Part shown: piece after piece, positions 1-64,000 of the stretch
Layout of the letters: each line of letters opens with the position of its first letter
Position numbering within the stretch: position 1 is the stretch's first letter
DNA from: Elusimicrobia bacterium CG_4_9_14_3_um_filter_62_55
GTDB lineage: Bacteria; Elusimicrobiota; Elusimicrobia; UBA1565
Reading direction: 5' to 3'
Assembly: GCA_002790095.1 (NCBI GenBank)
Contig: PFUL01000184.1
Location: forward strand, 2,740-66,739
Length of the DNA stretch: 64,000 nucleotides
Position numbers and translations under genes: made by a program
The notes under the pieces: generated by a model
What the model saw: the letters and a program-made list of their open reading frames with translations, nothing else
What the model was told of the DNA's origin: nothing
Databases searched by the model: none

Positions 1-4
1 CCCT

Positions 5-104
5 GTGCCGTTAGCACTGCGCGCTGTCCGAGCGCCCAGCACAACGGCACTGCCGTGCCGTTAGCACTGCGCGCTGTCCGAGCGCCCAGCACAACGGCAC
101 TGCC
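5..104. repeat. Two tandem copies of a 50-bp unit (gtgccgttagcactgcgcgctgtccgagcgcccagcacaacggcactgcc) plus a partial third copy at 105-114 that runs into the pilA stop codon. The array is truncated by the window edge.
   Basis: Direct reading: two identical 50-mers at 5-54 and 55-104. Each unit begins and ends with complementary octamers (GTGCCGTT...AACGGCAC) and can fold. Unit length is not a multiple of 3 and the array lies downstream of the pilA stop. Confidence 0.85.
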
Positions 105-110
105 GTGCCG

Positions 111-554
<444 letters not shown>

Positions 555-645
555 ACAGCTTCCCTCCTTTGTACCGGTATTGTAAGCAGGAGTAATTCGT
601 TCGATTCCGGTCCTCATGGAAGCCGTCAACTGCGACTGAGCTAGT

Positions 646-2169
646 TTAGCGTCGCGAGCGACCAAAGTCAATAGGGTCGAGAGTGACTTTGGTGCCTGGA
701 TTAATCCTGGCACCCGCGAGCCCAAAAACGACGGTTTTCTCCTGTGAATTGCTGTATAAAACTCTAAAGTCAGGCCCCTGCAGCTGAGCGCGAAAATCTC
801 TCAGGCGGCGAGCCGAGGCGAAGCGCTCCCCGAGCGAGGAACCGATGTCCGGAAGCCCTGCCCAGAGGATGTAGGACACCCCCCTCTCCTGCATCCGACC
901 GGTCAACGGCCCCTCTCCGGTGGGGAGCGGGATGAACGGACGCCCCGTATAATAGGCGTCCCGACAGTAGAACGCCGAGGCGAACAACGCGCCGGGTTCG
1001 GCGAACGCGCGGATCGCCGCATAGGTCTCAGCGGCCTCCGGGCGGTAGCGTAGATTCTGGCGGGAGACCAGCACCGCGCCCTGCCCCGGAACGGTGAGCA
1101 GCGCGCACGCGGCCAAAACGACGCCGGCGCGCCGGGAAACGAATTCCAACGCCGCGGCCCACCCGAACACGAGAACCGGCAGGAACGGCGGCAAATAGCG
1201 TTCGTACCAATAGGGCCAGAACGCGTGCAGAAGAATTCCGAAACCCAGATAGACGGCGGCGGTCTGATAACCGTCGGCACGAACGCGGCGAAGCATGCCC
1301 CAACCGGCGGCGGCCCAAGCCCCGGCGCCGACGACGAGCGCGACAGTCGGCGTTCCCGGCTGCGGACGCCACGCAAGCAAGGACTCTCCGAGCAACCGCA
1401 TCCCCTGGGAGGCGTTGTTTCCCGCAATCACAAAGAGCGCGCCGATCCCTTCGACGCCGAGGGTGTTCCACAACTCCCCCTGCTCCGCTAATCCCGCGCC
1501 GGCCCAATCGCTCCACAGCTTCCAAGCCGCGACCGCCGACATCCAAATCGCCGCCGCCGCCCCAGCGTCCTTCCAACGACGGCGGGAGGCGTAGGCGCCT
1601 AAGACTGCGGGAACCAAGGGCACGGACGCCGTGCGAATCAGCCAGCAAAAGGCGAGCAGCAGTCCTCCCGCCCAACCGGACGGGGGATCGTCCCGGTCGA
1701 ACAGCAGAAACGCCCCAAGGACGAACGCGAGATACGGGATCTCGTTCATCACCACGCCCGCGCGCGATAAGACGAGCGGATTGAGCGCGAACAGCGCGGT
1801 CGCCGCGCCGGCGACCGAAGGCGAAAAGCGCTTTCTCAGCCACAACCACAACAGAGCGTCGCACGCCAACAACCACGCCCACGTCCACAATTGATATCCG
1901 AGCGGGTTGTCTCCGCTCACCAGCGCCGCGGGAGTCAGCAGCAGCGGCCATCCCGGACTGGCGATGGTCAGCGGCGGATCGCCGGGGAGAATTCCCAGCG
2001 AATAGCGGCCTTCGAGCAGCGACCGGGCGGCGAGCACGTACTGCACGTCGTCGTGCTCGAAACCGAGGTAATGCCCGGGCACGCACAGCAGTTGAAACAG
2101 CCCGAGGGAGACGAGCAGCGCTCCGGGGAACCAACGTCCCCCCGGTCGCAGCCGCTCCCAAAGCGTCAA
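646..2169 (-). CDS. Polytopic GT-C fold glycosyltransferase-like membrane protein (ArnT/PMT-like, GT39/83 type)
   Basis: 507 aa with many predicted TM segments and an N-terminal EHDDVQY (DE..Y-like) motif typical of GT-C transferases. Its start abuts the nagZ stop (2166-2169). Confidence 0.5.
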
Positions 2170-3242
2170 AAGTCCTCCACCGGGGAATGCGAGGCCTTTG
2201 ATTCCACGCGGCCCGCCCCTTTCGCGAGCACCGCCTCCCGCAATTGACCGATCTCCGCGTCCGTTTCCCGAAACGCTTCCAGGGAGAACGGTTCAGGCGG
2301 GGCCAATTTCGCCCGCAGCGCCGCCTGCCGTTTCAAATCGACCGAGGCTTTCGAAACGCCGTTCGCGGCTTCGGCCGCCAGCTTCATCCGATGACAGATC
2401 AGGATCAGGTCCGTTCCCGCCTCCGCGGCCAAACGGACGCTTTCGCCCAGAGACCACTTCCCCGTGATGGCGCCCATGTCGAGATCGTCGGAAACGACCC
2501 ATCCCGGAAACTTCAGGCGGCCGCGCAGTTCCCCCTCGATCATCGCGCGCGAAAGACTCGCGGGAAGCCCAGAGGCGTCGACCTTCGGGTACAGGGCGTG
2601 CCCCATCATCACGCAGTCGAGACGCTCTCGCAGCGCGGCGTACGGCGCCCACTCGTTGGCGAGAAGATCGTCCGGAGCGCGGTCCACAGTGGGAAGCGCA
2701 TAATGCGGATCGACGGCGGCGCCCGAATACCCGGGGAAATGCTTCCCGCAGCCTAGAATTCCCTCAGCCCGCATCGCGTCAAGGAAGACTCCCGCATTGC
2801 GCGCGACCTCTCCCGCCGTTCTCCCCCAGGTTCTCCCGCGAAGGGAGTTCTCGGCGTCGTCGTTGAACGCGATGTCGAGAACGGGACAGAGATCGAGGTT
2901 GAAGCCGAACAGCCGCAGCAGGCGTCCCGTGAGCGCTCCATGGCGCTCCATGAGTTCGAGGTCGCCGACGTCGCGCAGCTGCACCGCGTGCGGCGGTTCC
3001 TGACCGAGCTCTTTAAGCCGGGATACCCGCCCGCCCTCCTGATCGATCGTGATCACCGGCTCGACATCGCAGGCGTCGCGCAGGCCGTCGATCAACTCCC
3101 GCAGCTGCCTGGGCTCTTGGATGTTCCGGGAAAAGAGAATGAATCCTCCGGGCCGAACGTCTTCAATGATGCGGCGGGTTTGTGCATCGAGAATCGGACC
3201 GGGGACGCCGAATACGAGGGCATGCGTGGGTTTAAGTTCCAT
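2166..3242 (-). CDS. nagZ: Beta-N-acetylhexosaminidase (GH3)
   Basis: Motifs IDQEGGRVSRL and GCGKHFPGYSG are typical of NagZ. The start was taken at MELKP because the track ORF start (3353) would overlap the tRNA. Confidence 0.8.
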   Translation of the reverse strand: MELKPTHALVFGVPGPILDAQTRRIIEDVRPGGFILFSRNIQEPRQLRELIDGLRDACDVEPVITIDQEGGRVSRLKELGQEPPHAVQLRDVGDLELMERHGALTGRLLRLFGFNLDLCPVLDIAFNDDAENSLRGRTWGRTAGEVARNAGVFLDAMRAEGILGCGKHFPGYSGAAVDPHYALPTVDRAPDDLLANEWAPYAALRERLDCVMMGHALYPKVDASGLPASLSRAMIEGELRGRLKFPGWVVSDDLDMGAITGKWSLGESVRLAAEAGTDLILICHRMKLAAEAANGVSKASVDLKRQAALRAKLAPPEPFSLEAFRETDAEIGQLREAVLAKGAGRVESKASHSPVEDF

Positions 3243-3310
3243 TATAAAGGAAGATACAAAACAGGAAGCCCCTCGCGAAGCGAGAGGCTTTTCCGAATAC
3301 GATGAGTGGG

Positions 3311-3395
3311 TGCGCAGGATGGGAGTCGAACCCACAAGGACTTGCGTCCACACGCTCCTGAGGCGTGCGCGTCTGCCAGTTCCGCCACCTGCGCG
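3311..3395 (-). tRNA. tRNA-Leu (anticodon CAG), class II with long variable arm
   Basis: Hand-folded 84-nt sequence GCGCAGG..CCTGCGCA. It has a 7-bp acceptor stem, a 3-bp D stem, anticodon loop CTCAGGA (U33, CAG, G37), a GGAC/GTCC variable arm and a GTGGG-TTCGACT-CCCAT T arm. CCA is not encoded. Confidence 0.85.
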
Positions 3396-3456
3396 TGGCC
3401 GCAGTATACCATTTCGGCCCCCGGACTCGCCGGGGGCAATTTGCTAAACTCGAATC

Positions 3457-3936
3457 TTGTCGAAGAAAAAAGCCGATCCGGATAAAATTCTGATCGCCTC
3501 CAACAAGAAGGCGCGGTTCCACTACGAAATTTTCGACGTGGTCGAAGCCGGGCTGAGCCTCAAAGGCCCCGAGGTCAAATCCTTGCGGGACAGCAAGGCC
3601 CGCCTGGAAGGGGCCTTCGCGCGCCTGGAAGGGTCCCGGGTGTTTTTGCATCACCTCTACATCGCCCCCTACTCCCACAACACGGGCGAGGAAATTGACC
3701 CCGAGCGGACCCGCCCCCTTCTGCTCCACCGCAAGGAAATCGAGAAAATTCGCAAAGGCGTCGACCAAAAAGGCCTGACGGTGGTCGCTCTCGAACTCTA
3801 CTTCCGCAAGGGATGGGCGAAGGTCGCCGTCGCGCTGGCCAAGGGGAAAAGGGGCGCGGACAAGAGAGATACGCTGAAGCGAAAAGCGCAATCCCGCGAA
3901 CTCGAACGGTCGTTCAAGGGCAAATTCCGGGTTTAA
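3457..3936 (+). CDS. smpB: SsrA-binding protein
   Basis: ARFHYEI..EAGLSLKGPEVKSLR and a basic C-terminal tail are characteristic of SmpB. Uses a TTG start. Confidence 0.88.
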   Translation: MSKKKADPDKILIASNKKARFHYEIFDVVEAGLSLKGPEVKSLRDSKARLEGAFARLEGSRVFLHHLYIAPYSHNTGEEIDPERTRPLLLHRKEIEKIRKGVDQKGLTVVALELYFRKGWAKVAVALAKGKRGADKRDTLKRKAQSRELERSFKGKFRV

Positions 3937-3938
3937 CG

Positions 3939-5570
3939 ATGACGGGTCCCGCCCTGCCGCTGGCGCTGTTCGCGCTCGCCATCGGCGGGCTGAGAAATCC
4001 GTGGGCCCTGGGCGCCGCGTCCGTCTTTCTTTGGGGCGCCGTCGCCGCCGCCCCCGAAGGACTGCGGCGGCTCCCCGGCGCGCGGCTTTGGATCGCCTGG
4101 CTGCTCTGGTCGGCTGTGAGCGCCGCGCTTTCCGCCGAACCGCTGCGAGGACTGGCCGCGTTATCGTTGCGGGCCTCGGCGTTCGGTCTCTTGACGCTCG
4201 CGGCCTCCGCCGAAGATGGGCCGACGCAATGGGTCCGTGCCGTCCTCGGGGCGGCGCTCGCAATCGAAGCCGCGTCTTGGCTGGTCGCGGTTCCGGGATT
4301 TGATTTCGTCGGTGTTCTCTATCCCTACTACAACTACACGGGCGCGGTCGCGTCCGTCGCGGCGGTACTCGGCTTCGGACTTCTTCTGGGCCGCTCCAAA
4401 AAGGACCGCTTATTCGGAGGCGCAGTCTGCGCCATCTCCGTTGTATGGATACTCTGCGCCTCCAGCCGCGGGAGCGCCTTGGCCTCCGTCGTGGGCATCG
4501 GGGTTGTACTTCTGCGCGCGCGGCGCTTTCGCGTGCTGGCCGCCTTCGCCGCGGCGTTTGCGCTCACCCTCGCGCTGCTGTTCACCGCGGGTTCCCCGCT
4601 GCTCAAACTCGACCGCCCTTCCTCTAATCTTCGGCCGCGCCTTTGGTCGGCCGCCCTCTCCGTCGCGAAGGACGCCCCCTTCTTCGGACAGGGGCCGGGG
4701 CAATTCGACCGCGGGTTCTTAAAACACAATTTCCCGGCCGCGCCGGAGGAAGCTCCGACGCGCTACGGGATCGTCTCCAAACATGCCCACTCGGAACCGC
4801 TGCAGGAAGCCGCGGAAACCGGATTCCCCGGGGCGCTGCTGCTCTTGGCCGCGCTGCTGACGACGATGACCGCCGCATGGCGACGGTCGGATCTCCTCGA
4901 TCCCCGGGCGGCCGCGTGCGCGGCGCTGCTCGCCCATGCCTGTTTCGACAATCTATTTGCGCTTCCCGCGCTTGAGTGGTTGTTCTTCGCGATGCTCGGC
5001 TCGACGGCCTCCGGCCCACCGAGGGACGCGCCGAGATTCCCCGCCGCGGCCTTGCCTTTCGCAGGCGCCGCGCTCGCCGCGTTCGCCTGGTGGCCCGCCT
5101 GGACCGTTGCCTCCGCCCGCGCGGACGGAAGCGAGGACGCTTTGCTCCGCGCCCTCGCGACGGCCCCGCGCGATCCTGATTTGTGGGGAGAGCTCGCCTT
5201 CCGGAGAGCCCAGGAGGGACGTCCGAGAGAGGCGCTCGACGCCCTAAGGGCCGCAGAATCCCTGCATCCCACTCACGCGCTGTATCCGCTGATGGGCGCC
5301 GGCATCTTCCAAGCGGGACGGCGCTGGAACGCGGCGCTCTTGTTGAGCGAACGCGTCCTCGCGCTGGAACCGCGAGCGGCCCAAGCGAAACTGATGCGCT
5401 GCGAAGCGCTGTTGGAGATGGGGCGTCGGGGTGAAGCCGCAGAGCAACTGAAGCGCTTTTACGCGGAAACCGACCGGAGCGGGAATTTCAAGGCGATGCG
5501 GGAATACCCGCGCTTCATCCTCGGCTACGATGAAGACCTGCTGACGCGGCTCGAGGCGCGGCTTCGCTAG
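3939..5570 (+). CDS. O-antigen ligase family (Wzy_C) polytopic membrane protein with C-terminal TPR repeats
   Basis: Start taken at MTGPALPLALFAL immediately after the smpB stop. Wzy_C signature KHAHSEPLQEAAETGFPG is present, followed by TPR-like helices. The track ORF start (3813) overlaps smpB. Confidence 0.7.
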   Translation: MTGPALPLALFALAIGGLRNPWALGAASVFLWGAVAAAPEGLRRLPGARLWIAWLLWSAVSAALSAEPLRGLAALSLRASAFGLLTLAASAEDGPTQWVRAVLGAALAIEAASWLVAVPGFDFVGVLYPYYNYTGAVASVAAVLGFGLLLGRSKKDRLFGGAVCAISVVWILCASSRGSALASVVGIGVVLLRARRFRVLAAFAAAFALTLALLFTAGSPLLKLDRPSSNLRPRLWSAALSVAKDAPFFGQGPGQFDRGFLKHNFPAAPEEAPTRYGIVSKHAHSEPLQEAAETGFPGALLLLAALLTTMTAAWRRSDLLDPRAAACAALLAHACFDNLFALPALEWLFFAMLGSTASGPPRDAPRFPAAALPFAGAALAAFAWWPAWTVASARADGSEDALLRALATAPRDPDLWGELAFRRAQEGRPREALDALRAAESLHPTHALYPLMGAGIFQAGRRWNAALLLSERVLALEPRAAQAKLMRCEALLEMGRRGEAAEQLKRFYAETDRSGNFKAMREYPRFILGYDEDLLTRLEARLR

Positions 5571-5571
5571 A

Positions 5572-6303
5572 TTAGAAACGGATTCCGATTCCGGAATCGA
5601 CGCCGACGCGGTTCGTGTAGGTCGCCGCGAAATGCAGGTACACGTACGCCTTTGGGCGGAGACTGAGTCCGACTGTCGCCCGCGGCACAACGACGCTCAC
5701 CGCCTCTCCGAGCAGCGCGGGATCGCGTACCGGGGAGGAGCGAACAACCAATCGGGTGCGGTCGGCGCCCGCTCCGAGATAGGGAGAGAACTTCTTAAAA
5801 TTGAGCGAGGCCACCAGGTTCAAACCGGTCTGACTCGCGGAGAACTGCTGATGCGCGACCGAGTGTGCGGACCATGCCACGAGCACCTGCGGCAGCCAGG
5901 GACTTTCGGTCTTCTTGTTGATCCCGTAGCGCATACCGCCGCCTGCGATCGTCGTTCCCTGAAAACTCACGCCCCGAATATAGCCGTCCAAGCCGAAGGG
6001 GAGGCCGATCTCGGCCTGCACCCACGGAAGCCCGAACCCCTTCGTTCCCTTGTCGCGAAGCGGGCGGTTCCCCGCTTCCGAATTGAACCGAAACCCGCCC
6101 CGTATTCCGACGTCGAACCCGGAAAAGCCCAAGCTCGCCCCGTTGTGAAAAGTGGCTGCGCCAAGCACCGCTCCCAAATCGCGGGCGAACGGCTTTAGCG
6201 AAGGGCGATCCGCGTATTGCTGAAAGCCCCCAAACGGGTCTTCGGCCCAGGCGGTCGCGGAAGCCAGAAGCAGCGAAATAACGCAATAAAACAGCTTTTT
6301 CAA
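5572..6303 (-). CDS. Outer-membrane beta-barrel protein (signal peptide, C-terminal Phe)
   Basis: TTG start gives MKKLFYCVISLLLASATAWA|EDP as a signal peptide. The protein has alternating beta-strand character and ends ...GIGIRF. The track ORF is extended upstream. Confidence 0.6.
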   Translation of the reverse strand: MKKLFYCVISLLLASATAWAEDPFGGFQQYADRPSLKPFARDLGAVLGAATFHNGASLGFSGFDVGIRGGFRFNSEAGNRPLRDKGTKGFGLPWVQAEIGLPFGLDGYIRGVSFQGTTIAGGGMRYGINKKTESPWLPQVLVAWSAHSVAHQQFSASQTGLNLVASLNFKKFSPYLGAGADRTRLVVRSSPVRDPALLGEAVSVVVPRATVGLSLRPKAYVYLHFAATYTNRVGVDSGIGIRF

Positions 6304-6355
6304 AAAGTTATCCAGAGAGATATCCCCATTTTCACCAACGCATGTTAACAAAATT

Positions 6356-7147
6356 TCACCCTCGACGACGAACGCTCCGAGAGCCCGCAAGCGTCGTGCC
6401 GGTCGCGGCCAGGCGAATACCCTCTAGCGTCAAGTTTGCCAAATAGACGGCGGGGCGACGGAGAGCCCCGCAAAACAGACGCCCCAACCCGCCCGTAACG
6501 AGCACAGCGGGAGGTTTCTTCCCCCCCATTTCGCGGATTGTCTCTTCCAGGACCCGGTCGATCATCCCCAAATACCCGAAGTACAGCCCGGCCTGGAGGC
6601 ACTCGACGGTGTTCTTTCCGATGACGCGGCGCATGGGGCGAATCGGAATCTCAGGCAGCTTTTCCGCCTTGAGCGAGAGCGCCCGGGATGCGACCCCCGG
6701 ACCGGGGAGAATCGCGCCCCCGAGATAATCCCCCCGGCCGTCTACGCAATCGAAGGTCGTCGCGGTTCCAAAATCGACGACGATCGCCGGTCCGCGAGCG
6801 GCGCGATGCGCCGCCAGGGCGTTGGCCAGACGGTCCGCCCCCACCGAGTTCGGCGTGTCGACGAGAAGCCGGATTCCCAAGCGCGAGCGCGGGGTCAATT
6901 CAAACGGCGCCTGTCCGCACGCCGCGCGCGCGGCTTTGCCAAGGCGCGCGTCCAGTGATGGGACGACGCTCGCGATGGCGATCGCGTCGATCTTCCCGAA
7001 CGACGCGATCCGACGCGAGAGCGCGGAAGGCGCGGGAGCGGGAACGGATTCCATCCGGGAACGCCGCGCGAGACGCTCCCCGCGATAGAGACCGAACGTG
7101 AGATTGGTGTTGCCTGCGTCGATGACGAGCAAGGTTTGTCCGCTCAT
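6356..7147 (-). CDS. coaX: Type III pantothenate kinase
   Basis: LLVIDAGNTNLTFGL and VVDFGTATTFD motifs of the Bvg accessory factor/CoaX family. Confidence 0.85.
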   Translation of the reverse strand: MSGQTLLVIDAGNTNLTFGLYRGERLARRSRMESVPAPAPSALSRRIASFGKIDAIAIASVVPSLDARLGKAARAACGQAPFELTPRSRLGIRLLVDTPNSVGADRLANALAAHRAARGPAIVVDFGTATTFDCVDGRGDYLGGAILPGPGVASRALSLKAEKLPEIPIRPMRRVIGKNTVECLQAGLYFGYLGMIDRVLEETIREMGGKKPPAVLVTGGLGRLFCGALRRPAVYLANLTLEGIRLAATGTTLAGSRSVRRRG

Positions 7148-7149
7148 GG

Positions 7150-7200
7150 AAGCGGCGTCGCTTCCGGGGCCGGGAACTTCCGGCCCCGGACGCTTCGGCC
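7150..7200 (-). terminator. Two GC-rich hairpins between the mdh stop and coaX start: gaagcg..gcttc and ccggggccgg-gaactt-ccggccccgg (10-bp stem).
   Basis: Inverted repeats read directly. They lie downstream of mdh on its coding strand. There is no clear U-tract, which is common in high-GC genomes. Confidence 0.4.
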
Positions 7201-7207
7201 GAAGGGG

Positions 7208-10026
<2,819 letters not shown>

Positions 10027-10046
<20 letters not shown>

Positions 10047-11580
10047 GCTTCTTCCGCGGAATATCCGCCTTTTTGTTCCGCAGGAACGCGAAGGCCCGGA
10101 TCAGTTTCGGCCGGGTCTTGCGGGCTTCGATCACCTCGTCGATGTAGCCGCGCTGAGCGGCGAGGTAGGGATTGGCGAATTGCTTCGTATACTCATCGAC
10201 GAGTTCCCGGCGGCGCTTCTCGTGATCGGCGGCCTTTTTGATCTCCTTCGCAAAAAGGATGTTGACCGCGCCCTCAGGCCCCATCACGGCGATTTCCGCG
10301 CAAGGCCAGGCGTAGTTGAAGTCTCCCCGCACGTGCTTGGAGCTCATCACGTCGTACGCGCCGCCGTACGCCTTGCGCAGAATCACGGTCACCTTAGGGA
10401 CCGTGGCCTCGCAGTAGGCGTAGAGCAGCTTCGCTCCGCGGCGGATGATTCCTCGATGTTCCTGCTCCCTACCGGGCCAATAGCCGGGCACGTCCACCAA
10501 GGTCAGCAGTGGAACGCTGAACGCGTCGCAAAAGCGAACGAAGCGGGCCGCTTTCTCCGAGGCCTGGATGTCCAAGGCCCCCGAGAGCACCTTGGAATTA
10601 TTGGCGACCACTCCGACGGTGCGCCCCTCGAGACGGATAAAGCCGCAGAGGATGTTGCGCGCCCAGTCCTGATGGACTTCGAGGAAGTTGGCTCCGTCGC
10701 CGATCTCGCGGATCACCTCGAGGGTGTCGAAGGCATGGCGCGCGGCCCTGCGTGAAATGCGGTCGAGCGTCTCCGATTCCCGCTTGGGATCGTCGGAATT
10801 CGCCTTCACTCTTGGGAGTTCCCGGTAATTCTGCGGCAGATAATCAAGCAATTCCCGGATCATGCGGAAACACTGCTGCTCCGAATTCGCGACAAAATGA
10901 CAGACTCCGGACTTTGAGGCGTGCGCGTCGGATCCGCCGAGTTCGTCGAAATCGCACTCTTCCCCGGTGGCCGCCCGAACGACTTCGGGACCGGTGATGA
11001 ACATGTGGCTCTCGCCGCGGACCATGAACACGAAATCGGTCATCGCGGGTGAATAAACCGCGCCTCCGGCGCACGGTCCCAGAATCGCCGAAATCTGGGG
11101 GATGCGTCCGGACGACTGGACGTTTCGCCAAAAGATCTCCGCGTAGCCTCCGAGCGCGTCGACGCCTTCCTGAATGCGTGCGCCGCCGGAGTCGCTGAGC
11201 CCGATCACCGGAACTCCCGTCTTGTCGGCGAGATCCATGATCTTGCAGATCTTCTCCGCGTGAGCGAGCCCGAGGGATCCCCCGAGGACGGTGAAATCCT
11301 GGCTGTACACGGCGACGCTCCGCCCCCGAATCTTGCCGAGTCCGGTCACGACGCCGTCCGCCGGGATATCCCTGTCTGCGAGTCCGAACTCCCGAGCCCG
11401 CGTCTTTCGGAGCAGATCGATTTCCTCGAAGCTGTCCTCGTCAAGCAGGTGCTCGATGCGCTGACGCGCGGAAAACTTGCCTGTCTTAGCGCGCGCTTTG
11501 ACGCGCTCGTCGCCGCCTCCGGCGCGGGCCTTTTCCTGCAGCTTTCGAAGCGCTTCGGCCTTGTCGCTGATGATCTTCAT
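10027..11580 (-). CDS. Acyl-CoA carboxylase carboxyltransferase subunit (propionyl-CoA carboxylase beta / methylmalonyl-CoA carboxyltransferase family)
   Basis: Start taken at MKIISDKAEALRKLQEK. Full-length similarity pattern to PccB/AccD5 (e.g. GGARIQEGVDALGGYAEIF). Confidence 0.85.
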
Positions 11581-11990
11581 TAAGGAGCTCCTACCAGTTC
11601 TAAAAGCGCGCCGCCGCAATCCTTGGGGTGTAAAAAGCAAACGTGATGTCCCCGGGCGCCGGGACGCGGGGCTTCTTGAAGCGGAGGCCGCCCGGAGGAC
11701 TTCAACCGCGCCATCTCGCGGCCGACGGAGTCCGCGTGAAACGCGAGGTGATGGAGACCCGGACCGCGCTTACGTAGAAATGAGGCGATCGCCCCCTCCT
11801 CGCCGGTCGGTTCGAGCAGTTCGATCTCGGTCGCGCCCTCCGCTTCACCCGGATGCCCGAGAAAGGCCACGCGGACCTTCTGCGTCCTCACTTCTTCGCG
11901 ATGGGTGAGCACCAGTCCGGCGGTTTCCTCATACAGGCGGATCGCGTCATCGAGATTTTCCACCGCGATGCCGATGTGGTCGATCCTCAC
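11580..11990 (-). CDS. mce: Methylmalonyl-CoA epimerase (VOC/glyoxalase fold)
   Basis: [17 protein letters not shown] motifs, typical MCE size, and pathway context. Confidence 0.8.
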   Translation of the reverse strand: MRIDHIGIAVENLDDAIRLYEETAGLVLTHREEVRTQKVRVAFLGHPGEAEGATEIELLEPTGEEGAIASFLRKRGPGLHHLAFHADSVGREMARLKSSGRPPLQEAPRPGARGHHVCFLHPKDCGGALLELVGAP

Positions 11991-13021
11991 GCACCGCCTC
12001 TAATGAGCTTGCGGCCTAAAGTCAACGGGTCGGATTTCTTATCCAAAAGCAGATCGATGTGCCGCTCCGTCACGCGGTCCAGCGTGCTGCGTGTGATCAG
12101 CCGGGAAATCAACAGGGAGAGTTCTTTGCGCAATTGCCGCTTGCGTCTTTCAAGCAGTTTTCCGGTTTCCTCGAGATGCCGGCCGTGGTCCACGATGGAG
12201 CCAAGAAGTTCCTCGACGCCTTTCTTCGTGCGGGCGGAGACGGCGTGAACCGGAACGACCCAGGCCCCTTCTTCCGCGTCCGGACCGAGGCTCATCGCGT
12301 CGCGGATGTTCGCGACGGCCTTGTCCACTTCCTCGAGATCGGCCTTGTTGACGGCGAAGACGTCGGCGATCTCCATCGTCCCCGCTTTCATCGCCTGAAA
12401 CTCGTCGCCTTGATACGGCGCCGTGACGCACACGACCGTATCGACGACGTCGACGATCTCCACCTCGTCCTGCCCGGTTCCGACCGTTTCGATGAAAATC
12501 CAGTCGAACCCCCTCTTTCCCTTCGCGGCTTCATAGGCCTGAAGCACGTGAATCGCGGCGAAAATAGTTTCATTGAGTCCGCCGACCATCCCGCGGGTCG
12601 CCAGGCTGCGGAAGAATACGCCCTCGTCGAGCGCGTGTTCCTGAACGCGAATGCGGTCTCCCAGGAAGGCGCCTCCCGTGTAGGCGCTGCTCGGGTCCAC
12701 CGCGAGCACCGCCACCGTTTCCGCGTCCTTTCGGACGCGGGCGACGAGAGCGTTTACAAGACTGGATTTCCCGCTGCCGGGGGATCCGCACAACCCTATG
12801 GTCCGGGAACCGCCGTGGTACGGGAAGAATGCCCGCGTCACCGCTTCGTATCCCGAATACTCGTCGGTCACCATCGTGAGCGCCCGCGAGACGGCCCCCT
12901 GATCGCCGCGGCGGACCCGCTCAAGCAGTTCGGGTGCCGCCGCCCGACGGCTTCTGGAGGCGGCACTTCCTCGCGATAGCGCTCGGTCGGCGGTCGCCGC
13001 GCGGCGCTTAGCGGCGCGCAT
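11987..13021 (-). CDS. meaB: Methylmalonyl-CoA mutase-associated GTPase (ArgK/MeaB)
   Basis: P-loop [14 protein letters not shown], and the ArgK family layout. Confidence 0.85.
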
Positions 13022-13484
13022 GGCGTCCCTTCTTCTTCGCGGCGGCCTTCTTCGCCGTCTTTTTCGGGGACGACTTCCACGAGCCCGTCTCCAGCGCGTC
13101 CTTCAAAAACTCTGCGATCCGCACCGTCGGAGTTCCCGGCCCGAAGACCGCCGCGACCCCGCTCTTCCTAAGGGCGGCCTCGTCTTCTTCGGGAATAATT
13201 CCCCCGCCGAAAACCATCACGTCGTCGAGCCCCGTTTTGCGCAAAAGATCGACGACTTTCGGAAACAAAGTCATGTGCGCTCCGGAAAGGAGGGACAGTC
13301 CGACGGCGTCCACGTCCTCCTGCAGCGCCGTTCGGGCGATCATTTCCGGAGTTTGCCGAATCCCGGTGTAGATCACTTCGAAGCCCGCGTCGCGCAGGGA
13401 GCGAACGATGACCTTCGCCCCGCGGTCGTGCCCGTCGAGACCGGGCTTGGCGATAAGAATTCTATATGCGTTTTTATTGGCCAT
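13008..13484 (-). CDS. Methylmalonyl-CoA mutase B12-binding subunit (small subunit)
   Basis: DGHDRG (DxHxxG) cobalamin-binding motif. 158 aa with an AGGAG RBS. Confidence 0.85.
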
Positions 13485-13493
13485 CGGAATCTC

Positions 13494-14606
13494 CTACCAA
13501 ATGCCTTCCTGCGTCTCGAGCAGCTCCACGATCGCGTCGGCGATGTCCGGGTCGAACCGGGTTCCTTTTCCGGCCCGGATTTCCCGAACCGCCGTCTCGA
13601 TGCGCTGCTCCGGCGGAACCCCGCCGTTCATGCGCAGATCTTCTATCTCTTCGATGACGCGGAGCACGCGCGCGCCCTCCGGAATTTCCTCGCCTTTCAA
13701 TTTTCCCGGGTAGCCCGTCCCGTCGTAGTTCTCGTGATGGTGACGGATGATCGGAAGAGCGCCCTCGAGCATGTTGATGCCCTCGAGCATTTTCACGGAC
13801 AGAAGCGTGTGCTGTTCCTCCACCGGAGACGTGATCCCGACCAATCCGAGGATGCGCGGATTCTTAAAGCCGACGTAGCCGATGTCGTGCAGCAAGCCCG
13901 CGTAGTACGTCATGCGGTACAAATAATCGTCTCCGCCCATCGCCCTTACCACGGCGCAAGCCAGGCGGGCGACCCGGTTGGGGTGGTCGAAGTTGCGCGG
14001 CTTGGAAACCTCGATCATCCCGCCCAGAAGCTCCAGAACGTGTGAGAAGAAATTCTTCTGATCCTGGATGATGCGCGTGTTCGTGATGGCGACCGAAGCG
14101 AGATTCGCCAGGCTCGAGAGCAATCCGATGTGTTCGTTGGCATAGGTGCCTGTCCGTTTATTGAGGACCTCGCAAACCCCGACCAATTCCCCGCGGAAAA
14201 ACATCGGCACCGCGATCAGCGAGCGAGTGATGAACCCCGATTTCTTGTCGAACTGCCCGGCGAACCGCGGGTCCTTCGACGCGTCGGGGACGATCTCGGG
14301 ACGGCCTTCTTTCGCCACCCATCCGGCGATGCCCTGTCCTATGGGCAAGGTCATTTTTTTAAGCTTCGCCCCGGCCTCGCCTCCCGCGACCTTGAAGTAG
14401 AGGCTCTTCCGGTCGTCGGTTACGAGCATGATCGCGCTGGCTTCCGAATCGAGAAGACGCTCGGCGGCCGTGCCGATTTTCTCCAGCAGGAAATCCAGGT
14501 CGGGTGTGGAGTTGAGAGAACCGGCGATTGAGAAGAGTTCGAGGGCGAGCGACAAATCGCCGACGCCTCCCTTTGCGGAAATGGAATCGGGCGCGGGAGA
14601 GGTCAT
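13494..14606 (-). CDS. GAF sensor domain + HD-GYP domain phosphodiesterase (predicted c-di-GMP hydrolase)
   Basis: An N-terminal GAF-like region is followed by HDIGY...HHENYDGTGYPGKL (HD and GYP motifs intact). The start codon overlaps the upstream stop (tcat at 14603-14606). Confidence 0.8.
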   Translation of the reverse strand: MTSPAPDSISAKGGVGDLSLALELFSIAGSLNSTPDLDFLLEKIGTAAERLLDSEASAIMLVTDDRKSLYFKVAGGEAGAKLKKMTLPIGQGIAGWVAKEGRPEIVPDASKDPRFAGQFDKKSGFITRSLIAVPMFFRGELVGVCEVLNKRTGTYANEHIGLLSSLANLASVAITNTRIIQDQKNFFSHVLELLGGMIEVSKPRNFDHPNRVARLACAVVRAMGGDDYLYRMTYYAGLLHDIGYVGFKNPRILGLVGITSPVEEQHTLLSVKMLEGINMLEGALPIIRHHHENYDGTGYPGKLKGEEIPEGARVLRVIEEIEDLRMNGGVPPEQRIETAVREIRAGKGTRFDPDIADAIVELLETQEGIW

Positions 14607-16417
14607 TGCGGCTTATCCTCCTCTTTTTCCTGGCCGCCGATCACTTCGCGGACCGTCGTCCAGCCCAGTTTCACCTTCTCGAGACCGTCCTGCATGATGG
14701 TTCGAAAATTCCCCTGTCCGACGGCGATCGGGGTCAGAGTCGAGACCGACATGTCGGTCAGGGAAACCTTGCGCAGCTCGTCGCCGAGAATCAGCAGTTC
14801 GTGAAATCCGATACGACCCTTGAAGCCGGAATCCTTGCACTCGTCGCAGCCCTTCCCCTTCATGAATTTCGTCCCAGGTGGAACATCGACCTTATGCTCT
14901 TCAAAGAGGGCGAGTTCCTCAGGTCTCGGATCGTGAGGTTCGGCGCAATTCTTGCAGTTGCGGCGGCCGAGACGCTGGGCCAGGATGGCCTTGGTCGTGG
15001 AAGCGACCATGTAGGCCGGTACGCCCATTTCAGCGACGCGGCTTAAAGTCGAAAGCGAGTCGTTCGTGTGAATGGTCGAGAAGACGAGGTGACCCGTCAT
15101 CGCCGCTTCCATCGCGATATGCGCCGTTTCCCCGTCGCGAATTTCGCCGACCATGATAACGTCCGGATCGAGACGCAAAAACGAGCGGAGCGCCGAGGCG
15201 AAGTCGAATTTCTTCCCCTCGCCGAGCTTCAGGTCCGGGTTGACGGGGACCTGCACGATTCCGTCGAGGTTGTATTCGACCGGGTTTTCCGCGGTGAGAA
15301 TCTTGATGTCCGGGCGGTTTACATAATTAAGGCAGGAGTAGAGCGTGGTCGATTTTCCGGAACCCGTCGGACCGCAGACGACGATGAGACCGAAGTTCTT
15401 TTTCCCGCCGATGCCCTCGAGCAGTCCCAGGAGGTTCCTCTTCGTATCCTCCATGAAACCCATCACGTTGATGTCGACCTGAATCGATCGGCGGTCGAGA
15501 ATACGAAGCACCGCGGACTCTCCGTAGACGGTCGGCACGATCTCGACGCGGAACTCAATGGGGTTGCCGCCCGCGAGAATCTGGATGCGCCCCGACTGAG
15601 GGATGCGGCGCTCGGTCAGGTTCATCGAGTTCGTCAAAATCTTCAACTTCGCCATGATGGCCTGGCGGTAGGCCCACGGCACCTTGAAAGGTCCGGTCTT
15701 CAAAATACCGTCCTGGCGAAAGCGCAGCAGCAGGGCATTGTTCTTTCCGGAAGGATCGGCGAACGGTTCGATATGAATGTCGGAGGTCTTCGACTGAATC
15801 GCCGAGAGGAAAATCGCGTTGACCCACTTCTCGACTTCCGGGGCCGAGGGGTCGACGTCCGAAATATCCGACGCGGGCGCGTCTTTCTTGACGTCGCCGT
15901 CGAGATCGGGAGGACCGTCCTCGCCTCCCTTCTGCACGTCCTCGATGAGAGCCCCGAGCGCGGCGCCTTCGCCTCGGTTGTACGCCTGATTGAGCGCGTC
16001 GATCACGTCCCACGGCATGGCCAGATAGGCCTGGACGTCGAGGCCGGTGCGCAGATGGATATCTTCGGAAACGAAAAAGTCCTTCGGGTCGGCCATCGCG
16101 ACGAAGAGGATGGATTCCTCCTTCGCGAACGGAATCGCCTGATGCCGCCGCGCGACGGCTTCCGGAATGATCTGAACGATCTCTTCGTCGGGCTCCATCT
16201 GGGAAAGGTCGACGGCCTTCACCTGCCACTCCTCGGACAAAACCTTGAGGAGCTTCGGCTTCTTCATCAGCTTGTCTTCGACGATGACCTGCTGAATCGG
16301 CTTGTCTTCCTTTTTCGCCTTCTCCGCCGCGGCTTCGAGAATCTTCTCGTCGAGGAGTTTTCGCTCCTTGAGAATCTCGGCGACGGTCTTGCGTCGGACG
16401 AGGCCTTTAAGAGCCAT
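14603..16417 (-). CDS. GspE/PilB-family secretion/pilus assembly ATPase with N-terminal T2SSE_N (GspE_N) domain
   Basis: Start taken at MALKGLVRRK with a GGAGAA RBS. Walker A GPTGSGKSTTLYS and a C-terminal tetracysteine (CKNC...CDEC) are present. The track ORF start 16672 is an upstream over-extension. Confidence 0.85.
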   Translation of the reverse strand: MALKGLVRRKTVAEILKERKLLDEKILEAAAEKAKKEDKPIQQVIVEDKLMKKPKLLKVLSEEWQVKAVDLSQMEPDEEIVQIIPEAVARRHQAIPFAKEESILFVAMADPKDFFVSEDIHLRTGLDVQAYLAMPWDVIDALNQAYNRGEGAALGALIEDVQKGGEDGPPDLDGDVKKDAPASDISDVDPSAPEVEKWVNAIFLSAIQSKTSDIHIEPFADPSGKNNALLLRFRQDGILKTGPFKVPWAYRQAIMAKLKILTNSMNLTERRIPQSGRIQILAGGNPIEFRVEIVPTVYGESAVLRILDRRSIQVDINVMGFMEDTKRNLLGLLEGIGGKKNFGLIVVCGPTGSGKSTTLYSCLNYVNRPDIKILTAENPVEYNLDGIVQVPVNPDLKLGEGKKFDFASALRSFLRLDPDVIMVGEIRDGETAHIAMEAAMTGHLVFSTIHTNDSLSTLSRVAEMGVPAYMVASTTKAILAQRLGRRNCKNCAEPHDPRPEELALFEEHKVDVPPGTKFMKGKGCDECKDSGFKGRIGFHELLILGDELRKVSLTDMSVSTLTPIAVGQGNFRTIMQDGLEKVKLGWTTVREVIGGQEKEEDKPQ

Positions 16418-18038
16418 GGTATTCTCCGAAGACGCCGCGCAGGGCGTCGCAGATTTCTCCGGTGGTCGCGCCGCGCTTGACCGCGTCGCCGACCAGCGGA
16501 AACAGATTCTCCTTCGAACCGGCCGCCTTCGCGAGCCGCCCGACCGCCTCCTCCGCGGCTGCGCCGTCTCGCTTGCGCCGGAAGGACGCGAGACGTTTCT
16601 TCTGCTCGCGCTCAAGCCCCGGGGAAACCTTGAGCGTCTCCCGCTCCCCGGCCCTTTCGACCGCGCCGTCAATTTCGTAGGAGTTCACGCCGACGATTTT
16701 TCGGCGACCCGCCTCGATGTCCTTCTGGTAGCGGTAGGCGCTCTGTTGAATCTCGTTCTGAGCCCAGCCTTTCGCGATCGCGGGAATCATCCCGCCCATT
16801 TCTCGGACCTTTTCGAGCGTCTTCCAGGCCCGGGTCTCGATCTCGTCGGTCAGCGCCTCGATCGCATACGAGCCCGCGACCGGGTCCACCGTGTCCGGCA
16901 CGCCGGTCTCATGCGCCAGAATCTGCTGCGTGCGCAGCGCGAGTTCCGCGCTTTCCTCGGTCGGAAGCGCGAGCGCCTCGTCGAACGCGTTCGTGTGGAG
17001 GCTCTGCGTCCCTCCGAGAACCGCCGCCATCGCCTGCAGGGACACGCGCATGACGTTGTTGAGGGGTTGTCGGCTGGTCAAGGTCGAGCCGCAGGTCTGG
17101 GTATGGAAGCGGAGTTTTCCGGAGCGCGGGTCCTTCGCGCCGTAGCGTTCGGTGACGATCCTATTCCACAGTCGGCGGGCGGCCCGGAACTTCGCGATCT
17201 CTTCGAGGAAATGGTTGTGGCAGCCGAAAAAGAACGCAAGCCTCGGCGCGAAATCGTCGATCGAGAGTCCGCGCGCCAGGGCCGCGTCGATGTAGGCCTC
17301 GGCGTTGCCCAAAGTGAACGCGACTTCCTGAACCGCGTCGGAACCGGCTTCGCGGATGTGATAGCCCGAGATGGAAATCGGATTCCATTTCGGATAGTGC
17401 CGGACCGAGTATTCAATCACGTCGGTCGCCAGGCGCATGCCGTGCTCGACCGGAAAGATGTAGGTGCCGCGCGCCAGATATTCCTTCAAAATGTCGTTTT
17501 GGACCGTGCCGCGCAGCATCGCGGGCTTCGCGCCCTGCTCTTCGGCCACCGCGGCGTACAGCGCAAGCAGCACCGGCGCGGTCGCGTTGATCGTCATCGA
17601 GGTGGAAACGTCCCCCAGCGGAATCCCGGAGAACAGGGTGCGCATGTCGTCGATCGAGCCGATGTGAACCCCGACGCGGCCCACCTCGCCGCTCGCAGCC
17701 TTGGCGTCCGCGTCGTGCCCGATCTGAGTCGGCAGGTCGAACGCCGTCGAAAGGCCGGTCTGCCCCTGTTCGAGCAGGAAGCGAAAGCGCTTGTTGGTCT
17801 CGGACGCGGTCCCGAAGCCCGCGTATTGGCGCATGGTCCAAAGCCGGGAGCGGTACATGTCGGAGTGCACCCCCCGCGTATAAGGGCCCTCTCCGGCGTT
17901 TCCGATCGCGGCGGCGGCGGTCTTTTCCCGCGTATCGCGTCCGGCGGCGCCTTCGGCGCCCGGTCCGTAAAATCGTTCCAAGGTGATTCCCGACGGAGTC
18001 GTGTACTCCGCGGAGGCTTCGTCGACCGTGTCGCTCAT
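16407..18038 (-). CDS. Methylmalonyl-CoA mutase large (catalytic, N-terminal TIM barrel) subunit
   Basis: Start taken at MSDTVDEASAEY with a GGAG RBS. RTMRQYAGFGTASETN... is characteristic of MCM. The track ORF start (18251) is over-extended. Confidence 0.85.
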   Translation of the reverse strand: MSDTVDEASAEYTTPSGITLERFYGPGAEGAAGRDTREKTAAAAIGNAGEGPYTRGVHSDMYRSRLWTMRQYAGFGTASETNKRFRFLLEQGQTGLSTAFDLPTQIGHDADAKAASGEVGRVGVHIGSIDDMRTLFSGIPLGDVSTSMTINATAPVLLALYAAVAEEQGAKPAMLRGTVQNDILKEYLARGTYIFPVEHGMRLATDVIEYSVRHYPKWNPISISGYHIREAGSDAVQEVAFTLGNAEAYIDAALARGLSIDDFAPRLAFFFGCHNHFLEEIAKFRAARRLWNRIVTERYGAKDPRSGKLRFHTQTCGSTLTSRQPLNNVMRVSLQAMAAVLGGTQSLHTNAFDEALALPTEESAELALRTQQILAHETGVPDTVDPVAGSYAIEALTDEIETRAWKTLEKVREMGGMIPAIAKGWAQNEIQQSAYRYQKDIEAGRRKIVGVNSYEIDGAVERAGERETLKVSPGLEREQKKRLASFRRKRDGAAAEEAVGRLAKAAGSKENLFPLVGDAVKRGATTGEICDALRGVFGEYHGS

Positions 18039-18373
18039 CGAATCTCCAATAGGTCCCCTTCGGACACGCTGCCGTCCAGCGCGCCTGCGGGCAGTTCCAG
18101 CACGCTGTGCGCCGTGAACACCCACGGAGACAAGCGCCAAGGCTTCAAATCCTCGATCACGCGCCGTACGCGCAAGTTTCGGTCGAGGAACAGGACGTCG
18201 ATCGGAAAGCGCATGAAGAAGGTATGGATCATCGGGCACGGGACGATCCAAAGCCCTTCCTCGGCCTCCATCCGGTCACGGCCCAACAGCCCCTGAGCCC
18301 GCGACGCGGCCGTATCCGCCAGCGCCACTTCCCGCGCCACAATCCGGTCCCGCGTACGGTTAAAGGCTATCAA
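18035..18373 (-). CDS. DUF192-like small protein
   Basis: 112 aa with TTG start; FLDRNLRVRRV..ELPAG resembles DUF192. Its stop overlaps the MCM large-subunit start. Confidence 0.45.
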   Translation of the reverse strand: MIAFNRTRDRIVAREVALADTAASRAQGLLGRDRMEAEEGLWIVPCPMIHTFFMRFPIDVLFLDRNLRVRRVIEDLKPWRLSPWVFTAHSVLELPAGALDGSVSEGDLLEIR

Positions 18374-18424
18374 AATAGCCTCGCGCGCTCCAAGAATTTC
18401 CCATGCGGTGTATGGGGATATTAC

Positions 18425-19229
18425 CTAATCGGAGGGGGTCTCGGGCGGAGAGAGCAGTTCCTCAACGAGAAAACGCGCCTTCAGCGGAATTACACCCCGC
18501 GCAAGGTAGGCTTCGATTGCCGCGAAAACCTGCCTCGGATCGGTGAGGCCAAGATAACCGATGAGAAATTCGACGTCGGCGCGAAAATCGCGTCAACGTT
18601 CTTCGTCGCGTCGAGGCTTATCCCCTCTCTAAGAAATTCCCAAGGACGAACAGATTGCGTTTGCGAAAGATCGCCGGAGATTCCACCAGGGCAGAAGCCT
18701 TCAGGCTCTCCGCTTCCGATAAGAACCACGGGTCTTCGAGTCGACCAATCCCGCGACACCATTCCGGTGCCGACTCTCCGAGCAGGAATTCCACGCTCGA
18801 GGCGTACAACGCCCGCACTCGCCGAGGGCAGTCCGGGTCCGGCGCGAGCGCGCATAGGCCCGGATCACGCAGACGGCGATACGCGTCGACGAATTGAAAC
18901 AGCCACAGCGTCCACGTTTCCTCCCCCTCCAGCTTGATCCGCAGCGAAGTCTCGGCCACCGAATCCGGACCGGCGAGCCAATGACGGGCAAGGAGCCTTT
19001 CGGCACCGGCGGACGAGAAGCCAAGCGCCGCAACGGTCGCCGTGATGGTAGACCATCGGGGGTCCGTCGCGCCCGACTCCAGTCGTTGGAGGGCACCGAA
19101 GGAGAGACCTGCGGCAATGGGGAATATTGGCTCGCCACATAACGGCCACAGAGCGTTGACGACGAACCTGTTTTATAACGTCTTTCCCCATTTGCCATCC
19201 CGAAGAAATCGGATTTTTTGAGAAGCCAT
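18425..19229 (-). pseudogene. Disrupted gene of unknown function: one reading frame broken by an in-frame TAA and two frameshifts
   Basis: Minus-strand translation starts at ATG 19227-19229 (MASQKIRFLRDGKWGKTL*), continues open for ~190 codons (...LWLFQFVDAYRRLRDPG...NFLERG*), then shifts frame twice (ISLDATKNVDAIFA | DVEFLIGYLGLTDPRQVFAAIEAYLARGVIPLKARFLVEELL...SD*). The track shows only fragments 18618..18959 and 18490..18855. Confidence 0.45.
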
Positions 19230-19248
19230 TTAAATTTCAGCACTTTTA

Positions 19249-19266
19249 GCATATCGCGCGATATGC
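19249..19266. promoter_or_regulatory. Perfect 18-bp palindrome GCATATCGCGCGATATGC in an AT-rich divergent promoter region
   Basis: Read directly; the reverse complement is identical. It sits ~20 bp upstream of the 19227-19229 ATG on the minus strand and ~115 bp upstream of the HNH gene on the plus strand. Confidence 0.6.
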
Positions 19267-19382
19267 AAAAAGTCCTTACATTTTAAGCGCTTCATGAAAA
19301 ATCCGATTTGGATCTCCCGCGGCAGGGAACAATTTCGGTGGCCGACGCGTACGAAGCATCAAAAGTACAGAGAGGGTCAGAC

Positions 19383-20531
19383 ATGGACGATGATTTCGAT
19401 TGCGCTTCACTCAGCGATGCTCAACTTATTGCTTCACTCAAGGCCTGCGTGGAGGACGAGCGCCGCCAGACAGTTAAGATCCTAAAGCGGCTTAACGAAG
19501 TGGAACGACGCGACTTGTTTTCCAAGAAGCGATATTCCTCGATGTTTGCGTTTTGCATCGGCGAGCTCGGCTACTCGGAAGGCGCTGCCGCGCGGCGCAT
19601 TCATGCCGCTAGAGCCGCGAAGAACTTTCCGCTCATTTATCGGCGCCTTTCCGGCGGCAGCATCAGCCTGACTGCCGTTTCACTGCTGGCCCCGCATCTG
19701 GACGATGAAAACCATCGCGGGCTGTTGGACCGATGCGCCGGGAAGAGTTCTCGCGAGATCGACCGAATCCTCTCGGAATTCTCCCCGCGTCCGGCTCCCC
19801 GCGACTCGATCCGCCATCTCGGCACGGCCCCGTCGCCATCCGAAATTCCGGGAGACGACGCCAGCGGCGCGCTGCCCTTCTCAGGCGTTTCGGATTCCGC
19901 CCTCACGGAGCCCCAACCGATGTCGTCCGGCGGCGAAGCAGGGCAAAAAGACGATGCCTCTTCCGCTCCGCCCGGCGACCCGGGACCGAAGGAGGGTGAG
20001 CGCGTCTCGGTCACGTTCTCTGCCGACCAGAGATTCGTCGACCGGCTGGAAAGGGCCCGGCAATTGCTGCGTCATAAGTATCCGGCCGCGCGATTTGAGC
20101 AGGTGCTTGCCGACGCGCTCGAAGCGCTTTTGGACCGCGTCGACCCGTTCCGCCGGGAGGCGAGGCGGGCATCCAAATCCAGACTCGCTTCGGAGCAGTC
20201 TTCGGACGGAAGTCAGAACCCGGCCCGGGCGGGCGTCGTTTCGGGAGAATCGTCAGGCCGGACGATACCGGCGCGCCTGCGCGACGCCGTTTGGATACGC
20301 GACGAAGGATGCTGCGCGTACATCGACGACGAAGGGCGCCGCTGCGAATCCCGGGACTTTTTGGAGATCGACCATGTGGTCCCGCACGCCCTCGGAGGGA
20401 GTTCCGATGACGCCGGCAACCTGCGCCTGCTTTGCCGCGCGCACAACCGACGCGAAGCGGCGCGCATTTTCGGAGAGGAGTTTATGCGGGCCGCCTCCGA
20501 CCGGGCGGCGCGGAACCGGATTAGCGGATAA
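19383..20531 (+). CDS. HNH endonuclease domain protein (DUF222 N-terminal domain + HNH; REP13E12-like)
   Basis: C-terminal DHVVPHALGGSSDDAGNLRLLCRAHNRRE HNH motif. Start taken at MDDDFDCASL; the track start 19308 lies in the AT-rich promoter. Confidence 0.75.
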   Translation: MDDDFDCASLSDAQLIASLKACVEDERRQTVKILKRLNEVERRDLFSKKRYSSMFAFCIGELGYSEGAAARRIHAARAAKNFPLIYRRLSGGSISLTAVSLLAPHLDDENHRGLLDRCAGKSSREIDRILSEFSPRPAPRDSIRHLGTAPSPSEIPGDDASGALPFSGVSDSALTEPQPMSSGGEAGQKDDASSAPPGDPGPKEGERVSVTFSADQRFVDRLERARQLLRHKYPAARFEQVLADALEALLDRVDPFRREARRASKSRLASEQSSDGSQNPARAGVVSGESSGRTIPARLRDAVWIRDEGCCAYIDDEGRRCESRDFLEIDHVVPHALGGSSDDAGNLRLLCRAHNRREAARIFGEEFMRAASDRAARNRISG

Positions 20532-22176
20532 GCGCCAAGCGCGCCTTCTGCATCCCGGCATCGGTTTTGACGAGCAGAATGTACACCCCGCTGGCGACGT
20601 CGTTGCCGGCGTCGTTTTTGCCGTCCCAACTGGTGTTCGAGCCCAATTGCCGGACGAATTCCCCGGCCATCGTGTAGATGCGGATATCGGCGTTCTTGCC
20701 CTGCAGGCCCGTCGGGATCGTGATCGTCGCGGCGCCGTGCGTGGAAGGACGGAAAGGGTTCGGGAACGCGATCACCTTGGCGTCTCCGTCGAAGCCGGAG
20801 AGGGTGCCTTCGGCTGTCAATTTCATGGCGCGAAAGGCATTAAGAAGACCCGCTCCCGATGATTCGCCCATCACCCTAGTCGAGGGGGTCAACGACGCAA
20901 CACCGATGCCGACGGCCGACGCCCTGAGGTTGCTTTTAATCGTAGCCCAAGTAATTGCCGGATCTTTCGCGATCATGAGAGCGGCGACTCCGGCTCCGAT
21001 GGGCGATGAAAACGAAGTACCGGTGGCCCCGCCGGTATAACTTCCCGAAAGATCGGTGGTAACAATCGCAACACCCGGTGCCACGAAACCGTTGGCAGCG
21101 AGTTCCGGGCCGCGTGAAGAAAAAGAAGCTATGTTGTTGTTTGCATCCGTCGCGCCGACCGGGATGGCGTTCGGACAATTTCCCGGCTTATTTATCGTCG
21201 TGGGGTTTCCGTTTCCGGCCGACACGAACACCGGAATGTCTGCGGCGACGGCGTTCCCGAGGGCCGTGTTCACGGGGTCACCCGCCGCACACGTTCCTCC
21301 TCCGCCGATGCTCAGATTAACGACCATCCGGTTAACCGTCGGACTGCTCTTGTTGACAGTAATAATCGTCGTCAAGGCATTAATAATCGCCTGATCGTCG
21401 GTAAAACAGGTATTCCCACCGGCTTTATCGCCGCAATCCGTAGTGCAGTCCGTCGTGTTGAAGACACGGAATGACAGAAGACGGGCTCCCCAAGATACTC
21501 CCGCCACACCGGTTCCGTTGTTGGAAGCCGCTGCCGCAACCCCTGCAACCCGCGTTCCGTGATTGCATGCGATAAGCGGGGTTTCGGGGACACAGACCGC
21601 CCCGGTTCCAGCAGTATCATCAGAACCAGGATCGCAATAATAACTCGTCGACAGGAACTTATCCTTCAATTCCGGATGCGTCACTTCGATGCCGGCATCA
21701 ACAACCGCTATCGTTACGGTGCTGGAGGAACCGACTTCATACTCCCACGCGGCCGGCATATTGATGGAAGCCAGGTGATATTGTGACGCATAGTTCGGGT
21801 CGTTGGGCACCTTCGTCGGACGGTACGCTGTGTTATGCGTCACAGCCTGAACACCGTCCACGCCGCGCGCGAAGATCAACCCATTGCTAACGGACATCCC
21901 TGGCGGAAGTCGCGCCAAATCCCAATGGATGCTCGGAAACTCCTGCAGCAAAGACATTCCTCGTGCTGAAAACGCCTGATTCTTCGCGGCAGAGGAAACC
22001 CCGTTTGAAAACTGCACGAAGACCTCGCCGGAAGCCACTTGAATCTCTTCCGTACCCGAGCCGCCGGTCGATAACGGAACGGAACGACGCAAAGTCTCCA
22101 CCTGAATCGCGCCCGCCGGCACAGCCAACCCGGCGGCGAACAGCACCGTCAAAATCGATCGCTTCATGCTCAGCAT
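20521..22176 (-). CDS. Secreted subtilisin-like serine protease (S8) with T9SS-type C-terminal sorting domain (FlgD-Ig-like CTD)
   Basis: Start taken at MLSMKRSILTVLFAAGLAVPAGA (signal peptide) with AAGGAG RBS. Catalytic D (VVDAGIE), H (NHGTRVAG) and S (GTSFSSP) are present. The C-terminus IRIYTMAGEFVRQL..WDGKNDAGNDVASGVYILLV matches the CTD pattern. The track ORF start 23100 is an over-extension. Confidence 0.85.
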   Translation of the reverse strand: MLSMKRSILTVLFAAGLAVPAGAIQVETLRRSVPLSTGGSGTEEIQVASGEVFVQFSNGVSSAAKNQAFSARGMSLLQEFPSIHWDLARLPPGMSVSNGLIFARGVDGVQAVTHNTAYRPTKVPNDPNYASQYHLASINMPAAWEYEVGSSSTVTIAVVDAGIEVTHPELKDKFLSTSYYCDPGSDDTAGTGAVCVPETPLIACNHGTRVAGVAAAASNNGTGVAGVSWGARLLSFRVFNTTDCTTDCGDKAGGNTCFTDDQAIINALTTIITVNKSSPTVNRMVVNLSIGGGGTCAAGDPVNTALGNAVAADIPVFVSAGNGNPTTINKPGNCPNAIPVGATDANNNIASFSSRGPELAANGFVAPGVAIVTTDLSGSYTGGATGTSFSSPIGAGVAALMIAKDPAITWATIKSNLRASAVGIGVASLTPSTRVMGESSGAGLLNAFRAMKLTAEGTLSGFDGDAKVIAFPNPFRPSTHGAATITIPTGLQGKNADIRIYTMAGEFVRQLGSNTSWDGKNDAGNDVASGVYILLVKTDAGMQKARLALIR

Positions 22177-22859
22177 CCGTTCTCCTTGCGGATGATCCCC
22201 GGCAACTGCCCGATGTCGTCGAGTTCGTAATCCGCCCCCGACTTCCCCGGCTCGGTCCCGAAGGTATCGCCGTATTTCGCCCACGCGGCCTTGATCCCCA
22301 GCTTCTTCGCCCCGACGATGTCCCGCTCCGGCCAATCCCCGACCATCAAGGTCTCGGCGGGCGTGGTCCCGAGCACCTTCATCGCGGCGCGGAAGGGTCT
22401 CGGGTCCGGCTTGCGGGCGCCGGAATCCTCGGAGGTGATGATGTCCTCGAAATGATGGTGCAGGCCCAAGCCCACGATGCGCAGCCAGACTTCCAGCTTC
22501 GGCGCGTCGGACAGCACGATCATTTTGATGCCCATCTTGCGCAGTTCGAAAAGAACCGGACTGACGTGGGGATACAGCGCGAAGGTCCCGTGCTTCGCGC
22601 GGCGGTATCCGACAATGCCGGCGGCGAGGATGCGCATGTCGATGCGGCCAAGCTCTTTCTTGAGGATTTTGTCGAAAATCCGCTGGTCCTCGACTCCTTC
22701 GGCGAAATAGAGATCCATGATCTTCTCCTTCATGGTCTCCTTGTCCGCCTCGAGCCCCGCGTCGATCATCATCTCCACTGCGGCGTCGACGGCCGCCCGC
22801 TTCGTGCGCATGAAATCGGTTAAAGTGTTGTCGATATCGAAAATGACGCCGCGGATCAT
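22170..22859 (-). CDS. HAD-superfamily hydrolase (subfamily IA, phosphatase-like)
   Basis: MIRGVIFDIDNTLTD (DxDxT), VLSDAP and GDWPERD motifs. Confidence 0.8.
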   Translation of the reverse strand: MIRGVIFDIDNTLTDFMRTKRAAVDAAVEMMIDAGLEADKETMKEKIMDLYFAEGVEDQRIFDKILKKELGRIDMRILAAGIVGYRRAKHGTFALYPHVSPVLFELRKMGIKMIVLSDAPKLEVWLRIVGLGLHHHFEDIITSEDSGARKPDPRPFRAAMKVLGTTPAETLMVGDWPERDIVGAKKLGIKAAWAKYGDTFGTEPGKSGADYELDDIGQLPGIIRKENGC

Positions 22860-22900
22860 TGCATGCTTCCCCCGAACGTGAATGATAGAATATTGGCGTC

Positions 22901-23884
22901 ATGGAAGCACCGCTTTCCCCCCGGACGAAGAACGTCGTCCTGATCTGGATCGGCCGTCTGGGGGACGTCCTGATGACGACGCCGCTGTTTAAAGCGATCC
23001 GGGCGGCCGCGCCGAACGCCCGCATCCGCCTGGTCACCGGCGAAGCCGGGCTGCCCGGAGCCCGACTCGCTCCCGCGATCGACGAAGTGCTCGTGCTCAA
23101 ACGCGCGTCCAGCCCGCTTCATAATTTAAAGCTCGCGCGAGCGCTGCGCGGCGTCGAAGCCGACCTGCTCCTGGATCTCAACTCCGCGTTCTCGAGGGCC
23201 GCGGCGGTGCTGTGCCGTCTCGCGCGCGCCCGCGTCCGCGCCGGTTTTGAACGCAATCGCGGGAACTCCCTCTTCGACATCCTCGCGGCGCCCGCCGGAA
23301 CGCAAGAGCATATGCTCGACCGCTACGCGCGGCTCGGCGCGGCGATAGGAGCCGCTCCCGAAGGGACCCCGGAAGCTATCGTACCCGAACGCGCGCGCGC
23401 TCGCGCGCGAGAAGCGGCGGCGGGCGTCCCGGGCGAGGGTCCGCTGATCCTCGTTCATCCCGGCAACTTCAAAAAATACGACAACCGCTGGCCGGAGGAA
23501 AAATTTTCGGCGCTGCTCGCCCGCTCGGAGGGGCGCTTCGCGCTGCTCGCGGGTCCTGGGGAGCGCGACGCCGTCGAGGAAATCGCGCGCAACAGCGGGA
23601 AACCCGTGCCCGTGCTGGGATCCCTCACGATCGAGGAGAGCGCGGCGCTCATGGAAGCCGCGGGGCTCTTCATCGGAAACGCCACGGGATCGGCTCACCT
23701 CGCGGCGGCGGTCGGGACGAAGACGCTGACCTTCCTCTCCGCGTATACGAAAAAGGTCTGGATGCCCCAAGACGGCGGCCCCGACGGCCCCCGCCATTTT
23801 CAATTGGTGTCCGAATCGTGGAATTCCTGCCGCGATATCCCCGTCGACGCCGCCGCAGCCGCCCTGCGCCGAGCGCTGGCCTGA
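22901..23884 (+). CDS. Glycosyltransferase family 9 (ADP-heptose:LPS heptosyltransferase-like)
   Basis: N-terminal IWIGRLGDVLMTTP and overall RfaF/WaaC-like layout. Confidence 0.75.
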   Translation: MEAPLSPRTKNVVLIWIGRLGDVLMTTPLFKAIRAAAPNARIRLVTGEAGLPGARLAPAIDEVLVLKRASSPLHNLKLARALRGVEADLLLDLNSAFSRAAAVLCRLARARVRAGFERNRGNSLFDILAAPAGTQEHMLDRYARLGAAIGAAPEGTPEAIVPERARARAREAAAGVPGEGPLILVHPGNFKKYDNRWPEEKFSALLARSEGRFALLAGPGERDAVEEIARNSGKPVPVLGSLTIEESAALMEAAGLFIGNATGSAHLAAAVGTKTLTFLSAYTKKVWMPQDGGPDGPRHFQLVSESWNSCRDIPVDAAAAALRRALA

Positions 23885-23888
23885 CTCT

Positions 23889-25001
23889 TTACTTCGCCCG
23901 GGCGGCGATCAACTCGCGATAGAACTTGTCGGTTGCGCGGACCATGCAGTCCACGCTGAATCGCTCGATAACGATCTCGCGGCCTCGCTTCGCTTGACGC
24001 TTCGCGGTTTCACGATCGTCGAGGATTTCCTCGATCACGCGAGCGAGATCGCCGGCATGTCCCTTCTTGAAGAGTCTTCCGGTGATCCCTTCGACCACGA
24101 GCTCGGAATTTCCCCCTGCATCAGAAGCGGCGCACGGGATTTCCATCGAAAGCGATTCTCGAAGCGCTCCGGAGATTCCCTCGCCGCGGACCGCCGCGTT
24201 GACGCTGACGTCGAGACAAGGCAGCAGCGCCTCAACATCGGAGCGAAACCCCAAAAAGCGAGCGCGCGATTCGGGGAACCCCGCCTGAGCCGCATCGGTC
24301 TTGATGTTTTCGCCGTCCGTGTCGCGGCCGGCGAACAGCAGCACGATGTCGCGGCCTCGCTCCACGAGCTTCGCCCCGGCTTCGAGCAGGATTTTCTGTC
24401 CCTTCCAGTCGCTGTAATTGGCGATTTTTCCGATCAGCGCGGCTCCGGGAGGGATCTTCAGCGAGGAGAGCACGGCGGGATCCGCCTCGCGGGGCGAAAA
24501 AACTTCCGTATCGACGCCGCTGGGAATCGTTCGGATTTTCGCCGGGTCCACGCCCCCCCCCACCAACTCGCGTCGGACATTGTCGGCCACCGCGATGAAG
24601 GAACTGATGCGGGGATTGCGGTATTTCAACCGGCTGAAGATGTGCTTGGGGATCGCAAACGACACGCGGCGGGTGATCAGAAACACCGGCCGGTGACGCG
24701 CGAGATACACCGAGGCGAGGGCCACGGCATGCGCCCGCGGGTGATGGGCGTGCAGCACGTCGAATTTTCCGGCGTCGATGATCCGGGCCATCCTTTGGGC
24801 CGTGATCAGATCGTAATCCTGGCGGGGATGAAGCGGGATGTGACGGACGCCCGCGCTCTGGGCCCGTTTAGCGACCTCACCGTCCTTAGGACTTCCCAAA
24901 GTGACTTCCCACCCGATCGCGTTCAGTCCTTTCGCGAGCGCCAAAAGCTGCGCGGCGCCGCCCGACCAACCTTGGGATTCGCTTACGAATAATGCCTTCA
25001 T
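23889..25001 (-). CDS. Glycosyltransferase family 4
   Basis: GT4 architecture with EGISGALRESLSMEIPCAASDAGG (E-x7-E region). Confidence 0.8.
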   Translation of the reverse strand: MKALFVSESQGWSGGAAQLLALAKGLNAIGWEVTLGSPKDGEVAKRAQSAGVRHIPLHPRQDYDLITAQRMARIIDAGKFDVLHAHHPRAHAVALASVYLARHRPVFLITRRVSFAIPKHIFSRLKYRNPRISSFIAVADNVRRELVGGGVDPAKIRTIPSGVDTEVFSPREADPAVLSSLKIPPGAALIGKIANYSDWKGQKILLEAGAKLVERGRDIVLLFAGRDTDGENIKTDAAQAGFPESRARFLGFRSDVEALLPCLDVSVNAAVRGEGISGALRESLSMEIPCAASDAGGNSELVVEGITGRLFKKGHAGDLARVIEEILDDRETAKRQAKRGREIVIERFSVDCMVRATDKFYRELIAARAK

Positions 25002-25122
25002 TTACGACAAAATCCTAGCAAAATACGATTCCATCTGTTATAATAAAGGACGCTGTCTCAGTGTATCGCCGAGCCGCTTCCTGCATGGGGAGCGGATTTT
25101 TTGTTTCTCGGGGGTTCGGCCG

Positions 25123-25962
25123 ATGCGAAAAGCAATGTGGATGGCGGCGATGGCGGCGATGCCGGCGGCGGCCGCATTCGCCCAGCAGACCGGCTCCCAG
25201 CACTTTCCCCCCATTCACGAACTCCTCGGAACCTCTTCCGCCGCGAACCTCCCGCAAGGCGATTCGGACCTGCGGGATTCTCTCGGGCATCAGCTTACCT
25301 TCAAAGACAACATCCGCGCGCTCACGAGCCAGAGCGAGAAGAAGCGCCGCGACGCCGTCCGCCGTCTCGGGGAAAAGGGCGAGGTGCGCGGGGTGCCTTA
25401 TCTCAGCGCGGTGCTGCTTCGCTCGAACGCCGACGAGAAAACGCGCGCCGACGCGGCGATGTCTCTGGGCAAGATCGGCCATTGGAAAGCCGTCGAGATT
25501 CTCGAGGAGTCGCTCGGAGACCCCTCCGTCGGCGTGCGCTTCGCCTCCGCGCTCGCGCTGGGCCACATTCAGGCCGAGGACGCGGTGTCGCTGCTCGCCG
25601 AGACGGGCATCCGCGACACGCATTGGTGGGTCCGCTACGCCTCGGTCGTAGCGCTCGGGGATACGAAATCCCCGGCGGCGGTCCCGGCGCTCGCGGAAGT
25701 CCTCTCGCAGGATCTTCGCTGGCAAGTCCGCCAGCAGGCGGCCCGGTCGCTTGCGCGCTTCAACGGGAAACGCGTCGTGGGCTTGCTCGCGAACGCCCTG
25801 CGCGATCTCGATCCCAGCGTGCGCTACAGCGCCGCGAAATCGCTCGGGGAGATCGGCGGACTCGACAGCCTCGACGCGCTGCACGGCGCGCTCGAAACCG
25901 AACGCGACGCGTTCGCCCGCACGGCTATCCGCTCCGCCCTCGAAAAAGTCGTCAGAAACTAA
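25123..25962 (+). CDS. Secreted HEAT-repeat (PBS-lyase-type) protein
   Basis: Start taken at MRKAMWMAAMAAMPAAAAFAQQ (signal peptide). Repeated ..VR..A..ALG.. HEAT-like units follow. Confidence 0.65.
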   Translation: MRKAMWMAAMAAMPAAAAFAQQTGSQHFPPIHELLGTSSAANLPQGDSDLRDSLGHQLTFKDNIRALTSQSEKKRRDAVRRLGEKGEVRGVPYLSAVLLRSNADEKTRADAAMSLGKIGHWKAVEILEESLGDPSVGVRFASALALGHIQAEDAVSLLAETGIRDTHWWVRYASVVALGDTKSPAAVPALAEVLSQDLRWQVRQQAARSLARFNGKRVVGLLANALRDLDPSVRYSAAKSLGEIGGLDSLDALHGALETERDAFARTAIRSALEKVVRN

Positions 25963-25968
25963 GACCGC

Positions 25969-26742
25969 TTACGCCAGTTTCCGGGTGAGTGCGATGAAGT
26001 CGTCGAGCGAGAGCGTCTCGGCCCTGGCTTTGGGATCGAGTCCGCAGGCGAGGAACGCCGCGTCGGCTGCGGCCCGATCGATGCCGAGCACCGATGCGGC
26101 CGATTTCGCGGCCATCTTCCGCCGCTGCCCGAACGCCGCTTTGACCACGCGGAAGAAGTCCGCTTCCTTTACTTTGTCCGGAAGGCGGATCTTCGCGAAA
26201 CGGTGCAGACGCATCACCGAAGAACTCACCTTGGGCGGCGGCTGAAAGCATTCGGGACCGGCCTCGCAGACCGGCTCCACTTCGGCCTTCAGCGCGACGG
26301 ACAGCGTCAGCGGACCGTACGCGCGGGACCCCGGAGACGACAACACGCGGTCGACGACCTCGCGCTGCAGCATCAGCACCGCGAGTTCCCATCCCGGCCA
26401 ATCCAGCAGGCGCTGCAGGATCGGCGTCCCCACCGAGTAGGGAAGATTGGAGACCACGACCGCCGGGCGCGGCAGACGCGCTAAATCCAGCTTCAAAAAA
26501 TCGGCGTGAAGGAGCGAAAAATTTTCCGCGTCGGTGAAACGCCGCTCGAGCCCCGGAATCAATTTTGGATCCACTTCGACCGCCGTAAGCGCCGCGCCGC
26601 GCGCGAGGATGCGCCGCGTCAGCACCCCCGCTCCCGGTCCGATCTCAATGACCGTGTCGCCCGGCTTGATGCCGGCCGCGGCGAGGATGGCGTCCGCGAC
26701 CCCGTCGTCGATGAGAAAGTGTTGATCGTAGCGCGCGCGCAT
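25969..26742 (-). CDS. rsmA: 16S rRNA (adenine1518/1519-N6)-dimethyltransferase
   Basis: QHFL, VIEIGPGAG and NLPY motifs of KsgA/RsmA. Confidence 0.88.
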   Translation of the reverse strand: MRARYDQHFLIDDGVADAILAAAGIKPGDTVIEIGPGAGVLTRRILARGAALTAVEVDPKLIPGLERRFTDAENFSLLHADFLKLDLARLPRPAVVVSNLPYSVGTPILQRLLDWPGWELAVLMLQREVVDRVLSSPGSRAYGPLTLSVALKAEVEPVCEAGPECFQPPPKVSSSVMRLHRFAKIRLPDKVKEADFFRVVKAAFGQRRKMAAKSAASVLGIDRAAADAAFLACGLDPKARAETLSLDDFIALTRKLA

Positions 26743-28115
26743 CAGGCGTCGGACAGAGTGACGCCGCCGAATCGGCGCATCAGATCCATTCCGGTTTTCC
26801 AGATGTCGCCGGCCCCCAGCGTCAGAACCACGTCGCCGGCGCGAAGTTCCCGTACGAGTTCGATCGCGCGGCCTAGAGGCGCCGCGTCGACGCCCGCGCG
26901 TTTCGCGGCGTCGATGATCAACTTCGACTTCACGCCGGCGATCGGCTTTTCCCCCGCCGCGTAGATGTCGGCGACGAACAGCCGATCGGCCCGGGAAAAT
27001 GATTTCCCGAACGCGCGGTGAAGCGCCTTCGTGCGCGAAAAACGGTGAGGCTGAAACAGGACGACGAGCCTGCGCCGTCCGAATCGTTCGCGCATCGCGT
27101 CCAGCGTCGCGCGGACTTCCGTCGGATGATGGCCGTAATCGTCGACAAACGCGACCCCGTTTGCCTCCCCGAGCGACTCCATCCTCCGTCCGACGCCCGT
27201 AAACGATTCGAGACCCGCGAAGACGCGCTTCAACTCCAGACCGAGAAATCCCGCGACCGCCACGGCGGCCAGCGCGTTCTGCGCGTTATGGCGACCCGCG
27301 ACCTTCAAGCGCAATCGTCCGACTTTCTTTCCCTTGCGGCGGATCTCCAGCACCGAACCCGTCTTCGTCCGCAGCCTCCTTCCGCGCCAAAGCGAGCCGA
27401 TGTTGAATCCATAAGAGACCACGGGGGACGTCAACCGCCGCGCCATCCGCCGAAGCTCGGGATCGTCGAAGCATAAAATGGCGGCGCCGTAGAACGGAAG
27501 ACGCCGCAAATGAGTCTCGAACGCCTTTTTGAGCTGGGGCAAGCCGCCGTAATGCTCGAGATGGTCGTCATCGATGTTCGTCACGACGGCGACGAGCGGC
27601 CACAAGCGAAGAAAGGACCCGTCGCTTTCGTCGGCCTCGGCGACGAGCGTGTCTCCCAGGCCGAGTTTCGCGTTCGATCCGAGATCCGCGACCTGCCCGC
27701 CGACGATCACCGTCGGATCCTGGCCGGCGGCCTGAAGAGCAACGCCGATCATCGCGGTCGTCGTCGTCTTCCCATGCGTTCCGGAAACCGCGATCGTTCG
27801 CTTGAGACGAGCCAACTCGGCGAGCATCTCGATGCGCGCGACGACCGGCACGCGCAGGCGCTTCGCTTCGCGTACCTCGGGATTGGACGCGGAGACCGCC
27901 GTGCTGGTCACGACCACCTGCGCGCCCCGCACGTTTTCCGGACGATGCCCGATCCGAATTTTCGCGCCGGCGGCCGCGAGACGCCGCGTCAACTCCGTTT
28001 GCTTTAAATCCGATCCGGACACGCGGTAGCCGAGAGTGAGCAGCACCTGGGCGATCCCGCTCATCCCGACGCCGCCGATCCCGACGAAATGAATCCGCTT
28101 GACGAATCCCTTCAT
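26742..28115 (-). CDS. murC: UDP-N-acetylmuramate--L-alanine ligase
   Basis: Start taken at MKGFVKRIHFVGIGGVGMSG. The GTHGKTTTT P-loop and Mur ligase layout are present. ATGA overlap with the upstream TPR gene stop. Confidence 0.88.
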   Translation of the reverse strand: MKGFVKRIHFVGIGGVGMSGIAQVLLTLGYRVSGSDLKQTELTRRLAAAGAKIRIGHRPENVRGAQVVVTSTAVSASNPEVREAKRLRVPVVARIEMLAELARLKRTIAVSGTHGKTTTTAMIGVALQAAGQDPTVIVGGQVADLGSNAKLGLGDTLVAEADESDGSFLRLWPLVAVVTNIDDDHLEHYGGLPQLKKAFETHLRRLPFYGAAILCFDDPELRRMARRLTSPVVSYGFNIGSLWRGRRLRTKTGSVLEIRRKGKKVGRLRLKVAGRHNAQNALAAVAVAGFLGLELKRVFAGLESFTGVGRRMESLGEANGVAFVDDYGHHPTEVRATLDAMRERFGRRRLVVLFQPHRFSRTKALHRAFGKSFSRADRLFVADIYAAGEKPIAGVKSKLIIDAAKRAGVDAAPLGRAIELVRELRAGDVVLTLGAGDIWKTGMDLMRRFGGVTLSDA

Positions 28116-29827
28116 CGGGTCGCGTCCTCGAGCAGCAGCCACTTCAAGCCGTCGGCCGCGCTTTTGTTGCCTGGATCCAATTGCAGGGCGCGTCGGTAGG
28201 CCGCGATCGCGGCCTCCTCGTCCCCGCGAATCACCATCGCGACGCCGAGCCCCAGATGGGCCAGCGCGTCGGACGGGTCGAGCATCACCGCGCGTCCGAA
28301 CGCCGCCGCGGCCTTGTCCGCCTGACCGAGGGTGGAAAGACCGATCCCTTCGAGAACGTACCAGAGCGCGGATTCCGCCTCAGGGACGCGCTCGGAAGTC
28401 AGGGACTCCGCCACCAACTCCATCCACGCGGTCCCCATCACCCACAGGCCCAGGTCGTTGCCGACATCGCGGGGTTGGAACGCGACCTTCGGGCGTTTCC
28501 CGTCTTTGGGATCGCCCGGCCCCGAGGCCTTTTCCGAGAACTTCAGATTCATCCCAATCCGCGTCTCACTTTCCGGGGGAGCGCCGTCGAGCGTCTTCTG
28601 GAGATCGTCGATGATCTCGCGGATCTTTTCGCGCCGCGCTCCGGCATCGCCGGCCGGCAGGGAGAATTCCTTTTGCGCCCCGATGCTCGTCTGCTGGGGA
28701 AGCTTGCCGGCGCGCTCAAGGGCGGACTTAAGGGAAGAAGGAGTTTCGTCGACGCGGCGCCTGACGAGTTTGGGCTTCGGCAAAAAGGCCATGTCCACTT
28801 GAAGAACCGCCTCCTGTTCGAGAGGAATGCGCGACAGGTTGCGCCTCAACACGTCGAGAGGTCCGGTCGGTTCGGACGCGTTCTCCTGCGGATCGCCCTT
28901 CCCTTCCCCCTTTTCGCTCCCTCGGCCGGTGTTCGGGGAATTCCCGCCGTAAGAAACCGACAGGGCCAATCCTTCGCCGCGGTCCGACGGCGTCAGATGA
29001 AAAACATCCCGAAGCGTCTTGCGCGCCTCATCGGGCCTGTCGCGAAGCAGCGCCGTCCGGGCCAAACGGAAGCGGGCGACGGCGTCGCGGCTTTTAAGCC
29101 GCACGGCCTTCTCGAACATCTCGGCGGCTTCCTTCAGCTTATCCATTCGCTCGTATAGCGCGCCGAGTTCCAGGATCGCGTCCTGATAGCGCGGATAGAT
29201 CACGACCGCCTCGCGAAGCTCGGACGCCGCCTCTTCCTCCCGGCCGAGCCGCCGGTAAAGCATCCCGAGTTGATAGCGGTACAACGGGTGACGCTTATCG
29301 AGTTCCACCGCCTTTCGGAAATGCGTCAGGGCTTCCTGGTAGCGGCCGAGGGATTCCTCGACCGAACCGAGATTCATTTGAATGTCGGCTCGCTGCGGCG
29401 CGAGTTCGGCGGCTTTGACAAACGATTTATGCGCCCCCGGGACGTCGCCTTTCCAAGCGTAGACGATGCCGAGAAGAAGATGAGACTGAGGGTCCTTCCC
29501 GTCGAGCCGAAGGCTCTCCCGGAATTCCGTTTCGGCCTCTTCCACGCGGCCGAGCCAGTAGTAGGCGGTTCCGAGGAATTGATGCGCCTTGGAATCCTCC
29601 GGGGATTTGATGACGGCCTTCGAAAAGTGCTGAAGCGCGCGCTCGTAGTCTTTCCCATCGTAAAACCGCATCCCCAACGCGATATCCTTCGACGCCTGCG
29701 CTTCCATAATGCGGTCCCAATAGGTGGTCTGCCCGACAACCTCCTCCCGCGCCGCGAACGAAACGGCGGGAAGCAGCGCGAACAGCAGAGAGAGAATCAA
29801 GGCCCGTTCCCGATTTCGCGAAGCCAC
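28112..29827 (-). CDS. Secreted TPR-repeat protein
   Basis: Start taken at GTG giving MASRNRERALILSLLFALLPAVSFA|A (signal peptide). Many TPR units follow. The track ORF start 30097 is over-extended through rdgB. Confidence 0.6.
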   Translation of the reverse strand: MASRNRERALILSLLFALLPAVSFAAREEVVGQTTYWDRIMEAQASKDIALGMRFYDGKDYERALQHFSKAVIKSPEDSKAHQFLGTAYYWLGRVEEAETEFRESLRLDGKDPQSHLLLGIVYAWKGDVPGAHKSFVKAAELAPQRADIQMNLGSVEESLGRYQEALTHFRKAVELDKRHPLYRYQLGMLYRRLGREEEAASELREAVVIYPRYQDAILELGALYERMDKLKEAAEMFEKAVRLKSRDAVARFRLARTALLRDRPDEARKTLRDVFHLTPSDRGEGLALSVSYGGNSPNTGRGSEKGEGKGDPQENASEPTGPLDVLRRNLSRIPLEQEAVLQVDMAFLPKPKLVRRRVDETPSSLKSALERAGKLPQQTSIGAQKEFSLPAGDAGARREKIREIIDDLQKTLDGAPPESETRIGMNLKFSEKASGPGDPKDGKRPKVAFQPRDVGNDLGLWVMGTAWMELVAESLTSERVPEAESALWYVLEGIGLSTLGQADKAAAAFGRAVMLDPSDALAHLGLGVAMVIRGDEEAAIAAYRRALQLDPGNKSAADGLKWLLLEDATR

Positions 29828-30405
29828 GGCGCCACGGCGCGCAGCGCTTCTCCGCGATGACTGATCTCGTTCTTTTCCTCGTCGTTCATTTCGGCGAGGG
29901 TCTTGTCGCGTTCGGGGACGAGGAATACCGGGTCGTAGCCGAAGCCGTTGCCGCCGAACGGAGTCTCGGTAATGCGTCCTTCCAGACTGCCGACTTGAAT
30001 CCGAACCTGTCCCTGAGGAGAGGAGAGCGCCACGACGCAGCGGAACATCGCCCGCCGGTTTCGGCGCCCCTTCATTTCGCCGACGAGCTTGTCGCAATTC
30101 GCCTTAAAATCGCAGTCGGGACCCGCGTAGCGGGCGGAATACACGCCCGGCGCCCCGTCCAACGCCTCGACTTCAAGACCGGTATCGTCGGCAAGCGTCC
30201 ACAAGCCCGTGGAAAGGGCCGCCGTGACGGCCTTCTTGACCGCGTTCTGTTCCAACGTCTCTCCGTCCTCTTCGACAGGGAGCAGATCCGGAAAATCGGC
30301 CAGAGACAGGAACTTGAGCGCGGCATCAGCAGCGGCCGATCCCGCCAAAATCGCCTCGATTTCCCCGACCTTGTGCCGATTCCCGGTGGCGATCAGTATC
30401 TTCAT
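29797..30405 (-). CDS. rdgB: Non-canonical purine NTP pyrophosphatase (dITP/XTP pyrophosphatase, Ham1 family)
   Basis: MKILIATGNRHKVGE...FGYDPVF motifs. 202 aa. Confidence 0.88.
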   Translation of the reverse strand: MKILIATGNRHKVGEIEAILAGSAAADAALKFLSLADFPDLLPVEEDGETLEQNAVKKAVTAALSTGLWTLADDTGLEVEALDGAPGVYSARYAGPDCDFKANCDKLVGEMKGRRNRRAMFRCVVALSSPQGQVRIQVGSLEGRITETPFGGNGFGYDPVFLVPERDKTLAEMNDEEKNEISHRGEALRAVAPWLREIGNGP

Positions 30406-30522
30406 ATATCTTCGATAAAAATTGTACAATCTCGGTTCTCGCGGTACAAGCGGGGCGGAAGCCTTGCGGTGCCGGCCTTCCTCGGGGCAATCGAGACGGC
30501 CGGTGCAAGGAGGAGGATGCGG

Positions 30523-30837
30523 ATGTTCAACAAGAGATTTTTGGCTTCGCTGACGCTCAGCGCGCTTCTTTCCGCCGCGCCGGCGGTCCTGGTCTCGGGA
30601 TGCCGGGCCCGCATGCCGGTCGACCGTTCGGATCCCGGAATCACCGCCCGCGTCCGTTCCCAACTCAGCGCAGAATCCGATCTGAACGTCCGCTACCTCG
30701 ACATCTATACGCACATGCGGGTCGTCACGCTTTCCGGAATGGTTGATTCCCGCGAACAAAAGCGCAAAATCACAAACCTCGTGCGCCGCGTGCCGGGCGT
30801 CCGGCAAGTCATTATCAACCTCGTCGTTAAGGAATAG
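30523..30837 (+). CDS. BON-domain lipoprotein (OsmY-like)
   Basis: MFNKRFLASLTLSALLSAAPAVLVSGC has a lipobox. A C-terminal BON-like domain is present and an AGGAGG RBS lies upstream. Confidence 0.6.
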   Translation: MFNKRFLASLTLSALLSAAPAVLVSGCRARMPVDRSDPGITARVRSQLSAESDLNVRYLDIYTHMRVVTLSGMVDSREQKRKITNLVRRVPGVRQVIINLVVKE

Positions 30838-30937
30838 TGGCTTTTCCCCCCGCCGCGAAAGTCTTCCCTTTGGACCCGGACTCGCGGCAGTCGTTGGGCC
30901 GTTTCCGCCGAATCTCTTCGGAGGCAACAACATAGGG

Positions 30938-32260
30938 ATGCGGCTCTCGTTCCTCCTTCTCGCGCTTCTGGCAGCCGCCCTCCCCTGCCGGGCGGGAGAC
31001 TCCGAAGAAGCGGTCTGGACGCCCGCGGAATACGTCCGCCTGTCCCTGGGAAAATCCCCTTCGGTCCGTCAAGCCGCCGATGGGGTCGCGGCCGCCCGCG
31101 CCCGGGAACGCTCCGGATTCGCCTCCGCCATGCTGCCTTCCCTCTCCTTCTCGGCCTCGATGAATCCGGCGAGGCTCGCCCCGGGCAACCGCTTCACCTT
31201 CGACTCCTGGCGACTTTCAGACAACGACTGGACGATCACTCCGGGCGCCTCGTGGAATCTCTTCAACCACTTCAAGGACGTCATCGCCAACCGCACGCGG
31301 ACTCTTTCAACGGCCTCGTCTGAAGAGGATCTTGAAACTTCCCGCCAATCGGCCGCCCTCGCGGCGCTGCGGTCCTTCTACCGCCTGCTTCGCGCGGAGC
31401 GCATCGTTGAAGTGGCGGAGCGCAACCTCGAGGTCCAAAAACAGAACTACGCGTTGACGCAAAACCGCTACCAGAACGGCATGAAAAGCCTCTTCGACCT
31501 CCTGAAAACGGAAACGGACTGGCGTTCCGCCGAACTCAACCGGGAAAACCGGCTGGCCGAGCAGCGCCTCGCGCTTTACCAATTCAACGCCGCGATCGAA
31601 AGACGCGAGGATGCTCCGGTTCGCTTTCCTCAGGCACTCAGCGCCGGAACGACGGAAATCCCCCTCCTCGAGGACGGCCTGCGCGCGGCGATGCTCTCCC
31701 GCCCCGAGGTGAAGAAGAACGCGAATACCCTCGAAGCGGCCGATCTGGCGTGGCGCCGCGCCAAGATCGACGCGGGCCCGACGACCTCTCTCAATTTCTC
31801 CTACAGCGACCCGGTCAGCGGCTCCTTCGGGGCGAAGCGTACCGAATTCGGACTTCAGGACGCGGTCTACGGCTTCACGCTGAGCCTCTCTCTTCCTTCG
31901 TCTTTGAATTTCTACTCCCAAGCCCAGAACCTCATCGCAGCCCGCGCCGCTTGGAGACAAAGCCGCGAAACCCGCGTCGCGCTGGAGCGCAGCGTCCGTG
32001 AAGAAGTCTACGGCGCTCACATCGAACTGGTTCGGGCGGTCCGTTCTCTCGAGATCGCGGAGCGCAAAGAGGACATCTCCCGCCAGAACCTCGAACTCAT
32101 CACCGAACAGTACGAACGGGGCTCGGTGGACGTCATCCGTCTCTCTCAGGTGCAAATCGATTTCGTCAACGCGCAGATCGAGCGGCTCGACGCCTTCCGC
32201 GACGTGAACATCAACCACGCGGCCTACCGCCGCGTGATCGGAGAATCCATATGGCGCTGA
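30938..32260 (+). CDS. TolC-like outer membrane efflux protein
   Basis: Start taken at MRLSFLLLALLAAALPCRAG (signal peptide). Two OEP repeats with a coiled-coil pattern follow. Confidence 0.75.
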   Translation: MRLSFLLLALLAAALPCRAGDSEEAVWTPAEYVRLSLGKSPSVRQAADGVAAARARERSGFASAMLPSLSFSASMNPARLAPGNRFTFDSWRLSDNDWTITPGASWNLFNHFKDVIANRTRTLSTASSEEDLETSRQSAALAALRSFYRLLRAERIVEVAERNLEVQKQNYALTQNRYQNGMKSLFDLLKTETDWRSAELNRENRLAEQRLALYQFNAAIERREDAPVRFPQALSAGTTEIPLLEDGLRAAMLSRPEVKKNANTLEAADLAWRRAKIDAGPTTSLNFSYSDPVSGSFGAKRTEFGLQDAVYGFTLSLSLPSSLNFYSQAQNLIAARAAWRQSRETRVALERSVREEVYGAHIELVRAVRSLEIAERKEDISRQNLELITEQYERGSVDVIRLSQVQIDFVNAQIERLDAFRDVNINHAAYRRVIGESIWR

Positions 32261-33324
32261 TCAAAAAGCTTTGGTCGAAGAAGCACCGCTGGAAGACCGC
32301 GACGGCGTTGGCTTTGCTCGTCGCCGCGGGAGGCGCCTGGTTTTGGCATCAAAAGAGGAAGTCGGCTGAAGCGGAAAACGCCGAAGACACCCGGGCCGAT
32401 GTGGACCGCGGATCGCTCGAGGTCACGTTCGAGGAATTGGGGGACATTGCCGCGAAGAACATCGTTAATGTTCCCTCGAAAGTCTCGGGACGCGTGATGA
32501 AACTCTATGTTGAAGAAGGGCAAACGGTGAAGGAAGGGCGGGAACTCGCGATCATCCAACCCGGTAAAACCGCCGCGGACAAATACCTTCCCTCGACCGT
32601 TGTCGCTCCGATCGGCGGTCTGCTGCTGCGCTACGTCAAGAATCCCGACGGAAAAACCGCCCCCGAGCCTTGGCCGGAAGTCGGCGATTACGTCACCGGG
32701 CTCTTCGACAGCACGAACCCGAACTACCTCATGTCGGTCGCGGACATGGGGGAACTCGTCGTCCGGCTTAAGATCAACGAACTCGACATCCTCAAACTCA
32801 AAGAAGGCATGCCGGTCACGGTTTCCGTGGACGCCCTGCCGGACGAAGACTTCGAAGCGAAAGTCGCCGTCATCTCCCCCCAGGCCGAACGAGAGAACCG
32901 CGGCGGGAAGGTCTTCCGGGTCGAGGTCGCGATCGCGAAAGCCGATCCGCGTCTGCGCAACGGCATGACCGCCCGCGTCAAAGCCGTTCTGGAAAAACGC
33001 GAAGGCGTGCTTAAAATCCCCCTTTCCGGGCTCTACGAAGAGAAGGGACTGAACCTCGTCTACCTCGATCGAGAGGCTCAGCAGCCCAAGCAGGTCTTCG
33101 TCAAGGCGGGGCTCCGGACGGAAACCGACGTGGAAATTCTGGAAGGCCTGACGGAAGGACAAAAAATCCACACCGAGAAACCGGTGCTCTTCGAGGAAAT
33201 CCCTAAGGATGATTTCAAAGAGCGAAAAAAGAAATTAGAGGAGAGCGAGAAATCGGGCGACGGGAAAAAATCCCGAAAAGCCTCCCGCCGGGCGATGCGG
33301 GCCGCGCGACCGTCGAGAATGTGA
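32251..33324 (+). CDS. Efflux periplasmic adaptor (HlyD/MFP family, MacA-like)
   Basis: N-terminal TM segment followed by biotinyl-lipoyl-like and beta-barrel MFP segments. Genomic context between TolC and the ABC pair. Confidence 0.75.
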   Translation: MALIKKLWSKKHRWKTATALALLVAAGGAWFWHQKRKSAEAENAEDTRADVDRGSLEVTFEELGDIAAKNIVNVPSKVSGRVMKLYVEEGQTVKEGRELAIIQPGKTAADKYLPSTVVAPIGGLLLRYVKNPDGKTAPEPWPEVGDYVTGLFDSTNPNYLMSVADMGELVVRLKINELDILKLKEGMPVTVSVDALPDEDFEAKVAVISPQAERENRGGKVFRVEVAIAKADPRLRNGMTARVKAVLEKREGVLKIPLSGLYEEKGLNLVYLDREAQQPKQVFVKAGLRTETDVEILEGLTEGQKIHTEKPVLFEEIPKDDFKERKKKLEESEKSGDGKKSRKASRRAMRAARPSRM

Positions 33325-33992
33325 TCAAGCTGCAGGACATCACAAAGGTCTACGGCACGGGCGACGCGGCTTTTCAGGCGCTGCACGGCCTTTCGTTTTC
33401 GGTCGCCGACGGCGAATACGCCGCGATCATGGGTCCCTCCGGCTGCGGCAAATCGACCTTGCTCAACATCCTCGGCCTGATGGACCAACCCACCGGCGGG
33501 GAGTACCTCCTCGCGGGACACCGCGTCGACGATCTTTCGGACACGCTGCGCACCGGCGTGCGGCGGGACACGCTCGGATTCGTTTTCCAATCCTTCAACC
33601 TGCTGCCCCGGATGACCGCTCTCGCCAACGTCTGTCTTCCGATGGGATACGCGGGCGTGCCGAACGAAGAACGCATCGCGCGCGGCAAGCGGCTTCTGGC
33701 CAAGGTCGGCCTCAAGGACCGCGGGCACCACACGCCGCTGCAGCTTTCCGGAGGCGAGCGCCAGCGCATCGGGATCGCCCGAGCGCTCGCCAACGAACCG
33801 AAACTCCTTCTGGCCGACGAACCGACCGGGAATCTCGATTCAAAAACCGCCGTTGAGATCATGGAGCTTTTCAAAGAACTCAACGATGAAGGCATGACCG
33901 TGATTCTGGTCACCCACGACCGGGCGGTGGCGGACCGCGCCGACCATGTCATCCACATCAAGGACGGCCTCGTCCTAAAAGAGGAGCGCTAG
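33321..33992 (+). CDS. ABC transporter ATP-binding protein (MacB/LolD-type)
   Basis: Walker A GPSGCGKST, LSGGERQR signature and Walker B LLLADEPT. Confidence 0.88.
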   Translation: MIKLQDITKVYGTGDAAFQALHGLSFSVADGEYAAIMGPSGCGKSTLLNILGLMDQPTGGEYLLAGHRVDDLSDTLRTGVRRDTLGFVFQSFNLLPRMTALANVCLPMGYAGVPNEERIARGKRLLAKVGLKDRGHHTPLQLSGGERQRIGIARALANEPKLLLADEPTGNLDSKTAVEIMELFKELNDEGMTVILVTHDRAVADRADHVIHIKDGLVLKEER

Positions 33993-33994
33993 GC

Positions 33995-35299
33995 GTGCTG
34001 CTGCTTGAAAGCGTGCGAACGGGCGCGCAGGAAATCTGGTCCCACAAAACCCGCTCCGTACTCAGCCTCGCCGCGATCGCCTTCGGCGTCGCCGCGATTC
34101 TCTACACCTTCGCCCAGATCAACCAGATGGTCTCCCGCCGAGAACAGGCCCTCGCCTTGAAAGGCCCGGGGCTGCTCCTTGTCGACAAGGAATGGCAGCG
34201 CGGCGGCGACGAATCCCCGGGACTTTCCAAGGGGCTGACCTCGGCCGACGCGGAGGTGATCCGCCGCGCGATGCCGAGCCTGTACATGGTTTCGCCGACG
34301 CTTCAGTCGAGCGCTGAAATCCAATACGGCGGATTTAAGACGAACGTCCGAATTCGGGGTATTACGGCGGACTGGTCGAAGCGGGAATGGGTCTACACCG
34401 TCCGCGGACGCTTCTTTAATTCTCACGACTACGACTCCGCCGACCGGATCTGCGTCCTCAACGAGCCGGGCGGGTGGATCGAAAAGCCCGAATGGATGAA
34501 GGCCGCCCGCAAGTTCTGGGGATGGGACAAAAACCCATACGACGAATGGGTGAAGCGGGTCGAACTAATCGGCCGCAAAATTCGGCTCAACGACCAGATT
34601 TTCACCGTCGTCGGCGTGCTGCGCAATCCCCCGCAGGACAAGGATCCTCGCAGTTGGGGACGCCGCGACACTGCGGACGTCTATGTCCCGCTTTCGACCG
34701 CCCAGCGCTACTTCAACGATGAAATGCGCGCGGGCGAGTTCGTTCCGGACGCGGTGAACGGAATCAGCATCGACACGGGCAGCGAGGACACCGTCGCGAC
34801 GGTGATGCAGCGCGTTCAAAACCTGCTGAGCGTCCGCCACCGGGGCGAGAAGGATTTTCGGGTCGCCAATTTCAACGAGCAGATCCAGCATTGGATCAAC
34901 CAGCAGCGGGAATACGCGATTCAAATCCTCGCGGTCGGAGTCGTCGCGATTCTGGCCGGAGGAGTCGGGATCATGAACGTGACTTTGGCGACGATTTTCT
35001 CGCGCATTAAGGAGATCGGCATCCGGCGCGCCGTCGGCGCGACGCGCTTCGACATCCTGGGACAATTCGTCACGGAAGCGATGCTCTTGGGCGCGATCGG
35101 GGGGGTCATCGGAATCGCAATGGCGTTGGGCGGCATCAAGCAGCTCAGCACCGACGCTACGCGCCAACTCGAAGCCCTCTTGTGGTGGCATTACGCAGCG
35201 ACGCTGGCCATCTCGGTGTTTACCGGCTTCGCGTTCTCCCTTTTCCCCGCCTACCAGGCTTCGAAACTCGATCCCGTTGAAGCGCTGCGCCATGAGTAG
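33995..35299 (+). CDS. ABC transporter permease (MacB/FtsX family)
   Basis: N-terminal TM segment, a large periplasmic domain and three C-terminal TM segments with the FtsX-like motif. Confidence 0.8.
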   Translation: MLLLESVRTGAQEIWSHKTRSVLSLAAIAFGVAAILYTFAQINQMVSRREQALALKGPGLLLVDKEWQRGGDESPGLSKGLTSADAEVIRRAMPSLYMVSPTLQSSAEIQYGGFKTNVRIRGITADWSKREWVYTVRGRFFNSHDYDSADRICVLNEPGGWIEKPEWMKAARKFWGWDKNPYDEWVKRVELIGRKIRLNDQIFTVVGVLRNPPQDKDPRSWGRRDTADVYVPLSTAQRYFNDEMRAGEFVPDAVNGISIDTGSEDTVATVMQRVQNLLSVRHRGEKDFRVANFNEQIQHWINQQREYAIQILAVGVVAILAGGVGIMNVTLATIFSRIKEIGIRRAVGATRFDILGQFVTEAMLLGAIGGVIGIAMALGGIKQLSTDATRQLEALLWWHYAATLAISVFTGFAFSLFPAYQASKLDPVEALRHE

Positions 35300-36302
35300 C
35301 TCCCGCCTGCACCGCCCTCTACTCCGGTGGTACGACGAAAATCGACGAAAGATGCCGTGGCGCGAGGAGAGGAGCCCCTACCGGACCTGGCTCTCCGAGA
35401 TGATGCTGCAGCAGACCCAGGTCGCGACGGTCATCCCTTACTTCGAGCGCTTCGTGAAGCGGTTTCCGGATCTGCGGACCCTCGCACGGGCGTCCGAACC
35501 GTCGGTTCTTAAGTACTGGGCCGGTCTCGGCTACTATTGCCGCGCGCGCAATCTGCTTAAAGCCGCTCGCGCCGTCGTCTCCGAGTACGCTGGCGAGTTC
35601 CCGTCCTCTCTAGAGCAGCTTCGCGCCCTTCCCGGCATCGGTCGCTACAGCGCCGCCGCGATCGCCTCCATCGCCTTCGGCAAGCCGCATGAACTCGTTG
35701 ACGGAAACGTGATTCGCGTGTTTTCCCGCCTCTTCGAGATCCGCGGCGACGCGAAAAAGCCCTCGACGCAAGAGGCCGTCTGGATGCTCGCAGGAGAACA
35801 TCTACATCGCAAGCGCCCGGGGGATTGGAATCAGGCCCTCATGGAACTCGGGGCGCGCGTCTGTGTTCCGGAAAGCCCTCTGTGCGGAAGCTGTCCCGTA
35901 TCCTCATCCTGTGCGGCCTTCGAGAAAGGCCTGCAGGAATCACTCCCCGAAACCTCAGCCGCGCGGAAACCCGTTCACGTCGAGTGGACGGCCTGCCTGC
36001 TGCGCGAGAACGGCCGCGTGCTTCTGTGGAGGCGCTCCGAGGACGAACGCTTCCTCCCCGGACATTGGGGACTTCCCGAGCGCAGACACCTGCAGGGCGT
36101 TCAAACCGGAGCTCTCCTGCGCACCATCCGGCATTCGATCACCCATCACCGCATCACGGTTTCCGTGCGGGAAGCGAAAATCTCACATCCCCTTCCGTCT
36201 CCGGCGAAATGGATTTCCACCCGGGAACTCCCCTCTCGCCTGGTCTCCTCCGTATGGAGAAAGGCGGCGGGCATCCCTATGTCCAACGGCCGCGGCCAAT
36301 GA
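35292..36302 (+). CDS. mutY: A/G-specific adenine DNA glycosylase
   Basis: HhH-GPD region, 4Fe-4S cysteines C..C..C (CGSCPVSSSC) and a C-terminal NUDIX-like domain. Confidence 0.85.
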   Translation: MSSSRLHRPLLRWYDENRRKMPWREERSPYRTWLSEMMLQQTQVATVIPYFERFVKRFPDLRTLARASEPSVLKYWAGLGYYCRARNLLKAARAVVSEYAGEFPSSLEQLRALPGIGRYSAAAIASIAFGKPHELVDGNVIRVFSRLFEIRGDAKKPSTQEAVWMLAGEHLHRKRPGDWNQALMELGARVCVPESPLCGSCPVSSSCAAFEKGLQESLPETSAARKPVHVEWTACLLRENGRVLLWRRSEDERFLPGHWGLPERRHLQGVQTGALLRTIRHSITHHRITVSVREAKISHPLPSPAKWISTRELPSRLVSSVWRKAAGIPMSNGRGQ

Positions 36303-37357
36303 GCGAGAAGGAAGCCGGGAAAAAGCCCGCCGCCCCGAAAAGCGTCGCCGAGTTCGACTGGGACAAAATCTCCGACGAGGAACTGCTCAATACTCGCATC
36401 TGCGATCTGCCGATCGCCATCCCGGGGACTCCCGTTGAGGGATGGATCATCGAGGTGAAGGACGAACTCGCGGCGAAGGGGCTGCGATTTTCCCCTTCGG
36501 TCTATCTCGGGGACGAATGGTTCTCTCCGGAAGGGGACCCGGTCGTCAGCATTCCGTTTTACCTCGCCCATCCTCGCCTGATCGAATTGGAGAAGCGCCA
36601 CGTGCTCGAGGCCGAAGGAGAAACGAAGGAGCAATTTCTCAAACTACTGCGCCATGAGATGGGGCACGCCCTGGCGCACGCCTACGACCTCGTCAACGAA
36701 CGCGGCTACAGGAAGCATTTCGGCGACAGCGCCCAGGATTATCCCGAGGCGCATCACCCGCGGCCCTATAGCCGGAAGTTCGTCCGTCATCTGCACGGCT
36801 GGTACGCTCAGACTCACCCGGACGAAGACTACGCCGAGACCTTCGCGGTGTGGCTGACCCCCGGGTTGCGCTGGCGCAAGGAATACCGCGGCTGGGGCGC
36901 GCTGGACAAGCTCGAATACGTCGACACGTTGATGCGCCGGATCAAGGACCGCAAGCCGAAAAAGCGGACCGGACCGCGCTGGCGTCGGATTTCGACGATT
37001 CGAATGACGATCGCACGCCTCCACCAGATCAAGAAGCGCGAATGGGCGGAGGACTTTCCGGATTTCTTCGACGCGGACCTACGCCGGATCTTCGTCGAAA
37101 CCCCCGAATCCTCCCGCCGTCAGGCCGCCAAGTTTCTCCGCGACCATCGACCCCTGCTGGTCTCGACGATTTCCCGCTGGACGGGAGAGAAGCGCTTCAC
37201 CATCCACGATCTCGTCACCCGCTTCGCCGAACGCAGCCGCAAATTGCGTCTCTATGTCCCGGACAACGAAACCCTGGCGCTCACCACGACCGCCGCCTGC
37301 CTGACCGCGATGGCCACTCATTACTTCCTCACCGGAAAATTCAAGAGGCTCCGCTGA
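36299..37357 (+). CDS. Putative zinc metallopeptidase (HExxH; Peptidase_Mx-like)
   Basis: HEMGHALAHAYDL zinc-binding motif. The start overlaps the mutY stop (ATGA). The track ORF start 35825 is over-extended. Confidence 0.6.
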   Translation: MSEKEAGKKPAAPKSVAEFDWDKISDEELLNTRICDLPIAIPGTPVEGWIIEVKDELAAKGLRFSPSVYLGDEWFSPEGDPVVSIPFYLAHPRLIELEKRHVLEAEGETKEQFLKLLRHEMGHALAHAYDLVNERGYRKHFGDSAQDYPEAHHPRPYSRKFVRHLHGWYAQTHPDEDYAETFAVWLTPGLRWRKEYRGWGALDKLEYVDTLMRRIKDRKPKKRTGPRWRRISTIRMTIARLHQIKKREWAEDFPDFFDADLRRIFVETPESSRRQAAKFLRDHRPLLVSTISRWTGEKRFTIHDLVTRFAERSRKLRLYVPDNETLALTTTAACLTAMATHYFLTGKFKRLR

Positions 37358-38382
37358 TGGCCCGCAAAAAACTGAAGGTGCTGGCCCTCCTCGACAATCC
37401 GGAACAGCTTCCCCGCGGACACGACTTCGCCGAGGAACTCAAGACTCCCGAATGGCTTCCCGAAAAGGAAATTTTCAACGCGCTGAGGCGCCTCGGCCAC
37501 GAACTCCGCCTCCTCGCGCTGCACAACGATTTGGACCTTCTCTTCGAGGAACTACGCGAGTTTCAACCGGACGTTGTCTTCAACCTGATGGAGGAGTACG
37601 AGGGGGACTCGACCAAGGTCGCCAACGTGATGTCGCTTCTGGAAATGCTGCATGTCCCTTACACCGGCGCGCCGCCGCTGGGACTGCGCCTCGCGAAGGA
37701 CAAAGCACTGGCGAAGGTCATTATGGAGCAGCATTCCGTACCGACGCCGCCCTATCAACTGCTGGAGCGCGGCAAAAGTCCCAAACGCCGCTCCGGACTC
37801 GAGTTCCCGATCGTCATCAAGCCCCGCTACGACGACGCGTCCTACAGCATCGCACAGGCCTCGGTGGTCGCAGACGACGCGGCCTTTGAAGATCGCGTAC
37901 GCTTCGTGCATGAGAAAGCCAAACAGGACGCGCTCGCCGAACAATTCATCACCGGCAGGGAACTCTATGTCAGCGTGCTTGGGACCGCCCGGCTTCGCGT
38001 CTTCCCCTTCCGTGAAGTTAAATTCGGGAAGCTCCAGGACAGCGACAGCCATCCGATCGCGTCCTACTCGGTCAAATGGGACGCCCATTACCGACGCCGC
38101 TGGGGCGTCAAATACCACTTCGCCGATCTCGAACAAGATCTGATCGACCGGATCAGCGACTCCTGCCGCGAAGCCTACCGCGCCCTCCACCTGCGCGGCT
38201 ACGCCCGCCTCGACCTTCGTTTGGATGACAACAACAACTTCTATGTCCTCGAGGCGAACCCCAACCCGCATCTCGCCCGGCAGGAAGACTTCGCGCTCTC
38301 GGCCGAACGGGCCGGGGTGAAGTGGAACCCGTTGATCCAGTCGATTTTGAACGACGCCGTCAACCAGCCCACCGGCGACTAA
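37357..38382 (+). CDS. ATP-grasp fold ligase (RimK/D-Ala-D-Ala ligase-like)
   Basis: Start MARKKLKVLALLDN overlaps the upstream stop (TGATG). ATP-grasp motifs PIVIKP and ...NFYVLEANPNP are present. Confidence 0.7.
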   Translation: MARKKLKVLALLDNPEQLPRGHDFAEELKTPEWLPEKEIFNALRRLGHELRLLALHNDLDLLFEELREFQPDVVFNLMEEYEGDSTKVANVMSLLEMLHVPYTGAPPLGLRLAKDKALAKVIMEQHSVPTPPYQLLERGKSPKRRSGLEFPIVIKPRYDDASYSIAQASVVADDAAFEDRVRFVHEKAKQDALAEQFITGRELYVSVLGTARLRVFPFREVKFGKLQDSDSHPIASYSVKWDAHYRRRWGVKYHFADLEQDLIDRISDSCREAYRALHLRGYARLDLRLDDNNNFYVLEANPNPHLARQEDFALSAERAGVKWNPLIQSILNDAVNQPTGD

Positions 38383-38399
38383 GAACCATTAGGGCCAGG

Positions 38400-39427
38400 C
38401 CCCTCTGAGTGTACTGAGTAGAACGTCTGCCGAATTCTAGACGAAGCTATTAATGAATTTGCGGAGCGACAGGTCACGCGAGGCGACCTCACGAATCCGC
38501 TGCACGGCCTGTCGGACACCACCGGGAGATCGATAACGGAGTCTCTCTGCGATTTCAGCCGATGTTAGCGGCGAAGACATGCTTAAAATCGCGGCGGTGA
38601 CTCCTTTCGCGTATCCGGCATGCCGGTCACGCCATGCGTTAATCAATCGGTCGATAGGAATTCCGAACTCCGCGCTGACAACGCGGAGAACACGTTCAAA
38701 TACTTCGTCGGTACGCACCACACCGACCGAGGCGTTCGCAGGCGAAGCTGAAGGGGAATTCTCGGTCTCGTACAAACCTTCCTGATCCAGCCAACCGTCG
38801 GCCGTTTCGATGAATTCCGAACGAGCCGTCGTAAATCGAAAGAAGTCTTCGGCGCCATCGGGCCCCGAAAATGGAGAACGAAGCCTACGGTTTCCCGACA
38901 GCGGCTCGGGCCGGTTCAGATAGAGTCCCTTCATGCTGCTCCACCGGTAATCGCGTGGGTCACGGACGATTCCTGCCTGCACCGGGTTCATGTGGATGTA
39001 GCGTCCAACCTCGAACACCGCCTCGTTGCTCAGCAATATCTTGGATTTAAATCGCCCCTGGAAGAGATGACCCACTCGGTTGTGAATTCGATTGAAGCGC
39101 GCGGCAAAATTACTATTCACGCGATGCATATATCTCCACATCTCGCCTGTGAGACTCTCAATCAGCAGGTGGAGATGATTCATCAATAGGCAACGCGCCT
39201 CGATTCGAACCCAACCGAATCGCAGGGCCTCTTCCATCGAGTCGAGGTACCGCCGAAAATCACGCTCCGACCGAAAAATCGGTTGACGATCGACGCCCCG
39301 CACCATGACGTGGTGGAAGGATCCCGCAAGATCAACCCGCTGTTTTCTAGCCATCGATTACCTACACGTACGAACGAACTTGAAAATCGTTCCATCTCCT
39401 CACCAGCACTCAGTACACTCAGAGGGG
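38400..39427. mobile_element. IS200/RAYT-like element bounded by perfect 20-bp inverted repeats CCCCTCTGAGTGTACTGAGT (38400-38419 and 39408-39427)
   Basis: The inverted repeats were read directly and bracket the transposase gene 38437..39354. No target-site duplication was seen. The gene is lower in GC than its surroundings. Confidence 0.7.
38437..39354 (-). CDS. Y1 (HUH) transposase, IS200/RAYT-like, with C-terminal HTH extension
   Basis: HHVMVRGVDRQPIF and NHLHLLI (HuH) motifs, and the Y...NPV region. Confidence 0.75.
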   Translation of the reverse strand: MARKQRVDLAGSFHHVMVRGVDRQPIFRSERDFRRYLDSMEEALRFGWVRIEARCLLMNHLHLLIESLTGEMWRYMHRVNSNFAARFNRIHNRVGHLFQGRFKSKILLSNEAVFEVGRYIHMNPVQAGIVRDPRDYRWSSMKGLYLNRPEPLSGNRRLRSPFSGPDGAEDFFRFTTARSEFIETADGWLDQEGLYETENSPSASPANASVGVVRTDEVFERVLRVVSAEFGIPIDRLINAWRDRHAGYAKGVTAAILSMSSPLTSAEIAERLRYRSPGGVRQAVQRIREVASRDLSLRKFINSFV

Positions 39428-40017
39428 TCTGTCCCCAATTTCCGGCGACTGATTCCCTTTTCTTGAAAAATCCATAGTTTTGCTGAATTTGAGTCCATAC
39501 GGCCCAATCCGAATTGGGCCGTTCGCTTCTGTCGCGAGAGAATGATCCGGCTTAAGATATTAAGGTAGCTATGATCCGATCGCTTCTCGCCCTGATCCTC
39601 TTCGTCGGCCCCGCGAATGCGGCGCCGGTCGCGTCGCGCGTCGCGTCCGCCGCACCCGGGCATCTCCCCGTCCTGGCTCCCTCGCTGGGTGCGGCCGGAG
39701 CCGCGACTCCCTCGCTTCTTTCCTCCCCTTCACTCGCCGAGGGCGGTCTCCCGAGCCTCGTCGCCCCGGTTTTTTCGGCGGAGTCAGCCCCGGCCGCCGC
39801 CTCGCCGGCAGCTCCGGCGCAGGAGCTCCGCCCGAAAACCCTTTCCGCAGCACACTCGGGAATTCTACCGGCGCGAGCCGTTCGCCCCTTCGCTCTGTTC
39901 TCGAAAGGAACCCCGGCGGCGAACCCCGCCGACCGAACCTCCCCTAGCGCGAAGGAAACCGCGGCGGCGATCGCCCAAAAGGCCGATCGCGCCCCGCCTA
40001 CCGAGTTGGAAAAGCGG

Positions 40018-41514
40018 ATGCGGACCGCCTTCGACGGGGGCGGGCCGAAATCGCTTCATGTCCTGATGACCGCCGGCGAAGCCAATCCCTACATCAAGAC
40101 CGGCGGCTTGGCTGACGTGGTCGGCGATGTCGGCCCGGGTCTTGTTCGCGCGGGACACAAGGTCTCGCTGGTGATTCCGCTCTATGCGTCGATTTCTCCT
40201 CAAGAGCACGGTCTGCGCCGCCTTCCCGGCGCCTTCGCGGTTCCCGTCGCCGGGCGCATCGAAACCGCCCGGCTCTGGACGAAGAAGGAGCAGGGCGTCG
40301 ATGTCTATTTCATCGAGCACGAAGAGTTTTTCGGACGGCACGGGGCGTACGGCTATCAGGGAGCCGACTACCTCGACAACGATGAGCGTTTCATCTTCCA
40401 CTCGCGGGCCGCTCTCGAGGCGATGCGCTTTCTCGACACGCCGCCCGACATCGTCCACGCCCACGACTGGCATGTCGGACTGATCCCCCCTTACCTCAAG
40501 CTGATATACAACAAGGACCCCTTCTTCGCGGCCACGCGCTCCGTGATGACGATTCACAACATCGCCTATCAAGGGACCTTCGCGCCGCAAACCCTTGAGA
40601 AGGCGGGCTTCCGTTGGGAGGACTTCACCTTCGACAAGCTCGAATACCACGGCAACCTCAGCTTCCTGAAAGCGGGAATCGCCTTCGCGGATGCGGTGAC
40701 GACCGTCAGTCCCAACTATGCGAAGGAAATTCAAACGGAAGAGTTCGGCATGGGCCTGCAGGGACTCCTCGCCCACCGCGCGCAGGAACTCATCGGAATC
40801 CTCAACGGCATCGACCCCGACTTCTACAACCCGAAAAAGGATCCCCGCATTGCGCACCACTACGGACCGGAAGACGTCGTCGACGGCAAGAGCAAAAACA
40901 AGCTCGACCTGCAATCTAAACGCGGCCTGGCGCGCAAACCCCATGTCCCCGTTTTCGGAGTCGCCTCGCGTCTCGCCGATCAAAAAGGAATCGACCTGGT
41001 CGCCCAAATCATCGAATTCATAGTCAAGAGGGGCGGTCAAGTCGTCATCACCGGCTCCGGCGACGCGAATCTTGAACAAGCAATCGACTCGATCGTGAAG
41101 CAGTATCCGAATGCCGTTCTCCGAAACCCCTTCGACACGATCTTCGTCCACACCGTCTACGCCGTCAGCGATTTTCTCCTGATGCCCTCGCGCTTCGAAC
41201 CGTGCGGCCTGTCGCAAATGATGGCGCACGCCTACGGCGGACTCCCCATCGCCACCCGAGTCGGCGGCCTCGCCGATTCGGTCATCGACATCGATGAAAA
41301 CTCTGAAGCCGGAAACGGCTTCTTCGTCCGAGACTTCACGGTCGACGCCCTGAAGGATAAAATCGCAGCTGCCTTCGCCCTCTACGACGACCCGACCAAA
41401 ATGACCGCCGCCCAACGCCGCGCCATGGCCGTAGACCACAGCTGGTCTTCCTCCCTAGACGCCTACAACCGCCTCTACCACTCTTTACTGGGGTCAGACC
41501 CCCGTAAAAACTAG
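40018..41514 (+). CDS. glgA: Glycogen synthase (GT5)
   Basis: Start taken at MRTAFDGGGPKSLHVLMTAGEANPYIKTGGLADV (canonical GlgA N-terminus). The track ORF begins at 39571, giving a 149-aa in-frame Ala/Pro/Ser-rich extension. Confidence 0.8.
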   Translation: MRTAFDGGGPKSLHVLMTAGEANPYIKTGGLADVVGDVGPGLVRAGHKVSLVIPLYASISPQEHGLRRLPGAFAVPVAGRIETARLWTKKEQGVDVYFIEHEEFFGRHGAYGYQGADYLDNDERFIFHSRAALEAMRFLDTPPDIVHAHDWHVGLIPPYLKLIYNKDPFFAATRSVMTIHNIAYQGTFAPQTLEKAGFRWEDFTFDKLEYHGNLSFLKAGIAFADAVTTVSPNYAKEIQTEEFGMGLQGLLAHRAQELIGILNGIDPDFYNPKKDPRIAHHYGPEDVVDGKSKNKLDLQSKRGLARKPHVPVFGVASRLADQKGIDLVAQIIEFIVKRGGQVVITGSGDANLEQAIDSIVKQYPNAVLRNPFDTIFVHTVYAVSDFLLMPSRFEPCGLSQMMAHAYGGLPIATRVGGLADSVIDIDENSEAGNGFFVRDFTVDALKDKIAAAFALYDDPTKMTAAQRRAMAVDHSWSSSLDAYNRLYHSLLGSDPRKN

Positions 41515-42412
41515 CGGATCAGATGCATGACGGCCTGTTTGGTTCGGCCTAGGTAGTCTCCGATCCAGCGCATCGATATCCCCTCCGCTCTGCTCCTGCG
41601 TGCGAATTCGGAGCGCCAAGCACGACGAGAACGGTCGCGCGCCTGTAACACCGCGCGGGCATCGATCTCTTTTCCCCGGATAACATCGCCTGCAATTTCA
41701 TCCAGGAAAGCGTAAACCTCCTCGCGGCGAGGATCGCCGAAATCCGACATCGCTGGATTCGCAGGCGCGACCGAACCGCGCTTCGCCAAACGCCGGAGAC
41801 GCTTTTCCATTCTGCTTCTGTAATCTCCGATCGAACCGAATATCTGCTCGAACTCCTCCACATTCACGATGGTTCTCGAACTCTTTCCTTCGATCTCCAA
41901 AAAACTGGACCATCGCCAGTCCCGGGGATGCTTCACGAACCCGGCTTTGACCGGATTTAAATCGATATACCCTGGGAGAACGAGCGAATGGCGATTGGTG
42001 AAGCACCGCTTCGCATTAAACCGCCGTTCGAATACGTGCCCCGTGCGGCCATATTTCCAATTGAAGTAGCAACTGTAGGCGGTCAGAACGCTCTGCATGA
42101 ACAGAGAGATTTCGGGCCCCTTCGCGCCGATATGATAATGATTCGGCATAGGACAATAACTAAGGATCGAGACAGCGAAGGAAGGAAGATATTTTTCCAG
42201 GAGATGGACGAAGCGGTCGGCATCAGCGCCGCATCGGAAGATATCCTGCCGATTTACGCCGCGCCCGAAGACATGATAGAGATGACCCGAATGAAAATCG
42301 CGTATCGGCCTAGCCACAACCCTCGTACGACCGTGCTATTCATTTAGTTCCCTCTTGTATTGCCAAACCCCCGGAACCTATCTATTCTTTACGGGGGTCT
42401 GACCCCAGTAAA
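41484..42412. mobile_element. Second IS200/RAYT-like element bounded by perfect 25-bp inverted repeats TTTACTGGGGTCAGACCCCCGTAAA (41484-41508 and 42388-42412)
   Basis: The inverted repeats were read directly. Each is itself a near-perfect hairpin (one mismatch in 12 bp). The left repeat encodes the last 8 codons of glgA (LLGSDPRKN*). Confidence 0.75.
41511..42317 (-). CDS. Y1 (HUH) transposase, IS200/RAYT-like, with C-terminal HTH
   Basis: HLYHVFGRGVNRQDIF and NHYHIG (HuH) motifs; homologous to 38437..39354. Confidence 0.75.
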   Translation of the reverse strand: MARPIRDFHSGHLYHVFGRGVNRQDIFRCGADADRFVHLLEKYLPSFAVSILSYCPMPNHYHIGAKGPEISLFMQSVLTAYSCYFNWKYGRTGHVFERRFNAKRCFTNRHSLVLPGYIDLNPVKAGFVKHPRDWRWSSFLEIEGKSSRTIVNVEEFEQIFGSIGDYRSRMEKRLRRLAKRGSVAPANPAMSDFGDPRREEVYAFLDEIAGDVIRGKEIDARAVLQARDRSRRAWRSEFARRSRAEGISMRWIGDYLGRTKQAVMHLIR

Positions 42413-42952
42413 ATGGAAATCGTCATCATTATTCTCGGTGTGGCCATACCGTTCGCGTTTTGGCAATGGCGTGAGGCGAAGGCGAAGAATCCTTCCAGCG
42501 CTTGGCCGGAACTAGCGCCTGCGGTGGAATTTAAGTTCGAAGATAAACCGGCGAGACTTAGCGGGAATTGGAAGGGGCATAACATGCGGCTTTCCTACGA
42601 TGAAAATTCGGGGGAGGCGATCCTTCAGGTCGGCGTACGCGGCCGCCAGGGGATGCGCATAGAACTCGGACCGAAAGCTATACTGGAAAAAGAAGCGGGC
42701 ATGATCGTCCACGATCGCGTCGACCTCGGTGATCGGCAGTTCGAGGAACGTTACTTGCTCCGGTCGACGCCGAAGGAAATCGGAGAGTCGGCCTTCGACC
42801 CGAACGTTCGGCAGAAAGTGGCGAATCTTCCCGACATGCGCATACTCGCCCAGGGCGAGACATTCGTCGTGCGCACCGACCCGGTCACGGACGGCGATCA
42901 CCTCCGTGAACTGCTCGACGTGGCGGCTTCGGTCGCCGACTCCATCTCTTAG
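42413..42952 (+). CDS. Hypothetical membrane-anchored protein
   Basis: 179 aa with an N-terminal TM segment (MEIVIIILGVAIPFAFW). Starts directly after the inverted repeat. Confidence 0.4.
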   Translation: MEIVIIILGVAIPFAFWQWREAKAKNPSSAWPELAPAVEFKFEDKPARLSGNWKGHNMRLSYDENSGEAILQVGVRGRQGMRIELGPKAILEKEAGMIVHDRVDLGDRQFEERYLLRSTPKEIGESAFDPNVRQKVANLPDMRILAQGETFVVRTDPVTDGDHLRELLDVAASVADSIS

Positions 42953-43026
42953 AACAAAAGGCGGCCTATTGCATCCGCAGCCGATCAAGTCGGCGCGGCG
43001 CCGCCGTCTTCCAGCACGGCCGGATG

Positions 43027-43059
43027 CAAGGGAGCCCTCGCGTTTGGGGTCGCGAGGGC
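43027..43059. terminator. Strong hairpin (12-bp stem GGAGCCCTCGCG / CGCGAGGGCTCC, 8-nt loop) between convergent genes
   Basis: Read directly; no U-tract. Plausible bidirectional terminator. Confidence 0.35.
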
Positions 43060-43125
43060 TCCTGCGTGGGAGACAGAGGCCGAGACTCCGTCATCACCGA
43101 GATCGTCTTAATTAATTTCGTATGT

Positions 43126-43572
43126 TTATGCGCCTTTGTCAACCCCGGCACGGCCTTTAAGGAGGCGTTGGCACTGCCGCACGCCCATGTCGACGCCGTA
43201 GAACTCCCGCAGGTGCTGCGAGAGCATCTCTCCGGTCCACTTCTTCGCGTCCGATCCGACCGCTTCCGGACCGCGCTCGAGATCGGAGCGCAGGAACTCC
43301 CTCTGTTCGCCGGTCAGCATGTTCGGGCGACCGGGGCGCTTCTTCTCCTGAAGACCCTGCACTCCTTCCCTCTCAAATCGTTTTACCCAGTATTCGACGG
43401 CGCGCGGGCTCTGGCCCCAGATCGCGGCGGTTTTATAGCAACTGAGTCCCCTGCAAACGGCCAGGACGCCGTGCAAACGATGATTGTAGCGTGAGTCGCC
43501 GTTGCGCATGATCTCCTGCCAAATGATGCGCTCGCTGCCGTCCCGGTCGCGAACTTTCAGGGGTTGAACCAT
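43126..43572 (-). CDS. IS630-family transposase N-terminal HTH domains only (DDE domain absent): remnant or domesticated regulator
   Basis: PGRPNMLTGEQREFL...WTGEMLSQHLREFYGVDMGVRQCQRLLK matches the IS630 HTH pattern. An AAGGAG RBS precedes MVQPLK. There is no room for a DDE domain before the next gene. Confidence 0.6.
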   Translation of the reverse strand: MVQPLKVRDRDGSERIIWQEIMRNGDSRYNHRLHGVLAVCRGLSCYKTAAIWGQSPRAVEYWVKRFEREGVQGLQEKKRPGRPNMLTGEQREFLRSDLERGPEAVGSDAKKWTGEMLSQHLREFYGVDMGVRQCQRLLKGRAGVDKGA

Positions 43573-43593
43573 GCTGAATCTCCTTGCTCGCAA

Positions 43594-43660
43594 TGAATAT
43601 AGAAAACTTTTTCTATTTACGCAAATAATTATGTCGCCTTTTTAGCAAAAAGGAGCCTCG
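43594..43660. promoter_or_regulatory. AT-rich promoter region with two near-palindromes (TAGAAAAC/TTTTTCTA and CTTTTTAGCAAAAAG)
   Basis: Read directly upstream of 43126..43572. Confidence 0.35.
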
Positions 43661-43744
43661 GCGGGGACCGATCTGCATAGGAATCGTCCGGGAATCGACA
43701 GCGAGACGTCGAGGGTTGATCGCAGGGTCAGCGATCGTAGGACG

Positions 43745-44326
43745 CTATTTCGCCGGCGTTATCGGCGGGGCCCCGCGATGGGGGCGTATGCTTCCGTCTT
43801 CATGGTAAGAATAGGCCCATCCGTGGTAAACGATCTCGTACTCGGGCGGCGCCGCATCAGAATCCAGCCAGCGGATCTCTCCCGCTGAAGCGCAAGCGAC
43901 CATCGGGGACCCCGCTTCGGGGCGCGGAAGACCGCAGCCCCCTGCTTCGCGCGGACTCACCGCATTGATCCAATAATGCGCCGTTTGCCCGAGCGAGACA
44001 TCGGCGTAGCGGCAAGCGAATAGGGAACACGATGGGCACGAGGGGGTCGCGCAAGGTCGGCATGCGGTGTCCGGACAGCCCTCCAGCGTCGCCGCGGTCC
44101 GCGTCCGGTGTGCGTAACGCCCGCCGTGATCGGAGGCGAACATCCGATTCGCGGTCCCCAGTGCGGAGAGACGCCGCGCGGCGTCCCGCGCTCGCTCGAG
44201 CTTGACCGACTTGGCGTGGTGACGCAGGCCGAACGCCAAGCCGATGGAGAGCAAGAGCAAAACGACGATGAGCTCCAACGCGGTGAATCCGGCACAGCAA
44301 CGCATTATTCGACGACTTTCAGTCAT
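43745..44326 (-). CDS. Prepilin-type N-terminal cleavage/methylation domain protein (pseudopilin/minor pilin)
   Basis: ...AG|FTALELIVVLLLLSIGLAFGL matches the prepilin motif. Cysteine-rich C-terminal region. Confidence 0.65.
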   Translation of the reverse strand: MTESRRIMRCCAGFTALELIVVLLLLSIGLAFGLRHHAKSVKLERARDAARRLSALGTANRMFASDHGGRYAHRTRTAATLEGCPDTACRPCATPSCPSCSLFACRYADVSLGQTAHYWINAVSPREAGGCGLPRPEAGSPMVACASAGEIRWLDSDAAPPEYEIVYHGWAYSYHEDGSIRPHRGAPPITPAK

Positions 44327-44335
44327 GCTCGTCGG

Positions 44336-45766
44336 TCAGTTCGCATGCAGGCGCTCGATGCGCAGGGATATCTCCGGCGCCGGCGGCTTTCCCAACGCGC
44401 TCCCCAGCGCCATGGCGCCCGCGCTGGCGGCGAGCGCGAACAACACCGGCGAAAATTTCGGGATGGCGAAGCCGCCGAGTTCCAGCGCGAGATAGACCAC
44501 CGCACCGACGAGGATCGACGCGCTTCCCCCGATCCTGTTCGCCTTCTTCCACCACAGCCCTGCGAGCAACGGGACGAAGAGACTCGCCGAAAGCAATCCA
44601 ATCGCCGACGAATAAAAGGTCGTGATCAGTTTCGGAGGATGGTAGGCGCACGCCATCGCGAACAACCCGATTGCCCATGGGACGGCAGCGGTCGTGAGTC
44701 GGCGCACGCGTTCCCCTTTGCGGGCAAGAAACGGCCCCAACAGGTCGTGCGTCACGGCGGCCGAACACGCCAAGAGCAGCGCGTCCGTGGTGGACATCAC
44801 GGCGGCCAGCACGGCGGCGATTCCCAATCCCCGGACGAAAGGAGGGAACTGCCCCTGCATCACTTTCAAAAAAACCTGGTCGGCGTCCTGAAGTCCGGGA
44901 TGAAGCAGAATCCCGACGGGCACGATGATCAAAACCGCGGCGAGGATCAGGATCGAGTAGAGGATCATGGCCAAATTCAGTGAAACCCGGGCCCCTTCCG
45001 CGTCCTTCGCGGTGAAGACGCGCATCACGATGTGCGGGATCACGGGAATCGCCGCGGCCCACAGGGTAAAAATCCCCAAGAGACTCGCAATAGGAGTTTG
45101 AGTCATTTCCCCCAATTTCGGAGCAGCCTCGGTCGCGCGATCCAGGACGGCGAGCGGAGCCCCCTGGTCGTAGGTCAAGGCGGCCGCAGTCCCGAGGACT
45201 ACGAGCAGCATCAGCGTCCCCTGAACGACATCGGTCCAGGTCACCGCCAGCATGCCCCCCAAAGAGACATAGGCGACGAACACCAGAGTCGAGGCGGTGA
45301 CCGCGGTCTTATACTCCATCCCGAGCAGCACCTGGGCCGTGATCCCCGCGGCCTTCATTTGCGCGACGATGTAAACCGTAAAACTGAAGAGAATGAAGAG
45401 GGGCACGCACCACCGGGCCACCGCCCCCGGATAGCGGAAGGTCAGAAAATCCGAAATCGTGATGCTCTCGAACCGGCGAAGCGGAGCGGCGACGAGCACG
45501 GCGGCCAGCGGAAAGCCGAGAATGGCTCCCGCGAAGAGAGCTAACGTGAACGGAATCCCTGATTTGTAGGCGAGTCCCATCACCCCGATGATCGACCCGC
45601 CCGAGGCGAGGCTCGCCATGATCGCCATCGCGTTCGCCGCGACGCCGATCGACCGTCCGGCCACCCAATATTCGCTCTCGCTATCGGCGCCGCGCCGGGC
45701 GAAGTAGACGCCGATGCCGGTGCAGGACGCCAGGTAGACCCCGACGAGAATCGCCTCTACGCTCAC
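44336..45766 (-). CDS. Sodium:solute symporter family (SSS) transporter
   Basis: 13-14 TM segments. GTG start overlaps the stop of the upstream small subunit (GTGA). The track ORF start 46072 is over-extended. Confidence 0.75.
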   Translation of the reverse strand: MSVEAILVGVYLASCTGIGVYFARRGADSESEYWVAGRSIGVAANAMAIMASLASGGSIIGVMGLAYKSGIPFTLALFAGAILGFPLAAVLVAAPLRRFESITISDFLTFRYPGAVARWCVPLFILFSFTVYIVAQMKAAGITAQVLLGMEYKTAVTASTLVFVAYVSLGGMLAVTWTDVVQGTLMLLVVLGTAAALTYDQGAPLAVLDRATEAAPKLGEMTQTPIASLLGIFTLWAAAIPVIPHIVMRVFTAKDAEGARVSLNLAMILYSILILAAVLIIVPVGILLHPGLQDADQVFLKVMQGQFPPFVRGLGIAAVLAAVMSTTDALLLACSAAVTHDLLGPFLARKGERVRRLTTAAVPWAIGLFAMACAYHPPKLITTFYSSAIGLLSASLFVPLLAGLWWKKANRIGGSASILVGAVVYLALELGGFAIPKFSPVLFALAASAGAMALGSALGKPPAPEISLRIERLHAN

Positions 45767-45960
45767 CGGCGGGCGCCGGTCCGCATGTGGAGATATCCCA
45801 CGAGAGGACCCGCGACCATCAGCGCGGCCATCCACCATCCGAACCACGAGACGCCGTGCCAGGCACGAGCGCGGAGTTGAGGAAGAACAAAACCGACCGC
45901 GGAAAGTCCGAAGACAACGAGGAGAAAGGCGGCGTCCTTGCCCCCCAGCCGGTAAAACAT
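45763..45960 (-). CDS. Small membrane subunit (DUF4212-like) partnered with the SSS symporter
   Basis: 65 aa with two TM segments (MFYRLGGKDAAFLLVVFGLSAVGF...). Its ATG overlaps the kamA stop (ATGA). Confidence 0.55.
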   Translation of the reverse strand: MFYRLGGKDAAFLLVVFGLSAVGFVLPQLRARAWHGVSWFGWWMAALMVAGPLVGYLHMRTGARR

Positions 45961-47339
45961 CAGGCGACCGACTTCTCCTTCGACCGCTCCCGCCAATAGG
46001 CGACGCCCGCCTCGGGCAAGGAGCCGATCGGATCGTAATACTCGTAGCGGCGCGCGAGCGCTTCGGGATCATCGTATTCGATCCCGGTCCGGTAGTTCTT
46101 CGTCCAGTAGGAAATGCCCCGTTCCCGGTCGTAGTCGGCGGCCTGATGCACCCAGCGCTTGCCGACGTAGGGAACGTCGCAGAGCAGACGCGGAGTCGCG
46201 AAACCGGGCAGATACCCCATGAGGTCGTGCTGGAGCCGCTGCGCCTCGGACACCGAAATCCGCCAATGCTCGGAGTTGGGGATCATGTCGCACATGTAGA
46301 AGTAGTACGGCATGATCTTCGCATTGTCGAGCAGCGAGAAGCACAGGTCCAGCAGATCCTTCGCCGTCGTGTTGGTGCCGCGCAGCAGGACGCCCTGGTT
46401 GCGCACGTCGCGAAAGCCCAAGTCGAGAATCTTCTCCACGGCTTTCCGGACCAACGGGGTGATCTGGGAGGCGTGGTTCGCGTGCGTATGAAGGGCGATG
46501 TCCACGCCCCTCTGCCGGGCTTTCTTCGCGAGACGCTCGAAACCCTTGAGCACCTCGTCCTGAAGGAAATGCTGCGGAATCGCGATCAGCCCCTTGGACG
46601 CAAGACGGATGTCCCGGATATTCGGAATGTCCATCAAGGCGCTGACGAACGGCTCAAGATTTTGGATCGGGAGATTCGCGATATCACCGCCGGAAACGAC
46701 GACGTCGCGCACAGAGGGGGTCTTGCGCAGATACTCGAGAATCGCCTCATAGCGCTCGGCCGGCTTCATGCCGAACGCGTGCTTGGTCACCTGCTCGGTA
46801 TTGTTTCCCACCAAATCCATGCGCGTACAGTGACCGCAATACTGAGGACAGGTCGCCAGCATCTCGGCGAGCACCTTCGTGGGATACCGGTGCGTGAGAC
46901 CTTCCACCGCCCACATCTCCGCTTCATGCAGACTGTCCCGGCTGGCCATCGGATGGTTCGGCCACTCGGCGTGACGGTCCGAGATCATCGGCAGGAAGTA
47001 GCGCCGAACGGGATCGTTCCGGAAGTTCGCAGGGTCCATCGCATTGATCATTTGCGGCGGCACCAGGATAGACATCGTCGCCAGGCGTTTCTGGTCCAGG
47101 GCGATTTCCTCGGCGCAGTCCTCGGGAAGCAGTTCCCCAAAAACCTCTTTTAATTCCTTGATATTTTTAACCGAGTGACGCCGCTGCCAGAGCGCGCTCT
47201 CCCAATCCGCCGCCGAAACGTCCTTCCACCCCGGAAACCGTCTCCAGTCGGGTTCGACGAATTCCCGCTTCAACGGGTATTCAAACGGCTGCTGGGCCGC
47301 ATGAGCCGAGGGCTTTTCAGTTCGCACAATCTTCGCCAT
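45960..47339 (-). CDS. kamA: Lysine 2,3-aminomutase family radical SAM enzyme
   Basis: CPQYCGHCTRM (CxxxCxxC) and the KamA-family N-terminal W..W..W region. 459 aa. Confidence 0.8.
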   Translation of the reverse strand: MAKIVRTEKPSAHAAQQPFEYPLKREFVEPDWRRFPGWKDVSAADWESALWQRRHSVKNIKELKEVFGELLPEDCAEEIALDQKRLATMSILVPPQMINAMDPANFRNDPVRRYFLPMISDRHAEWPNHPMASRDSLHEAEMWAVEGLTHRYPTKVLAEMLATCPQYCGHCTRMDLVGNNTEQVTKHAFGMKPAERYEAILEYLRKTPSVRDVVVSGGDIANLPIQNLEPFVSALMDIPNIRDIRLASKGLIAIPQHFLQDEVLKGFERLAKKARQRGVDIALHTHANHASQITPLVRKAVEKILDLGFRDVRNQGVLLRGTNTTAKDLLDLCFSLLDNAKIMPYYFYMCDMIPNSEHWRISVSEAQRLQHDLMGYLPGFATPRLLCDVPYVGKRWVHQAADYDRERGISYWTKNYRTGIEYDDPEALARRYEYYDPIGSLPEAGVAYWRERSKEKSVA

Positions 47340-47368
47340 AATGCGCTTATTCTACTATAATCATCCCG

Positions 47369-48187
47369 ATGAGAAGAGGGGCCCTCCCAGCCTTCCTGAG
47401 CGCGAGTCTCTTCGCCCTCCTGGCGGCGCGCGGCCAAGCCGCGAAGCCGGAATGGGACAAGATCAAGAAGGGCGTTGAAGCGGCGCGCGACCTGCGGGAC
47501 GAACTCCACTTAGGCGCCGAGAACGAGAAGGCCCTCGGCCGCGAGGTCGCGGCCTACCTGATCGCGCGCCACGGATTGGTCCAAGACGAAGAACTGACCC
47601 GCTATGTATCTCTGGTGGGAAGGACGCTCGCGCGCAAAGCCAAACCCATCGAGGTCCCCTATGCGTTCGGCGTGCTAGACACGGACGCCGTGAACGCCTA
47701 CGCGACGCCGGGAGGGCATGTTCTCGTCACGAAAGGTCTTCTTGCGAAGCTCAACAACGAAGCGCAGCTCGCGGGCGTGCTCGCCCACGAACTCGTGCAT
47801 GTTTACGACAAACACGCCGTGAAGGGATTCGTGAAGGCCAAGGCCTTAGGCGCTCTCGGCGGGAAAATCGCGGAAAAATCGGAATTCAAAAGCGTCGTGA
47901 AGGACCTCATCGAAGGCATCGCCGACAAAGGCTTCCCGCGGGCCGACGAATTTAAAGCCGACAAGGAAGCGATTCTACTGATGCGCTCCGCGGGATACAA
48001 CGCCTACGGCCTCAGCGCCGCGCTGGAACGGCTTTACGGAAAGAAGCAGGAAAAACTCACCGCCTCCTTCCACAGCCGCCATCCGACGCTGAAATCGCGG
48101 CTGGACCGTCTCACGAAGCAGCTGCAAGGGGTTCCCCCCAAAGAAGGCGAGATCCTCGGCAGCCGCTTCCGCGGCCACGCCCGCTAA
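47369..48187 (+). CDS. Secreted M48-family zinc metallopeptidase
   Basis: Signal peptide and HELVH (HExxH) motif. Confidence 0.75.
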   Translation: MRRGALPAFLSASLFALLAARGQAAKPEWDKIKKGVEAARDLRDELHLGAENEKALGREVAAYLIARHGLVQDEELTRYVSLVGRTLARKAKPIEVPYAFGVLDTDAVNAYATPGGHVLVTKGLLAKLNNEAQLAGVLAHELVHVYDKHAVKGFVKAKALGALGGKIAEKSEFKSVVKDLIEGIADKGFPRADEFKADKEAILLMRSAGYNAYGLSAALERLYGKKQEKLTASFHSRHPTLKSRLDRLTKQLQGVPPKEGEILGSRFRGHAR

Positions 48188-49350
48188 GGCTTAACGCTCA
48201 ACGCCGGCAGGATCGCGTCGGCCGCGATCCGGTGCCCTTCGGCGTTCGGATGCCAATCCCCGGGACTTACGCGCAGCGTTTTCGTCGGCGCGGGATGCGC
48301 CCGAAATGACGGGAGCAGGTCCACGACGGCGAAACCGCGGGAGCGCGCCTCGGCCGCGACCTTCGCGTGGATGTCCTCGAAGAGGTAGTGATCGAGATCC
48401 TGCAGAATGGGAAACACCACGAACACCGGATAAACCCCGCGCGCCCGGCACAGGTCCGCGATGCCGGCGAGCGAGCGGCGGAACAAATCCCACCCCGGAC
48501 TCCCATCGGCGTACAACCCTTGGATGAAATCCTCGTACGGGCGCGTGCGCAGGTTGTATGCCTTCACGAGCAGGAAAAACAGATGCGAACGCCACAGCAC
48601 CTTCATCTCGAACGACGGCCAAGGCGTCATCGGATAAAGGTAATACGGCTGAATCTCGGCGTCGTTGAGCGTAAACTGAACGACGAGCGCCCGGGGCCGA
48701 TGCCGATCGAGCCCGCCTTCGGCGAGATAGCGGAGTTCGGACGCGGTATTCCATCCCGGCCGCGCCGCGTTCACGGTGACGACTTTCCCGGGTCCGCCCG
48801 CGGAGTTTAGCCGCGCTTCCAACCGCTGCAGAAAGGTCTCCTCCCACTCCACCCCTTGCCCGAACGTGAACGAATCCCCTAGTCCCATCAGCACGCGCTT
48901 TCCCGCCCGCGACTCGGGACTCACCGTCGGTCCCCGAAACCCTTCCGCGTTGAGGCGGTAGCGCTTGAGCCCGAAACTGGGCTGCAGCGGACCCTGACCG
49001 CCCCCCCACTCGGCGCGACCCGTCAGGCGAACGCCCCACTCGCACACGAGAAGCCCCGCCGTCAACCCGCCCGCAACCATCAAAAAAATCGAACGGCGCT
49101 TCCATTCCGATCGCAAGACTTCGGCCTCCTCGCGCGCGGTCAGAAAGAAGGGGAGAATCGCCGTCGCCGCGAATCCGGCGAGCGTCACGCCATAGGCGGC
49201 GCTCGGAGAATATGGGCCGGGCGTCGTCGGATAACCCAAAAGCCACACCCCAACGGCGAACGCGCCGACGGCTGCGAGAGAAAAGGCAAACCGATCCGCC
49301 CTGCCCATCCTCCGGGGTCTGGATTTGGATTTTCCGCCCCGGCGGCCCAT
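48184..49350 (-). CDS. Membrane-anchored SGNH/GDSL-family hydrolase
   Basis: N-terminal TM segments and a GLGDSFTFG (GDS) block. Confidence 0.55.
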   Translation of the reverse strand: MGRRGGKSKSRPRRMGRADRFAFSLAAVGAFAVGVWLLGYPTTPGPYSPSAAYGVTLAGFAATAILPFFLTAREEAEVLRSEWKRRSIFLMVAGGLTAGLLVCEWGVRLTGRAEWGGGQGPLQPSFGLKRYRLNAEGFRGPTVSPESRAGKRVLMGLGDSFTFGQGVEWEETFLQRLEARLNSAGGPGKVVTVNAARPGWNTASELRYLAEGGLDRHRPRALVVQFTLNDAEIQPYYLYPMTPWPSFEMKVLWRSHLFFLLVKAYNLRTRPYEDFIQGLYADGSPGWDLFRRSLAGIADLCRARGVYPVFVVFPILQDLDHYLFEDIHAKVAAEARSRGFAVVDLLPSFRAHPAPTKTLRVSPGDWHPNAEGHRIAADAILPALSVKP

Positions 49351-50129
49351 CAGTCTTTCAGGTAGAGCTTCTGCGGGTCCAAGACTTCCCGGAGGAGACG
49401 CAGTTCTTCAGCGGTGGGCGGAGCCGCATCGCCGAGGGAAGGCTTGGCCTTCAGATCCCAGCCGATCGAGTCGCGAAGCTCCGAGACGTCCACGCCGGGG
49501 TATAAAGCGCTCAGGACGAGTTCCCCCGATTGCGGATCGGCTTCCAGAACCCCCTTGTCGGTAATGACCTTGACGGGACCGGCGCCGGGCATCCCGAGTT
49601 CCTTGCGGGTCTTGCCGTTGCAGACATGACCGGGGCTGGTGATAAAATCCACGCGCTCGGGGAACATCCTTTTTCCCAGCTTGGAAATGATCAAGGTTCG
49701 TCGAGCGTGCGCGGCGATCTCGGAGGCGCCGCCGGAACCTGGAAGCCGCACTTTCGGCGCGGCGTAGTCGCCGATCACGGTCGTGTTGATGTTGCCGTAC
49801 TTGTCGATTTGGGCTCCGCCCAGAAACCCGACCTGGATCTTCCCGCCCTGCAGGAAGTAATTGAAAACGTCGGTCATCGGCGCGACCATCAGCGATCCCG
49901 TCACCAGACACGGATCACCGATCGACACCGGGAGACGCTCCGGAACCGCGCCGACAGCCCCGGATTCGTAGAGCAACAACAGATTCGGCGCGTGCGTCGC
50001 GCGCGCTAAATTGCAAGCGAGATTGGGCAGCCCGATCCCGACGAAGACGACGTCCCCGTCGCGCAATTCCCGCGCCGCGACCGTCGTCATGATCTCGTTA
50101 GGCTTGTAGGCGGGAATCTCAGAAACCAT
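49350..50129 (-). CDS. CoA-transferase subunit B (family I, glutaconate/3-oxoacid CoA-transferase beta)
   Basis: Family-I beta-subunit pattern including GGASE-like SGGASE region. Confidence 0.8.
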   Translation of the reverse strand: MVSEIPAYKPNEIMTTVAARELRDGDVVFVGIGLPNLACNLARATHAPNLLLLYESGAVGAVPERLPVSIGDPCLVTGSLMVAPMTDVFNYFLQGGKIQVGFLGGAQIDKYGNINTTVIGDYAAPKVRLPGSGGASEIAAHARRTLIISKLGKRMFPERVDFITSPGHVCNGKTRKELGMPGAGPVKVITDKGVLEADPQSGELVLSALYPGVDVSELRDSIGWDLKAKPSLGDAAPPTAEELRLLREVLDPQKLYLKD

Positions 50130-51027
50130 AATTGACTCCCGCGCAGACCTGATCGGTGATCGCCAAGCGTTCCGCCAAACCAGGATTCCTTTTCATGTAG
50201 CCGGCCCGGTCCTCCACTCCATAGACGAACTCGTCCAGATACTTCTTCAGCGACCCGGCGTCCTTGGCGATCTCGTCCCAGGCGATGTAGAAATCATTGT
50301 CGCGATCGTAATAGCCCTGCGCATAGGACGGATGGGCCCCGAACGGCTCGACAACGACGGCACTCACGATCAGAGAGGGGATCAACGTGCGATTCGGATC
50401 GGAGCGGATCGTTTTCTCGTCCACGAGTTCCTCAACGACGACGATGACGCTCTGAGACGCGAATGCGGCTTCCTTTTGAACGCCGAGCAGCCCCCACACC
50501 TGGGCGTTTCCTTCCGCGTCCGCCCGCTGCGCGTGAATAATCGTCACGTCGGGATTCAGCGCGGGGACGGTCGACAGCGTCTCCCCGGTATACGGGCAAA
50601 CGATCGTTTTAATCCGAGGATTCGCCTTCGGAAGATCGGTCCCCGCGTAATTGCGCAGCACCGCGAACGGAAGCCCGGAAGCGCCCGCCTGAAAACGCGC
50701 GACCATGCCGAAATGAGAATACTCCTCGATCTCGAACGGCTTCTCCGGTCCCTTGCCCTCGAGCGCACGCCGGAAGGAGTGCAGCGAGCCCACGCCGGGA
50801 TTCCCCGCCCAAGAGAACACCAGCTTTTTCACGACGCCCGCCGCGATCAACTGGTCGTAGATCAGATCAGGAGTCAAGCGGCAGACCGTCAGATCCTTCT
50901 TCTTCTGACGGATAATCTCATGAGCCGCCGCGAAGCAGATCAGATGCGTGAAGCCTTCGATAACGACCGTCGCCCCGTCCGGGACAAAGCGGGAGACGGC
51001 CTCCCGCATGGAGAGAACCTTGCTCAT
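50119..51027 (-). CDS. CoA-transferase subunit A (family I alpha)
   Basis: Family-I alpha-subunit pattern. Confidence 0.8.
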   Translation of the reverse strand: MSKVLSMREAVSRFVPDGATVVIEGFTHLICFAAAHEIIRQKKKDLTVCRLTPDLIYDQLIAAGVVKKLVFSWAGNPGVGSLHSFRRALEGKGPEKPFEIEEYSHFGMVARFQAGASGLPFAVLRNYAGTDLPKANPRIKTIVCPYTGETLSTVPALNPDVTIIHAQRADAEGNAQVWGLLGVQKEAAFASQSVIVVVEELVDEKTIRSDPNRTLIPSLIVSAVVVEPFGAHPSYAQGYYDRDNDFYIAWDEIAKDAGSLKKYLDEFVYGVEDRAGYMKRNPGLAERLAITDQVCAGVNYGF

Positions 51028-52451
51028 GTGAGTTCGGCGATCGTCTTCTCGAAAATCTTCAATCCGGCATCGACGTCGTATTCATCGAGGCACAACGGCG
51101 GGGCGACGCGGATCGTACTCGACCCGCAGGACAGCAGCAGCAGGCCGTTGCGGAATCCGCGCTGCATGATGTCGTCGACCAACTGCTTCGCCGGGACCTT
51201 CGTCTTGCGGTCCTTCACGAACTCGACGCCGATGAACAATCCTTCACCGCGGACGTCGCCGATGCAGGGGAATTTTCTCTGAAGCTTTTTCAACCCCTCC
51301 ATCAGACGGGCGCCCATCTTGCGGGCGTTGGGCATGTATTCGTTCTCGATGAGATCGAGCGTCGCCAAGGCGGCGGCGCACGCGACGTTGTTTCCGCCGA
51401 AAGTCGAGCCGTGCGAACCGCCCTCCCACTTCATTACCGATTCCTTGGCGATGATCGCTCCCAGCGGCATCCCGGAAGCCAGACCCTTCGCGCTCAGCAG
51501 GACGTCCGGTTCGACGCCGGCGTGCTCGCAGGCCCACATTTTCCCCGTGCGTCCGACTCCCGATTGGATTTCATCGCAGACCAATAAAATACCGTACTCG
51601 TCGCACAGCGCCCGGAGCCCGCGCAGAAAAGATTTCGGCGGGAGGATGTATCCCCCCTCTCCGAGCATCGGCTCGATGAAGATCGCCGCGACGTCTTCCG
51701 GCGGCACCGCGCGTTGAAAGAGGTCCTCCTCGATGTGCGCGACGCAGGCTTCCCCCGCGTCTTTGAAGCGGCTCGCGTCGAAGGTCGTTCGGTAGGGATC
51801 CGCGTACTCCTCATGGTAGACGCCGGAAAGAAACGGGCCGAACGACGCCCGCTGCTTCACCTTGCTCGAGGTCAGGCTCATCGCCCCGTAGGAGCGTCCA
51901 TGGAACGCTCCCTTGAAGGCGATGATCGACTTGCGGCCGTCGTAGTTGCGGCAAAGCTTGATCGCCCCTTCGACGGCCTCGGTTCCGGAATTCGTCAGGA
52001 AAACCCGCTTCTTGCTGGAACCGGGGGCGATCTTCGCGAGACGCTCGAGCACCGCGGAGAAGTTGTCGTAGTACCAATCCGTCGAGCACATGCTGAAGAA
52101 GTCTCCGGCGCTTTGCCGGACCGCTTCGACGACCTTCGGATGCGCGTAGCCCGTGGAAGCGACCGCGATGCCCGCCATCCAATCGATGAAGCGGTTGCCG
52201 TCGGCGTCCTCAACCATCGCGCCTTCTCCCCGGGCGATCACCAGCGGGTACGCCTTGATGTAGGAGGTCGACGCGAACTTCTTGTCGCGGGCGATGATTT
52301 CGCGGCCACGCGGACCCGGCGGCGGCACGACGATGCGCGGGTAGCCGCGATCCGCGGAAGTCGGAGAGACGGGAGTCGACAACCGAGCTGCGCGCTTCAC
52401 GGACTTGGAATTCGACGATCCGCCGGAGGGACGCTTCGCCGCGTTCGTCAT
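51024..52451 (-). CDS. Class III (PLP) aminotransferase, GabT-like
   Basis: Start taken at MTNAAKRPSGG with GGAGG RBS. Class-III AT blocks are present. The track ORF start 52502 is over-extended. Confidence 0.75.
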   Translation of the reverse strand: MTNAAKRPSGGSSNSKSVKRAARLSTPVSPTSADRGYPRIVVPPPGPRGREIIARDKKFASTSYIKAYPLVIARGEGAMVEDADGNRFIDWMAGIAVASTGYAHPKVVEAVRQSAGDFFSMCSTDWYYDNFSAVLERLAKIAPGSSKKRVFLTNSGTEAVEGAIKLCRNYDGRKSIIAFKGAFHGRSYGAMSLTSSKVKQRASFGPFLSGVYHEEYADPYRTTFDASRFKDAGEACVAHIEEDLFQRAVPPEDVAAIFIEPMLGEGGYILPPKSFLRGLRALCDEYGILLVCDEIQSGVGRTGKMWACEHAGVEPDVLLSAKGLASGMPLGAIIAKESVMKWEGGSHGSTFGGNNVACAAALATLDLIENEYMPNARKMGARLMEGLKKLQRKFPCIGDVRGEGLFIGVEFVKDRKTKVPAKQLVDDIMQRGFRNGLLLLSCGSSTIRVAPPLCLDEYDVDAGLKIFEKTIAELT

Positions 52452-52452
52452 G

Positions 52453-54036
52453 TTATTCCTCCACCACGCAACGGGTCTGCTCCCGCATAAACTGAGCCAC
52501 ATAATAAGGGCCGCATCCGCCCTTTCCGGTGGAACCGGAACCCTTCCAGCCGCAAAACGGCTGAGCTCCCGGCCAGGCGCCCGTCGTCGCGCCGGAGCGT
52601 TTGTTCGCGTAGAGCACGCCGGTCTGGATCTCGTTGAAGAACTTTTCGATCTCCTCTTTCTTCGCCGTGAAGATGCCGCCGGTCAGGCCGTATTCGGCCT
52701 TGTTCGACTCGCGAATCGCCTCATCGAGCGATTTCACGCTTCCGATCGCAAGAATCGGGGTGAAAAATTCCTCAAAGAACAGCTTGCTCTTGAGCGGCGC
52801 GTTCACGACGGTGGGTTCGACATAGAAACCCTTATCGAAGATCCCGCCGGACAAACGTTTCCCGCCGGTCAGGATTTCCCCGTCTTTGCGGCCGAGCGCG
52901 ACGCCTTCCTCCCATTTCTTGAAGGCCTGCTCGTTGATCACCGGGCCGTAATACACGTCCCGCTGCGTGGGATCGCCCTTCACGATGGCGGCAGTCTTCT
53001 CGAGGATCTTTTCGGTGAGCGCCGCGATGATCGACTCGTGAGCGTACACGCGGGAACAAGCGGAGCATTTTTGATTCTGAAGCCCCCACGCGGATTTGAT
53101 GATTCCCTCGGCCGCCGCGTCGAGATCGGCGCTTTCCATCACGATCGCGGCGTTCTTCCCGCCGAGCTCCATCAGGCAAGGCTTCACCCACTTGCCGCTA
53201 AGCCGGTGGTAGATGTGCATGCCGACCTGTTTAGAACCGGTGAAGACGACGCCGTCCACGTCTTCATGCCCGGTGATCAGGTCGCCCATGGTGCGGCCGC
53301 GTCCCGTCAGATAGTTGAACGCGCCGACCGGAACGCCCGCTTCGTGATAGAGCTGGGCCAACTTGTAGCCGACCCATGGGGCGTCCAACGCGGGTTTGTA
53401 GACGAGGGTATTGCCCGCCACCAACGCCGCGGAGGTCATGCCGCAGGACAACGCGAGCGGGAAGTTGAAGGGCGCCATGCAGGCGAATACGCCGAACGGG
53501 CGAAGCACGTCGAAATTCGTCTCAATCGGCGTGATCTTGTTCATCTCCCGGATGAACCCATTCGCGTCTTCCATCTGCAGGCAGTAGTAGTCCAAAAGGT
53601 CGGCGCTTTCCTCGGCGTCGCCGATGGACTCCATCCGGCTCTTGCCGACTTCCAAACTCATCACCGCCGCGAACTCGAATTTGCGCTTTCGGATCAGCGA
53701 GGCCGCGTTGCGCAATATCCTCACGCGCTCCTGCCACGGCGTGTCGCGCCAGGCCGGGAAGGCACCCTTGGCCGTCTTCACCGCCATGTCCACATGCCGT
53801 TCATCCGCCGAGGCGAAACTGCCGAGCGTCAGATCGTTGTCGACGGGAGACACGTCCACGATCGGATCCAACTCCGATTCGAACGCCTTCCCTCCGATGA
53901 CCATCGGGTAATCCTTGCCCATCTCCGATTTCACCTTCTCCAGAGCCTCGTCGAAATACTTGTGAAAAGTCCCCATGTCGGCGGTGTTCGAGGTGTAGGT
54001 GATCTTCATGTCCTCGGGTGCGGTCGTCGTGGTCAT
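52453..54036 (-). CDS. Aldehyde dehydrogenase, 1-pyrroline-5-carboxylate dehydrogenase-like (RocA/ALDH4 family)
   Basis: ALDH motifs ELGGKNA and the catalytic Cys region QNQKCSACSRV. ~527 aa, as in RocA. Confidence 0.75.
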   Translation of the reverse strand: MTTTTAPEDMKITYTSNTADMGTFHKYFDEALEKVKSEMGKDYPMVIGGKAFESELDPIVDVSPVDNDLTLGSFASADERHVDMAVKTAKGAFPAWRDTPWQERVRILRNAASLIRKRKFEFAAVMSLEVGKSRMESIGDAEESADLLDYYCLQMEDANGFIREMNKITPIETNFDVLRPFGVFACMAPFNFPLALSCGMTSAALVAGNTLVYKPALDAPWVGYKLAQLYHEAGVPVGAFNYLTGRGRTMGDLITGHEDVDGVVFTGSKQVGMHIYHRLSGKWVKPCLMELGGKNAAIVMESADLDAAAEGIIKSAWGLQNQKCSACSRVYAHESIIAALTEKILEKTAAIVKGDPTQRDVYYGPVINEQAFKKWEEGVALGRKDGEILTGGKRLSGGIFDKGFYVEPTVVNAPLKSKLFFEEFFTPILAIGSVKSLDEAIRESNKAEYGLTGGIFTAKKEEIEKFFNEIQTGVLYANKRSGATTGAWPGAQPFCGWKGSGSTGKGGCGPYYVAQFMREQTRCVVEE

Positions 54037-55373
54037 CGTGCCTCCGTAGTCATCTTATCGAGCGTGCGGACAAATCGGGCCAGAATATCGTCGATCTCGG
54101 CTTCGGTGATTATAAAGGGCGGGGCGATCATCACGAAATCGCCGTTGACGCCGTCGGCGCCGCCGGAGGATTGCCACACGACGAGGCCCTCGGCTTGGGC
54201 GATTTCGGCGAAGGTCTCGGCGAATTTCAACGCGCGGGGAAACGGCGTCTTGGCGGTCTTATCCTTGACGAATTCGATCCCGGCCAGCATGCCTCGGCCG
54301 CGGATATCGCCGATCTCCGGACGCTCGCGCAGGACCCCGAGTTTCTCGTGCAGGATCTTCCCCATGGAGGCCGCGCGTTCGATCAGCGCGTGTTCGCGCA
54401 AATACCGAATAGCGGCGAGACCGGCGGCGCAGCCGATCGCGTTATGGGAGAAGGTCGCGTTGTGCAGCAAAGCGCCGCTGCCGGCCGCGATCGGGCGCAG
54501 CGCCTCTTCGTGCGTGACAAGCACCGAGAGCGGCGCATAGCCCCCGGTAATGCCCTTGCCGAACAGGATCATATCCGGAACCGCGCCATAGGGCTCCAGG
54601 GCCGACCAGGTCCCGGTCCGGCCGATGCCGGTCAATACTTCGTCGGCGATCCAAAAGATATCGTGCTTGTCGCAGATTTCTCGAATACGCTTCCAGTAGC
54701 CCGGAGGCGGCACCGACGCGCCGGTCGAGGAGCCGCCCACCGGCTCCCCGATGAAGGCCGCGATCGTCTCCGGACCTTCGCGAAGGATCGTCTCTTCGAA
54801 CAAATCGCCGGTCATCGACGGATGATCGGCGGCGAAGCGATAGGGATACGGAGCCTGAAACGACGGGAAGTCGATCAGCCAGCCGGCGAAGTGGGTCTTA
54901 TACTGAGGGCGGGCCGAGGCGGAAAGAGAAAGGATCGTATTTCCGTGATAACTCGGCGAAAGAGAAACGATCTTGTTCTTCTTGGGCCGGCCGGTCTCGG
55001 CGAAATGCTGCCGCGCAAGCTTGAACGCGGCTTCGACCGCGTCGCTGCCGTCGCAAAGGAAGAACGATTTATCGAGCGGTTTCGGGCAGAATTTGGAAAT
55101 TTCTTCGGCGAGTTCCTCGGCGGGGTCGTGCGTGAAGGCGGTCCCATTCACGTACGCGAGACGACGGGCCTGACCGGAGAGCGCCTCGGCGATCTCCCGA
55201 ACGCCGTGGCCGAGATTGCAGACATAGGCGCCGGAACAGGCGTCGAGGTAGCGGTTTCCCTCGACATCGTAGAGCCAAACGCCTTCTCCCCGCACGATTC
55301 TAGGATAGTCGCGCTTCAACCTCCGGTAAAAAACCGGGCTCTTCGGGTAACGGGTCTCCCAAGAGACGGGCAT
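54033..55373 (-). CDS. Class III aminotransferase (omega-aminotransferase family)
   Basis: Class-III AT blocks (e.g. ...DEVLTGIGRTG...). Confidence 0.75.
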   Translation of the reverse strand: MPVSWETRYPKSPVFYRRLKRDYPRIVRGEGVWLYDVEGNRYLDACSGAYVCNLGHGVREIAEALSGQARRLAYVNGTAFTHDPAEELAEEISKFCPKPLDKSFFLCDGSDAVEAAFKLARQHFAETGRPKKNKIVSLSPSYHGNTILSLSASARPQYKTHFAGWLIDFPSFQAPYPYRFAADHPSMTGDLFEETILREGPETIAAFIGEPVGGSSTGASVPPPGYWKRIREICDKHDIFWIADEVLTGIGRTGTWSALEPYGAVPDMILFGKGITGGYAPLSVLVTHEEALRPIAAGSGALLHNATFSHNAIGCAAGLAAIRYLREHALIERAASMGKILHEKLGVLRERPEIGDIRGRGMLAGIEFVKDKTAKTPFPRALKFAETFAEIAQAEGLVVWQSSGGADGVNGDFVMIAPPFIITEAEIDDILARFVRTLDKMTTEAR

Positions 55374-55413
55374 GCCTGGATTCTATCTCTTTCCCTGGGA
55401 GCGCGGTACCCCC

Positions 55414-56427
55414 CTAGACGGCGATCGAAGCCTTCAGGGCGTCGGCGAAGGCTTTCGCGTTTGGGAAGCGCCGTCCGGGGTCAGGAGAGAGGGCCCGGGC
55501 GAACACCGCGTCGAGTTCGGCGCCCGCGCCGGGGATGCGTTTGGACACCGGAACGAAGCGGCCCTCCCGTTTTTGAAGGTGCAGGGCGTAGCCCATCCCG
55601 GGAAACGGCAGTTCTCCGGTCAATACTTTGTAGAGGCACACCGCCATCGCGAAAACATCCGATTCCTTCCGCGCGAGGCCTTCCTCTTGTTCCGGCGCCA
55701 TGTACGGCGGGGTTCCAGATGAGGCGACCGTGCCGGTAAGGCGGGTCATCGCGTCGGCGGCGGCCCGAGCGATGCCGAAATCCATGACCCGCGGAGCGCC
55801 GTCCGCATCGATCATGATGTTCGAGGGCTTCAGATCCCGATGCACGACGCCCTTCATGTGCGCGTGGTCGACGGCCTCGGCGACCGCCTCAGCCCACGCG
55901 GCCGCCCGCTCCGCCGACACGCGCCCATCGTCGGAGAGGATTTCCGCGAGGGTGCGCCCCTCGACGTGTTCGAACACGATGATAACGTCGTCCTCGGATT
56001 CCCGAACCTCGTAAACCGACACGATGCCCGGATGCGAGAGTTTCGCGACGATGCGCGCCTCTCGCACGACGCGCTCGCGCTCGCGCGGATCGCGGCGGAT
56101 TTCCTCACGCAGGCACTTGAGCGCGACGAGACGCCCCGTGCCCAGATCGCGAGCGAGCTCGACGACCCCCATTCCCCCGCGGCCGAGCAACCCGAGCGTC
56201 TCGAAGCCGCGCAAGGCATCGACCGCGGGCAAGGGAGCGGCTGGGGACGAAGCCGGAACAGGCATCCATGCCGCGGGTTCCCGTCCCCACGCGCGCGAAA
56301 GTCCCCACCCCCCGGCGACCCCGCCGATCACGGCCGCGATCGCCCACCACCACGGCAGGCCTCCGCCCGCTGGAGACCTCCGTTCGGATTTTTTCCAGAC
56401 TCTCCGACCGGGGAGAAAATCCCCCAC
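55414..56427 (-). CDS. Hanks-type Ser/Thr protein kinase with N-terminal TM segment
   Basis: GRGGMGVV..ALK, HRDLKPSNIMI, DFGIA and GTPPYMAPE motifs. Confidence 0.8.
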   Translation of the reverse strand: MGDFLPGRRVWKKSERRSPAGGGLPWWWAIAAVIGGVAGGWGLSRAWGREPAAWMPVPASSPAAPLPAVDALRGFETLGLLGRGGMGVVELARDLGTGRLVALKCLREEIRRDPRERERVVREARIVAKLSHPGIVSVYEVRESEDDVIIVFEHVEGRTLAEILSDDGRVSAERAAAWAEAVAEAVDHAHMKGVVHRDLKPSNIMIDADGAPRVMDFGIARAAADAMTRLTGTVASSGTPPYMAPEQEEGLARKESDVFAMAVCLYKVLTGELPFPGMGYALHLQKREGRFVPVSKRIPGAGAELDAVFARALSPDPGRRFPNAKAFADALKASIAV

Positions 56428-56957
56428 AAGGACTCACCCGCAGGCGGGATCTCGGCTTTTTTCACTCCGGTATGGATGCCCGCCACGACGGTCTCCACGA
56501 CCGTTTTGGGCTTCTGAAGACCGTCGGCCGCCGCCGGAGACGCGACGAAGGCGAGCGATAACGCGAGCGAGGAAAGTCGGGAGTTCATGGGATTCAATGA
56601 GGAGTGTAAAGAGAGCCGCCGGAACCGTCAAGGGACCAGCTATTATGGAAGCGGGCCGAAAAGCAGTCGGCCCCTTATCGTCTTCTCCGACGGAGGATCG
56701 GATCGTTTTCACACTAAAAACGCTCGTGCTCCTGCCGGCATAACTCCGATAGGCCCACCGTTGGGTACGCCCTTTGCCTTATTTTTAATCGCCGAAAGTC
56801 CTATTCCTAAAGCCCGGCACCACGATACAATAGGGGTCGATGGATCCTCGAAGTCTCGCTTCTCTCGGTCTCGTGTTAGCCCTTTGTACCCCTTCCTCTG
56901 CTGCGCGCCGCGCCGGCGGCCGTACGCCTCGGAGCAGGCGCCGCGACGGGCGTCGGC

Positions 56958-58457
56958 TTGGCGCGGGCCGACTCGGTGCTCTCGGCCCCCTCCCTCTCGC
57001 TTTCCGCGCCGTCGCTCTTGCCCGCCGCCGGTCTTCCGGTCTTGGAGACTGCGCCGTTTGGACCCACAGCCCCATCGGCCGTGGCGATCGCGCCGAAAAG
57101 CGTCGCGGCACCGAAGGCATCGCCCGGCCTCGCGGCAGTCGCGCTCGGACGCGCATCCGCCGACAGCCCCTCGATGGTCCGCTGGCTGACTCCGCCTTCG
57201 CGTGAAGGCTCCTCAAGCGCGAAAGCCCATCTTTGGGCCAAAAACAGTTTCGACGCAATGCTTGGGCGACGCGTGGTTGAGCGCGACGGAGCGCTCGCCG
57301 TCCACGCCGGGGACGCATCGGGAGGAACTGATGACGGAAATCCTACGCCGCGGCGAAATTCAGCGCGCCTTCGGCCGACCGACCCGAATTCGCCGCGCGC
57401 CAATCTTGCGGAACCGCCGATGAGGGCGCGCGACGCGGTCGATTCCAGCGGCAAAGCGCTTCGTCCCGCGTCTGCCGTGAAGCCATTTAAGGATGGGGTT
57501 CACGCCCTCGCGATCTCGATCGTCACTCTTGGCGGCGCCTGGCTGGCCGTCGGCTCCGGACTCGTACTCAACATCGGCTACATCCAATACGACCCGGTCC
57601 CCGCGGGCACGCTTGTCGCCGCGGAGACGCTGCTGATGGCCTTCGCGATCCGCAACGCACGCGGCGCAGAGCGGCAGCCGCTGCGCTGGTTCATCGGCGG
57701 CTACATTGCGACCTTCTCCGTGTACACGATCGGACTCGGCGTTTGGGAACTCCCGGATCGTCTCGGCGCAGGGCTGGCCGTTGGGCTGGCCTACGGCGTA
57801 ATCGCGGCTCTCGTCGCCGGCGGCTGGCCGTGGGCCGGCGCGGGCGCAAACGACTCCGGCGGTCCTTCCCGGAACAATCCCCTCGTCGCGCCGATATTTC
57901 TCGCCCTGCTCGTTCCGTTGCTCGGGGTGTTCTCGTACTTCGAGCTCTACTTCTTCTCGCCGAAGCTGCTTGCGGTGATGATTAAGGACTGGCCGATGAT
58001 CGCAGCGCTCGCGGGCACCCTCATCCCCGGTCTTTGGTACTTGGGCGCATGGATCCGTCGCCGGCACATCGGGCTCGTCTCCTTCGCGAAACAAGAGGCG
58101 CGCCTCCATCGCAGGCTCAATCCCTTGGGGGTCGTCGGCGCCTTTCTAGCCGCCATCGCCGCCATCGTCGTTTTCGGGAACGGGGGGACCTCCGCATGGG
58201 TGCAGCCGTGGTTCATCGCCGTCGCGGGATACGCGCTGTTTGAAATCTTCGCCGGTCCCTGGTGGGATACAGACAGCGATCAAAGTGTCTGGGCGCTGCA
58301 TGGGTTCATCGGCGCGTTCTACCTGATGGCCTACGGCATCGCCGGCGGCGAAACGATTTACACGCTCGGGATATTCCCCCCGCTTGCGGCCCTGCTCGGG
58401 TACGGACTCGAGCAGGGCTGGCGTACGATCCGGCGGCGACGGAGGATGAGGTCATGA
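56958..58457 (+). CDS. Hypothetical polytopic membrane protein with Ala/Pro/Ser-rich N-terminal region
   Basis: TTG start. C-terminal ~330 aa have >=8 TM segments. The N-terminal region is low-complexity. Confidence 0.45.
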   Translation: MARADSVLSAPSLSLSAPSLLPAAGLPVLETAPFGPTAPSAVAIAPKSVAAPKASPGLAAVALGRASADSPSMVRWLTPPSREGSSSAKAHLWAKNSFDAMLGRRVVERDGALAVHAGDASGGTDDGNPTPRRNSARLRPTDPNSPRANLAEPPMRARDAVDSSGKALRPASAVKPFKDGVHALAISIVTLGGAWLAVGSGLVLNIGYIQYDPVPAGTLVAAETLLMAFAIRNARGAERQPLRWFIGGYIATFSVYTIGLGVWELPDRLGAGLAVGLAYGVIAALVAGGWPWAGAGANDSGGPSRNNPLVAPIFLALLVPLLGVFSYFELYFFSPKLLAVMIKDWPMIAALAGTLIPGLWYLGAWIRRRHIGLVSFAKQEARLHRRLNPLGVVGAFLAAIAAIVVFGNGGTSAWVQPWFIAVAGYALFEIFAGPWWDTDSDQSVWALHGFIGAFYLMAYGIAGGETIYTLGIFPPLAALLGYGLEQGWRTIRRRRRMRS

Positions 58458-59425
58458 CGCGTGGAATCTTCGCATGCCTGGCGGGAGCGTGCCTTTTGGC
58501 CGGGGGGCCCATCGCCTGCAGGAAGGCGGAATCAAAAGCCTCCATCGAGAACGCTGAAGAATTCAAGAAACCGCTGCCGGAGCGGTTTCCCCAGATGAGG
58601 AGAATTCCGATAGACCACCCCAAGCGGGCGGCGATTATCGCGACATACGAAAGAATGGCGGCAGAAGATCCGAATCGAGCGCAGGCAATCGAAGACCGCA
58701 ACAAGCTCGTCTGGCCCCCGCCGCCGGGGTTTAAACCAAAGGCAGAAGGAGAGAAGCTAGAGCTGAAGATCGCCCTCAAGAAGACGATGCTGCGCCGCGG
58801 AGAAAAGCTCTGGTTTCGATTGCGTGTTCAAAATATAGGAAGCGAAAGCAACTATTGGTCTCATGCCTTTTTCAAAACCGGAGGTTACACCGGTGGCGAT
58901 TCTAGGTGGTGGCGCTACGTTTTGACCGATCCCGACGGCGAGACCGAACTGCTTTACAATGCCCCCGCCGTCGACGATTTCAATCCGCTAGAGGGCTATG
59001 TCGAATTCCCCGAGGGATGGACTCACGAACAGAAGATGGCCGAGTTGAGGCGCCGGGCTGCCGAAAGTCGGCGAAAGCACGATCTACATGTATCTCTCTA
59101 CCCCGGAGAAACGATCGAAACCTCCCCCTGGTGGTGGGTCCCGGAAGAAGAGCGAGAACTGCGGAAAAAGGAGGGGCTGCCCGAAGAACCCGAATTCACG
59201 GGCCGGTTCCGGGAATTTCCATTTAAACACCTCGACTTGACGAAAACCGGGACCTATCGGCTCAGGGTCGAGTATGGCCCCGAACTTGATCCTGACCCGG
59301 TAGAAAAGACGGCTCAAGAGCTTGACATTTCTTTTGAGGAACTGAAGAGGCAGGTCCGTGAAAAGAACGCCAGGTATGCCGCTGAACACATCGCGGACAC
59401 GGTCGAATTCGAGGTAGTTCCGTGA
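58454..59425 (+). CDS. Hypothetical lipoprotein
   Basis: MTRGIFACLAGACLLAGGPIAC has a lipobox. The ATG overlaps the upstream stop. Lower-GC patch. Confidence 0.5.
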   Translation: MTRGIFACLAGACLLAGGPIACRKAESKASIENAEEFKKPLPERFPQMRRIPIDHPKRAAIIATYERMAAEDPNRAQAIEDRNKLVWPPPPGFKPKAEGEKLELKIALKKTMLRRGEKLWFRLRVQNIGSESNYWSHAFFKTGGYTGGDSRWWRYVLTDPDGETELLYNAPAVDDFNPLEGYVEFPEGWTHEQKMAELRRRAAESRRKHDLHVSLYPGETIETSPWWWVPEEERELRKKEGLPEEPEFTGRFREFPFKHLDLTKTGTYRLRVEYGPELDPDPVEKTAQELDISFEELKRQVREKNARYAAEHIADTVEFEVVP

Positions 59426-60273
59426 TCGCGGCGATTCTCAGCGTGCTGCTGTTGGTTTCGGGAATTGTCACGGCGAGTCCCAACTGCACTCCCGAGTTGA
59501 AAATGCCCTGCACGCCCACCGACCCCGAAGTGAAAGCCGATATTCTCCGATCGGCGCAACTGGGAATCAACTACGACAAAGACCTTGTTAAGGCGACCGG
59601 AGAAAAGAAAAATCTTGAAAACGAACTAGCAACGGCGGTCACAGAGAAGAGAGAAAACGGAGTCGACATCCTCTCCGAAGACCAGATCAGCGAGAAACTG
59701 CATCGAATCGATCAACTTGAAAAGGCTATCGAGGAAAACAAGCGGCTCGCCACAAACTACCTCACGAAGGCGATGAAGACGGCCATCGAAGCCTACCATG
59801 TCAATCTCGTCAAGATGTTCATGCCGGATAAAACAATCGCGCGCGGCGTGGCGCGAGGAGCGCCGCCCGTCGCGCGGTTTTTCCAGCGACTCTGCGCGAA
59901 TCCAAACGGAAACCACTTGGGGAGCGACGGCCACCACGCGATCGATAACCTGCTGAAGTACGAGGACGGGCGGGACGCGATCCGGCGCTATGCGCCCCCC
60001 ACCGACCCCGGCGGGTGTTTCGAAGCGCTCGTCCGCCAGTTGCCCGTTCAGGACCCACCCGCACCCGGCGAGGTGAGATATTTCGTCGACCTCGCGCCCT
60101 TCATCGCCGCAGCCCGCAACCACCGGCCTCCCCCGCCGCAGGTCCAACACGCTCCATCCGGGTCCGACCGGCGCGATGCGCCCAACGACGGAGCTCCGCA
60201 AAAGTCCGACGATGAAGAATGGGAGTGGATTCCGGGCATCGGCTGGACTCACACGGTCAAGCCCGGCCGATAG
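59422..60273 (+). CDS. Hypothetical secreted protein
   Basis: GTG start overlaps the upstream stop. Signal peptide MIAAILSVLLLVSGIVTAS. Lower-GC 5' half. Confidence 0.45.
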   Translation: MIAAILSVLLLVSGIVTASPNCTPELKMPCTPTDPEVKADILRSAQLGINYDKDLVKATGEKKNLENELATAVTEKRENGVDILSEDQISEKLHRIDQLEKAIEENKRLATNYLTKAMKTAIEAYHVNLVKMFMPDKTIARGVARGAPPVARFFQRLCANPNGNHLGSDGHHAIDNLLKYEDGRDAIRRYAPPTDPGGCFEALVRQLPVQDPPAPGEVRYFVDLAPFIAAARNHRPPPPQVQHAPSGSDRRDAPNDGAPQKSDDEEWEWIPGIGWTHTVKPGR

Positions 60274-60285
60274 CGAGCCTCTGGT

Positions 60286-61617
60286 CTAGACGTGCAGGGT
60301 CTGCCGCTCGCGGGCGGCGGTCAGGATCATCGAGGATCCCGCCTTGCGGACGATTTCCCGGCAGTGGTCGAGATACTCGTCCATCATCTCGTCGGTGTGC
60401 ATCGGGTCGTGGTGGAAGAGAACCAAATGCTGCGCCTCAGCGGCCATGCCGCGCTCGAGCACGTCTTTGAAGGTGCTGTGGCCCCAGCCCTTCTTCATCT
60501 CATACTCGTCTTCGTCGTACTGGGCCTCGCAGATCAAGAGGTCCGATCCCTTGGCGAACTCGGCGATCTTGAGATCCTGCTTGCGCGTCACCTCGCTGTC
60601 GCCGTTGAGGCGCGCGAAGGTCTCGTGGTCGCTGATGTAGCTGACCGATTTTCCAAACGCCTCGAAGCGAAAGCCGATCGCGATGCCGGGGTGATTCAAA
60701 AATTGATAGCTGACCTTCACCGGCCCGATTTCCACGGGGGCCTCGAGTTCGATGAATTGGACGTCGGCGGAAAGGCTCTTGAGCGGAACCGGAAAGTAAT
60801 CGCTGGCCATCTGCCCGCGAAACACCCGTTCGAGGCTCTTCCCGGCGCCGCGGACGCTGTAGAGATTGAATTTGTTGCGCGGGATGTAGAACGGCGTGAA
60901 AAACGGAAACCCCTGGATGTGGTCCCAGTGCGTATGCCCGACGAAGACATGGGCTTCGATCGGCTTGTCCTTGCCCTTGAATTCCTTGAGCAGTTCGATG
61001 CCGAGTTCCCGAAGACCCGAGCCGCAGTCGATCACGAAAATGAGATCTCCGAAGCGGATTTCGGTGCAGGCCGTATTGCCGCCGTAGCGCACGGTATCCG
61101 GACCGGGGGCCGGGCAGGAACCGCGCGTGCCCCAAAAGCGAACCTTCACATCCTTGCTTAACCCGGCTTCGGATTCCATCCGGGGGGAAGCGACCGTCGA
61201 TTTGGAGAGTTCCTCGTCCTCGGCGGGCCGCGATCCGTTGCGCGCGGAAGATTCCGATGCGAGCAGTTCGGCGACCTTGGACTGAAGTTCCTCTTGGCGG
61301 TACGGCTTGCGGAGGTAGTCGTCGGCACCGGCGTGCTTGGCCGCCTCGACGTCGGCCGCGTAGCCCTTCGCGGACGCCACGAGGATGCGCACGCCGCGGA
61401 GTTCGGAGTCCTTGCGCAGAATCTCGCAAACCCGAATCCCGTGCATCCCCGGCATCATCAAATCGACGACGACGCAGTCGGGCTTGAAGGCGGCGGCCTT
61501 TTCGACCCCTTCCTGCCCGTCATAGGCGCGCTCGACTTCGTAGTCCGCCTTTACAAGCGCGCGGACCGCGTACTCGTTGAGCGCCTCGTCGTCTTCGATA
61601 ACCAGTACTCGTTTCAT
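60286..61617 (-). CDS. Response regulator receiver domain fused to MBL-fold metallo-hydrolase domain
   Basis: REC domain (IEDDE, VVVDLMMPG, YLRKP) followed by an MBL domain with HTHWDH. Confidence 0.8.
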   Translation of the reverse strand: MKRVLVIEDDEALNEYAVRALVKADYEVERAYDGQEGVEKAAAFKPDCVVVDLMMPGMHGIRVCEILRKDSELRGVRILVASAKGYAADVEAAKHAGADDYLRKPYRQEELQSKVAELLASESSARNGSRPAEDEELSKSTVASPRMESEAGLSKDVKVRFWGTRGSCPAPGPDTVRYGGNTACTEIRFGDLIFVIDCGSGLRELGIELLKEFKGKDKPIEAHVFVGHTHWDHIQGFPFFTPFYIPRNKFNLYSVRGAGKSLERVFRGQMASDYFPVPLKSLSADVQFIELEAPVEIGPVKVSYQFLNHPGIAIGFRFEAFGKSVSYISDHETFARLNGDSEVTRKQDLKIAEFAKGSDLLICEAQYDEDEYEMKKGWGHSTFKDVLERGMAAEAQHLVLFHHDPMHTDEMMDEYLDHCREIVRKAGSSMILTAARERQTLHV

Positions 61618-61677
61618 TAAAGCCCAATAGCGTAACAGTCCCGTCGAACCCGCGCAAGGCCGGGGATCGTGTTTTTT

Positions 61678-64000
61678 TCAGCTTTCTCCTAGACTTTCGA
61701 GGGTTGCGGCGAGGCTGGAATGCATGGATTCAAATTCGTCCTGCCGGGCGCGGATCTTATCGACCTCGTCGACCGGGGCGCGCTCGAGAAAACTCGCGTT
61801 GGTCAGCTGCTTCCGGCACTTTTCCAGTTCCTTGGCGACCCGGGCGATCTCCTTGGTCAGGCGGGTCCGCTCCCGGTCGAAATCGATGACGCCCGCGAGA
61901 GGAACGAAAAAGGTCAGCTTGCGCGATACCGCCGTCGCCGACTGGGCGGGGCGGCCGTTGGCTGCGGCTTCCAACGCCTCAAGGCGCGCGAGATGGCGGA
62001 CGTACCCTGCGTGCGGCGCGAGCGCCCGAAGCTCGGCTTCGTCTCCGGAGTGAAACGCCTTGATCTTAAGCGCGGGCGGGACATTCAACTGCGCGCGCAG
62101 CGCGCGCAGCGAACGAACCGCGTCCATGACGACGCCCATGCTGGCGACGGACCCGGGGTCCTTCCAGCCCTCGGGAGCCGGGGCGCCCGCGCGGAGCACG
62201 AAGTCCGCGCTCTCCCCGGCGTAGGCGCGAAGATTTTCGTAGAGCTCCTCGGTGATATAGGGCATGAACGGATGCAGCATCTTGAGGCTTCCCGTCAGCA
62301 CCTGGACCAGAATCGCGCGGATCACCGGCAGGCGCGCAGCATCGTCGAGCCCGGACTTGGAAAGCTCCACGTACCAATCGCAGAACTCATCCCACAGGAA
62401 TCCGTACAGCGCGTCGGCGGCGGCGGCGATGTTGTAGCCGGCCATCGAGGCGCGCACCGCCTCCGCCGTCTCTTCATACCGGGAAAGAATCCACCGATCG
62501 GCGAGTTCGAGCGAACCCCGGTCGAGCGAGTCGAGGGAATACCCCCCCGCCGGCGGAGTCTCGTTTTTGAGCGCGTAATCGAGGACGAAGCGCGTCAGGT
62601 TCCAGATCTTGTTCGCGAAATTCCGCGGACCCGTAATCGAGTCCTCGGCGAACGGGATGTCCTTGCCCGGGTAAGCGAGCGAGGCCAACGCGAAGCGCGT
62701 CGCGTCCGTGCCGTACTTGTCCATCACCACCAACGGGTCGATCACATTGCCCAAGGACTTCGACATCTTCTTGCCGCGCTTGTCGCGGACGATCCCATGC
62801 ATCACCGCGTGATGGAAGGGAACCGTCCCTTCGAAATGAAGTCCCATCATCTGCATCCGGGCGACCCAGAGATAAAGGATTTCATAGCCCGTGACCAAAA
62901 CGCTCGTCGGGTAGTAGAACTTAAAGTCTTCGGTCTTCTCCGGCCAACCGAATACCGAAAGGGGCCAGAGCGCCGAAGAAAACCAGGTGTCAAGCACGTC
63001 CTGGTCCTGCAGCCAGCGGCCTTCTTCCGGGATCTCCGCCCCCACGCGGAGCGCGCCGCCGGCGGCCTTGCCGCCGGATTCGTAGCGGTAGCGGCCCGCG
63101 TCGCGCACGGTTTCAAACGGAACGCCCGCGTCGAGCGCCTCGCGCAGCGTTCCCTTCACCACGACGCCGCCATGCTCCACGGAGACGCGGATGCGGTCCG
63201 CCAAAATGTCGGCGTCGTACCAAACGGGGATGCGATGTCCCCACCAAATCTGCCGGGAGAGACACCAGTCGCGGATATTGACCAACCAGTCCCGGTAGGG
63301 CTTTTTCCAGGATTCGGGATAAATCGTGAAGCGCCCGTCGTCGACCGCGGCGACGGCCTTCTCGGCGACCGCCTCCATCTTCATGAACCACTGCTCCGAG
63401 ACCAAGGGCTCGATCGGCTGATTGCAGCGGTAGCAGGTGCCCACCGAGTGCTTGTACGCCTCGGTCTTTTCGAGAATCGGCTCTCCGTCGGCGCCCGCGA
63501 GCGCTTCCAGATCGGCGACGATTTTTTTTCGGGCCTCTTCGCGCGGAAGCCCCGCGTACGCGCCGGCCTCGTCGGTCATCTTCCCGTCGAGACCGATCAC
63601 CTGCCGCGGCGCGGGCATCTCCCGCTCATGGCGCTGCCAGATTTCGAAGTCGTTGGGGTCGTGAAACGGCGTCACCTTGACCGCGCCGGTGCCGAACGCG
63701 CGGTCCACGTGCTCGTCGGCGACGACGGTCAGCGCGTGTCCGGTCAGCGGAAGGGACAATTCCTTTCCCACCCAATCGGCATACCGCTCGTCTTTAGGAT
63801 GCACGGCAACGGCGGTGTCTCCGAGCATCGTCTCCGGACGCGTCGTGGCGACGGTCAAGAACCGCTTCGGGTCGTCCTTGAGCGGGTAGCGCATGTGCCA
63901 AAGATGGCCCTTCTTCTCTTCGAATTCGACTTCGATGTCGGAAAGCGCGGTACCGCAGCGGACGCACCAGTTGACCATGCGCTCGCCTCGGTAGACGAGG
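61678..64000 (-). CDS. valS: Valine--tRNA ligase, 3' portion (N-terminus lies beyond the window end)
   Basis: KMSKS, anticodon-binding region and C-terminal coiled coil. The ORF is open to the window edge. Confidence 0.85.
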   Translation of the reverse strand, partial: LVYRGERMVNWCVRCGTALSDIEVEFEEKKGHLWHMRYPLKDDPKRFLTVATTRPETMLGDTAVAVHPKDERYADWVGKELSLPLTGHALTVVADEHVDRAFGTGAVKVTPFHDPNDFEIWQRHEREMPAPRQVIGLDGKMTDEAGAYAGLPREEARKKIVADLEALAGADGEPILEKTEAYKHSVGTCYRCNQPIEPLVSEQWFMKMEAVAEKAVAAVDDGRFTIYPESWKKPYRDWLVNIRDWCLSRQIWWGHRIPVWYDADILADRIRVSVEHGGVVVKGTLREALDAGVPFETVRDAGRYRYESGGKAAGGALRVGAEIPEEGRWLQDQDVLDTWFSSALWPLSVFGWPEKTEDFKFYYPTSVLVTGYEILYLWVARMQMMGLHFEGTVPFHHAVMHGIVRDKRGKKMSKSLGNVIDPLVVMDKYGTDATRFALASLAYPGKDIPFAEDSITGPRNFANKIWNLTRFVLDYALKNETPPAGGYSLDSLDRGSLELADRWILSRYEETAEAVRASMAGYNIAAAADALYGFLWDEFCDWYVELSKSGLDDAARLPVIRAILVQVLTGSLKMLHPFMPYITEELYENLRAYAGESADFVLRAGAPAPEGWKDPGSVASMGVVMDAVRSLRALRAQLNVPPALKIKAFHSGDEAELRALAPHAGYVRHLARLEALEAAANGRPAQSATAVSRKLTFFVPLAGVIDFDRERTRLTKEIARVAKELEKCRKQLTNASFLERAPVDEVDKIRARQDEFESMHSSLAATLESLGES

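Follow-up and report, generated by a model that had tools for sequence, protein, structure and literature searches.

Described relatives of the split mutase and the intervening proteins

In split methylmalonyl-CoA mutases (MCMs), one polypeptide carries the catalytic barrel and another the B12-binding domain. The genes are not adjacent in Metallosphaera sedula, where they are the unlinked Msed_0638 and Msed_2055 (a study cited in PMC6759758); the view in the preliminary description of the present DNA, that the two halves of MCM are as a rule neighbors or fused, was therefore too strong. The Elusimicrobiota MCM is likewise split, but its genes remain in one operon, and throughout the phylum the same pair of unrelated genes stands between them. 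One encodes a pilus-motor-type ATPase and the other a GAF-HD-GYP protein.

In MshE-type ATPases, including Vibrio cholerae MshE, a four-helix ND0 region is followed by ND1, N2 and the ATPase domain, an order shared by the Elusimicrobiota ATPase. The c-di-GMP-binding MshEN motif comprises two tandem 24-residue repeats, RLGxx(L/V/I)(L/V/I)xxG(L/V/I)(L/V/I)xxxxLxxxLxxQ, and also has a relaxed form (Wang et al. 2016). PilB from Myxococcus xanthus and Geobacter carries the motif. Xanthomonas PilB does not, and its ND0/ND1 region docks PilZ-FimX (PMC8389850). In that system, described for Xanthomonas citri and Pseudomonas, PilB is controlled via ND0/ND1 by FimX, a catalytically degenerate, phosphodiesterase-type c-di-GMP receptor with REC-PAS-GGDEF-EAL architecture, and PilZ serves as the adaptor. 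Among HD-GYP proteins, PmGH from Persephonella marina (PDB 4mcw) has a two-domain GAF-HD-GYP architecture; activity is abolished by D183A and K225A, and D308A is named with these two among substitutions that cripple the enzyme (PMC4159591). R314 and K317 contact the base in PmGH, and E185 is the third-metal ligand of the trinuclear subfamily, which carries out full hydrolysis to GMP. Other HD-GYP proteins are known for their interactions. Bd1817 is of a non-catalytic, interaction type and lacks GYP, whereas RpfG is catalytically active, has a REC input domain and controls pilus motility through GYP-dependent binding of GGDEF proteins (PMC4159591).

Gene order in the window and across the phylum

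All substantial open reading frames of the window (the whole 64-kb stretch of DNA analyzed, from an Elusimicrobiota metagenome-assembled genome) were scanned with Pfam, taking one candidate per locus. Eleven minus-strand genes, at 18373-7208 from a DUF192 gene to a malate dehydrogenase gene, follow one another at intervals of at most 9 nt. The DUF192 (COG1430) gene that opens the run (18035..18373; PF02643, E 6e-20) probably starts at a GTG at 18340; its counterpart in locus L001 was called as 101 aa, and it is kept directly upstream in loci of both type A and type B. The stop of this gene and the start of MCM share 4 nt (ATGA). The MCM large, catalytic subunit follows (16407..18038; 543 aa), matching PF01642 over its full length (E 4.9e-210) and TIGR00641 with 720 bits against a cut-off of 303.8. 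The Tyr in its RQYAGF motif and the Arg in YLARGTY presumably indicate an MCM rather than an ICM. Next are the genes for the ATPase (14603..16417; 604 aa; PF00437, E 2.5e-104) and the GAF-HD-GYP protein (13494..14606; 370 aa; Pfam GAF, HD_5 and HD). Only then does the small, B12-binding subunit appear (13008..13484; 158 aa; PF02310, E 6.6e-28; TIGR00640, 178.8 bits, cut-off 57.45), with DGHDRG as its DxHxxG motif and a Lys/Ala-rich tail. The gene for MeaB, the G-protein chaperone of MCM (11987..13021; PF03308, E 7.8e-75; TIGR00750, 263.5 bits, cut-off 240.75), overlaps that of the B12 subunit by 14 nt and is followed by methylmalonyl-CoA epimerase (11580..11990; Glyoxalase_4; TIGR03081, 134.4 bits, cut-off 114.95). 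The hallmarks of a split MCM (large-subunit domain, B12-binding domain with DxHxxG, MeaB and epimerase) are therefore found together in one operon. The run continues with a carboxyltransferase of the methylmalonyl-CoA decarboxylase alpha/transcarboxylase 12S type (10027..11580; PF01039, E 1e-179), which scores 723.6 bits against the mmdA subfamily model TIGR01117, under its cut-off of 998.8, and with an O-antigen ligase-like Wzy_C-TPR membrane protein (8142..10046; PF04932, E 1e-18) whose presence differs among loci and which is found in only some relatives. The malate/lactate dehydrogenase (7208..8140; Ldh_1_N and Ldh_1_C), 76-92% identical in most relatives and 67-69% in the deepest loci, ends the tightly packed stretch. 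Type III pantothenate kinase (PanK; 6356..7147; PF03309, E 5e-56) lies 60 nt further and marks the conserved end of the syntenic block.

The spacings from DUF192 through MCM, ATPase and HD-GYP to the B12 subunit are -4, -11, -4 and +9 nt. The MCM stop (TAA) and ATPase start (ATG) share an 11-nt dual-coding overlap at 16407..16417, read directly as ATGGCTCTTAA, with a Shine-Dalgarno-like GGAGA just upstream of the ATPase start. The 4-nt ATGA overlap between the ATPase stop and the GAF-HD-GYP start was also read directly, and the B12 subunit, preceded by GGAG, starts 9 nt past the HD-GYP stop. No terminator signal above the shuffled control was detected in the run. This tight and conserved packing is evidence that the ATPase and HD-GYP genes are co-transcribed with the MCM genes, as the preliminary description had proposed, and translationally coupled to them. 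The domains it had assigned, from the MCM large subunit to the carboxyltransferase, were recovered in the Pfam scan and its two overlaps in the sequence; its tight run of overlapping genes also held, except that the run starts one gene earlier, with DUF192, and extends through Wzy_C-TPR and malate dehydrogenase to PanK.

Most of the 80 Elusimicrobiota loci taken from GTDB show the order with the inserted pair, which recurs in dozens of species at ATPase identities down to ~60%. Of 49 related loci, 45 have an MCM/ATPase overlap of exactly 11 nt, and the junction sequence is conserved. When look-ups began from the MCM side the same order was recovered in all three cases, so that the pair follows every MCM ortholog examined, and the arrangement extends to the deep branches L066 and L053. 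The gene order is conserved across the phylum and is not due to chance.

An HD-GYP gene follows the ATPase gene in ~70 of the 80 loci, which represent three kinds of genomic surroundings, and some deep relatives have the ATPase with no HD-GYP neighbor (L071, L073, L076 and L068). Six loci (L016, L017, L028, L052, L056 and L061) have the order DUF192-ATPase-HDGYP-carboxyltransferase with neither MCM large subunit, B12 subunit, MeaB nor epimerase. On the ATPase tree they belong to three or more distinct branches, and the absence of the MCM genes holds for the locus, not necessarily for the whole genome; the number of independent losses is approximate because the tree is a midpoint-rooted neighbor-joining tree without support values. 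A copy of the pair associated with a Ser/Thr kinase nests inside the MCM-context clade on this tree, indicating that the ATPase and HD-GYP genes were duplicated together, and both copies occur in the same genomes (L014 with L067, L018 with L070, L016 with L072). Genomes hold up to two or three ATPase paralogues. In a deep paralogous clade (L080, L082 and L085), a REC-GGDEF cyclase gene immediately precedes the pair and adjoins an sCache-HAMP histidine kinase and an OmpR-type regulator; in L069, a class III cyclase-like ORF is found upstream. The syntenic block includes unrelated housekeeping genes too (EF-P, HAD, S8 peptidase and PanK), as is typical of conserved super-operons. What is conserved as a unit is the pair of ATPase and GAF-HD-GYP genes, which is retained without the MCM halves and duplicated as a pair.

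Motif states of the ATPase and its partner

The best solved relative of the ATPase is Geobacter PilB (PDB 5tsg), with E 4e-113 over the full length. Among NCBIfam models the PilB equivalog TIGR02538 scores highest, although its 518.3 bits fall below the cut-off of 675.65; GspE reaches 441.6 bits against 630.25. Walker A (GPTGSGKS, 15350-15373), an atypical Walker B with the catalytic Glu (DPDVIMVGEIRD, 15134-15169) and the His box (TGHLVFSTIHT, 15065-15097) are present. The Asp box (15275-15289) reads ENPVE in place of EDPVE; 82 of the 83 family members share this D to N change, and the last, Mg-binding Glu is retained. The tetracysteine Zn motif of the PilB/GspE clade (CKNC...CDEC) occupies residues 488-527 and is matched by a simple regular expression in 71 of the 83, and the family carries small insertions relative to PilB. 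From these motifs, the ATPase is predicted to be a competent motor.

At the N terminus, alignments to PilB and MshE define an ND0/MshEN_N-like helical subdomain (residues 1-64; 16226..16417), followed by an ND1/MshEN_C subdomain (residues 65-150; 15968..16225) that matches PF05157 (MshEN) with E 1.5e-18 over profile positions 2-88 of 90. Homology to the MshEN fold is recognizable in phmmer comparison with MshE 5htl (E 2e-10, residues 9-120) and in the match to the Geobacter PilB N-domain (E 2.5e-17). The ATPase fails both the strict MshEN motif and its relaxed form, searched as [RKPN]hGxxhhxx[GAS]hh....h...h..[QNKRYWST], and the relaxed expression matches none of the 83 family ATPases, whereas the positive controls Geobacter PilB, Myxococcus PilB and Thermus PilF-C pass. 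Motif 1 reads T-V-A...K...A and motif 2 P-I-Q...K...E, so that the Arg/Gly positions are T/A and P/Q, respectively, and the Gln positions are altered in both. Both repeats are degenerate throughout the family, which conserves instead its own ND0 signature (KGL.RRKT...E.L and K[PST].QQ...LLK.LSEEW).

The GAF-HD-GYP protein has a GAF domain at ~14085-14501 and an HD-GYP domain at ~13542-14021, and aligns end to end with PmGH (E 1.5e-38, residues 31-362). The preliminary description had called the HD and GYP motifs intact. Both are present (HDIGY, 13875-13889; HHENYDGTGYP, 13707-13739), but residues around them are not those of PmGH. In PmGH numbering, H189, H221, D222, H250, H276, H277 and the GYP Tyr are retained and D305 is conservatively replaced by E, so the seven shared metal ligands are accounted for. 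The catalytic pair D183/K225 (HDxGK) is absent, replaced by K and Y (Tyr occupies position 225 in 59 of the 69 family HD-GYPs), while D308 is replaced by E, R314 by G and K317 by P. Position 185 has R in place of E and varies among G, R, N and A across the family, which leaves a binuclear-type metal site at best. The shared metal ligands are incomplete in 23 of 69 orthologs. These 23 form a clade in which four or five of the eight metal ligands are gone (H189Y, D222K, H250L, H277K and D305V; L062 and L074 lost four and keep Glu at 305), with the gene still in place. Conservation is higher in the GAF domain (mean identity 0.63) than in the HD-GYP domain (0.54), and the closest solved relatives of the former are cNMP-binding GAFs. 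A pocket-like GAF motif (D..D.RF....D...GF.T) and the GYP loop vary little or not at all, being kept in at least 66 of 69 sequences, the 23-member clade included; persistence of the loop where catalytic residues are gone fits a role in binding or interaction. The window HD-GYP may still be partly active, in which it would differ from FimX. The conserved GAF and retained GYP loop count towards a role as sensor rather than enzyme, recalling the interaction-type HD-GYP proteins; the Elusimicrobiota proteins keep the GYP that Bd1817 lacks, have GAF where RpfG has REC, and in the window have no GGDEF partner of the kind that RpfG binds.

The Pfam scan of the 64-kb window detected no pilC, pilM, pilN, pilO, pilQ or pilT and no GGDEF, EAL or PilZ gene; one N_methyl pilin-like ORF was found at 43745-44326. 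This agrees with the earlier remark that pil partners are missing nearby. The conclusion then drawn, that the ATPase may not be a conventional motor, is a weak argument because the paralogous ATPase locus types examined in the phylum likewise have no pil genes among their Pfam-scanned flanking genes. One relative has a prepilin peptidase (PilD) and a pilin 8-9 kb downstream, and type IV/II pilins and PilD have been reported in Elusimicrobiota genomes (PMC8809381). Since pilC, pilM, pilQ and pilT are missing from the window and from the scanned paralogous flanks, a filament output is proposed from homology only.

Competing explanations and a proposed mechanism

The pair was earlier viewed as acting in c-di-GMP sensing and turnover, with the ATPase N terminus as a bona fide MshEN receptor and the HD-GYP protein as an active phosphodiesterase. 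The fold homology, the retained metal ligands with the conservative D305E, and full-length similarity to active PmGH are in keeping with this, and the GGDEF gene next to the pair in the deep clade supports a nucleotide second-messenger setting. The receptor half does not agree with the Arg, Gly and Gln changes in both repeats across all 83 ATPases, given that smaller deviations are reported to abolish c-di-GMP binding already in Thermus PilF GSPII-A. The turnover half is opposed by loss of the D183/K225 pair essential in PmGH and of both base-contacting residues, and by the 23 orthologs stripped of metal ligands at an unchanged gene position. What survives is the signaling context, and the complete proposal appears improbable. 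A non-pilus role, in which the ATPase is a diverged PilB/GspE paralogue serving T2SS-like secretion or another non-filament process with the HD-GYP-like protein as its adaptor, would account for scores under both equivalog cut-offs, the family-wide Asp-box change and insertions, the lack of pil neighbors and the multiple paralogues. It is at odds with full-length collinearity with T4aP PilB (ND0/ND1, N2, ATPase core and Zn motif), the precedence of PilB over GspE in both PDB and NCBIfam comparisons, the pilin-like ORF in the window and the pilin and PilD genes in relatives, and is considered similarly doubtful.

The location itself raises a third prospect, a true functional tie in which the pair regulates MCM and propionate fermentation or is regulated by the pathway, for example through a GAF domain sensing a pathway metabolite or cobamide, or through MCM expression setting pilus activity stoichiometrically. 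The exact 11-nt overlap, maintained across ~40% ATPase divergence, the constant presence of the pair after MCM and the deep-branch occurrences speak for such a tie. Several lineages, however, have kept the pair in the same backbone although both MCM halves are missing, and the pair has paralogous copies in unrelated contexts, has cNMP-binding proteins rather than metabolite sensors as its nearest GAF relatives, and resides in a block with unrelated housekeeping genes. No PilB-type ATPase is known to be linked biochemically to MCM. This tie is accorded only a slim chance.

The explanation we favor, with about an even chance of being correct, is that the ATPase and GAF-HD-GYP protein together make up an autonomous module of two genes, a PilB-type motor and its cognate sensor/regulator, co-expressed with the methylmalonyl-CoA pathway but not dependent on it. 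The ATPase would act as a hexameric motor driving a type IV filament. Its partner would sense a small ligand through the highly conserved GAF domain, use the atypical HD-GYP domain to bind or hydrolyze a cyclic dinucleotide, c-di-GMP being the most likely one, and control the motor by protein-protein contact, probably via ND0/ND1, where the MshEN nucleotide-binding motif would have been lost and a family-specific surface kept. Control of Xanthomonas PilB by the degenerate EAL protein FimX provides a model, as both PilBs would be governed through an ND0 lacking the c-di-GMP motif. The systems differ in that the Elusimicrobiota partner combines GAF with HD-GYP, no PilZ gene was seen in the window, the partner gene is translationally coupled to that of the ATPase, and the interaction is a predicted one. 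The position between the MCM genes would be an old feature of Elusimicrobiota gene order, fixed by translational coupling; the conserved dual-coding overlap would entail co-expression with the succinate/propionate operon and no biochemical dependence on MCM. Observations counted against the autonomous module include the ATPase score below the PilB cut-off, the ENPVE box, the deep relatives with the ATPase alone, and the very strict MCM/ATPase overlap, which could mean a functional tie.

A more far-reaching reading is unlikely as a whole. It holds that Elusimicrobiota evolved a new regulatory solution for a type IV filament motor in which ND0, having exchanged the MshEN c-di-GMP motif for a conserved phylum-specific surface (KGL.RRKT/K.xQQ/LSEEW), docks through that surface an obligate GAF-HD-GYP partner. 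This partner would be a sensor of cyclic dinucleotides or a trigger enzyme, gated by cNMP and purely non-catalytic in one clade, with the module translationally slaved to the MCM large subunit. If so, filament activity (adhesion, DNA uptake or motility) would be made in fixed proportion to the capacity for methylmalonyl-CoA fermentation flux, and central energy metabolism would be wired directly to surface behavior.

Gene order and the MCM/ATPase junction

In the window, the genes for the large (catalytic) and small (B12-binding) subunits of methylmalonyl-CoA mutase (MCM) are separated by two others, encoding a PilB/GspE-type ATPase (604 aa) and a GAF-HD-GYP protein (370 aa), referred to below as the pair. 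All four belong to a run of eleven minus-strand genes across 18373-7208, with intergenic distances of at most +9 nt and overlaps in most cases. The order is DUF192, MCM large subunit (18038-16407), PilB/GspE-family ATPase (16417-14603), GAF-HD-GYP protein (14606-13494), MCM B12-binding small subunit (13484-13008), MeaB, methylmalonyl-CoA epimerase, carboxyltransferase, a Wzy_C-TPR membrane protein and malate dehydrogenase (MDH); a type III pantothenate kinase (PanK) gene lies 60 nt after MDH. Re-reading of the sequence reproduced every gene coordinate in the preliminary description, together with the 11-nt MCM/ATPase overlap (ATGGCTCTTAA) and the ATGA overlap at the ATPase/HD-GYP junction. The MCM large-subunit and B12 domains, MeaB and the epimerase all scored above their curated NCBIfam cut-offs, which makes the genes flanking the pair a genuine split MCM system. 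Consensus scans for internal promoters and terminators returned 1 promoter-like and 20 terminator-like sites, not above the shuffled control, and nothing convincing of either kind on the minus strand at 13000-18400. A riboswitch before or within the operon was also considered; an Rfam scan of the whole window at gathering thresholds gave one tRNA only.

The nearest relatives of the ATPase are all in Elusimicrobiota metagenome-assembled genomes (MAGs), and the identical protein is present on many metagenomic contigs. A scan of GTDB species representatives yielded 80 loci; all those with a phylum in the title are Elusimicrobiota, and a few are labeled just "bacterium". The window proteins were placed on these loci by tblastn, with gene content on the MAG contigs judged at the locus rather than genome-wide. 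Most of the 80 have the full order of HAD, S8 peptidase, DUF192, MCM large subunit, ATPase, HD-GYP, B12 subunit, MeaB, epimerase, carboxyltransferase, (Wzy_C), MDH and PanK, at ATPase identities from 89% down to ~60%. Starting from the MCM large subunit, the same order was recovered in three relatives (64-67% identity, contigs of ~180-390 kb). Synteny thus bears out the arrangement first noticed in the window, with the MCM halves flanking the pair in most GTDB loci and in all three MCM-side look-ups. Such a separation is not unusual in itself, contrary to the initial premise that MCM halves are normally adjacent or fused: in Metallosphaera sedula the subunit genes, Msed_0638 and Msed_2055, are unlinked (title cited in PMC6759758).

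The overlap between the MCM stop and the ATPase start is exactly 11 nt in 45 of 49 loci, where the start codon was picked as the one nearest to the start position in the window. The conserved junction TTCGGAGAATACCATGGCGGTTAAAGG does three things at once: it codes for the C-terminus of MCM, supplies a GGAGA ribosome-binding site and codes for the N-terminus of the ATPase. Conservation of the order and of the 11-nt overlap is far beyond chance and argues for translational coupling maintained over a long time. The dual-coding junction is an unusually clean example of conserved translational coupling between functionally unrelated genes, useful for the question of why super-operons persist.

Upstream of the operon, the S8 peptidase (20521-22176) carries at its C-terminus a T9SS type A sorting domain (27.1 bits vs. 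a cut-off of 23 for TIGR04183), a hint that this Elusimicrobiota genome encodes a type IX secretion substrate. Two ORFs lie between this gene and DUF192 (18701-20531): one of 183 aa on the minus strand, which matched nothing in Pfam, and one of 407 aa on the plus strand, which is HNH-endonuclease-like. In related loci such as L004, L086 and L088, the S8 gene is immediately followed by DUF192; the extra segment has the look of a lineage-specific insertion interrupting the conserved block in its upstream part.

The ATPase and HD-GYP genes as a unit

The related loci show that the functional unit is the ATPase and HD-GYP pair, not an "insertion into MCM", because the pair is kept without MCM, duplicated as a pair, and linked to GGDEF in a deeper clade. 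A backbone of DUF192, ATPase, HD-GYP and carboxyltransferase is found in L016, L017, L028, L052, L056 and L061 and on several truncated contigs. None of the genes for the MCM large subunit, B12 subunit, MeaB or epimerase is present at these loci; the genes on either side vanished together and the pair remained. MCM-less loci occupy at least three separate places on the ATPase tree, a midpoint-rooted neighbour-joining tree without support values, so the number of separate MCM losses is approximate. Second copies of the pair occur within the same genome (L014 with L067, L018 with L070, and L016 with L072). The second copy nests inside the MCM-context clade, and the two genes were therefore duplicated together. 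In the deeper clade (L080, L082, and L085), a gene for a REC-GGDEF diguanylate cyclase lies directly upstream of the pair, and this adjacency is the best evidence that the pair belongs to cyclic-di-GMP signaling. A few deep relatives carry the ATPase gene without an HD-GYP partner, adjoining CTP synthase.

The surroundings of the paralogous copies vary. The second copy (L067, L069, L070, and L072; ~9400-14200) is consistently beside a Ser/Thr protein kinase gene; in L069 the pair is preceded by an ORF of 187 aa that resembles class III nucleotidyl cyclases and shares 11 nt with the start of the ATPase gene (9448-10011 vs. 10001). The paralogous cluster of the deeper clade (~9000-14800 in L085) comprises a divergent sCache-HAMP histidine kinase and OmpR-type regulator, REC-GGDEF, the PilB-like ATPase, GAF-HD-GYP, a protein of 155-179 aa that matched nothing in Pfam, another GAF protein and DUF2914, and looks like a complete c-di-GMP signaling and motor cassette. 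A canonical pil operon was considered as a possible context, and no pil genes were seen in the loci examined; the neighbors of paralogous ATPases are a Ser/Thr kinase and cyclase-like ORF, CTP synthase, or REC-GGDEF and a two-component system. In one complete Elusimicrobiota genome (L081, CP096137.1), the ATPase appeared fused to downstream genes in a 1102-aa ORF (10001-13300). The tblastn matches fall into two pieces (10001-11356 and 11358-11801), which puts a frameshift just past the His box. The long ORF is artefactual, and the shift is due to misassembly or marks a pseudogene.

Motor, N-terminus and catalytic residues

The ATPase is collinear over its full length with type IVa PilB proteins (Geobacter PilB 5tsg, E 4e-113; Myxococcus PilB, E 1e-108). 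Walker A, the atypical Walker B with its catalytic Glu, the His box and the Zn tetracysteine are present, and the Asp box retains the glutamate equivalent to the Mg-binding E357 of Geobacter PilB; on these motifs the protein is predicted to be an active motor. It nevertheless departs from a textbook PilB in two ways: its score of 518 bits for the PilB equivalog TIGR02538 is below the 675.65-bit cut-off, and its Asp box (window 15275-15289, residues 377-381) reads ENPVE, as in 82 of 83 Elusimicrobiota family members, vs. EDPVE in Geobacter and Myxococcus PilB. As first described, no pil partners are nearby; pilC/M/N/O/Q/T are absent from the Pfam matches of ORFs across the 64 kb. A Pfam scan of all substantial window ORFs, one candidate per locus, found no GGDEF, EAL or PilZ domain and a single pilin-like N_methyl ORF (43745-44326).

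The ATPase N-terminus is homologous to MshEN, the c-di-GMP receptor domain of MshE-type ATPases (Pfam PF05157; 5htl, E 2e-10). Alignment with Geobacter and Myxococcus PilB revealed that both 24-residue MshEN motifs are degenerate, with T, A and A at the Arg, Gly and Gln positions of motif 1 and P, Q and E at those of motif 2. The family was searched with regular expressions for the strict motif and for the relaxed motif that Wang et al. applied in genome surveys ([RKPN]hGxxhhxx[GAS]hhxxxxhxxxhxx[QNKRYWST]). Among the controls, PilB fragments from Geobacter and Myxococcus and a fragment of Thermus PilF domain C matched, and the non-binding PilF domain A did not. Neither expression matched any of the 83 Elusimicrobiota ATPases, so the c-di-GMP-binding motif, a point left open in the preliminary description, is missing family-wide; work on PilF reports that binding is already lost through small motif deviations. 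MshE-style direct c-di-GMP sensing by the ATPase is thus unlikely on these alignments, and a novel binding mode of its N-terminus is conceivable in silico. What the family does conserve strongly at its N-terminus is a signature of its own (M-A-V-K-G-L-x-R-R-K-T, K-[PST]-x-Q-Q and L-L-K-x-L-S-E-E-W), which argues that the subdomain is selected for something other than the MshEN motif.

The best solved relative of the GAF-HD-GYP protein is PmGH, the active GAF-HD-GYP phosphodiesterase of Persephonella (end-to-end alignment, E 1.5e-38), whose numbering was transferred via the alignment, with the offset confirmed on eight metal ligands. The HD and GYP motifs had been taken to be intact, and this holds in part: H189, H221, D222, H250, H276, H277 and the GYP tyrosine are kept, but D305 and D308 are both E, R replaces the third-metal ligand E185, and K and Y stand in place of D183 and K225, respectively. 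At the positions that contact the base in PmGH, R314 and K317, the window protein has G and P. In PmGH, D183A, K225A and D308A had effects like those of metal-ligand knock-outs (PMC4159591). Tyr occupies position 225 in 59 of the 69 HD-GYP family members. A monophyletic group of 23 orthologs carries H189Y, D222K, H250L, H277K and D305V (L062 and L074 keep Glu at 305); by these substitutions the group must be catalytically dead, and all 23 still sit between the ATPase and B12 genes. Some phosphodiesterase activity may be left in the window protein.

Elsewhere the protein is strongly conserved. GAF residues, including the stretch D..D.RF....D...GF.T common to cNMP-binding GAFs, and E278, D281, G282, G284, P286 and I294 of the GYP loop are fully or almost fully conserved (in 66 or more of the 69 sequences), and mean identity is 0.63 for GAF vs. 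0.54 for HD-GYP. The nearest GAFs of known structure are those of CyaB2, PDE2, PDE5 and PDE10, which bind cAMP/cGMP, and 5w10. Conservation of the GAF domain and GYP loop while catalytic residues vary indicates that the conserved role is sensing and, probably, binding rather than obligatory hydrolysis.

Proposed signal input and the relation to MCM

We consider most likely, at about an even chance, a reading in which the GAF-HD-GYP protein is the signal-input subunit of a PilB-like motor, its ligand, dinucleotide and ATPase steps taken jointly. The GAF domain would read a small ligand, plausibly a cyclic mononucleotide; the HD-GYP domain would bind a cyclic dinucleotide, with slow hydrolysis in some lineages; and the protein would modulate the ATPase through physical contact with its repurposed N-terminal subdomains ND0/ND1 (residues 1-64/65-150), presumably with a filament as output. 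There is precedent in the FimX-PilZ-PilB system of Xanthomonas: there too PilB has no MshEN motif, and its ND0/ND1 region is where PilZ and FimX, a degenerate EAL receptor, dock (PMC8389850); the input protein is EAL-based there and HD-GYP-based here. Of the c-di-GMP sensing-plus-turnover pair originally proposed, the link to c-di-GMP is favored by the GGDEF adjacency in the deeper clade, whereas sensing by the ATPase and turnover are called into question by the absent MshEN motif and the replacement of D183 and K225.

Embedding in the MCM operon most likely gives the pair co-expression only, because unrelated housekeeping genes share the block and the pair survives loss of MCM from the locus. 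The rigidity of the 11-nt junction favors a real metabolic tie to the methylmalonyl-CoA pathway, a minority view that the same housekeeping genes and the persistence of the pair in MCM-less loci speak against.

PilB-type ATPases, the MshEN fold, GAF-HD-GYP proteins and split MCM with MeaB are known kinds. In the literature searched, we found no obligate PilB/GAF-HD-GYP gene pair, no family-wide replacement of the MshEN motif, no natural series of HD-GYP orthologs, some intact and others dead, that share one slot, and no phylum-wide position between MCM subunit genes with a fixed dual-coding overlap; work on Elusimicrobia with methylmalonyl-CoA or PilB gave no account of this arrangement. If the signal-input reading is true, the pair would be an HD-GYP-based counterpart to the EAL-based circuit, and the MshEN fold would be repurposable from nucleotide receptor to docking platform across a phylum of mostly uncultured bacteria. 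The intact and dead orthologs offer a ready-made experiment on "trigger enzyme" vs. "pure receptor" evolution. For annotation, "MshEN domain" and "HD-GYP" labels here do not equate to "binds c-di-GMP" and "hydrolyses c-di-GMP".

Minor features of the window include two ORFs with IS200-like Y1 transposase domains (38437-39354, 305 aa, and 41511-42317, 268 aa; weak Pfam matches) that flank a glycogen/starch synthase gene (39571-41514). A 60-bp tandem repeat (8152-8316; 2.8 copies, 96% matches), with a GC-rich hairpin GCGGGGCCCAAGCCCCGT per unit, lies at the 3' end of the Wzy_C-TPR ORF just upstream of the MDH start and codes for a repeated 20-aa tail; a REP-like repeat was discounted, the hairpin being found nowhere else in the window. 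Two membrane proteins with Wzy_C (O-antigen ligase-like) and TPR domains are encoded within or beside the block (3813-5570 and 8142-10046). Because Wzy_C enzymes include pilin O-oligosaccharyltransferases, a role for these proteins in pilin glycosylation is conceivable.

What the first reader, a model, noticed from the sequence alone, without database searches (positions are those of the whole stretch)
18425..20531. Degraded gene and HNH endonuclease diverging from an 18-bp perfect palindrome in an AT-rich gap
Seen in sequence: GCATATCGCGCGATATGC (19249-19266) lies between a minus-strand reading frame and a plus-strand DUF222-HNH gene (19383..20531; HNH motif intact). The minus-strand frame starts at ATG 19227-19229 and is interrupted by TAA after 18 codons and then by two frameshifts. 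The broken frames, once joined, read as a coherent ~270-aa protein with no family I can name. Established knowledge: DUF222-HNH proteins (REP13E12-like) behave as selfish or mobile elements in some high-GC bacteria. Inference: a decaying two-gene mobile or defence-like cassette whose palindrome is a shared operator. Its promoter may still feed the long downstream operon (DUF192 through the methylmalonyl genes).
Basis: partly seen in the sequence, partly recalled or inferred. Interest (0 to 1): 0.55.

Follow-up and report, generated by a model that had tools for sequence, protein, structure and literature searches.

The report
Inserted HNH gene beside decayed antitoxin operon
A 2.1-kb piece of acquired DNA sits between two ordinary genes of an Elusimicrobia bacterium. 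It carries an intact HNH nuclease gene with its own long palindrome, next to the wreck of an unrelated two-gene, toxin-antitoxin-like operon. This is ordinary genome decay, but both gene families are poorly described.

Summary
The literal sequence facts hold: an 18-bp perfect palindrome (19249-19266), an intact 382-aa HNH gene (19383-20531) and broken minus-strand coding.

The whole region (~18400-20520, 2.1 kb) is an insertion. Three relatives (mutase 93/86/84% identical) have S8 peptidase, a 24-nt spacer, then DUF192, with nothing between.

The insert holds two unrelated modules:
- **HNH unit.** A 104-bp imperfect inverted repeat (19206-19309) has the palindrome as its core. It is followed by a GGAAC-N17-CGTA promoter-like motif and the ORF. 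A homologous repeat precedes the closest HNH homologue in an unrelated context. Long palindromes are about 40-fold enriched upstream of this family. The palindrome therefore belongs to the HNH gene.
- **Wrecked two-gene operon.** It encoded an XRE-HTH regulator (187 aa) plus a ~170-aa nucleotidyltransferase. Elsewhere the pair is intact in 66/68 loci and has its own operator, TGAC-N12-GTCA (59/64 loci). That operator is absent here.

The "270-aa protein" is really the regulator gene plus two fragments of the transferase gene. The regulator's true start is ATG 19191, and a 34-for-24-nt patch in HTH helix 2 shifts its frame. A sister strain keeps the regulator intact.

HNH and the operon do not co-occur elsewhere (0/80 and 1/80 loci).

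The parts
18400..20520 (.). Inserted island (~2121 bp, ends +/-3 nt). It lies between the S8 peptidase stop (TTA on the + strand, 20521-20523) and the old 24-nt spacer in front of DUF192.
   Evidence: L176, L175 and L177 are relatives with 93, 86 and 84% identical mutase. All three have S8 stop, a 23-24 nt spacer, then DUF192, with no HNH, XRE or transferase anywhere in the loci.
19383..20531 (+). Intact HNH endonuclease gene (382 aa). It has a helical N-terminal domain, a disordered linker, a helical middle domain and a C-terminal HNH domain. The last 11 nt are host DNA, antisense to the S8 3' end.
   Evidence: Pfam HNH 2.5e-6. 100% identical to P0076. The DH...N...HN motif and cysteines are invariant in 30 homologues. 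AF2 pLDDT is 85; Foldseek matches the HNH domain to Gme HNH 4h9d and to colicin DNases, and the N-terminal domain weakly to ParB/Noc.
19326..19351 (+). Promoter-like motif GGAAC-N17-CGTA, 31 nt before the HNH ATG.
   Evidence: Present upstream of 23/77 HNH homologues (the hits are predominantly Elusimicrobia) against 7/767 control windows. There are 5 copies in the window against 0.93 expected. Two of them sit directly upstream of other genes.
19206..19309 (.). 104-bp imperfect inverted repeat with 52-nt arms and no spacer. It has perfect 13-bp termini (AAATCGGATTTTT), a perfect 18-bp core and sharp ends.
   Evidence: 42/52 complementary pairs; the next best centre in the window scores 30/52. 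It is identical, bar one base, in the sister strain L001. It aligns with the repeat upstream of the closest HNH homologue, L174. L047 also has a long repeat (35/45).
19249..19266 (.). 18-bp perfect palindrome GCATATCGC|GCGATATGC, the core of the inverted repeat.
18618..19191 (-). Pseudogene of an XRE-HTH regulator with a conserved C-terminal domain (187 aa when intact). It is the presumed antitoxin and autorepressor.
   Evidence: 98% identical to intact P0001 in sister strain L001. The family is about 188 aa with HTH_3 plus a conserved C-terminal domain. The AF2 model of P0001 has pLDDT 92.
19113..19146 (-). 34-nt patch replacing the 24 nt that encode SQRDLAAA (HTH helix 2). The net +10 nt shifts the frame after codon 15.
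   Evidence: DNA alignment with L001. Helix 2 is residues 17-23 in the model. The patch holds inverted copies of nearby 18972-18982 (11 nt) and 19184-19192 (9 nt); 4/1000 shuffles reach 11 nt. The broken allele is on at least 24 contigs from many samples.
18565..18609 (-). Fragment 1 of the partner nucleotidyltransferase gene (ATKNVDAIFAPTSNF, family positions ~43-57). Codons 1-40, including the G-x-C-G-G motif, are deleted.
   Evidence: Comparison with the partners in L004, L006, L168 and L169 and with the family consensus. Coordinates.
18425..18580 (-). Fragment 2 of the nucleotidyltransferase gene (family positions ~122-168, plus stop TAG 18425-18427). About 64 codons between fragments 1 and 2 are deleted, and there is no start codon.
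   Evidence: hmmsearch E 2.6e-9. hhalign probability 98%, 55% identity. The sequence is identical in the sister strain L001.
18363..18399 (-). Old S8-DUF192 spacer and the start of DUF192, which is host DNA. It contains a 3-nt strain polymorphism at 18384-18386.
   Evidence: Alignment with the empty sites and with the alleles.

Best explanation
Shown:
- About 2.1 kb (18400-20520) was inserted right after the stop codon of an S8 peptidase gene. This split a tight S8 -> DUF192 -> methylmalonyl-CoA mutase gene array.
- The insert is a juxtaposition of two unrelated accessory modules.

Module A, the HNH unit (19206-20531):
- It is a self-contained expression unit: a long inverted repeat whose core is the 18-bp palindrome, then a GGAAC-N17-CGTA promoter-like motif, then an intact 382-aa HNH nuclease gene.
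- The repeat is inherited with the gene, and the gene is very probably still functional.

Module B, the dead operon (18425-19191, minus strand):
- It consists of an XRE-HTH regulator gene followed by a small nucleotidyltransferase gene.
- In intact relatives the regulator gene is preceded by a 20-bp operator, TGACnTA-N6-TAnGTCA, which overlaps a TATA-like centre about 14 nt before the start codon.

Inferred:
- Module B works like an AbiE/MenAT-type toxin-antitoxin pair. The transferase would be the toxin, and the regulator would be its antitoxin and autorepressor.
- The order of decay fits that reading. Both strains have lost the operator and two-thirds of the transferase gene. Only afterwards, in the majority strain, was the now useless regulator gene frameshifted.
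- The frameshift came from a 34-for-24-nt patch that looks like a template-switching repair event.
- The HNH unit's repeat begins 14 nt from the regulator's start codon, which is where the operator normally ends. The arrival of one module next to the other probably removed the operon's control region.
- The palindrome and repeat are probably a binding site for the HNH protein's own N-terminal DNA-binding domain or for a host factor. They could serve autoregulation or insulation of the unit. They are not a shared operator.
For: Insertion:
- Empty sites occur in three relatives.
- The HNH ORF runs 11 nt into host DNA.

The two modules are unrelated:
- None of 80 HNH loci has an XRE or transferase neighbour.
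- 1 of 80 XRE loci has an HNH gene nearby.

Module B:
- 66/68 loci have the full-length transferase partner.
- 59/64 loci have TGAC-N12-GTCA ending a median of 14 nt before the start, against 0/574 control windows.
- The closest relatives L168 and L169 have both features.
- The window holds only transferase remnants.
- An intact regulator allele exists in L001.
- The patch removes helix 2, is present on at least 24 contigs, and is made of inverted local copies.
- The partner has an NTase-type G-G...D-x-D motif, a weak DUF6036 hit and a faint AbiEii hit.

Module A:
- The repeat is far beyond chance.
- It is homologous to the repeat upstream of P0077 in L174, which has no XRE gene.
- Perfect palindromes of at least 18 bp occur in 26% of HNH upstream regions against 0.65% of controls.
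- The promoter-like motif is shared.
- Paralogues within one genome carry different palindromes.
Against: - There is no experimental or covariation evidence that the HNH protein binds the repeat. The ParB/Noc-like match of its N-terminal domain is weak (E about 0.9, TM 0.39).
- The palindrome half-site TTGCATAT resembles the operon family's half-site TTGACATAT. A diverged operator is therefore not fully excluded.
- Only about a quarter of HNH homologues have a perfect palindrome, and only a few have repeats of about 100 bp.
- It is unresolved whether the island arrived in one step or two, and which module came first.
- Toxicity of the transferase is inferred by analogy only. It has no DUF1814 membership and no solved relative.
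- The whole genome was not available for counting HNH or repeat copies.
Confidence: 0.7

Rival explanations
1. The broken gene and the HNH gene form one divergent two-gene mobile or defence cassette, and the palindrome is their shared operator.
For: - The genes are divergent around a symmetric AT-rich region.
- The two were gained together relative to the empty sites.
- The XRE HTH resembles restriction-modification controller proteins such as C.BclI.
Against: - Co-occurrence is 0/80 and 1/80.
- The XRE gene's obligate partner is the downstream transferase.
- The family operator is a different sequence at a different distance from the start.
- The repeat travels with the HNH gene in loci that have no XRE gene.
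- The HNH gene has its own promoter-like motif downstream of the repeat.
Confidence: 0.05
2. The palindrome is a diverged, relocated operator of the XRE regulator. The 104-bp repeat arose by inverted duplication of the XRE promoter region.
For: - The half-site TTGCATAT resembles the family's TTGACATAT.
- The near end of the repeat lies 14 nt from the XRE start, where the operator normally ends.
- The sister strain with an intact XRE gene keeps the palindrome.
Against: - The closest XRE relatives, which have the same recognition-helix type, use the standard operator.
- The core lies 57 nt from the start, not 14, and its centre is CGCGCG rather than TATA-like.
- The repeat's termini and arms align with the repeat upstream of P0077, where there is no XRE gene.
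- L173 has a similar core next to an HNH gene only.
Confidence: 0.1
3. The 104-bp repeat is an independent miniature inverted-repeat element (MITE-like) that happened to land between the two genes.
For: - The boundaries are sharp.
- It has perfect 13-bp terminal inverted repeats and is AT-rich.
Against: - There is only one copy in 64 kb, even allowing 3 mismatches.
- No target-site duplication is present.
- Homologous repeats sit at the same position relative to the promoter and ORF in other HNH loci.
Confidence: 0.08
4. The regulator gene is not dead. The break would be an assembly error, a programmed frameshift, or a way to make a C-terminal-domain-only protein from GTG 18959.
For: - The downstream frame stays open for 184 codons.
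- A 113-aa ORF starting at GTG 18957-18959 was called as a gene in one assembly.
- Many short hits covering only the C-terminal domain exist in the family search, though they may be contig fragments.
Against: - The identical broken allele is on at least 24 contigs from independent samples.
- The change is +10 nt with 34 replaced bases, not a slippery site.
- HTH helix 2 is destroyed.
- The partner gene and the operator are gone as well.
Confidence: 0.07

Closest known systems
AbiE (AbiEi/AbiEii) and MenAT nucleotidyltransferase toxin-antitoxin systems (PMC3985639, PMC7319586, PMC7450476, PMC11375011)
   Same: - It is a bicistronic operon in which a DNA-binding two-domain protein precedes a nucleotidyltransferase-fold protein.
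- A conserved inverted repeat lies in the promoter, as in AbiEi autoregulation.
- The order of decay here (transferase lost first, regulator second) is what a toxin-antitoxin pair predicts.
   Different: - The transferase is about 170 aa. It has a weak, sub-threshold DUF6036 hit and no DUF1814 hit.
- It has no sequence match to any solved MenT or AbiEii structure.
- The regulator has an XRE-type HTH rather than the AbiEi winged helix.
- The regulator's C-terminal domain has no Pfam or PDB relative.
- Toxicity is untested.
DUF222-HNH proteins (REP13E12 repeat family of mycobacteria; Gordon et al. 1999, as cited in PMC10589994)
   Same: - The architecture is a helical N-terminal domain plus a C-terminal HNH domain, with no other mobility gene.
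- The repeated unit is about 1.3-1.45 kb and multi-copy in some genomes.
- 6/30 homologues hit Pfam DUF222 weakly.
   Different: - The window protein itself does not match DUF222.
- It is at a single locus in this organism.
- I found no literature linking these genes to a long upstream palindrome or repeat.
XRE-family antitoxins and controllers with palindromic operators (HipB, HigA, C.BclI, DdrO)
   Same: - These are the best structural and sequence matches for the N-terminal 55-60 residues.
- A 20-bp dyad operator overlaps the promoter.
   Different: - The extra ~110-aa C-terminal domain is unique.
- The partner gene is a transferase, not a kinase, RNase or restriction enzyme.
ParB/Noc/Spo0J with 16-bp palindromic parS/NBS sites
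   Same: - There is a weak fold resemblance to the HNH protein's N-terminal domain (7ng0 probability 0.90, TM 0.39).
- A zero-spacer palindrome lies next to the gene.
   Different: - The match is below significance.
- No CTPase domain was detected.
- This is an analogy offered as a lead, not a membership claim.

Membership tests
DUF222-HNH / REP13E12-like | HNH (beta-beta-alpha-metal) nuclease motif with catalytic His/Asn/His and a cysteine zinc site | tested here: met
   Pfam HNH 2.5e-6, 28 bits against a cut-off of 21.4. C311, C321, H331, C351, H354 and N355 are invariant in 30 homologues. Foldseek matches HNH nickase 4h9d and colicin DNases.
DUF222-HNH / REP13E12-like | N-terminal DUF222 domain (PF02720) | tested here: inconclusive
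   The window protein has no hit at E<=1. 6 of 30 aligned homologues hit, best 8e-5.
DUF222-HNH / REP13E12-like | Repeated (multi-copy) unit in the host genome | tested here: inconclusive
   There is one locus in all 24 contigs read and one hit in the 64-kb window. The next-best database protein is 46% identical. The complete genome was not available. In other MAGs there are 2-3 copies.
AbiE / MenAT nucleotidyltransferase toxin-antitoxin | Bicistronic operon with a DNA-binding antitoxin gene directly upstream of the transferase gene | tested here: met
   66/68 family loci with room downstream have the full partner, usually 0-4 nt away. The window retains only fragments.
AbiE / MenAT nucleotidyltransferase toxin-antitoxin | Toxin belongs to DUF1814 (AbiEii/MenT) | tested here: not met
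   Pfam gives only DUF6036 at 21.4 bits, below the 23.6 cut-off. PADLOC AbiEii is at E 0.01-0.05. A profile search finds no PDB hit.
AbiE / MenAT nucleotidyltransferase toxin-antitoxin | Nucleotidyltransferase catalytic signature G[GS]...DxD | tested here: met
   G31, G32 and D47 are invariant and D49 is nearly invariant (90% or more) in 36 partners. In the window only 'NVD' survives and the G-G motif is deleted.
AbiE / MenAT nucleotidyltransferase toxin-antitoxin | AbiEi-type antitoxin (winged HTH plus C-terminal domain) | tested here: not met
   The regulator has an XRE HTH_3/HTH_31 domain. Its C-terminal domain has no Pfam, PDB sequence or Foldseek match.
AbiE / MenAT nucleotidyltransferase toxin-antitoxin | Inverted repeat in the promoter, for antitoxin autoregulation | tested here: met
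   TGAC-N12-GTCA is present in 59/64 loci against 0/574 controls. Binding was not tested. The operator is absent from the window.
AbiE / MenAT nucleotidyltransferase toxin-antitoxin | Transferase is toxic and is neutralised by the partner | not testable with these tools
   This needs expression experiments.
Free-standing homing endonuclease gene | Presence/absence polymorphism at one site among close relatives | tested here: met
   Empty sites occur in L175, L176 and L177. The gained segment also carries the XRE/transferase remnant, however.
Free-standing homing endonuclease gene | The enzyme cleaves the empty allele near the insertion point | not testable with these tools
   This needs a cleavage assay on the S8-DUF192 junction of L176.
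MITE / transposon (for the 104-bp repeat) | Terminal inverted repeats, target-site duplication and dispersed copies | tested here: not met
   Terminal repeats are present. There is no duplication flanking the repeat, and it occurs once in the window.

The most novel reading that the evidence does not exclude
The HNH family seen here would be a distinct kind of selfish unit: a nuclease with a ParB-like DNA-binding N-terminal domain that carries its own cognate long palindrome or inverted repeat just upstream of its promoter.
- Paralogues in one genome have different palindromes, and arm changes are mirrored. This suggests protein-site pairs or a hairpin/cruciform structure kept symmetric.
- Such a unit may target palindromic DNA. 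In this window it sits exactly where the 20-bp operator of the neighbouring operon should be.
Probability: 0.15. Interest if true: 0.65.

Novelty: new variant of a known kind. Interest (0 to 1): 0.4.

Why it matters
For this window, the result corrects the annotation.
- Public assemblies call spurious 183-aa or 113-aa ORFs here.
- The locus is really an acquired island. It holds one live selfish nuclease gene and a dead toxin-antitoxin-like operon, and it interrupts an otherwise tight gene array.

Two things are of wider use.
- **The XRE + small transferase pair.** It is a widespread, very conserved two-gene module with a sharply defined 20-bp operator. It has no Pfam family for the regulator's C-terminal domain, no solved structure, and I found no literature on it. 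That makes it an easy target for experimental characterisation as a new nucleotidyltransferase toxin-antitoxin variant.
- **The DUF222-related HNH genes.** Their biology is essentially unknown. They turn out to carry long palindromes and a shared promoter-like motif upstream, which gives a concrete handle (a candidate binding or cleavage site) for testing what they do.

The strain pair (intact versus broken regulator, both without the transferase) is a natural snapshot of "toxin first, antitoxin second" decay.

Tried and rejected
no hit, because it is a chimera of two genes with the HTH destroyed.
- **Rfam on 18000-21000:** only a spurious miRNA-hairpin match to the repeat, E 0.35.
- **Sigma-70 promoter and intrinsic terminator scans of 18300-20800:** nothing on the minus strand. 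One chance-level terminator-like site was found on the plus strand at 20589-20611.
- **PDB sequence search and Foldseek for the regulator:** only the HTH matches, and the C-terminal domain has no relative.
- **PDB profile search for the transferase:** nothing.
- **PADLOC:** no defence-system assignment beyond generic HTH and faint AbiEii hits.
- **Copies of the palindrome or the 34-nt patch elsewhere in the window, with up to 3 mismatches:** none.
- **Window neighbour genes (S8, HAD, DUF192, mutase) in the 80 HNH and 80 XRE loci:** no synteny.
- **Terminal repeats or target duplications at the island ends:** none convincing. A 7-nt CATCCCG match that I read by eye, at about 19196 and 20552, was judged to be chance.
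- **Programmed frameshift or alternative genetic code for the TAA:** rejected once the true frame and start were known.
- **Literature:** no papers mention DUF6036, and nothing links DUF222/REP13E12 to palindromes.
Full report
**Observation**

The palindrome GCATATCGCGCGATATGC lies exactly at 19249-19266 and is its own reverse complement. The surrounding gap is AT-rich: GC is 0.44 against 0.62 for the window. The plus-strand gene 19383-20531 encodes an intact 382-aa protein with a Pfam HNH domain. It is 100% identical to a protein deposited for 'Elusimicrobia bacterium CG_4_9_14_3_um_filter_62_55'. On the minus strand, ATG 19227-19229 is indeed followed by TAA after 18 codons.

An 18-bp perfect palindrome is not remarkable on its own. 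The window has two, and first-order Markov simulated sequences of the same composition give a mean of 0.66. This one, however, is the core of a 104-bp inverted repeat at 19206-19309. The repeat has 52-nt arms, no spacer and 42/52 complementary pairs. It has perfect 13-bp termini and sharp ends. The next best centre in the 64 kb scores 30/52, and the background is 13.8 +/- 3.4.

**The broken reading frame is two genes**

The best hit, P0001, is 98% identical and 187 aa long, and comes from a sister strain (GCA_002322475.1, locus L001). It reads MGKDVIKQLRRQRSVSQRDLAAAAGLSFGALQ...NFLERG. The real gene therefore starts at ATG 19189-19191 and stops at TAA 18618-18620.

The DNA alignment shows the two strains are almost identical over 1.1 kb. 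The main exception is that the window has 34 nt (19113-19146) where L001 has the 24 nt that encode SQRDLAAA. The net +10 nt shifts the frame after codon 15. The replaced residues are helix 2 of the helix-turn-helix in a confident model (pLDDT 92).

The broken allele is not an artefact. The exact out-of-frame ORF that spans the patch occurs on at least 24 contigs from independent ENA and JGI samples, while the intact allele occurs on one.

The patch contains inverted copies of two nearby stretches: 11 nt from 18972-18982 and 9 nt from 19184-19192. Only 4 of 1000 shuffles reach 11 nt. This suggests a template-switching repair event. I treat that as suggestive only.

**The regulator's true partner**

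In other genomes the regulator gene is followed immediately by a ~170-aa gene. In 80 metagenome loci, 66 of the 68 with enough downstream sequence have this partner at full length. The partner has an invariant G-G and D47 with a nearly invariant D49 (a G-G...D-x-D nucleotidyltransferase signature), a weak Pfam DUF6036 match below the cut-off, and a faint AbiEii match. It has no solved relative by sequence.

Window positions 18428-18580 match the C-terminal 45 residues of this family (hmmsearch E 2.6e-9, hhalign probability 98%). Positions 18565-18609, in another frame, match family positions ~43-57 (ATKNVDAIF). Both strains share them.

**The operon's own operator is missing here**

In 59 of 64 family loci, a 20-bp dyad TGACnTA-nTATAn-TAnGTCA ends a median of 14 nt before the regulator's start codon. 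None of 574 control windows has it. The two closest relatives, at 62% identity and with the same recognition-helix type, have it as well. Neither the window nor L001 has it. Instead, the 104-bp repeat begins 14 nt from the start codon.

**The palindrome belongs to the HNH gene**

- None of 80 HNH-homologue loci from reference genomes contains the regulator or the transferase. Only 1 of 80 regulator loci has an HNH gene within 3 kb.
- Upstream of HNH homologues, perfect zero-spacer palindromes of at least 18 bp occur in 26% of loci against 0.65% of control windows.
- The closest homologues have long repeats in unrelated contexts without XRE genes: L174 (P0077; 61-nt arms, 70% complementary), L047 (35/45) and the window (35/45).
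- The window's repeat termini, arms and downstream region align with those of L174. L173 (P0078) has a similar GCATCGCGCGCGAGATG core.
- Between repeat and ATG lies GGAAC-N17-CGTA (19326-19351). A motif of this kind is found upstream of 23/77 homologues against 7/767 controls, and directly upstream of two other genes in the window. From general knowledge, it resembles ECF-sigma promoters.
- Paralogues within one genome carry different palindromes, and changes in one arm are mirrored in the other.

The family is related to DUF222-HNH only distantly. The window protein has no DUF222 hit, and 6/30 homologues hit weakly. A model with pLDDT 85 matches HNH nickase and colicin folds at the C-terminus. 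Its N-terminal domain matches ParB/Noc DNA-binding domains only weakly.

**The whole region is an insertion**

Relatives whose methylmalonyl-CoA mutase is 93%, 86% and 84% identical (L176, L175, L177) have the same neighbourhood. In them, however, the S8 peptidase stop codon is followed by a 23-24-nt spacer and then DUF192. None of the three island genes is found anywhere in those loci.

Host homology in the window ends right after the S8 stop (20521-20523) and resumes at about 18399. The HNH ORF runs 11 nt into host DNA and takes its stop codon from it. I found no terminal repeats or convincing target duplication. The insertion splits what is a tight same-strand array in the relatives.

**Interpretation**

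- Two unrelated accessory modules abut inside one acquired island.
- The HNH unit (repeat, promoter-like motif, ORF) is intact and probably active.
- The regulator/transferase operon is dead. Its operator and most of the transferase gene were lost first, in both strains. The regulator was frameshifted later, in the majority strain.
- That order is what a toxin (transferase) / antitoxin (regulator) pair predicts, by analogy with AbiE and MenAT (PMC3985639, PMC7319586, PMC7450476). Membership of DUF1814/AbiEi was tested and not met.
- The function of the repeat is inferred, not shown. It could be a binding site for the HNH protein or a host factor, or a hairpin insulator.
- Whether the island supplies transcription to DUF192 and the mutase cannot be decided. 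No promoter or terminator was detected on that strand.

**Verdict**

The locus is ordinary genomic decay. It does, however, expose two under-described families: a conserved XRE + small-transferase module with a defined operator, and HNH genes with cognate long palindromes. The XRE family has about 92 clusters at E<=1e-30, and no literature was found for DUF6036.

Noticed in passing
window 28198-28215: A second 18-bp perfect palindrome, AGGCCGCGATCGCGGCCT, the only other one of this length in the window.
   Followed up: no
window 39369-39393 (-) and 42326-42351 (-): The GGAAC-N16/17-CGTA motif seen before the HNH gene also sits directly upstream of two other genes (ORFs 38437-39354 and 41511-42317). 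It may be a common or ECF-type promoter in this organism.
   Followed up: partly
window 18384-18386 (old S8-DUF192 spacer): A 3-nt cluster polymorphism among strains. On the minus strand the window and L003 read GCG, while L001 and L002 read CTA. The CTA form matches the empty-site relative L177, so it is probably ancestral. The alleles are recombined with respect to the regulator patch.
   Followed up: partly
L010, L013, L077, L086, L074 (upstream of HNH homologues): The 38-44-bp perfect palindromes in these Elusimicrobia loci have inverted TTATCCAC(A) at their outer ends. This is the DnaA-box consensus as I recall it. The inner 11-13 nt differ completely between loci yet stay symmetric.
   Followed up: no
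L004 9299-10573 and L006 6745-8019: In two distant genomes (an Elusimicrobia MAG and a Kiritimatiellia MAG) the intact XRE + transferase operon lies just upstream of the seryl-tRNA synthetase gene. This could be coincidence or a functional hint, because MenT-type transferases act on tRNA.
   Followed up: no
L064, L084, L072, L080, L037, L046, L085, L038, L087: HNH homologues from Armatimonadota, Acidobacteriota and Nitrospirae MAGs share nearly the same 20-22-bp palindrome, AACTCGGTCC|GGACCGAGTT, about 35 nt upstream of a conserved CTTGACAGGTTT. One locus has a mirrored C/G change. This points to horizontal spread of a ~1.4-kb unit.
   Followed up: partly
window 13008-23100 versus L175: The island interrupts a tightly spaced same-strand array that is contiguous in relatives: HAD hydrolase, S8 peptidase, DUF192, methylmalonyl-CoA mutase, T2SSE ATPase, GAF-HD and a B12-binding subunit.
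   Followed up: partly
L004 6147-9119: An RtcB gene carrying an intein lies next to the XRE/transferase operon.
   Followed up: no
P0072: One family member has an AbrB/MazE-type (PF04014) DNA-binding domain in place of the XRE HTH, fused to the same C-terminal domain. Domain swapping of this kind is typical of antitoxins.
   Followed up: no

Follow-up and report, generated by a model that had tools for sequence, protein, structure and literature searches.

Two probable TIRtrons beside the native glgA gene of an Elusimicrobia genome

A REPtron consists of a RAYT (TnpA_REP) gene flanked by REP/BIME or REPIN sequences, and the REPs flanking canonical RAYTs are abundant in the genome (tens to hundreds of copies, with over-representation of the flanking 16-mers). 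This arrangement has reportedly been described by Nunvar in 2010, by Bertels and Rainey in 2011, and by Ton-Hoang and by Messing in 2012, the last with PDB structure 4ER8. TIRtrons and their enzymes, the TIRYTs, were named by Di Nocera, De Gregorio and Rocco (2013, BMC Genomics 14:522), and TIRYTs are the same as subclass 2.1 of TnpA_REP (Quentin et al. 2018, BMC Genomics 19:475). A TIRYT is a RAYT-like Y1 enzyme with a C-terminal Bac_DnaA_C or HTH_23/28-like helix-turn-helix (HTH), the gene of which has long terminal inverted repeats (TIRs) on both sides instead of GTAG REPs; most TIRs described contain the motif GGGGWSAS, and dispersed solo, dimeric or grouped copies of the repeats occur in some genomes and are not required (PMC3733652, PMC6006769).

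Here we analyze two units, A and B, that lie on either side of glgA in an Elusimicrobia MAG, within the whole 64-kb stretch of DNA under study (hereafter the window; table 1). Each unit is probably a TIRtron, namely a gene for a TIRYT (TnpA_REP subclass 2.1) plus the terminal inverted repeats on which its product putatively acts, and the two represent a new example of the class described in 2013, not a new kind of element. Both show the Y1_Tnp domain with HUH and Tyr residues, long TIRs and GGGGWSAS, while the C-terminal extension is present in TIRYT-A (Bac_DnaA_C, DnaA domain IV profile and 1J1V). As in known TIRtrons, a RAYT-like HUH/Y1 protein longer than RAYTs and carrying (here in TIRYT-A) a C-terminal Bac_DnaA_C/HTH domain is encoded between inverted repeats of 20-40 nt at short fixed distances from the gene, the outer ends of the repeats carry GGGGWSAS, self-complementarity is seen in some of them (here those of unit B), several TIRYTs share a genome, each with its own repeats, and solo repeat copies may occur in low to moderate number (here one of repeat A). 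The differences are in nothing essential: the host is new at phylum level, one arm has a variant outer motif and the C-terminal domain of TIRYT-B is shortened.

Table 1. Positions in the window of the two units and of the intervening glgA gene
Feature	Position	Strand	Details
TIR-A arm, 3' side of TIRYT-A gene	38388..38419		perfect core 38400-38419 (+)
TIRYT-A gene, 305 aa	38437..39354	-	HUH/Y1 domain (H60, H62, Y119, N123) and C-terminal HTH, ~aa 215-304
TIR-A arm, 5' side of TIRYT-A gene	39408..39439		perfect core 39408-39427 (-)
glgA, native gene (context)	39571..41514	+	last 9 codons and stop inside TIR-B
TIR-B arm, 3' side of TIRYT-B gene	41484..41514		perfect hairpin 25-mer 41484-41508 (+)
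TIRYT-B gene, 268 aa, GTG start	41511..42317	-	HUH/Y1 domain (H60, H62, Y117, N121) and short helical C-terminal domain
TIR-B arm, 5' side of TIRYT-B gene	42382..42412		perfect hairpin 25-mer 42388-42412 (-)

Both open reading frames pass the Pfam cut-off for Y1_Tnp (25.5 and 27.3 bits vs 23) and contain the HUH motifs originally predicted, H60-L-H62 in TIRYT-A and H60-Y-H62 in TIRYT-B. Alignment, which had been proposed as a check on the catalytic tyrosine, places this residue in a YIxxNP motif (Y119 and Y117, respectively); the HUH, Tyr and Asn positions are invariant among 31 aligned family sequences, and Y117 of TIRYT-B is aligned to Y115 of E. coli TnpA_REP (4ER8). The AlphaFold models of the two proteins (pLDDT 87.6 and 90.3) have their best PDB match in TnpA_REP 4ER8 (TM 0.71-0.73), in agreement with the view that they are related to RAYTs and not to classical IS200/IS605 enzymes, and the family profile matches the same structure at 1e-6. 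The catalytic domain of both proteins is thereby shown, at the level of predicted structure, to fold as a RAYT-type HUH/Y1 nuclease, with none of the catalytic residues missing. The wider family contains ~11,500 clusters of 50% identity at E<=1e-10.

The predicted structure of TIRYT-A also shows a complete DNA-binding fold of the DnaA domain IV type: the model matches 1J1V (DnaA domain IV with DnaA box) with TM 0.83 and rmsd of 1.5 A, the Bac_DnaA_C match covers the full Pfam model (E 0.0018), and the family profile matches DnaA domain IV at 4e-14 to 2e-12. The likeness to DnaA domain IV (PDB 1J1V, 3PVP) is one of fold, whereas TIRYT-A lacks AAA+ and oligomerisation domains, its recognition helix does not conserve the DnaA signature residues and the flanking repeats are unlike the DnaA box TTATNCACA. 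An HTH-like C-terminal extension had been proposed for both proteins, but the evidence is firm in TIRYT-A (305 aa) only. The C-terminal domain of TIRYT-B has the helix order of TIRYT-A and stops, in the predicted structure, inside the would-be recognition helix; its hhalign match to the family HTH is weak (probability of 14% over 24 columns). Because of this weak match and truncated appearance, unit B may be partly decayed.

The perfect inverted repeats, the 20-mer CCCCTCTGAGTGTACTGAGT of unit A and the 25-mer TTTACTGGGGTCAGACCCCCGTAAA of unit B, are exactly where they had been reported (0 mismatches in either pair), and 0 such pairs are expected by chance in shuffles. Imperfect extension brings the pairs to 32 nt at 91% in unit A and to 31 nt at 94% in unit B. 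In both units the distance from repeat to gene end is 0-70 nt (53 and 70 nt on the upstream side; 17 nt, or an overlap with the stop, on the downstream side), and the repeats are not GTAG REPs. The 25-mer is indeed a near-perfect hairpin, in which a 10-bp stem with one mismatch closes a loop of 3 nt (dG -6.7 to -8.9 kcal/mol, z -2.0 to -3.4), and the TIR-A repeat forms a non-significant hairpin of 4 bp only. The GGGGWSAS motif is present in both TIR-B arms as GGGGTCAG and is fitted by the outer end GGGGTCTGTCCCC of the 5'-side TIR-A arm, which reads GGGGACAG on the opposite strand; the 3'-side (downstream) TIR-A arm has the variant outer motif GGGCCAGG, followed inward by the direct repeat CTGAGT-gta-CTGAGT with 9-bp spacing. 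[quoted passage not shown] Tandem sub-repeats, significant in only 4/8 repeat families, suggest a candidate binding site for the DnaA-like domain within the TIRs.

Repeats of this kind flank the gene at most of the homologous loci examined (L007, L009, L010, L013, L018/19 and L020-22) and usually start with GGGGTCA(G/C); GGGGWSAS opens the TIRs of L010, L013, L018/19 and L020-22. Within the window there is no further copy of either repeat at <=3 mismatches, and again none at 5 to 7 mismatches. The proposed search for dispersed copies did, however, retrieve one solo repeat A on another contig (L011), a perfect 20-mer within a ~36-nt copy that has no Y1 gene nearby and occupies part of the 92 nt separating convergent serine-hydrolase and purH genes; the purH protein is identical to a protein of the same MAG, so the solo repeat belongs to the same organism. 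Altogether, ~74 kb of host sequence contain three TIR-A copies and two TIR-B copies (TIR-B scanned in the 64-kb window), and no high-copy REP population is seen in them.

The original view of these units as REPtron-like thus stands in that they are RAYT-related and that the repeats belong to them, but the canonical definition of REPtrons does not fit and TIRtron is the more exact term. Both kinds of system have the same catalytic fold and residues (HUH, Tyr and Asn), a gene between inverted copies of its presumed substrate sequence, and single-copy status (here in the window), with unit A retained at one site in diverged lineages; in both, gene ends between convergent genes harbour solo repeats, and TIR-B resembles a REP in being an imperfect hairpin. 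In contrast with REPtrons, the units here have an extra DnaA-IV domain of ~100-150 aa, no GTAG-tagged REP and no high-copy REP/REPIN population detected in the ~74 kb of host sequence; comparison with the RAYT profile, suggested earlier, left both proteins below the cut-off of the NCBIfam equivalog REP_Tyr_transpos (NF047646; 74.8 and 44.4 bits vs 80). On these grounds we rejected a canonical REPtron. A classical IS200/IS605 element was also rejected, given the presence of TIRs, the size of the proteins (268 and 305 aa) and their C-terminal domain, their single copy in the window and the absence of tnpB next to either Y1 gene. Elements such as IS608 and ISDra2 have the same HUH/Y1 transposase fold, hairpin-containing ends and insertion without obvious target duplication, but they have no terminal inverted repeats, both end hairpins being read on the same strand, and their TnpA (~130-155 aa) has no HTH domain; tnpB is often present and the elements are usually multi-copy.

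Both units are shown to be insertions into a conserved backbone formed by Peptidase_Mx, an ATP-grasp gene, glgA and ORF179. The empty site sought in relatives is found in a close one (L023; ATP-grasp protein 89% identical), in which the ATP-grasp gene, a 162-nt spacer, glgA, a response regulator gene and the ORF179 homolog follow each other with neither element. It follows that glgA is native and not cargo, and the initial notion of units enclosing it is not supported. The two Y1 genes are on the same strand, as stated (minus), and GC is low over their units (0.50-0.58 vs 0.61-0.63), yet glgA lies outside the low-GC patch in which it had been placed. An IS630-like transposase fragment is found 0.7 kb from the units. 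Because the L023 spacer contains TTAGGGCGAGG, resembling the outer part (ATTAGGGCCAGG) of the 3'-side TIR-A arm, the exact boundary of the element is ambiguous, and judging from this sequence L023 could be a site of element loss instead of a never-occupied site.

At the other end of glgA, the 3'-side TIR-B arm overlaps both the end of this gene and the stop of the convergent TIRYT-B gene, the two stops overlapping by 4 nt, while the 5'-side arm ends one base ahead of the ATG of ORF 42413-42952. The perfect 25-mer had been thought to encode the last eight GlgA codons and the stop; it encodes L639-K646 only, and N647 with the TAG (41509-41514) lies in the imperfect extension. Comparison with orthologs, as recommended, reveals different C-termini (LLK*, LLNR* or LLSRE* vs LLGSDPRKN* here), and insertion of unit B would have rewritten the final glgA codons and left the conserved core untouched.

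Unit A has a longer history at its site. In L007, a TIRYT-A of 70% amino acid identity lies between the same neighbours, i.e. at the same site, so that the gene behaves as single-copy and vertically inherited (unit A only). Synonymous sites between the two genes are saturated (pS 0.74), with dN of 0.20 and dN/dS of ~0.07, whereas the L007 repeats, of which a third copy is present, match those of unit A in 19/20 and 34/36 positions vs 28/51 and 5/15 in the adjacent spacers. These sequence comparisons show that unit A was kept at its site until synonymous saturation, its gene and repeats under purifying selection.

These observations bear on the possibility that the units are ordinary autonomous insertion sequences of a Y1 transposase with true TIRs, moving only as whole units and recently inserted as selfish DNA. 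Their absence from L023, their GC below that of the surroundings and the nearby IS630-like fragment would agree with it, as would a related TIRtron, the P0070 element: copies of its 1014-bp unit are 100% identical in different flanks, its left end is adjoined by three different sequences with identity starting at the left TIR, the boundary is at the TIR wherever it can be read, and tandem partial copies occur in L020. Nevertheless, we consider this explanation unlikely, since each unit is single-copy in the window, the persistence of unit A described above is unusual for an IS, and the gene-less solo repeat of the same genome fits trans-mobilisation of repeats better than movement of whole units only. 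Less probable still is that the repeats are regulatory DNA only, operators or terminators bound by the HTH of a protein that no longer moves DNA. The fixed short distances from the gene, the bona fide double-stranded DNA-binding fold predicted for TIRYT-A and the outer palindrome of TIR-A, with its weak score as a terminator-like element of the TIRYT-A gene, are compatible with such a role; however, the catalytic residues are the same in all aligned family members, the solo repeat is far from any Y1 gene, the whole unit is polymorphic for presence or absence, related elements are multi-copy, and terminator-like sites are in no excess in the region (4 vs 5.1 expected from shuffles). A composite transposon carrying glgA, suggested by the two same-strand Y1 genes around it, can practically be dismissed in view of the unrelated inner repeats, the limited protein similarity, the undisturbed gene order of L023 and the leader upstream of glgA, which is conserved in L007 and L023.

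Under the TIRtron interpretation, each unit would have been brought to its site by transposition of the complete element, a kind of movement that related TIRtrons such as P0070 still seem to undergo, and would now behave as a resident, single-copy RAYT-like system. Single-stranded DNA would be cut by the HUH domain at the conserved GGGGWSAS/hairpin module or beside it; the element-specific inner part of the repeat (in unit A, the direct repeat with 9-bp spacing) would be the binding site of the C-terminal HTH; and from time to time the enzyme may copy solo repeats to gene ends or move them there. The class, though widespread, has been described in two bioinformatic papers only, and we infer the cleavage site, the strand and the form of the substrate.

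More tentatively, and with the odds against it, TIRtron ends could be bipartite in general, with an outer GGGGWSAS (sometimes hairpin) module that is conserved across phyla and read by the HUH/Y1 domain, and a lineage-specific inner module that the DnaA-domain-IV fold reads in double-stranded form. The inner modules often have two direct repeats spaced by 7-9 bp (CTGAGTGTA/CTGAGT here, two copies of ACACTTTT in L009 and two of TTTATCGAG in L010), and their reading may, by analogy, be likened to that of DnaA on arrays of 9-mer boxes. If this were true, a single-strand transposase would be finding, and perhaps melting, its ends with the DNA-binding domain of a replication initiator, which would address a question of Quentin et al.

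The combination of an element-free relative, a retained element with near-identical repeats and a solo repeat speaks for the repeats being functional targets and for a system that is more a long-term resident, like RAYTs, than a short-lived IS. The locus thus provides a compact natural comparison for the very large TIRYT family, and an example of how such repeats can alter the 3' end of glgA, a housekeeping gene, with its conserved core unharmed.

Judged from their sequences, units A and B, the two Y1 transposase genes flanking glgA together with their repeats, both fit the description of TIRtrons, in which a RAYT-like gene (TIRYT) lies between long terminal inverted repeats (TIRs) instead of REPs (PMC3733652). 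Subclass 2.1 of TnpA_REP, in which the Y1 protein carries a Bac_DnaA_C/HTH_23/HTH_28 domain at its C-terminus, has been equated with the TIRYTs that Di Nocera et al. described in 2013 (PMC3733652; Quentin et al. 2018, PMC6006769). The motif GGGGWSAS is common to many TIRs; self-complementary TIRs are also described, as are TIRs that make up repeat families of moderate abundance (PMC3733652, PMC6006769). The original prediction of REPtron-like units came close in recognizing RAYT-type Y1 units with inverted repeats, but their correct filing is TIRtron/TIRYT; both proteins lie below the REP_Tyr cut-off (74.8 and 44.4 bits vs 80 for the NCBIfam REP-associated tyrosine transposase).

Features of the window, with their positions and orientation
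Feature	Position	Strand or orientation	Sequence or detail
TIR-A core	38400-38419 and 39408-39427	inverted	CCTCTGAGTGTACTGA
TIR-B 25-mer	41484-41508 and 42388-42412	inverted	TTTACNGGGGTCNGACCCCNGTAAA
TIRYT-A gene	38437-39354	-	305 aa
TIRYT-B gene	41511-42317	-	268 aa
glgA	39571-41514	+	
Block upstream of glgA	39490-39568		conserved
GlgA N-terminal extension	39571-40020		about 150 aa
Promoter-like element	42360-42388	+	TTGCCA-17-TATTCT
ORF179	42413-42952		
155-aa ORF	43126-43593	-	HTH_32/HTH_29/HTH_23/HTH_28 domains
Tandem repeat	8152-8331		60-nt unit, three copies (two perfect, one at 72%)
Repeat at window start	5-104		50-nt unit, two perfect copies
AT-rich palindrome	19206-19309		104 nt, 52-nt arms 81% complementary, no spacer, amid GC-rich genome

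The perfect inverted repeats proposed around the two genes, 20 bp for TIR-A (CCCCTCTGAGTGTACTGAGT) and 25 bp for TIR-B (TTTACTGGGGTCAGACCCCCGTAAA), are exact, and extend imperfectly to 32 nt (91%) in the A pair and 31 nt (94%) in the B pair. Neither has a further copy in the 64-kb window at up to 3 mismatches (shuffles give 0), nor with 5 to 7 mismatches allowed. When the arms were compared with GGGGWSAS, GGGGACAG was present in the upstream arm of TIR-A and GGGGTCAG inside the self-complementary 25-mer of TIR-B, the predicted hairpin of which was borne out (10 bp with one mismatch; dG -6.7 to -8.9 kcal/mol, z -2 to -3.4). A REP-like hairpin in TIR-A was dropped, its fold energy being no better than that of shuffles and no significant hairpin being found, as were intrinsic terminators, which show no enrichment; Rfam and tRNA scans of the window returned nothing at the locus. 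The low-GC patch thought to surround glgA turned out to be a dip (0.50-0.58 vs 0.61-0.63) formed by the two Y1 units, with glgA excluded. The promoter-like element within TIRtron B, a consensus match only, points outward to the upstream TIR and ORF179.

Both proteins score above the Pfam Y1_Tnp cut-off and belong to a family of 11,554 clusters at 50% identity (E<=1e-10); they are 38% identical to each other across the first ~140 residues, with no relation beyond. The predicted HUH motifs and catalytic tyrosine region held up in a 31-sequence family alignment that includes both proteins, where H60, H62 and the tyrosine of YIxxNP (Y119 in A, Y117 in B) are fully or almost fully conserved, as are the next asparagine and a GHxFQxR motif. 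In alignment, Y117 of TIRYT-B corresponds to Y115 of E. coli TnpA_REP and the asparagine to its metal ligand N119. Single-sequence PDB searches were nearly blank, and the matches emerged with the family profile, the N-terminal half of which retrieved TnpA_REP (4ER8, E 1e-6) and the C-terminal half DnaA domain IV (2HCB, 1L8Q, 1J1V, 3PVP; E 4e-14 to 1e-11). AlphaFold models of the two proteins (pLDDT 87.6 and 90.3) have 4ER8 as top PDB match (TM 0.73 and 0.71). The C-terminal HTH-like extension claimed for both proteins is well founded in TIRYT-A, the C-terminal domain of which superposes on DnaA domain IV with its DnaA box (1J1V; TM 0.83, rmsd 1.5 A); TIRYT-B has the same helix order, with a weak sequence match to the family HTH, and its chain ends ~8 residues into the would-be recognition helix. 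Over the 289 aa that align, TIRYT-A is 100% identical to P0001 from 'Elusimicrobia bacterium CG1_02_63_36', a protein record of 289 aa starting 16 residues downstream of the ATG chosen here; the deposited annotation is probably truncated at the N-terminus, because the family's conserved M-A-R start, R6 and H15 reappear in the longer form.

The locus of a close relative (L023; ATP-grasp protein 89% identical, GlgA 73% identical over its C-terminal half) has the order Peptidase_Mx, ATP-grasp gene, 162-nt spacer, glgA, response-regulator gene (-) and ORF179 homolog, and at this site, checked as a potential empty site, it contains no Y1 gene and neither TIR-A nor TIR-B. From this layout it follows that glgA is native and both units are insertions or lineage-specific residents, unit B occupying the spot of the L023 response regulator; a composite transposon with glgA as cargo is rejected on the same synteny. 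The exact boundary of unit A is ambiguous because the L023 spacer carries TTAGGGCGAGG, similar to the imperfectly repeated outer stretch in one arm of TIR-A (ATTAGGGCCAGG); a past loss of the element in L023 is possible. The 70 nt from the TIRYT-B start to the upstream TIR were also considered as the native ORF179 promoter of L023, an idea dropped on a similarity that is not significant (p = 0.7).

Another relative, represented by a short contig (L007), has a TIRYT-A that is 70% identical and has the same neighbours on both sides, namely the 3' end of the ATP-grasp gene and the glgA leader with N-terminal extension. Between the two genes pS is 0.74 (synonymous sites saturated) and dN 0.20, with dN/dS ~0.07, and their repeats are identical at 19/20 and 34/36 positions vs 28/51 and 5/15 in the adjoining spacers. 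Purifying-type selection is apparent from these substitution patterns on both the gene and the repeats of unit A. A third repeat copy lies at the end of the L007 contig, within the stretch homologous to the N-terminal extension of glgA. An inversion switch was considered for L010, where a TIRYT lies in opposite orientation beside the orthologous ATP-grasp gene (51% identical), and was rejected; the likelier course is that the element inserted independently at a preferred site by the gene end, because that TIRYT is only 35% identical and its TIRs are unrelated.

At their stops, glgA (TAG) and the convergent Y1 gene overlap by 4 nt. Of the last eight codons and stop attributed to the 25-mer, it does encode GlgA L639-K646, whereas the last codon and the TAG lie in the imperfect extension. 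Comparison of glgA 3' ends indicates that orthologs finish one to three residues past a conserved LL (LYHALLK*, LYRALLNR*, LYRSLLSRE*) and that the window GlgA ends LYHSLLGSDPRKN*, encoded from LL on by TIR-B; the insertion therefore added ~7 residues beyond the conserved core. The L010 repeat also overlaps the 3' end of a neighbouring gene, there the ATP-grasp gene. The conserved block upstream of the glgA ORF (L007 ~300-400; L023 4100-4180) is made up of a hairpin, ACGGCCCAAT...ATTGGGCCGT, altered in the relatives, and then CCGGCTTAAGATATTAAGG immediately ahead of the start codon. Relatives keep this block whether or not they have TIRtron A, and it may serve glgA as a leader or regulatory element. 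The N-terminal extension, also found in related Elusimicrobia, is Ala/Pro-rich (73% GC) and has a signal-peptide-like start (MIRSLLALILFVGPANA), odd in a cytoplasmic glycogen synthase; the L023 glgA is called as two overlapping pieces.

Among the homologous loci retrieved, the TIRYT gene is bordered at similar distances by inverted repeats (14-28+ nt) in L007, L009, L010, L013, L018/19 and L020-22, and the majority of these repeats start with GGGGTCA(G/C); L016/17 have the downstream arm only, L015 has no flanking inverted repeats in the examined context and that of L014 is too short to judge. The inner part of TIR-A contains direct sub-repeats (CTGAGT-gta-CTGAGT, period 9), and inner-arm sub-repeats are present in L009 (ACACTTTT x2), L010 (TTTATCGAG x2) and L021 (ATTTGTC x2). 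Such pairs are significant vs shuffles in 4/8 repeat families, and constitute a lead, no rule. Retention of a TIRYT at its site is seen again in L009 and L016 (TIRYTs only 38% identical), with the order HhH-GPD, TIRYT, FtsX/ABC transporter in both and adjoining transporter DNA 79% identical; the downstream arm of L016 retains AAGTGTAA sub-repeats and a CAGGCACC end, and its upstream arm is lost. Stutters at outer repeat ends, in L021 (2455-2480, GACCCCCGTTAAT GACCCCCGTTGC) and at a solo TIR-A in L011 (7996-8030, ACTGTCCCCAA ACTCTGTCCCCGAA), may be traces of a joining reaction. Searching GTDB representative genomes, a set in which the host genome is absent, for the 25-mer with Ns at mismatch positions returned six perfect-palindrome relatives, one per 8-kb locus, in CPR, actinomycete and clostridial MAGs, with a Y1 gene nearby, accompanied by related hairpins, in L003 only. 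In this Saccharibacteria MAG, a Y1 gene precedes two tandem hairpins (7410-7465, TTTAGCAGGGGTCTGACCCCTG) and a related solo hairpin (2308-2332) lies 5 kb from the pair; TIR-B-like GGGGTCWGACCCC hairpins thus accompany Y1 genes in CPR bacteria also. The five other, unrelated MAGs have one perfect-palindrome version each, above chance for a 22-base pattern.

In the metagenome collection, the TIR-A 18-mer matches the element (L012) and a single solo copy elsewhere (L011); absence of further copies carries no information, because part of the host organism is missing from the collection. On its 87.8-kb contig, the solo copy occupies the 92-nt gap that separates a serine-hydrolase gene from the convergent purH, and no Y1 gene occurs within 9.7 kb of it. 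The purH protein is identical to a protein of the window's own MAG, so that the host genome has at least one dispersed solo repeat A, in a typical REP-like position. The related P0070 TIRtron is a 1014-bp unit with copies 100% identical, the left ends of which adjoin three different sequences, identity starting at the left TIR (AAA|GGGGGTCAGG); some TIRtrons thus act like insertion sequences that are still active. L020 contains copies in tandem, one of them full, one truncated and one partial at 81% identity. Lying 0.7 kb from TIRtron B, the 155-aa ORF has no catalytic domain and resembles the DNA-binding N-terminus of an IS630-type transposase; the stretch would therefore contain remains of several mobile elements.

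Beside the observed fold, catalytic residues, repeat architecture, presence and absence among relatives, selection and solo repeat, a putative mechanism can be outlined. The HUH domain would cut single-stranded DNA at the conserved GGGGWSAS/hairpin module or next to it, ATTGGGGACAGACCCCTCTGAGTGTACTGAGT being a candidate region in TIR-A, and the DnaA-like domain would bind the element-specific inner module, with CTGAGTGTACTGAGT as candidate double-stranded site. Excision of the whole unit in the manner of IS608 would be out of reach for a Y1 enzyme with strict strand specificity, because the inverted arms put identical hairpins on opposite strands; transposition of whole units is putative. In this lineage, unit A may have become resident over the long term, giving rise to solo repeats from time to time in the way that RAYTs generate REPINs. 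We found no experiments on TIRYTs in the literature searched, Di Nocera et al. 2013 and Quentin et al. 2018 both being computational. The locus adds a member to this known yet uncharacterised class, and its comparisons and tandem sub-repeats provide a useful handle for experiments.
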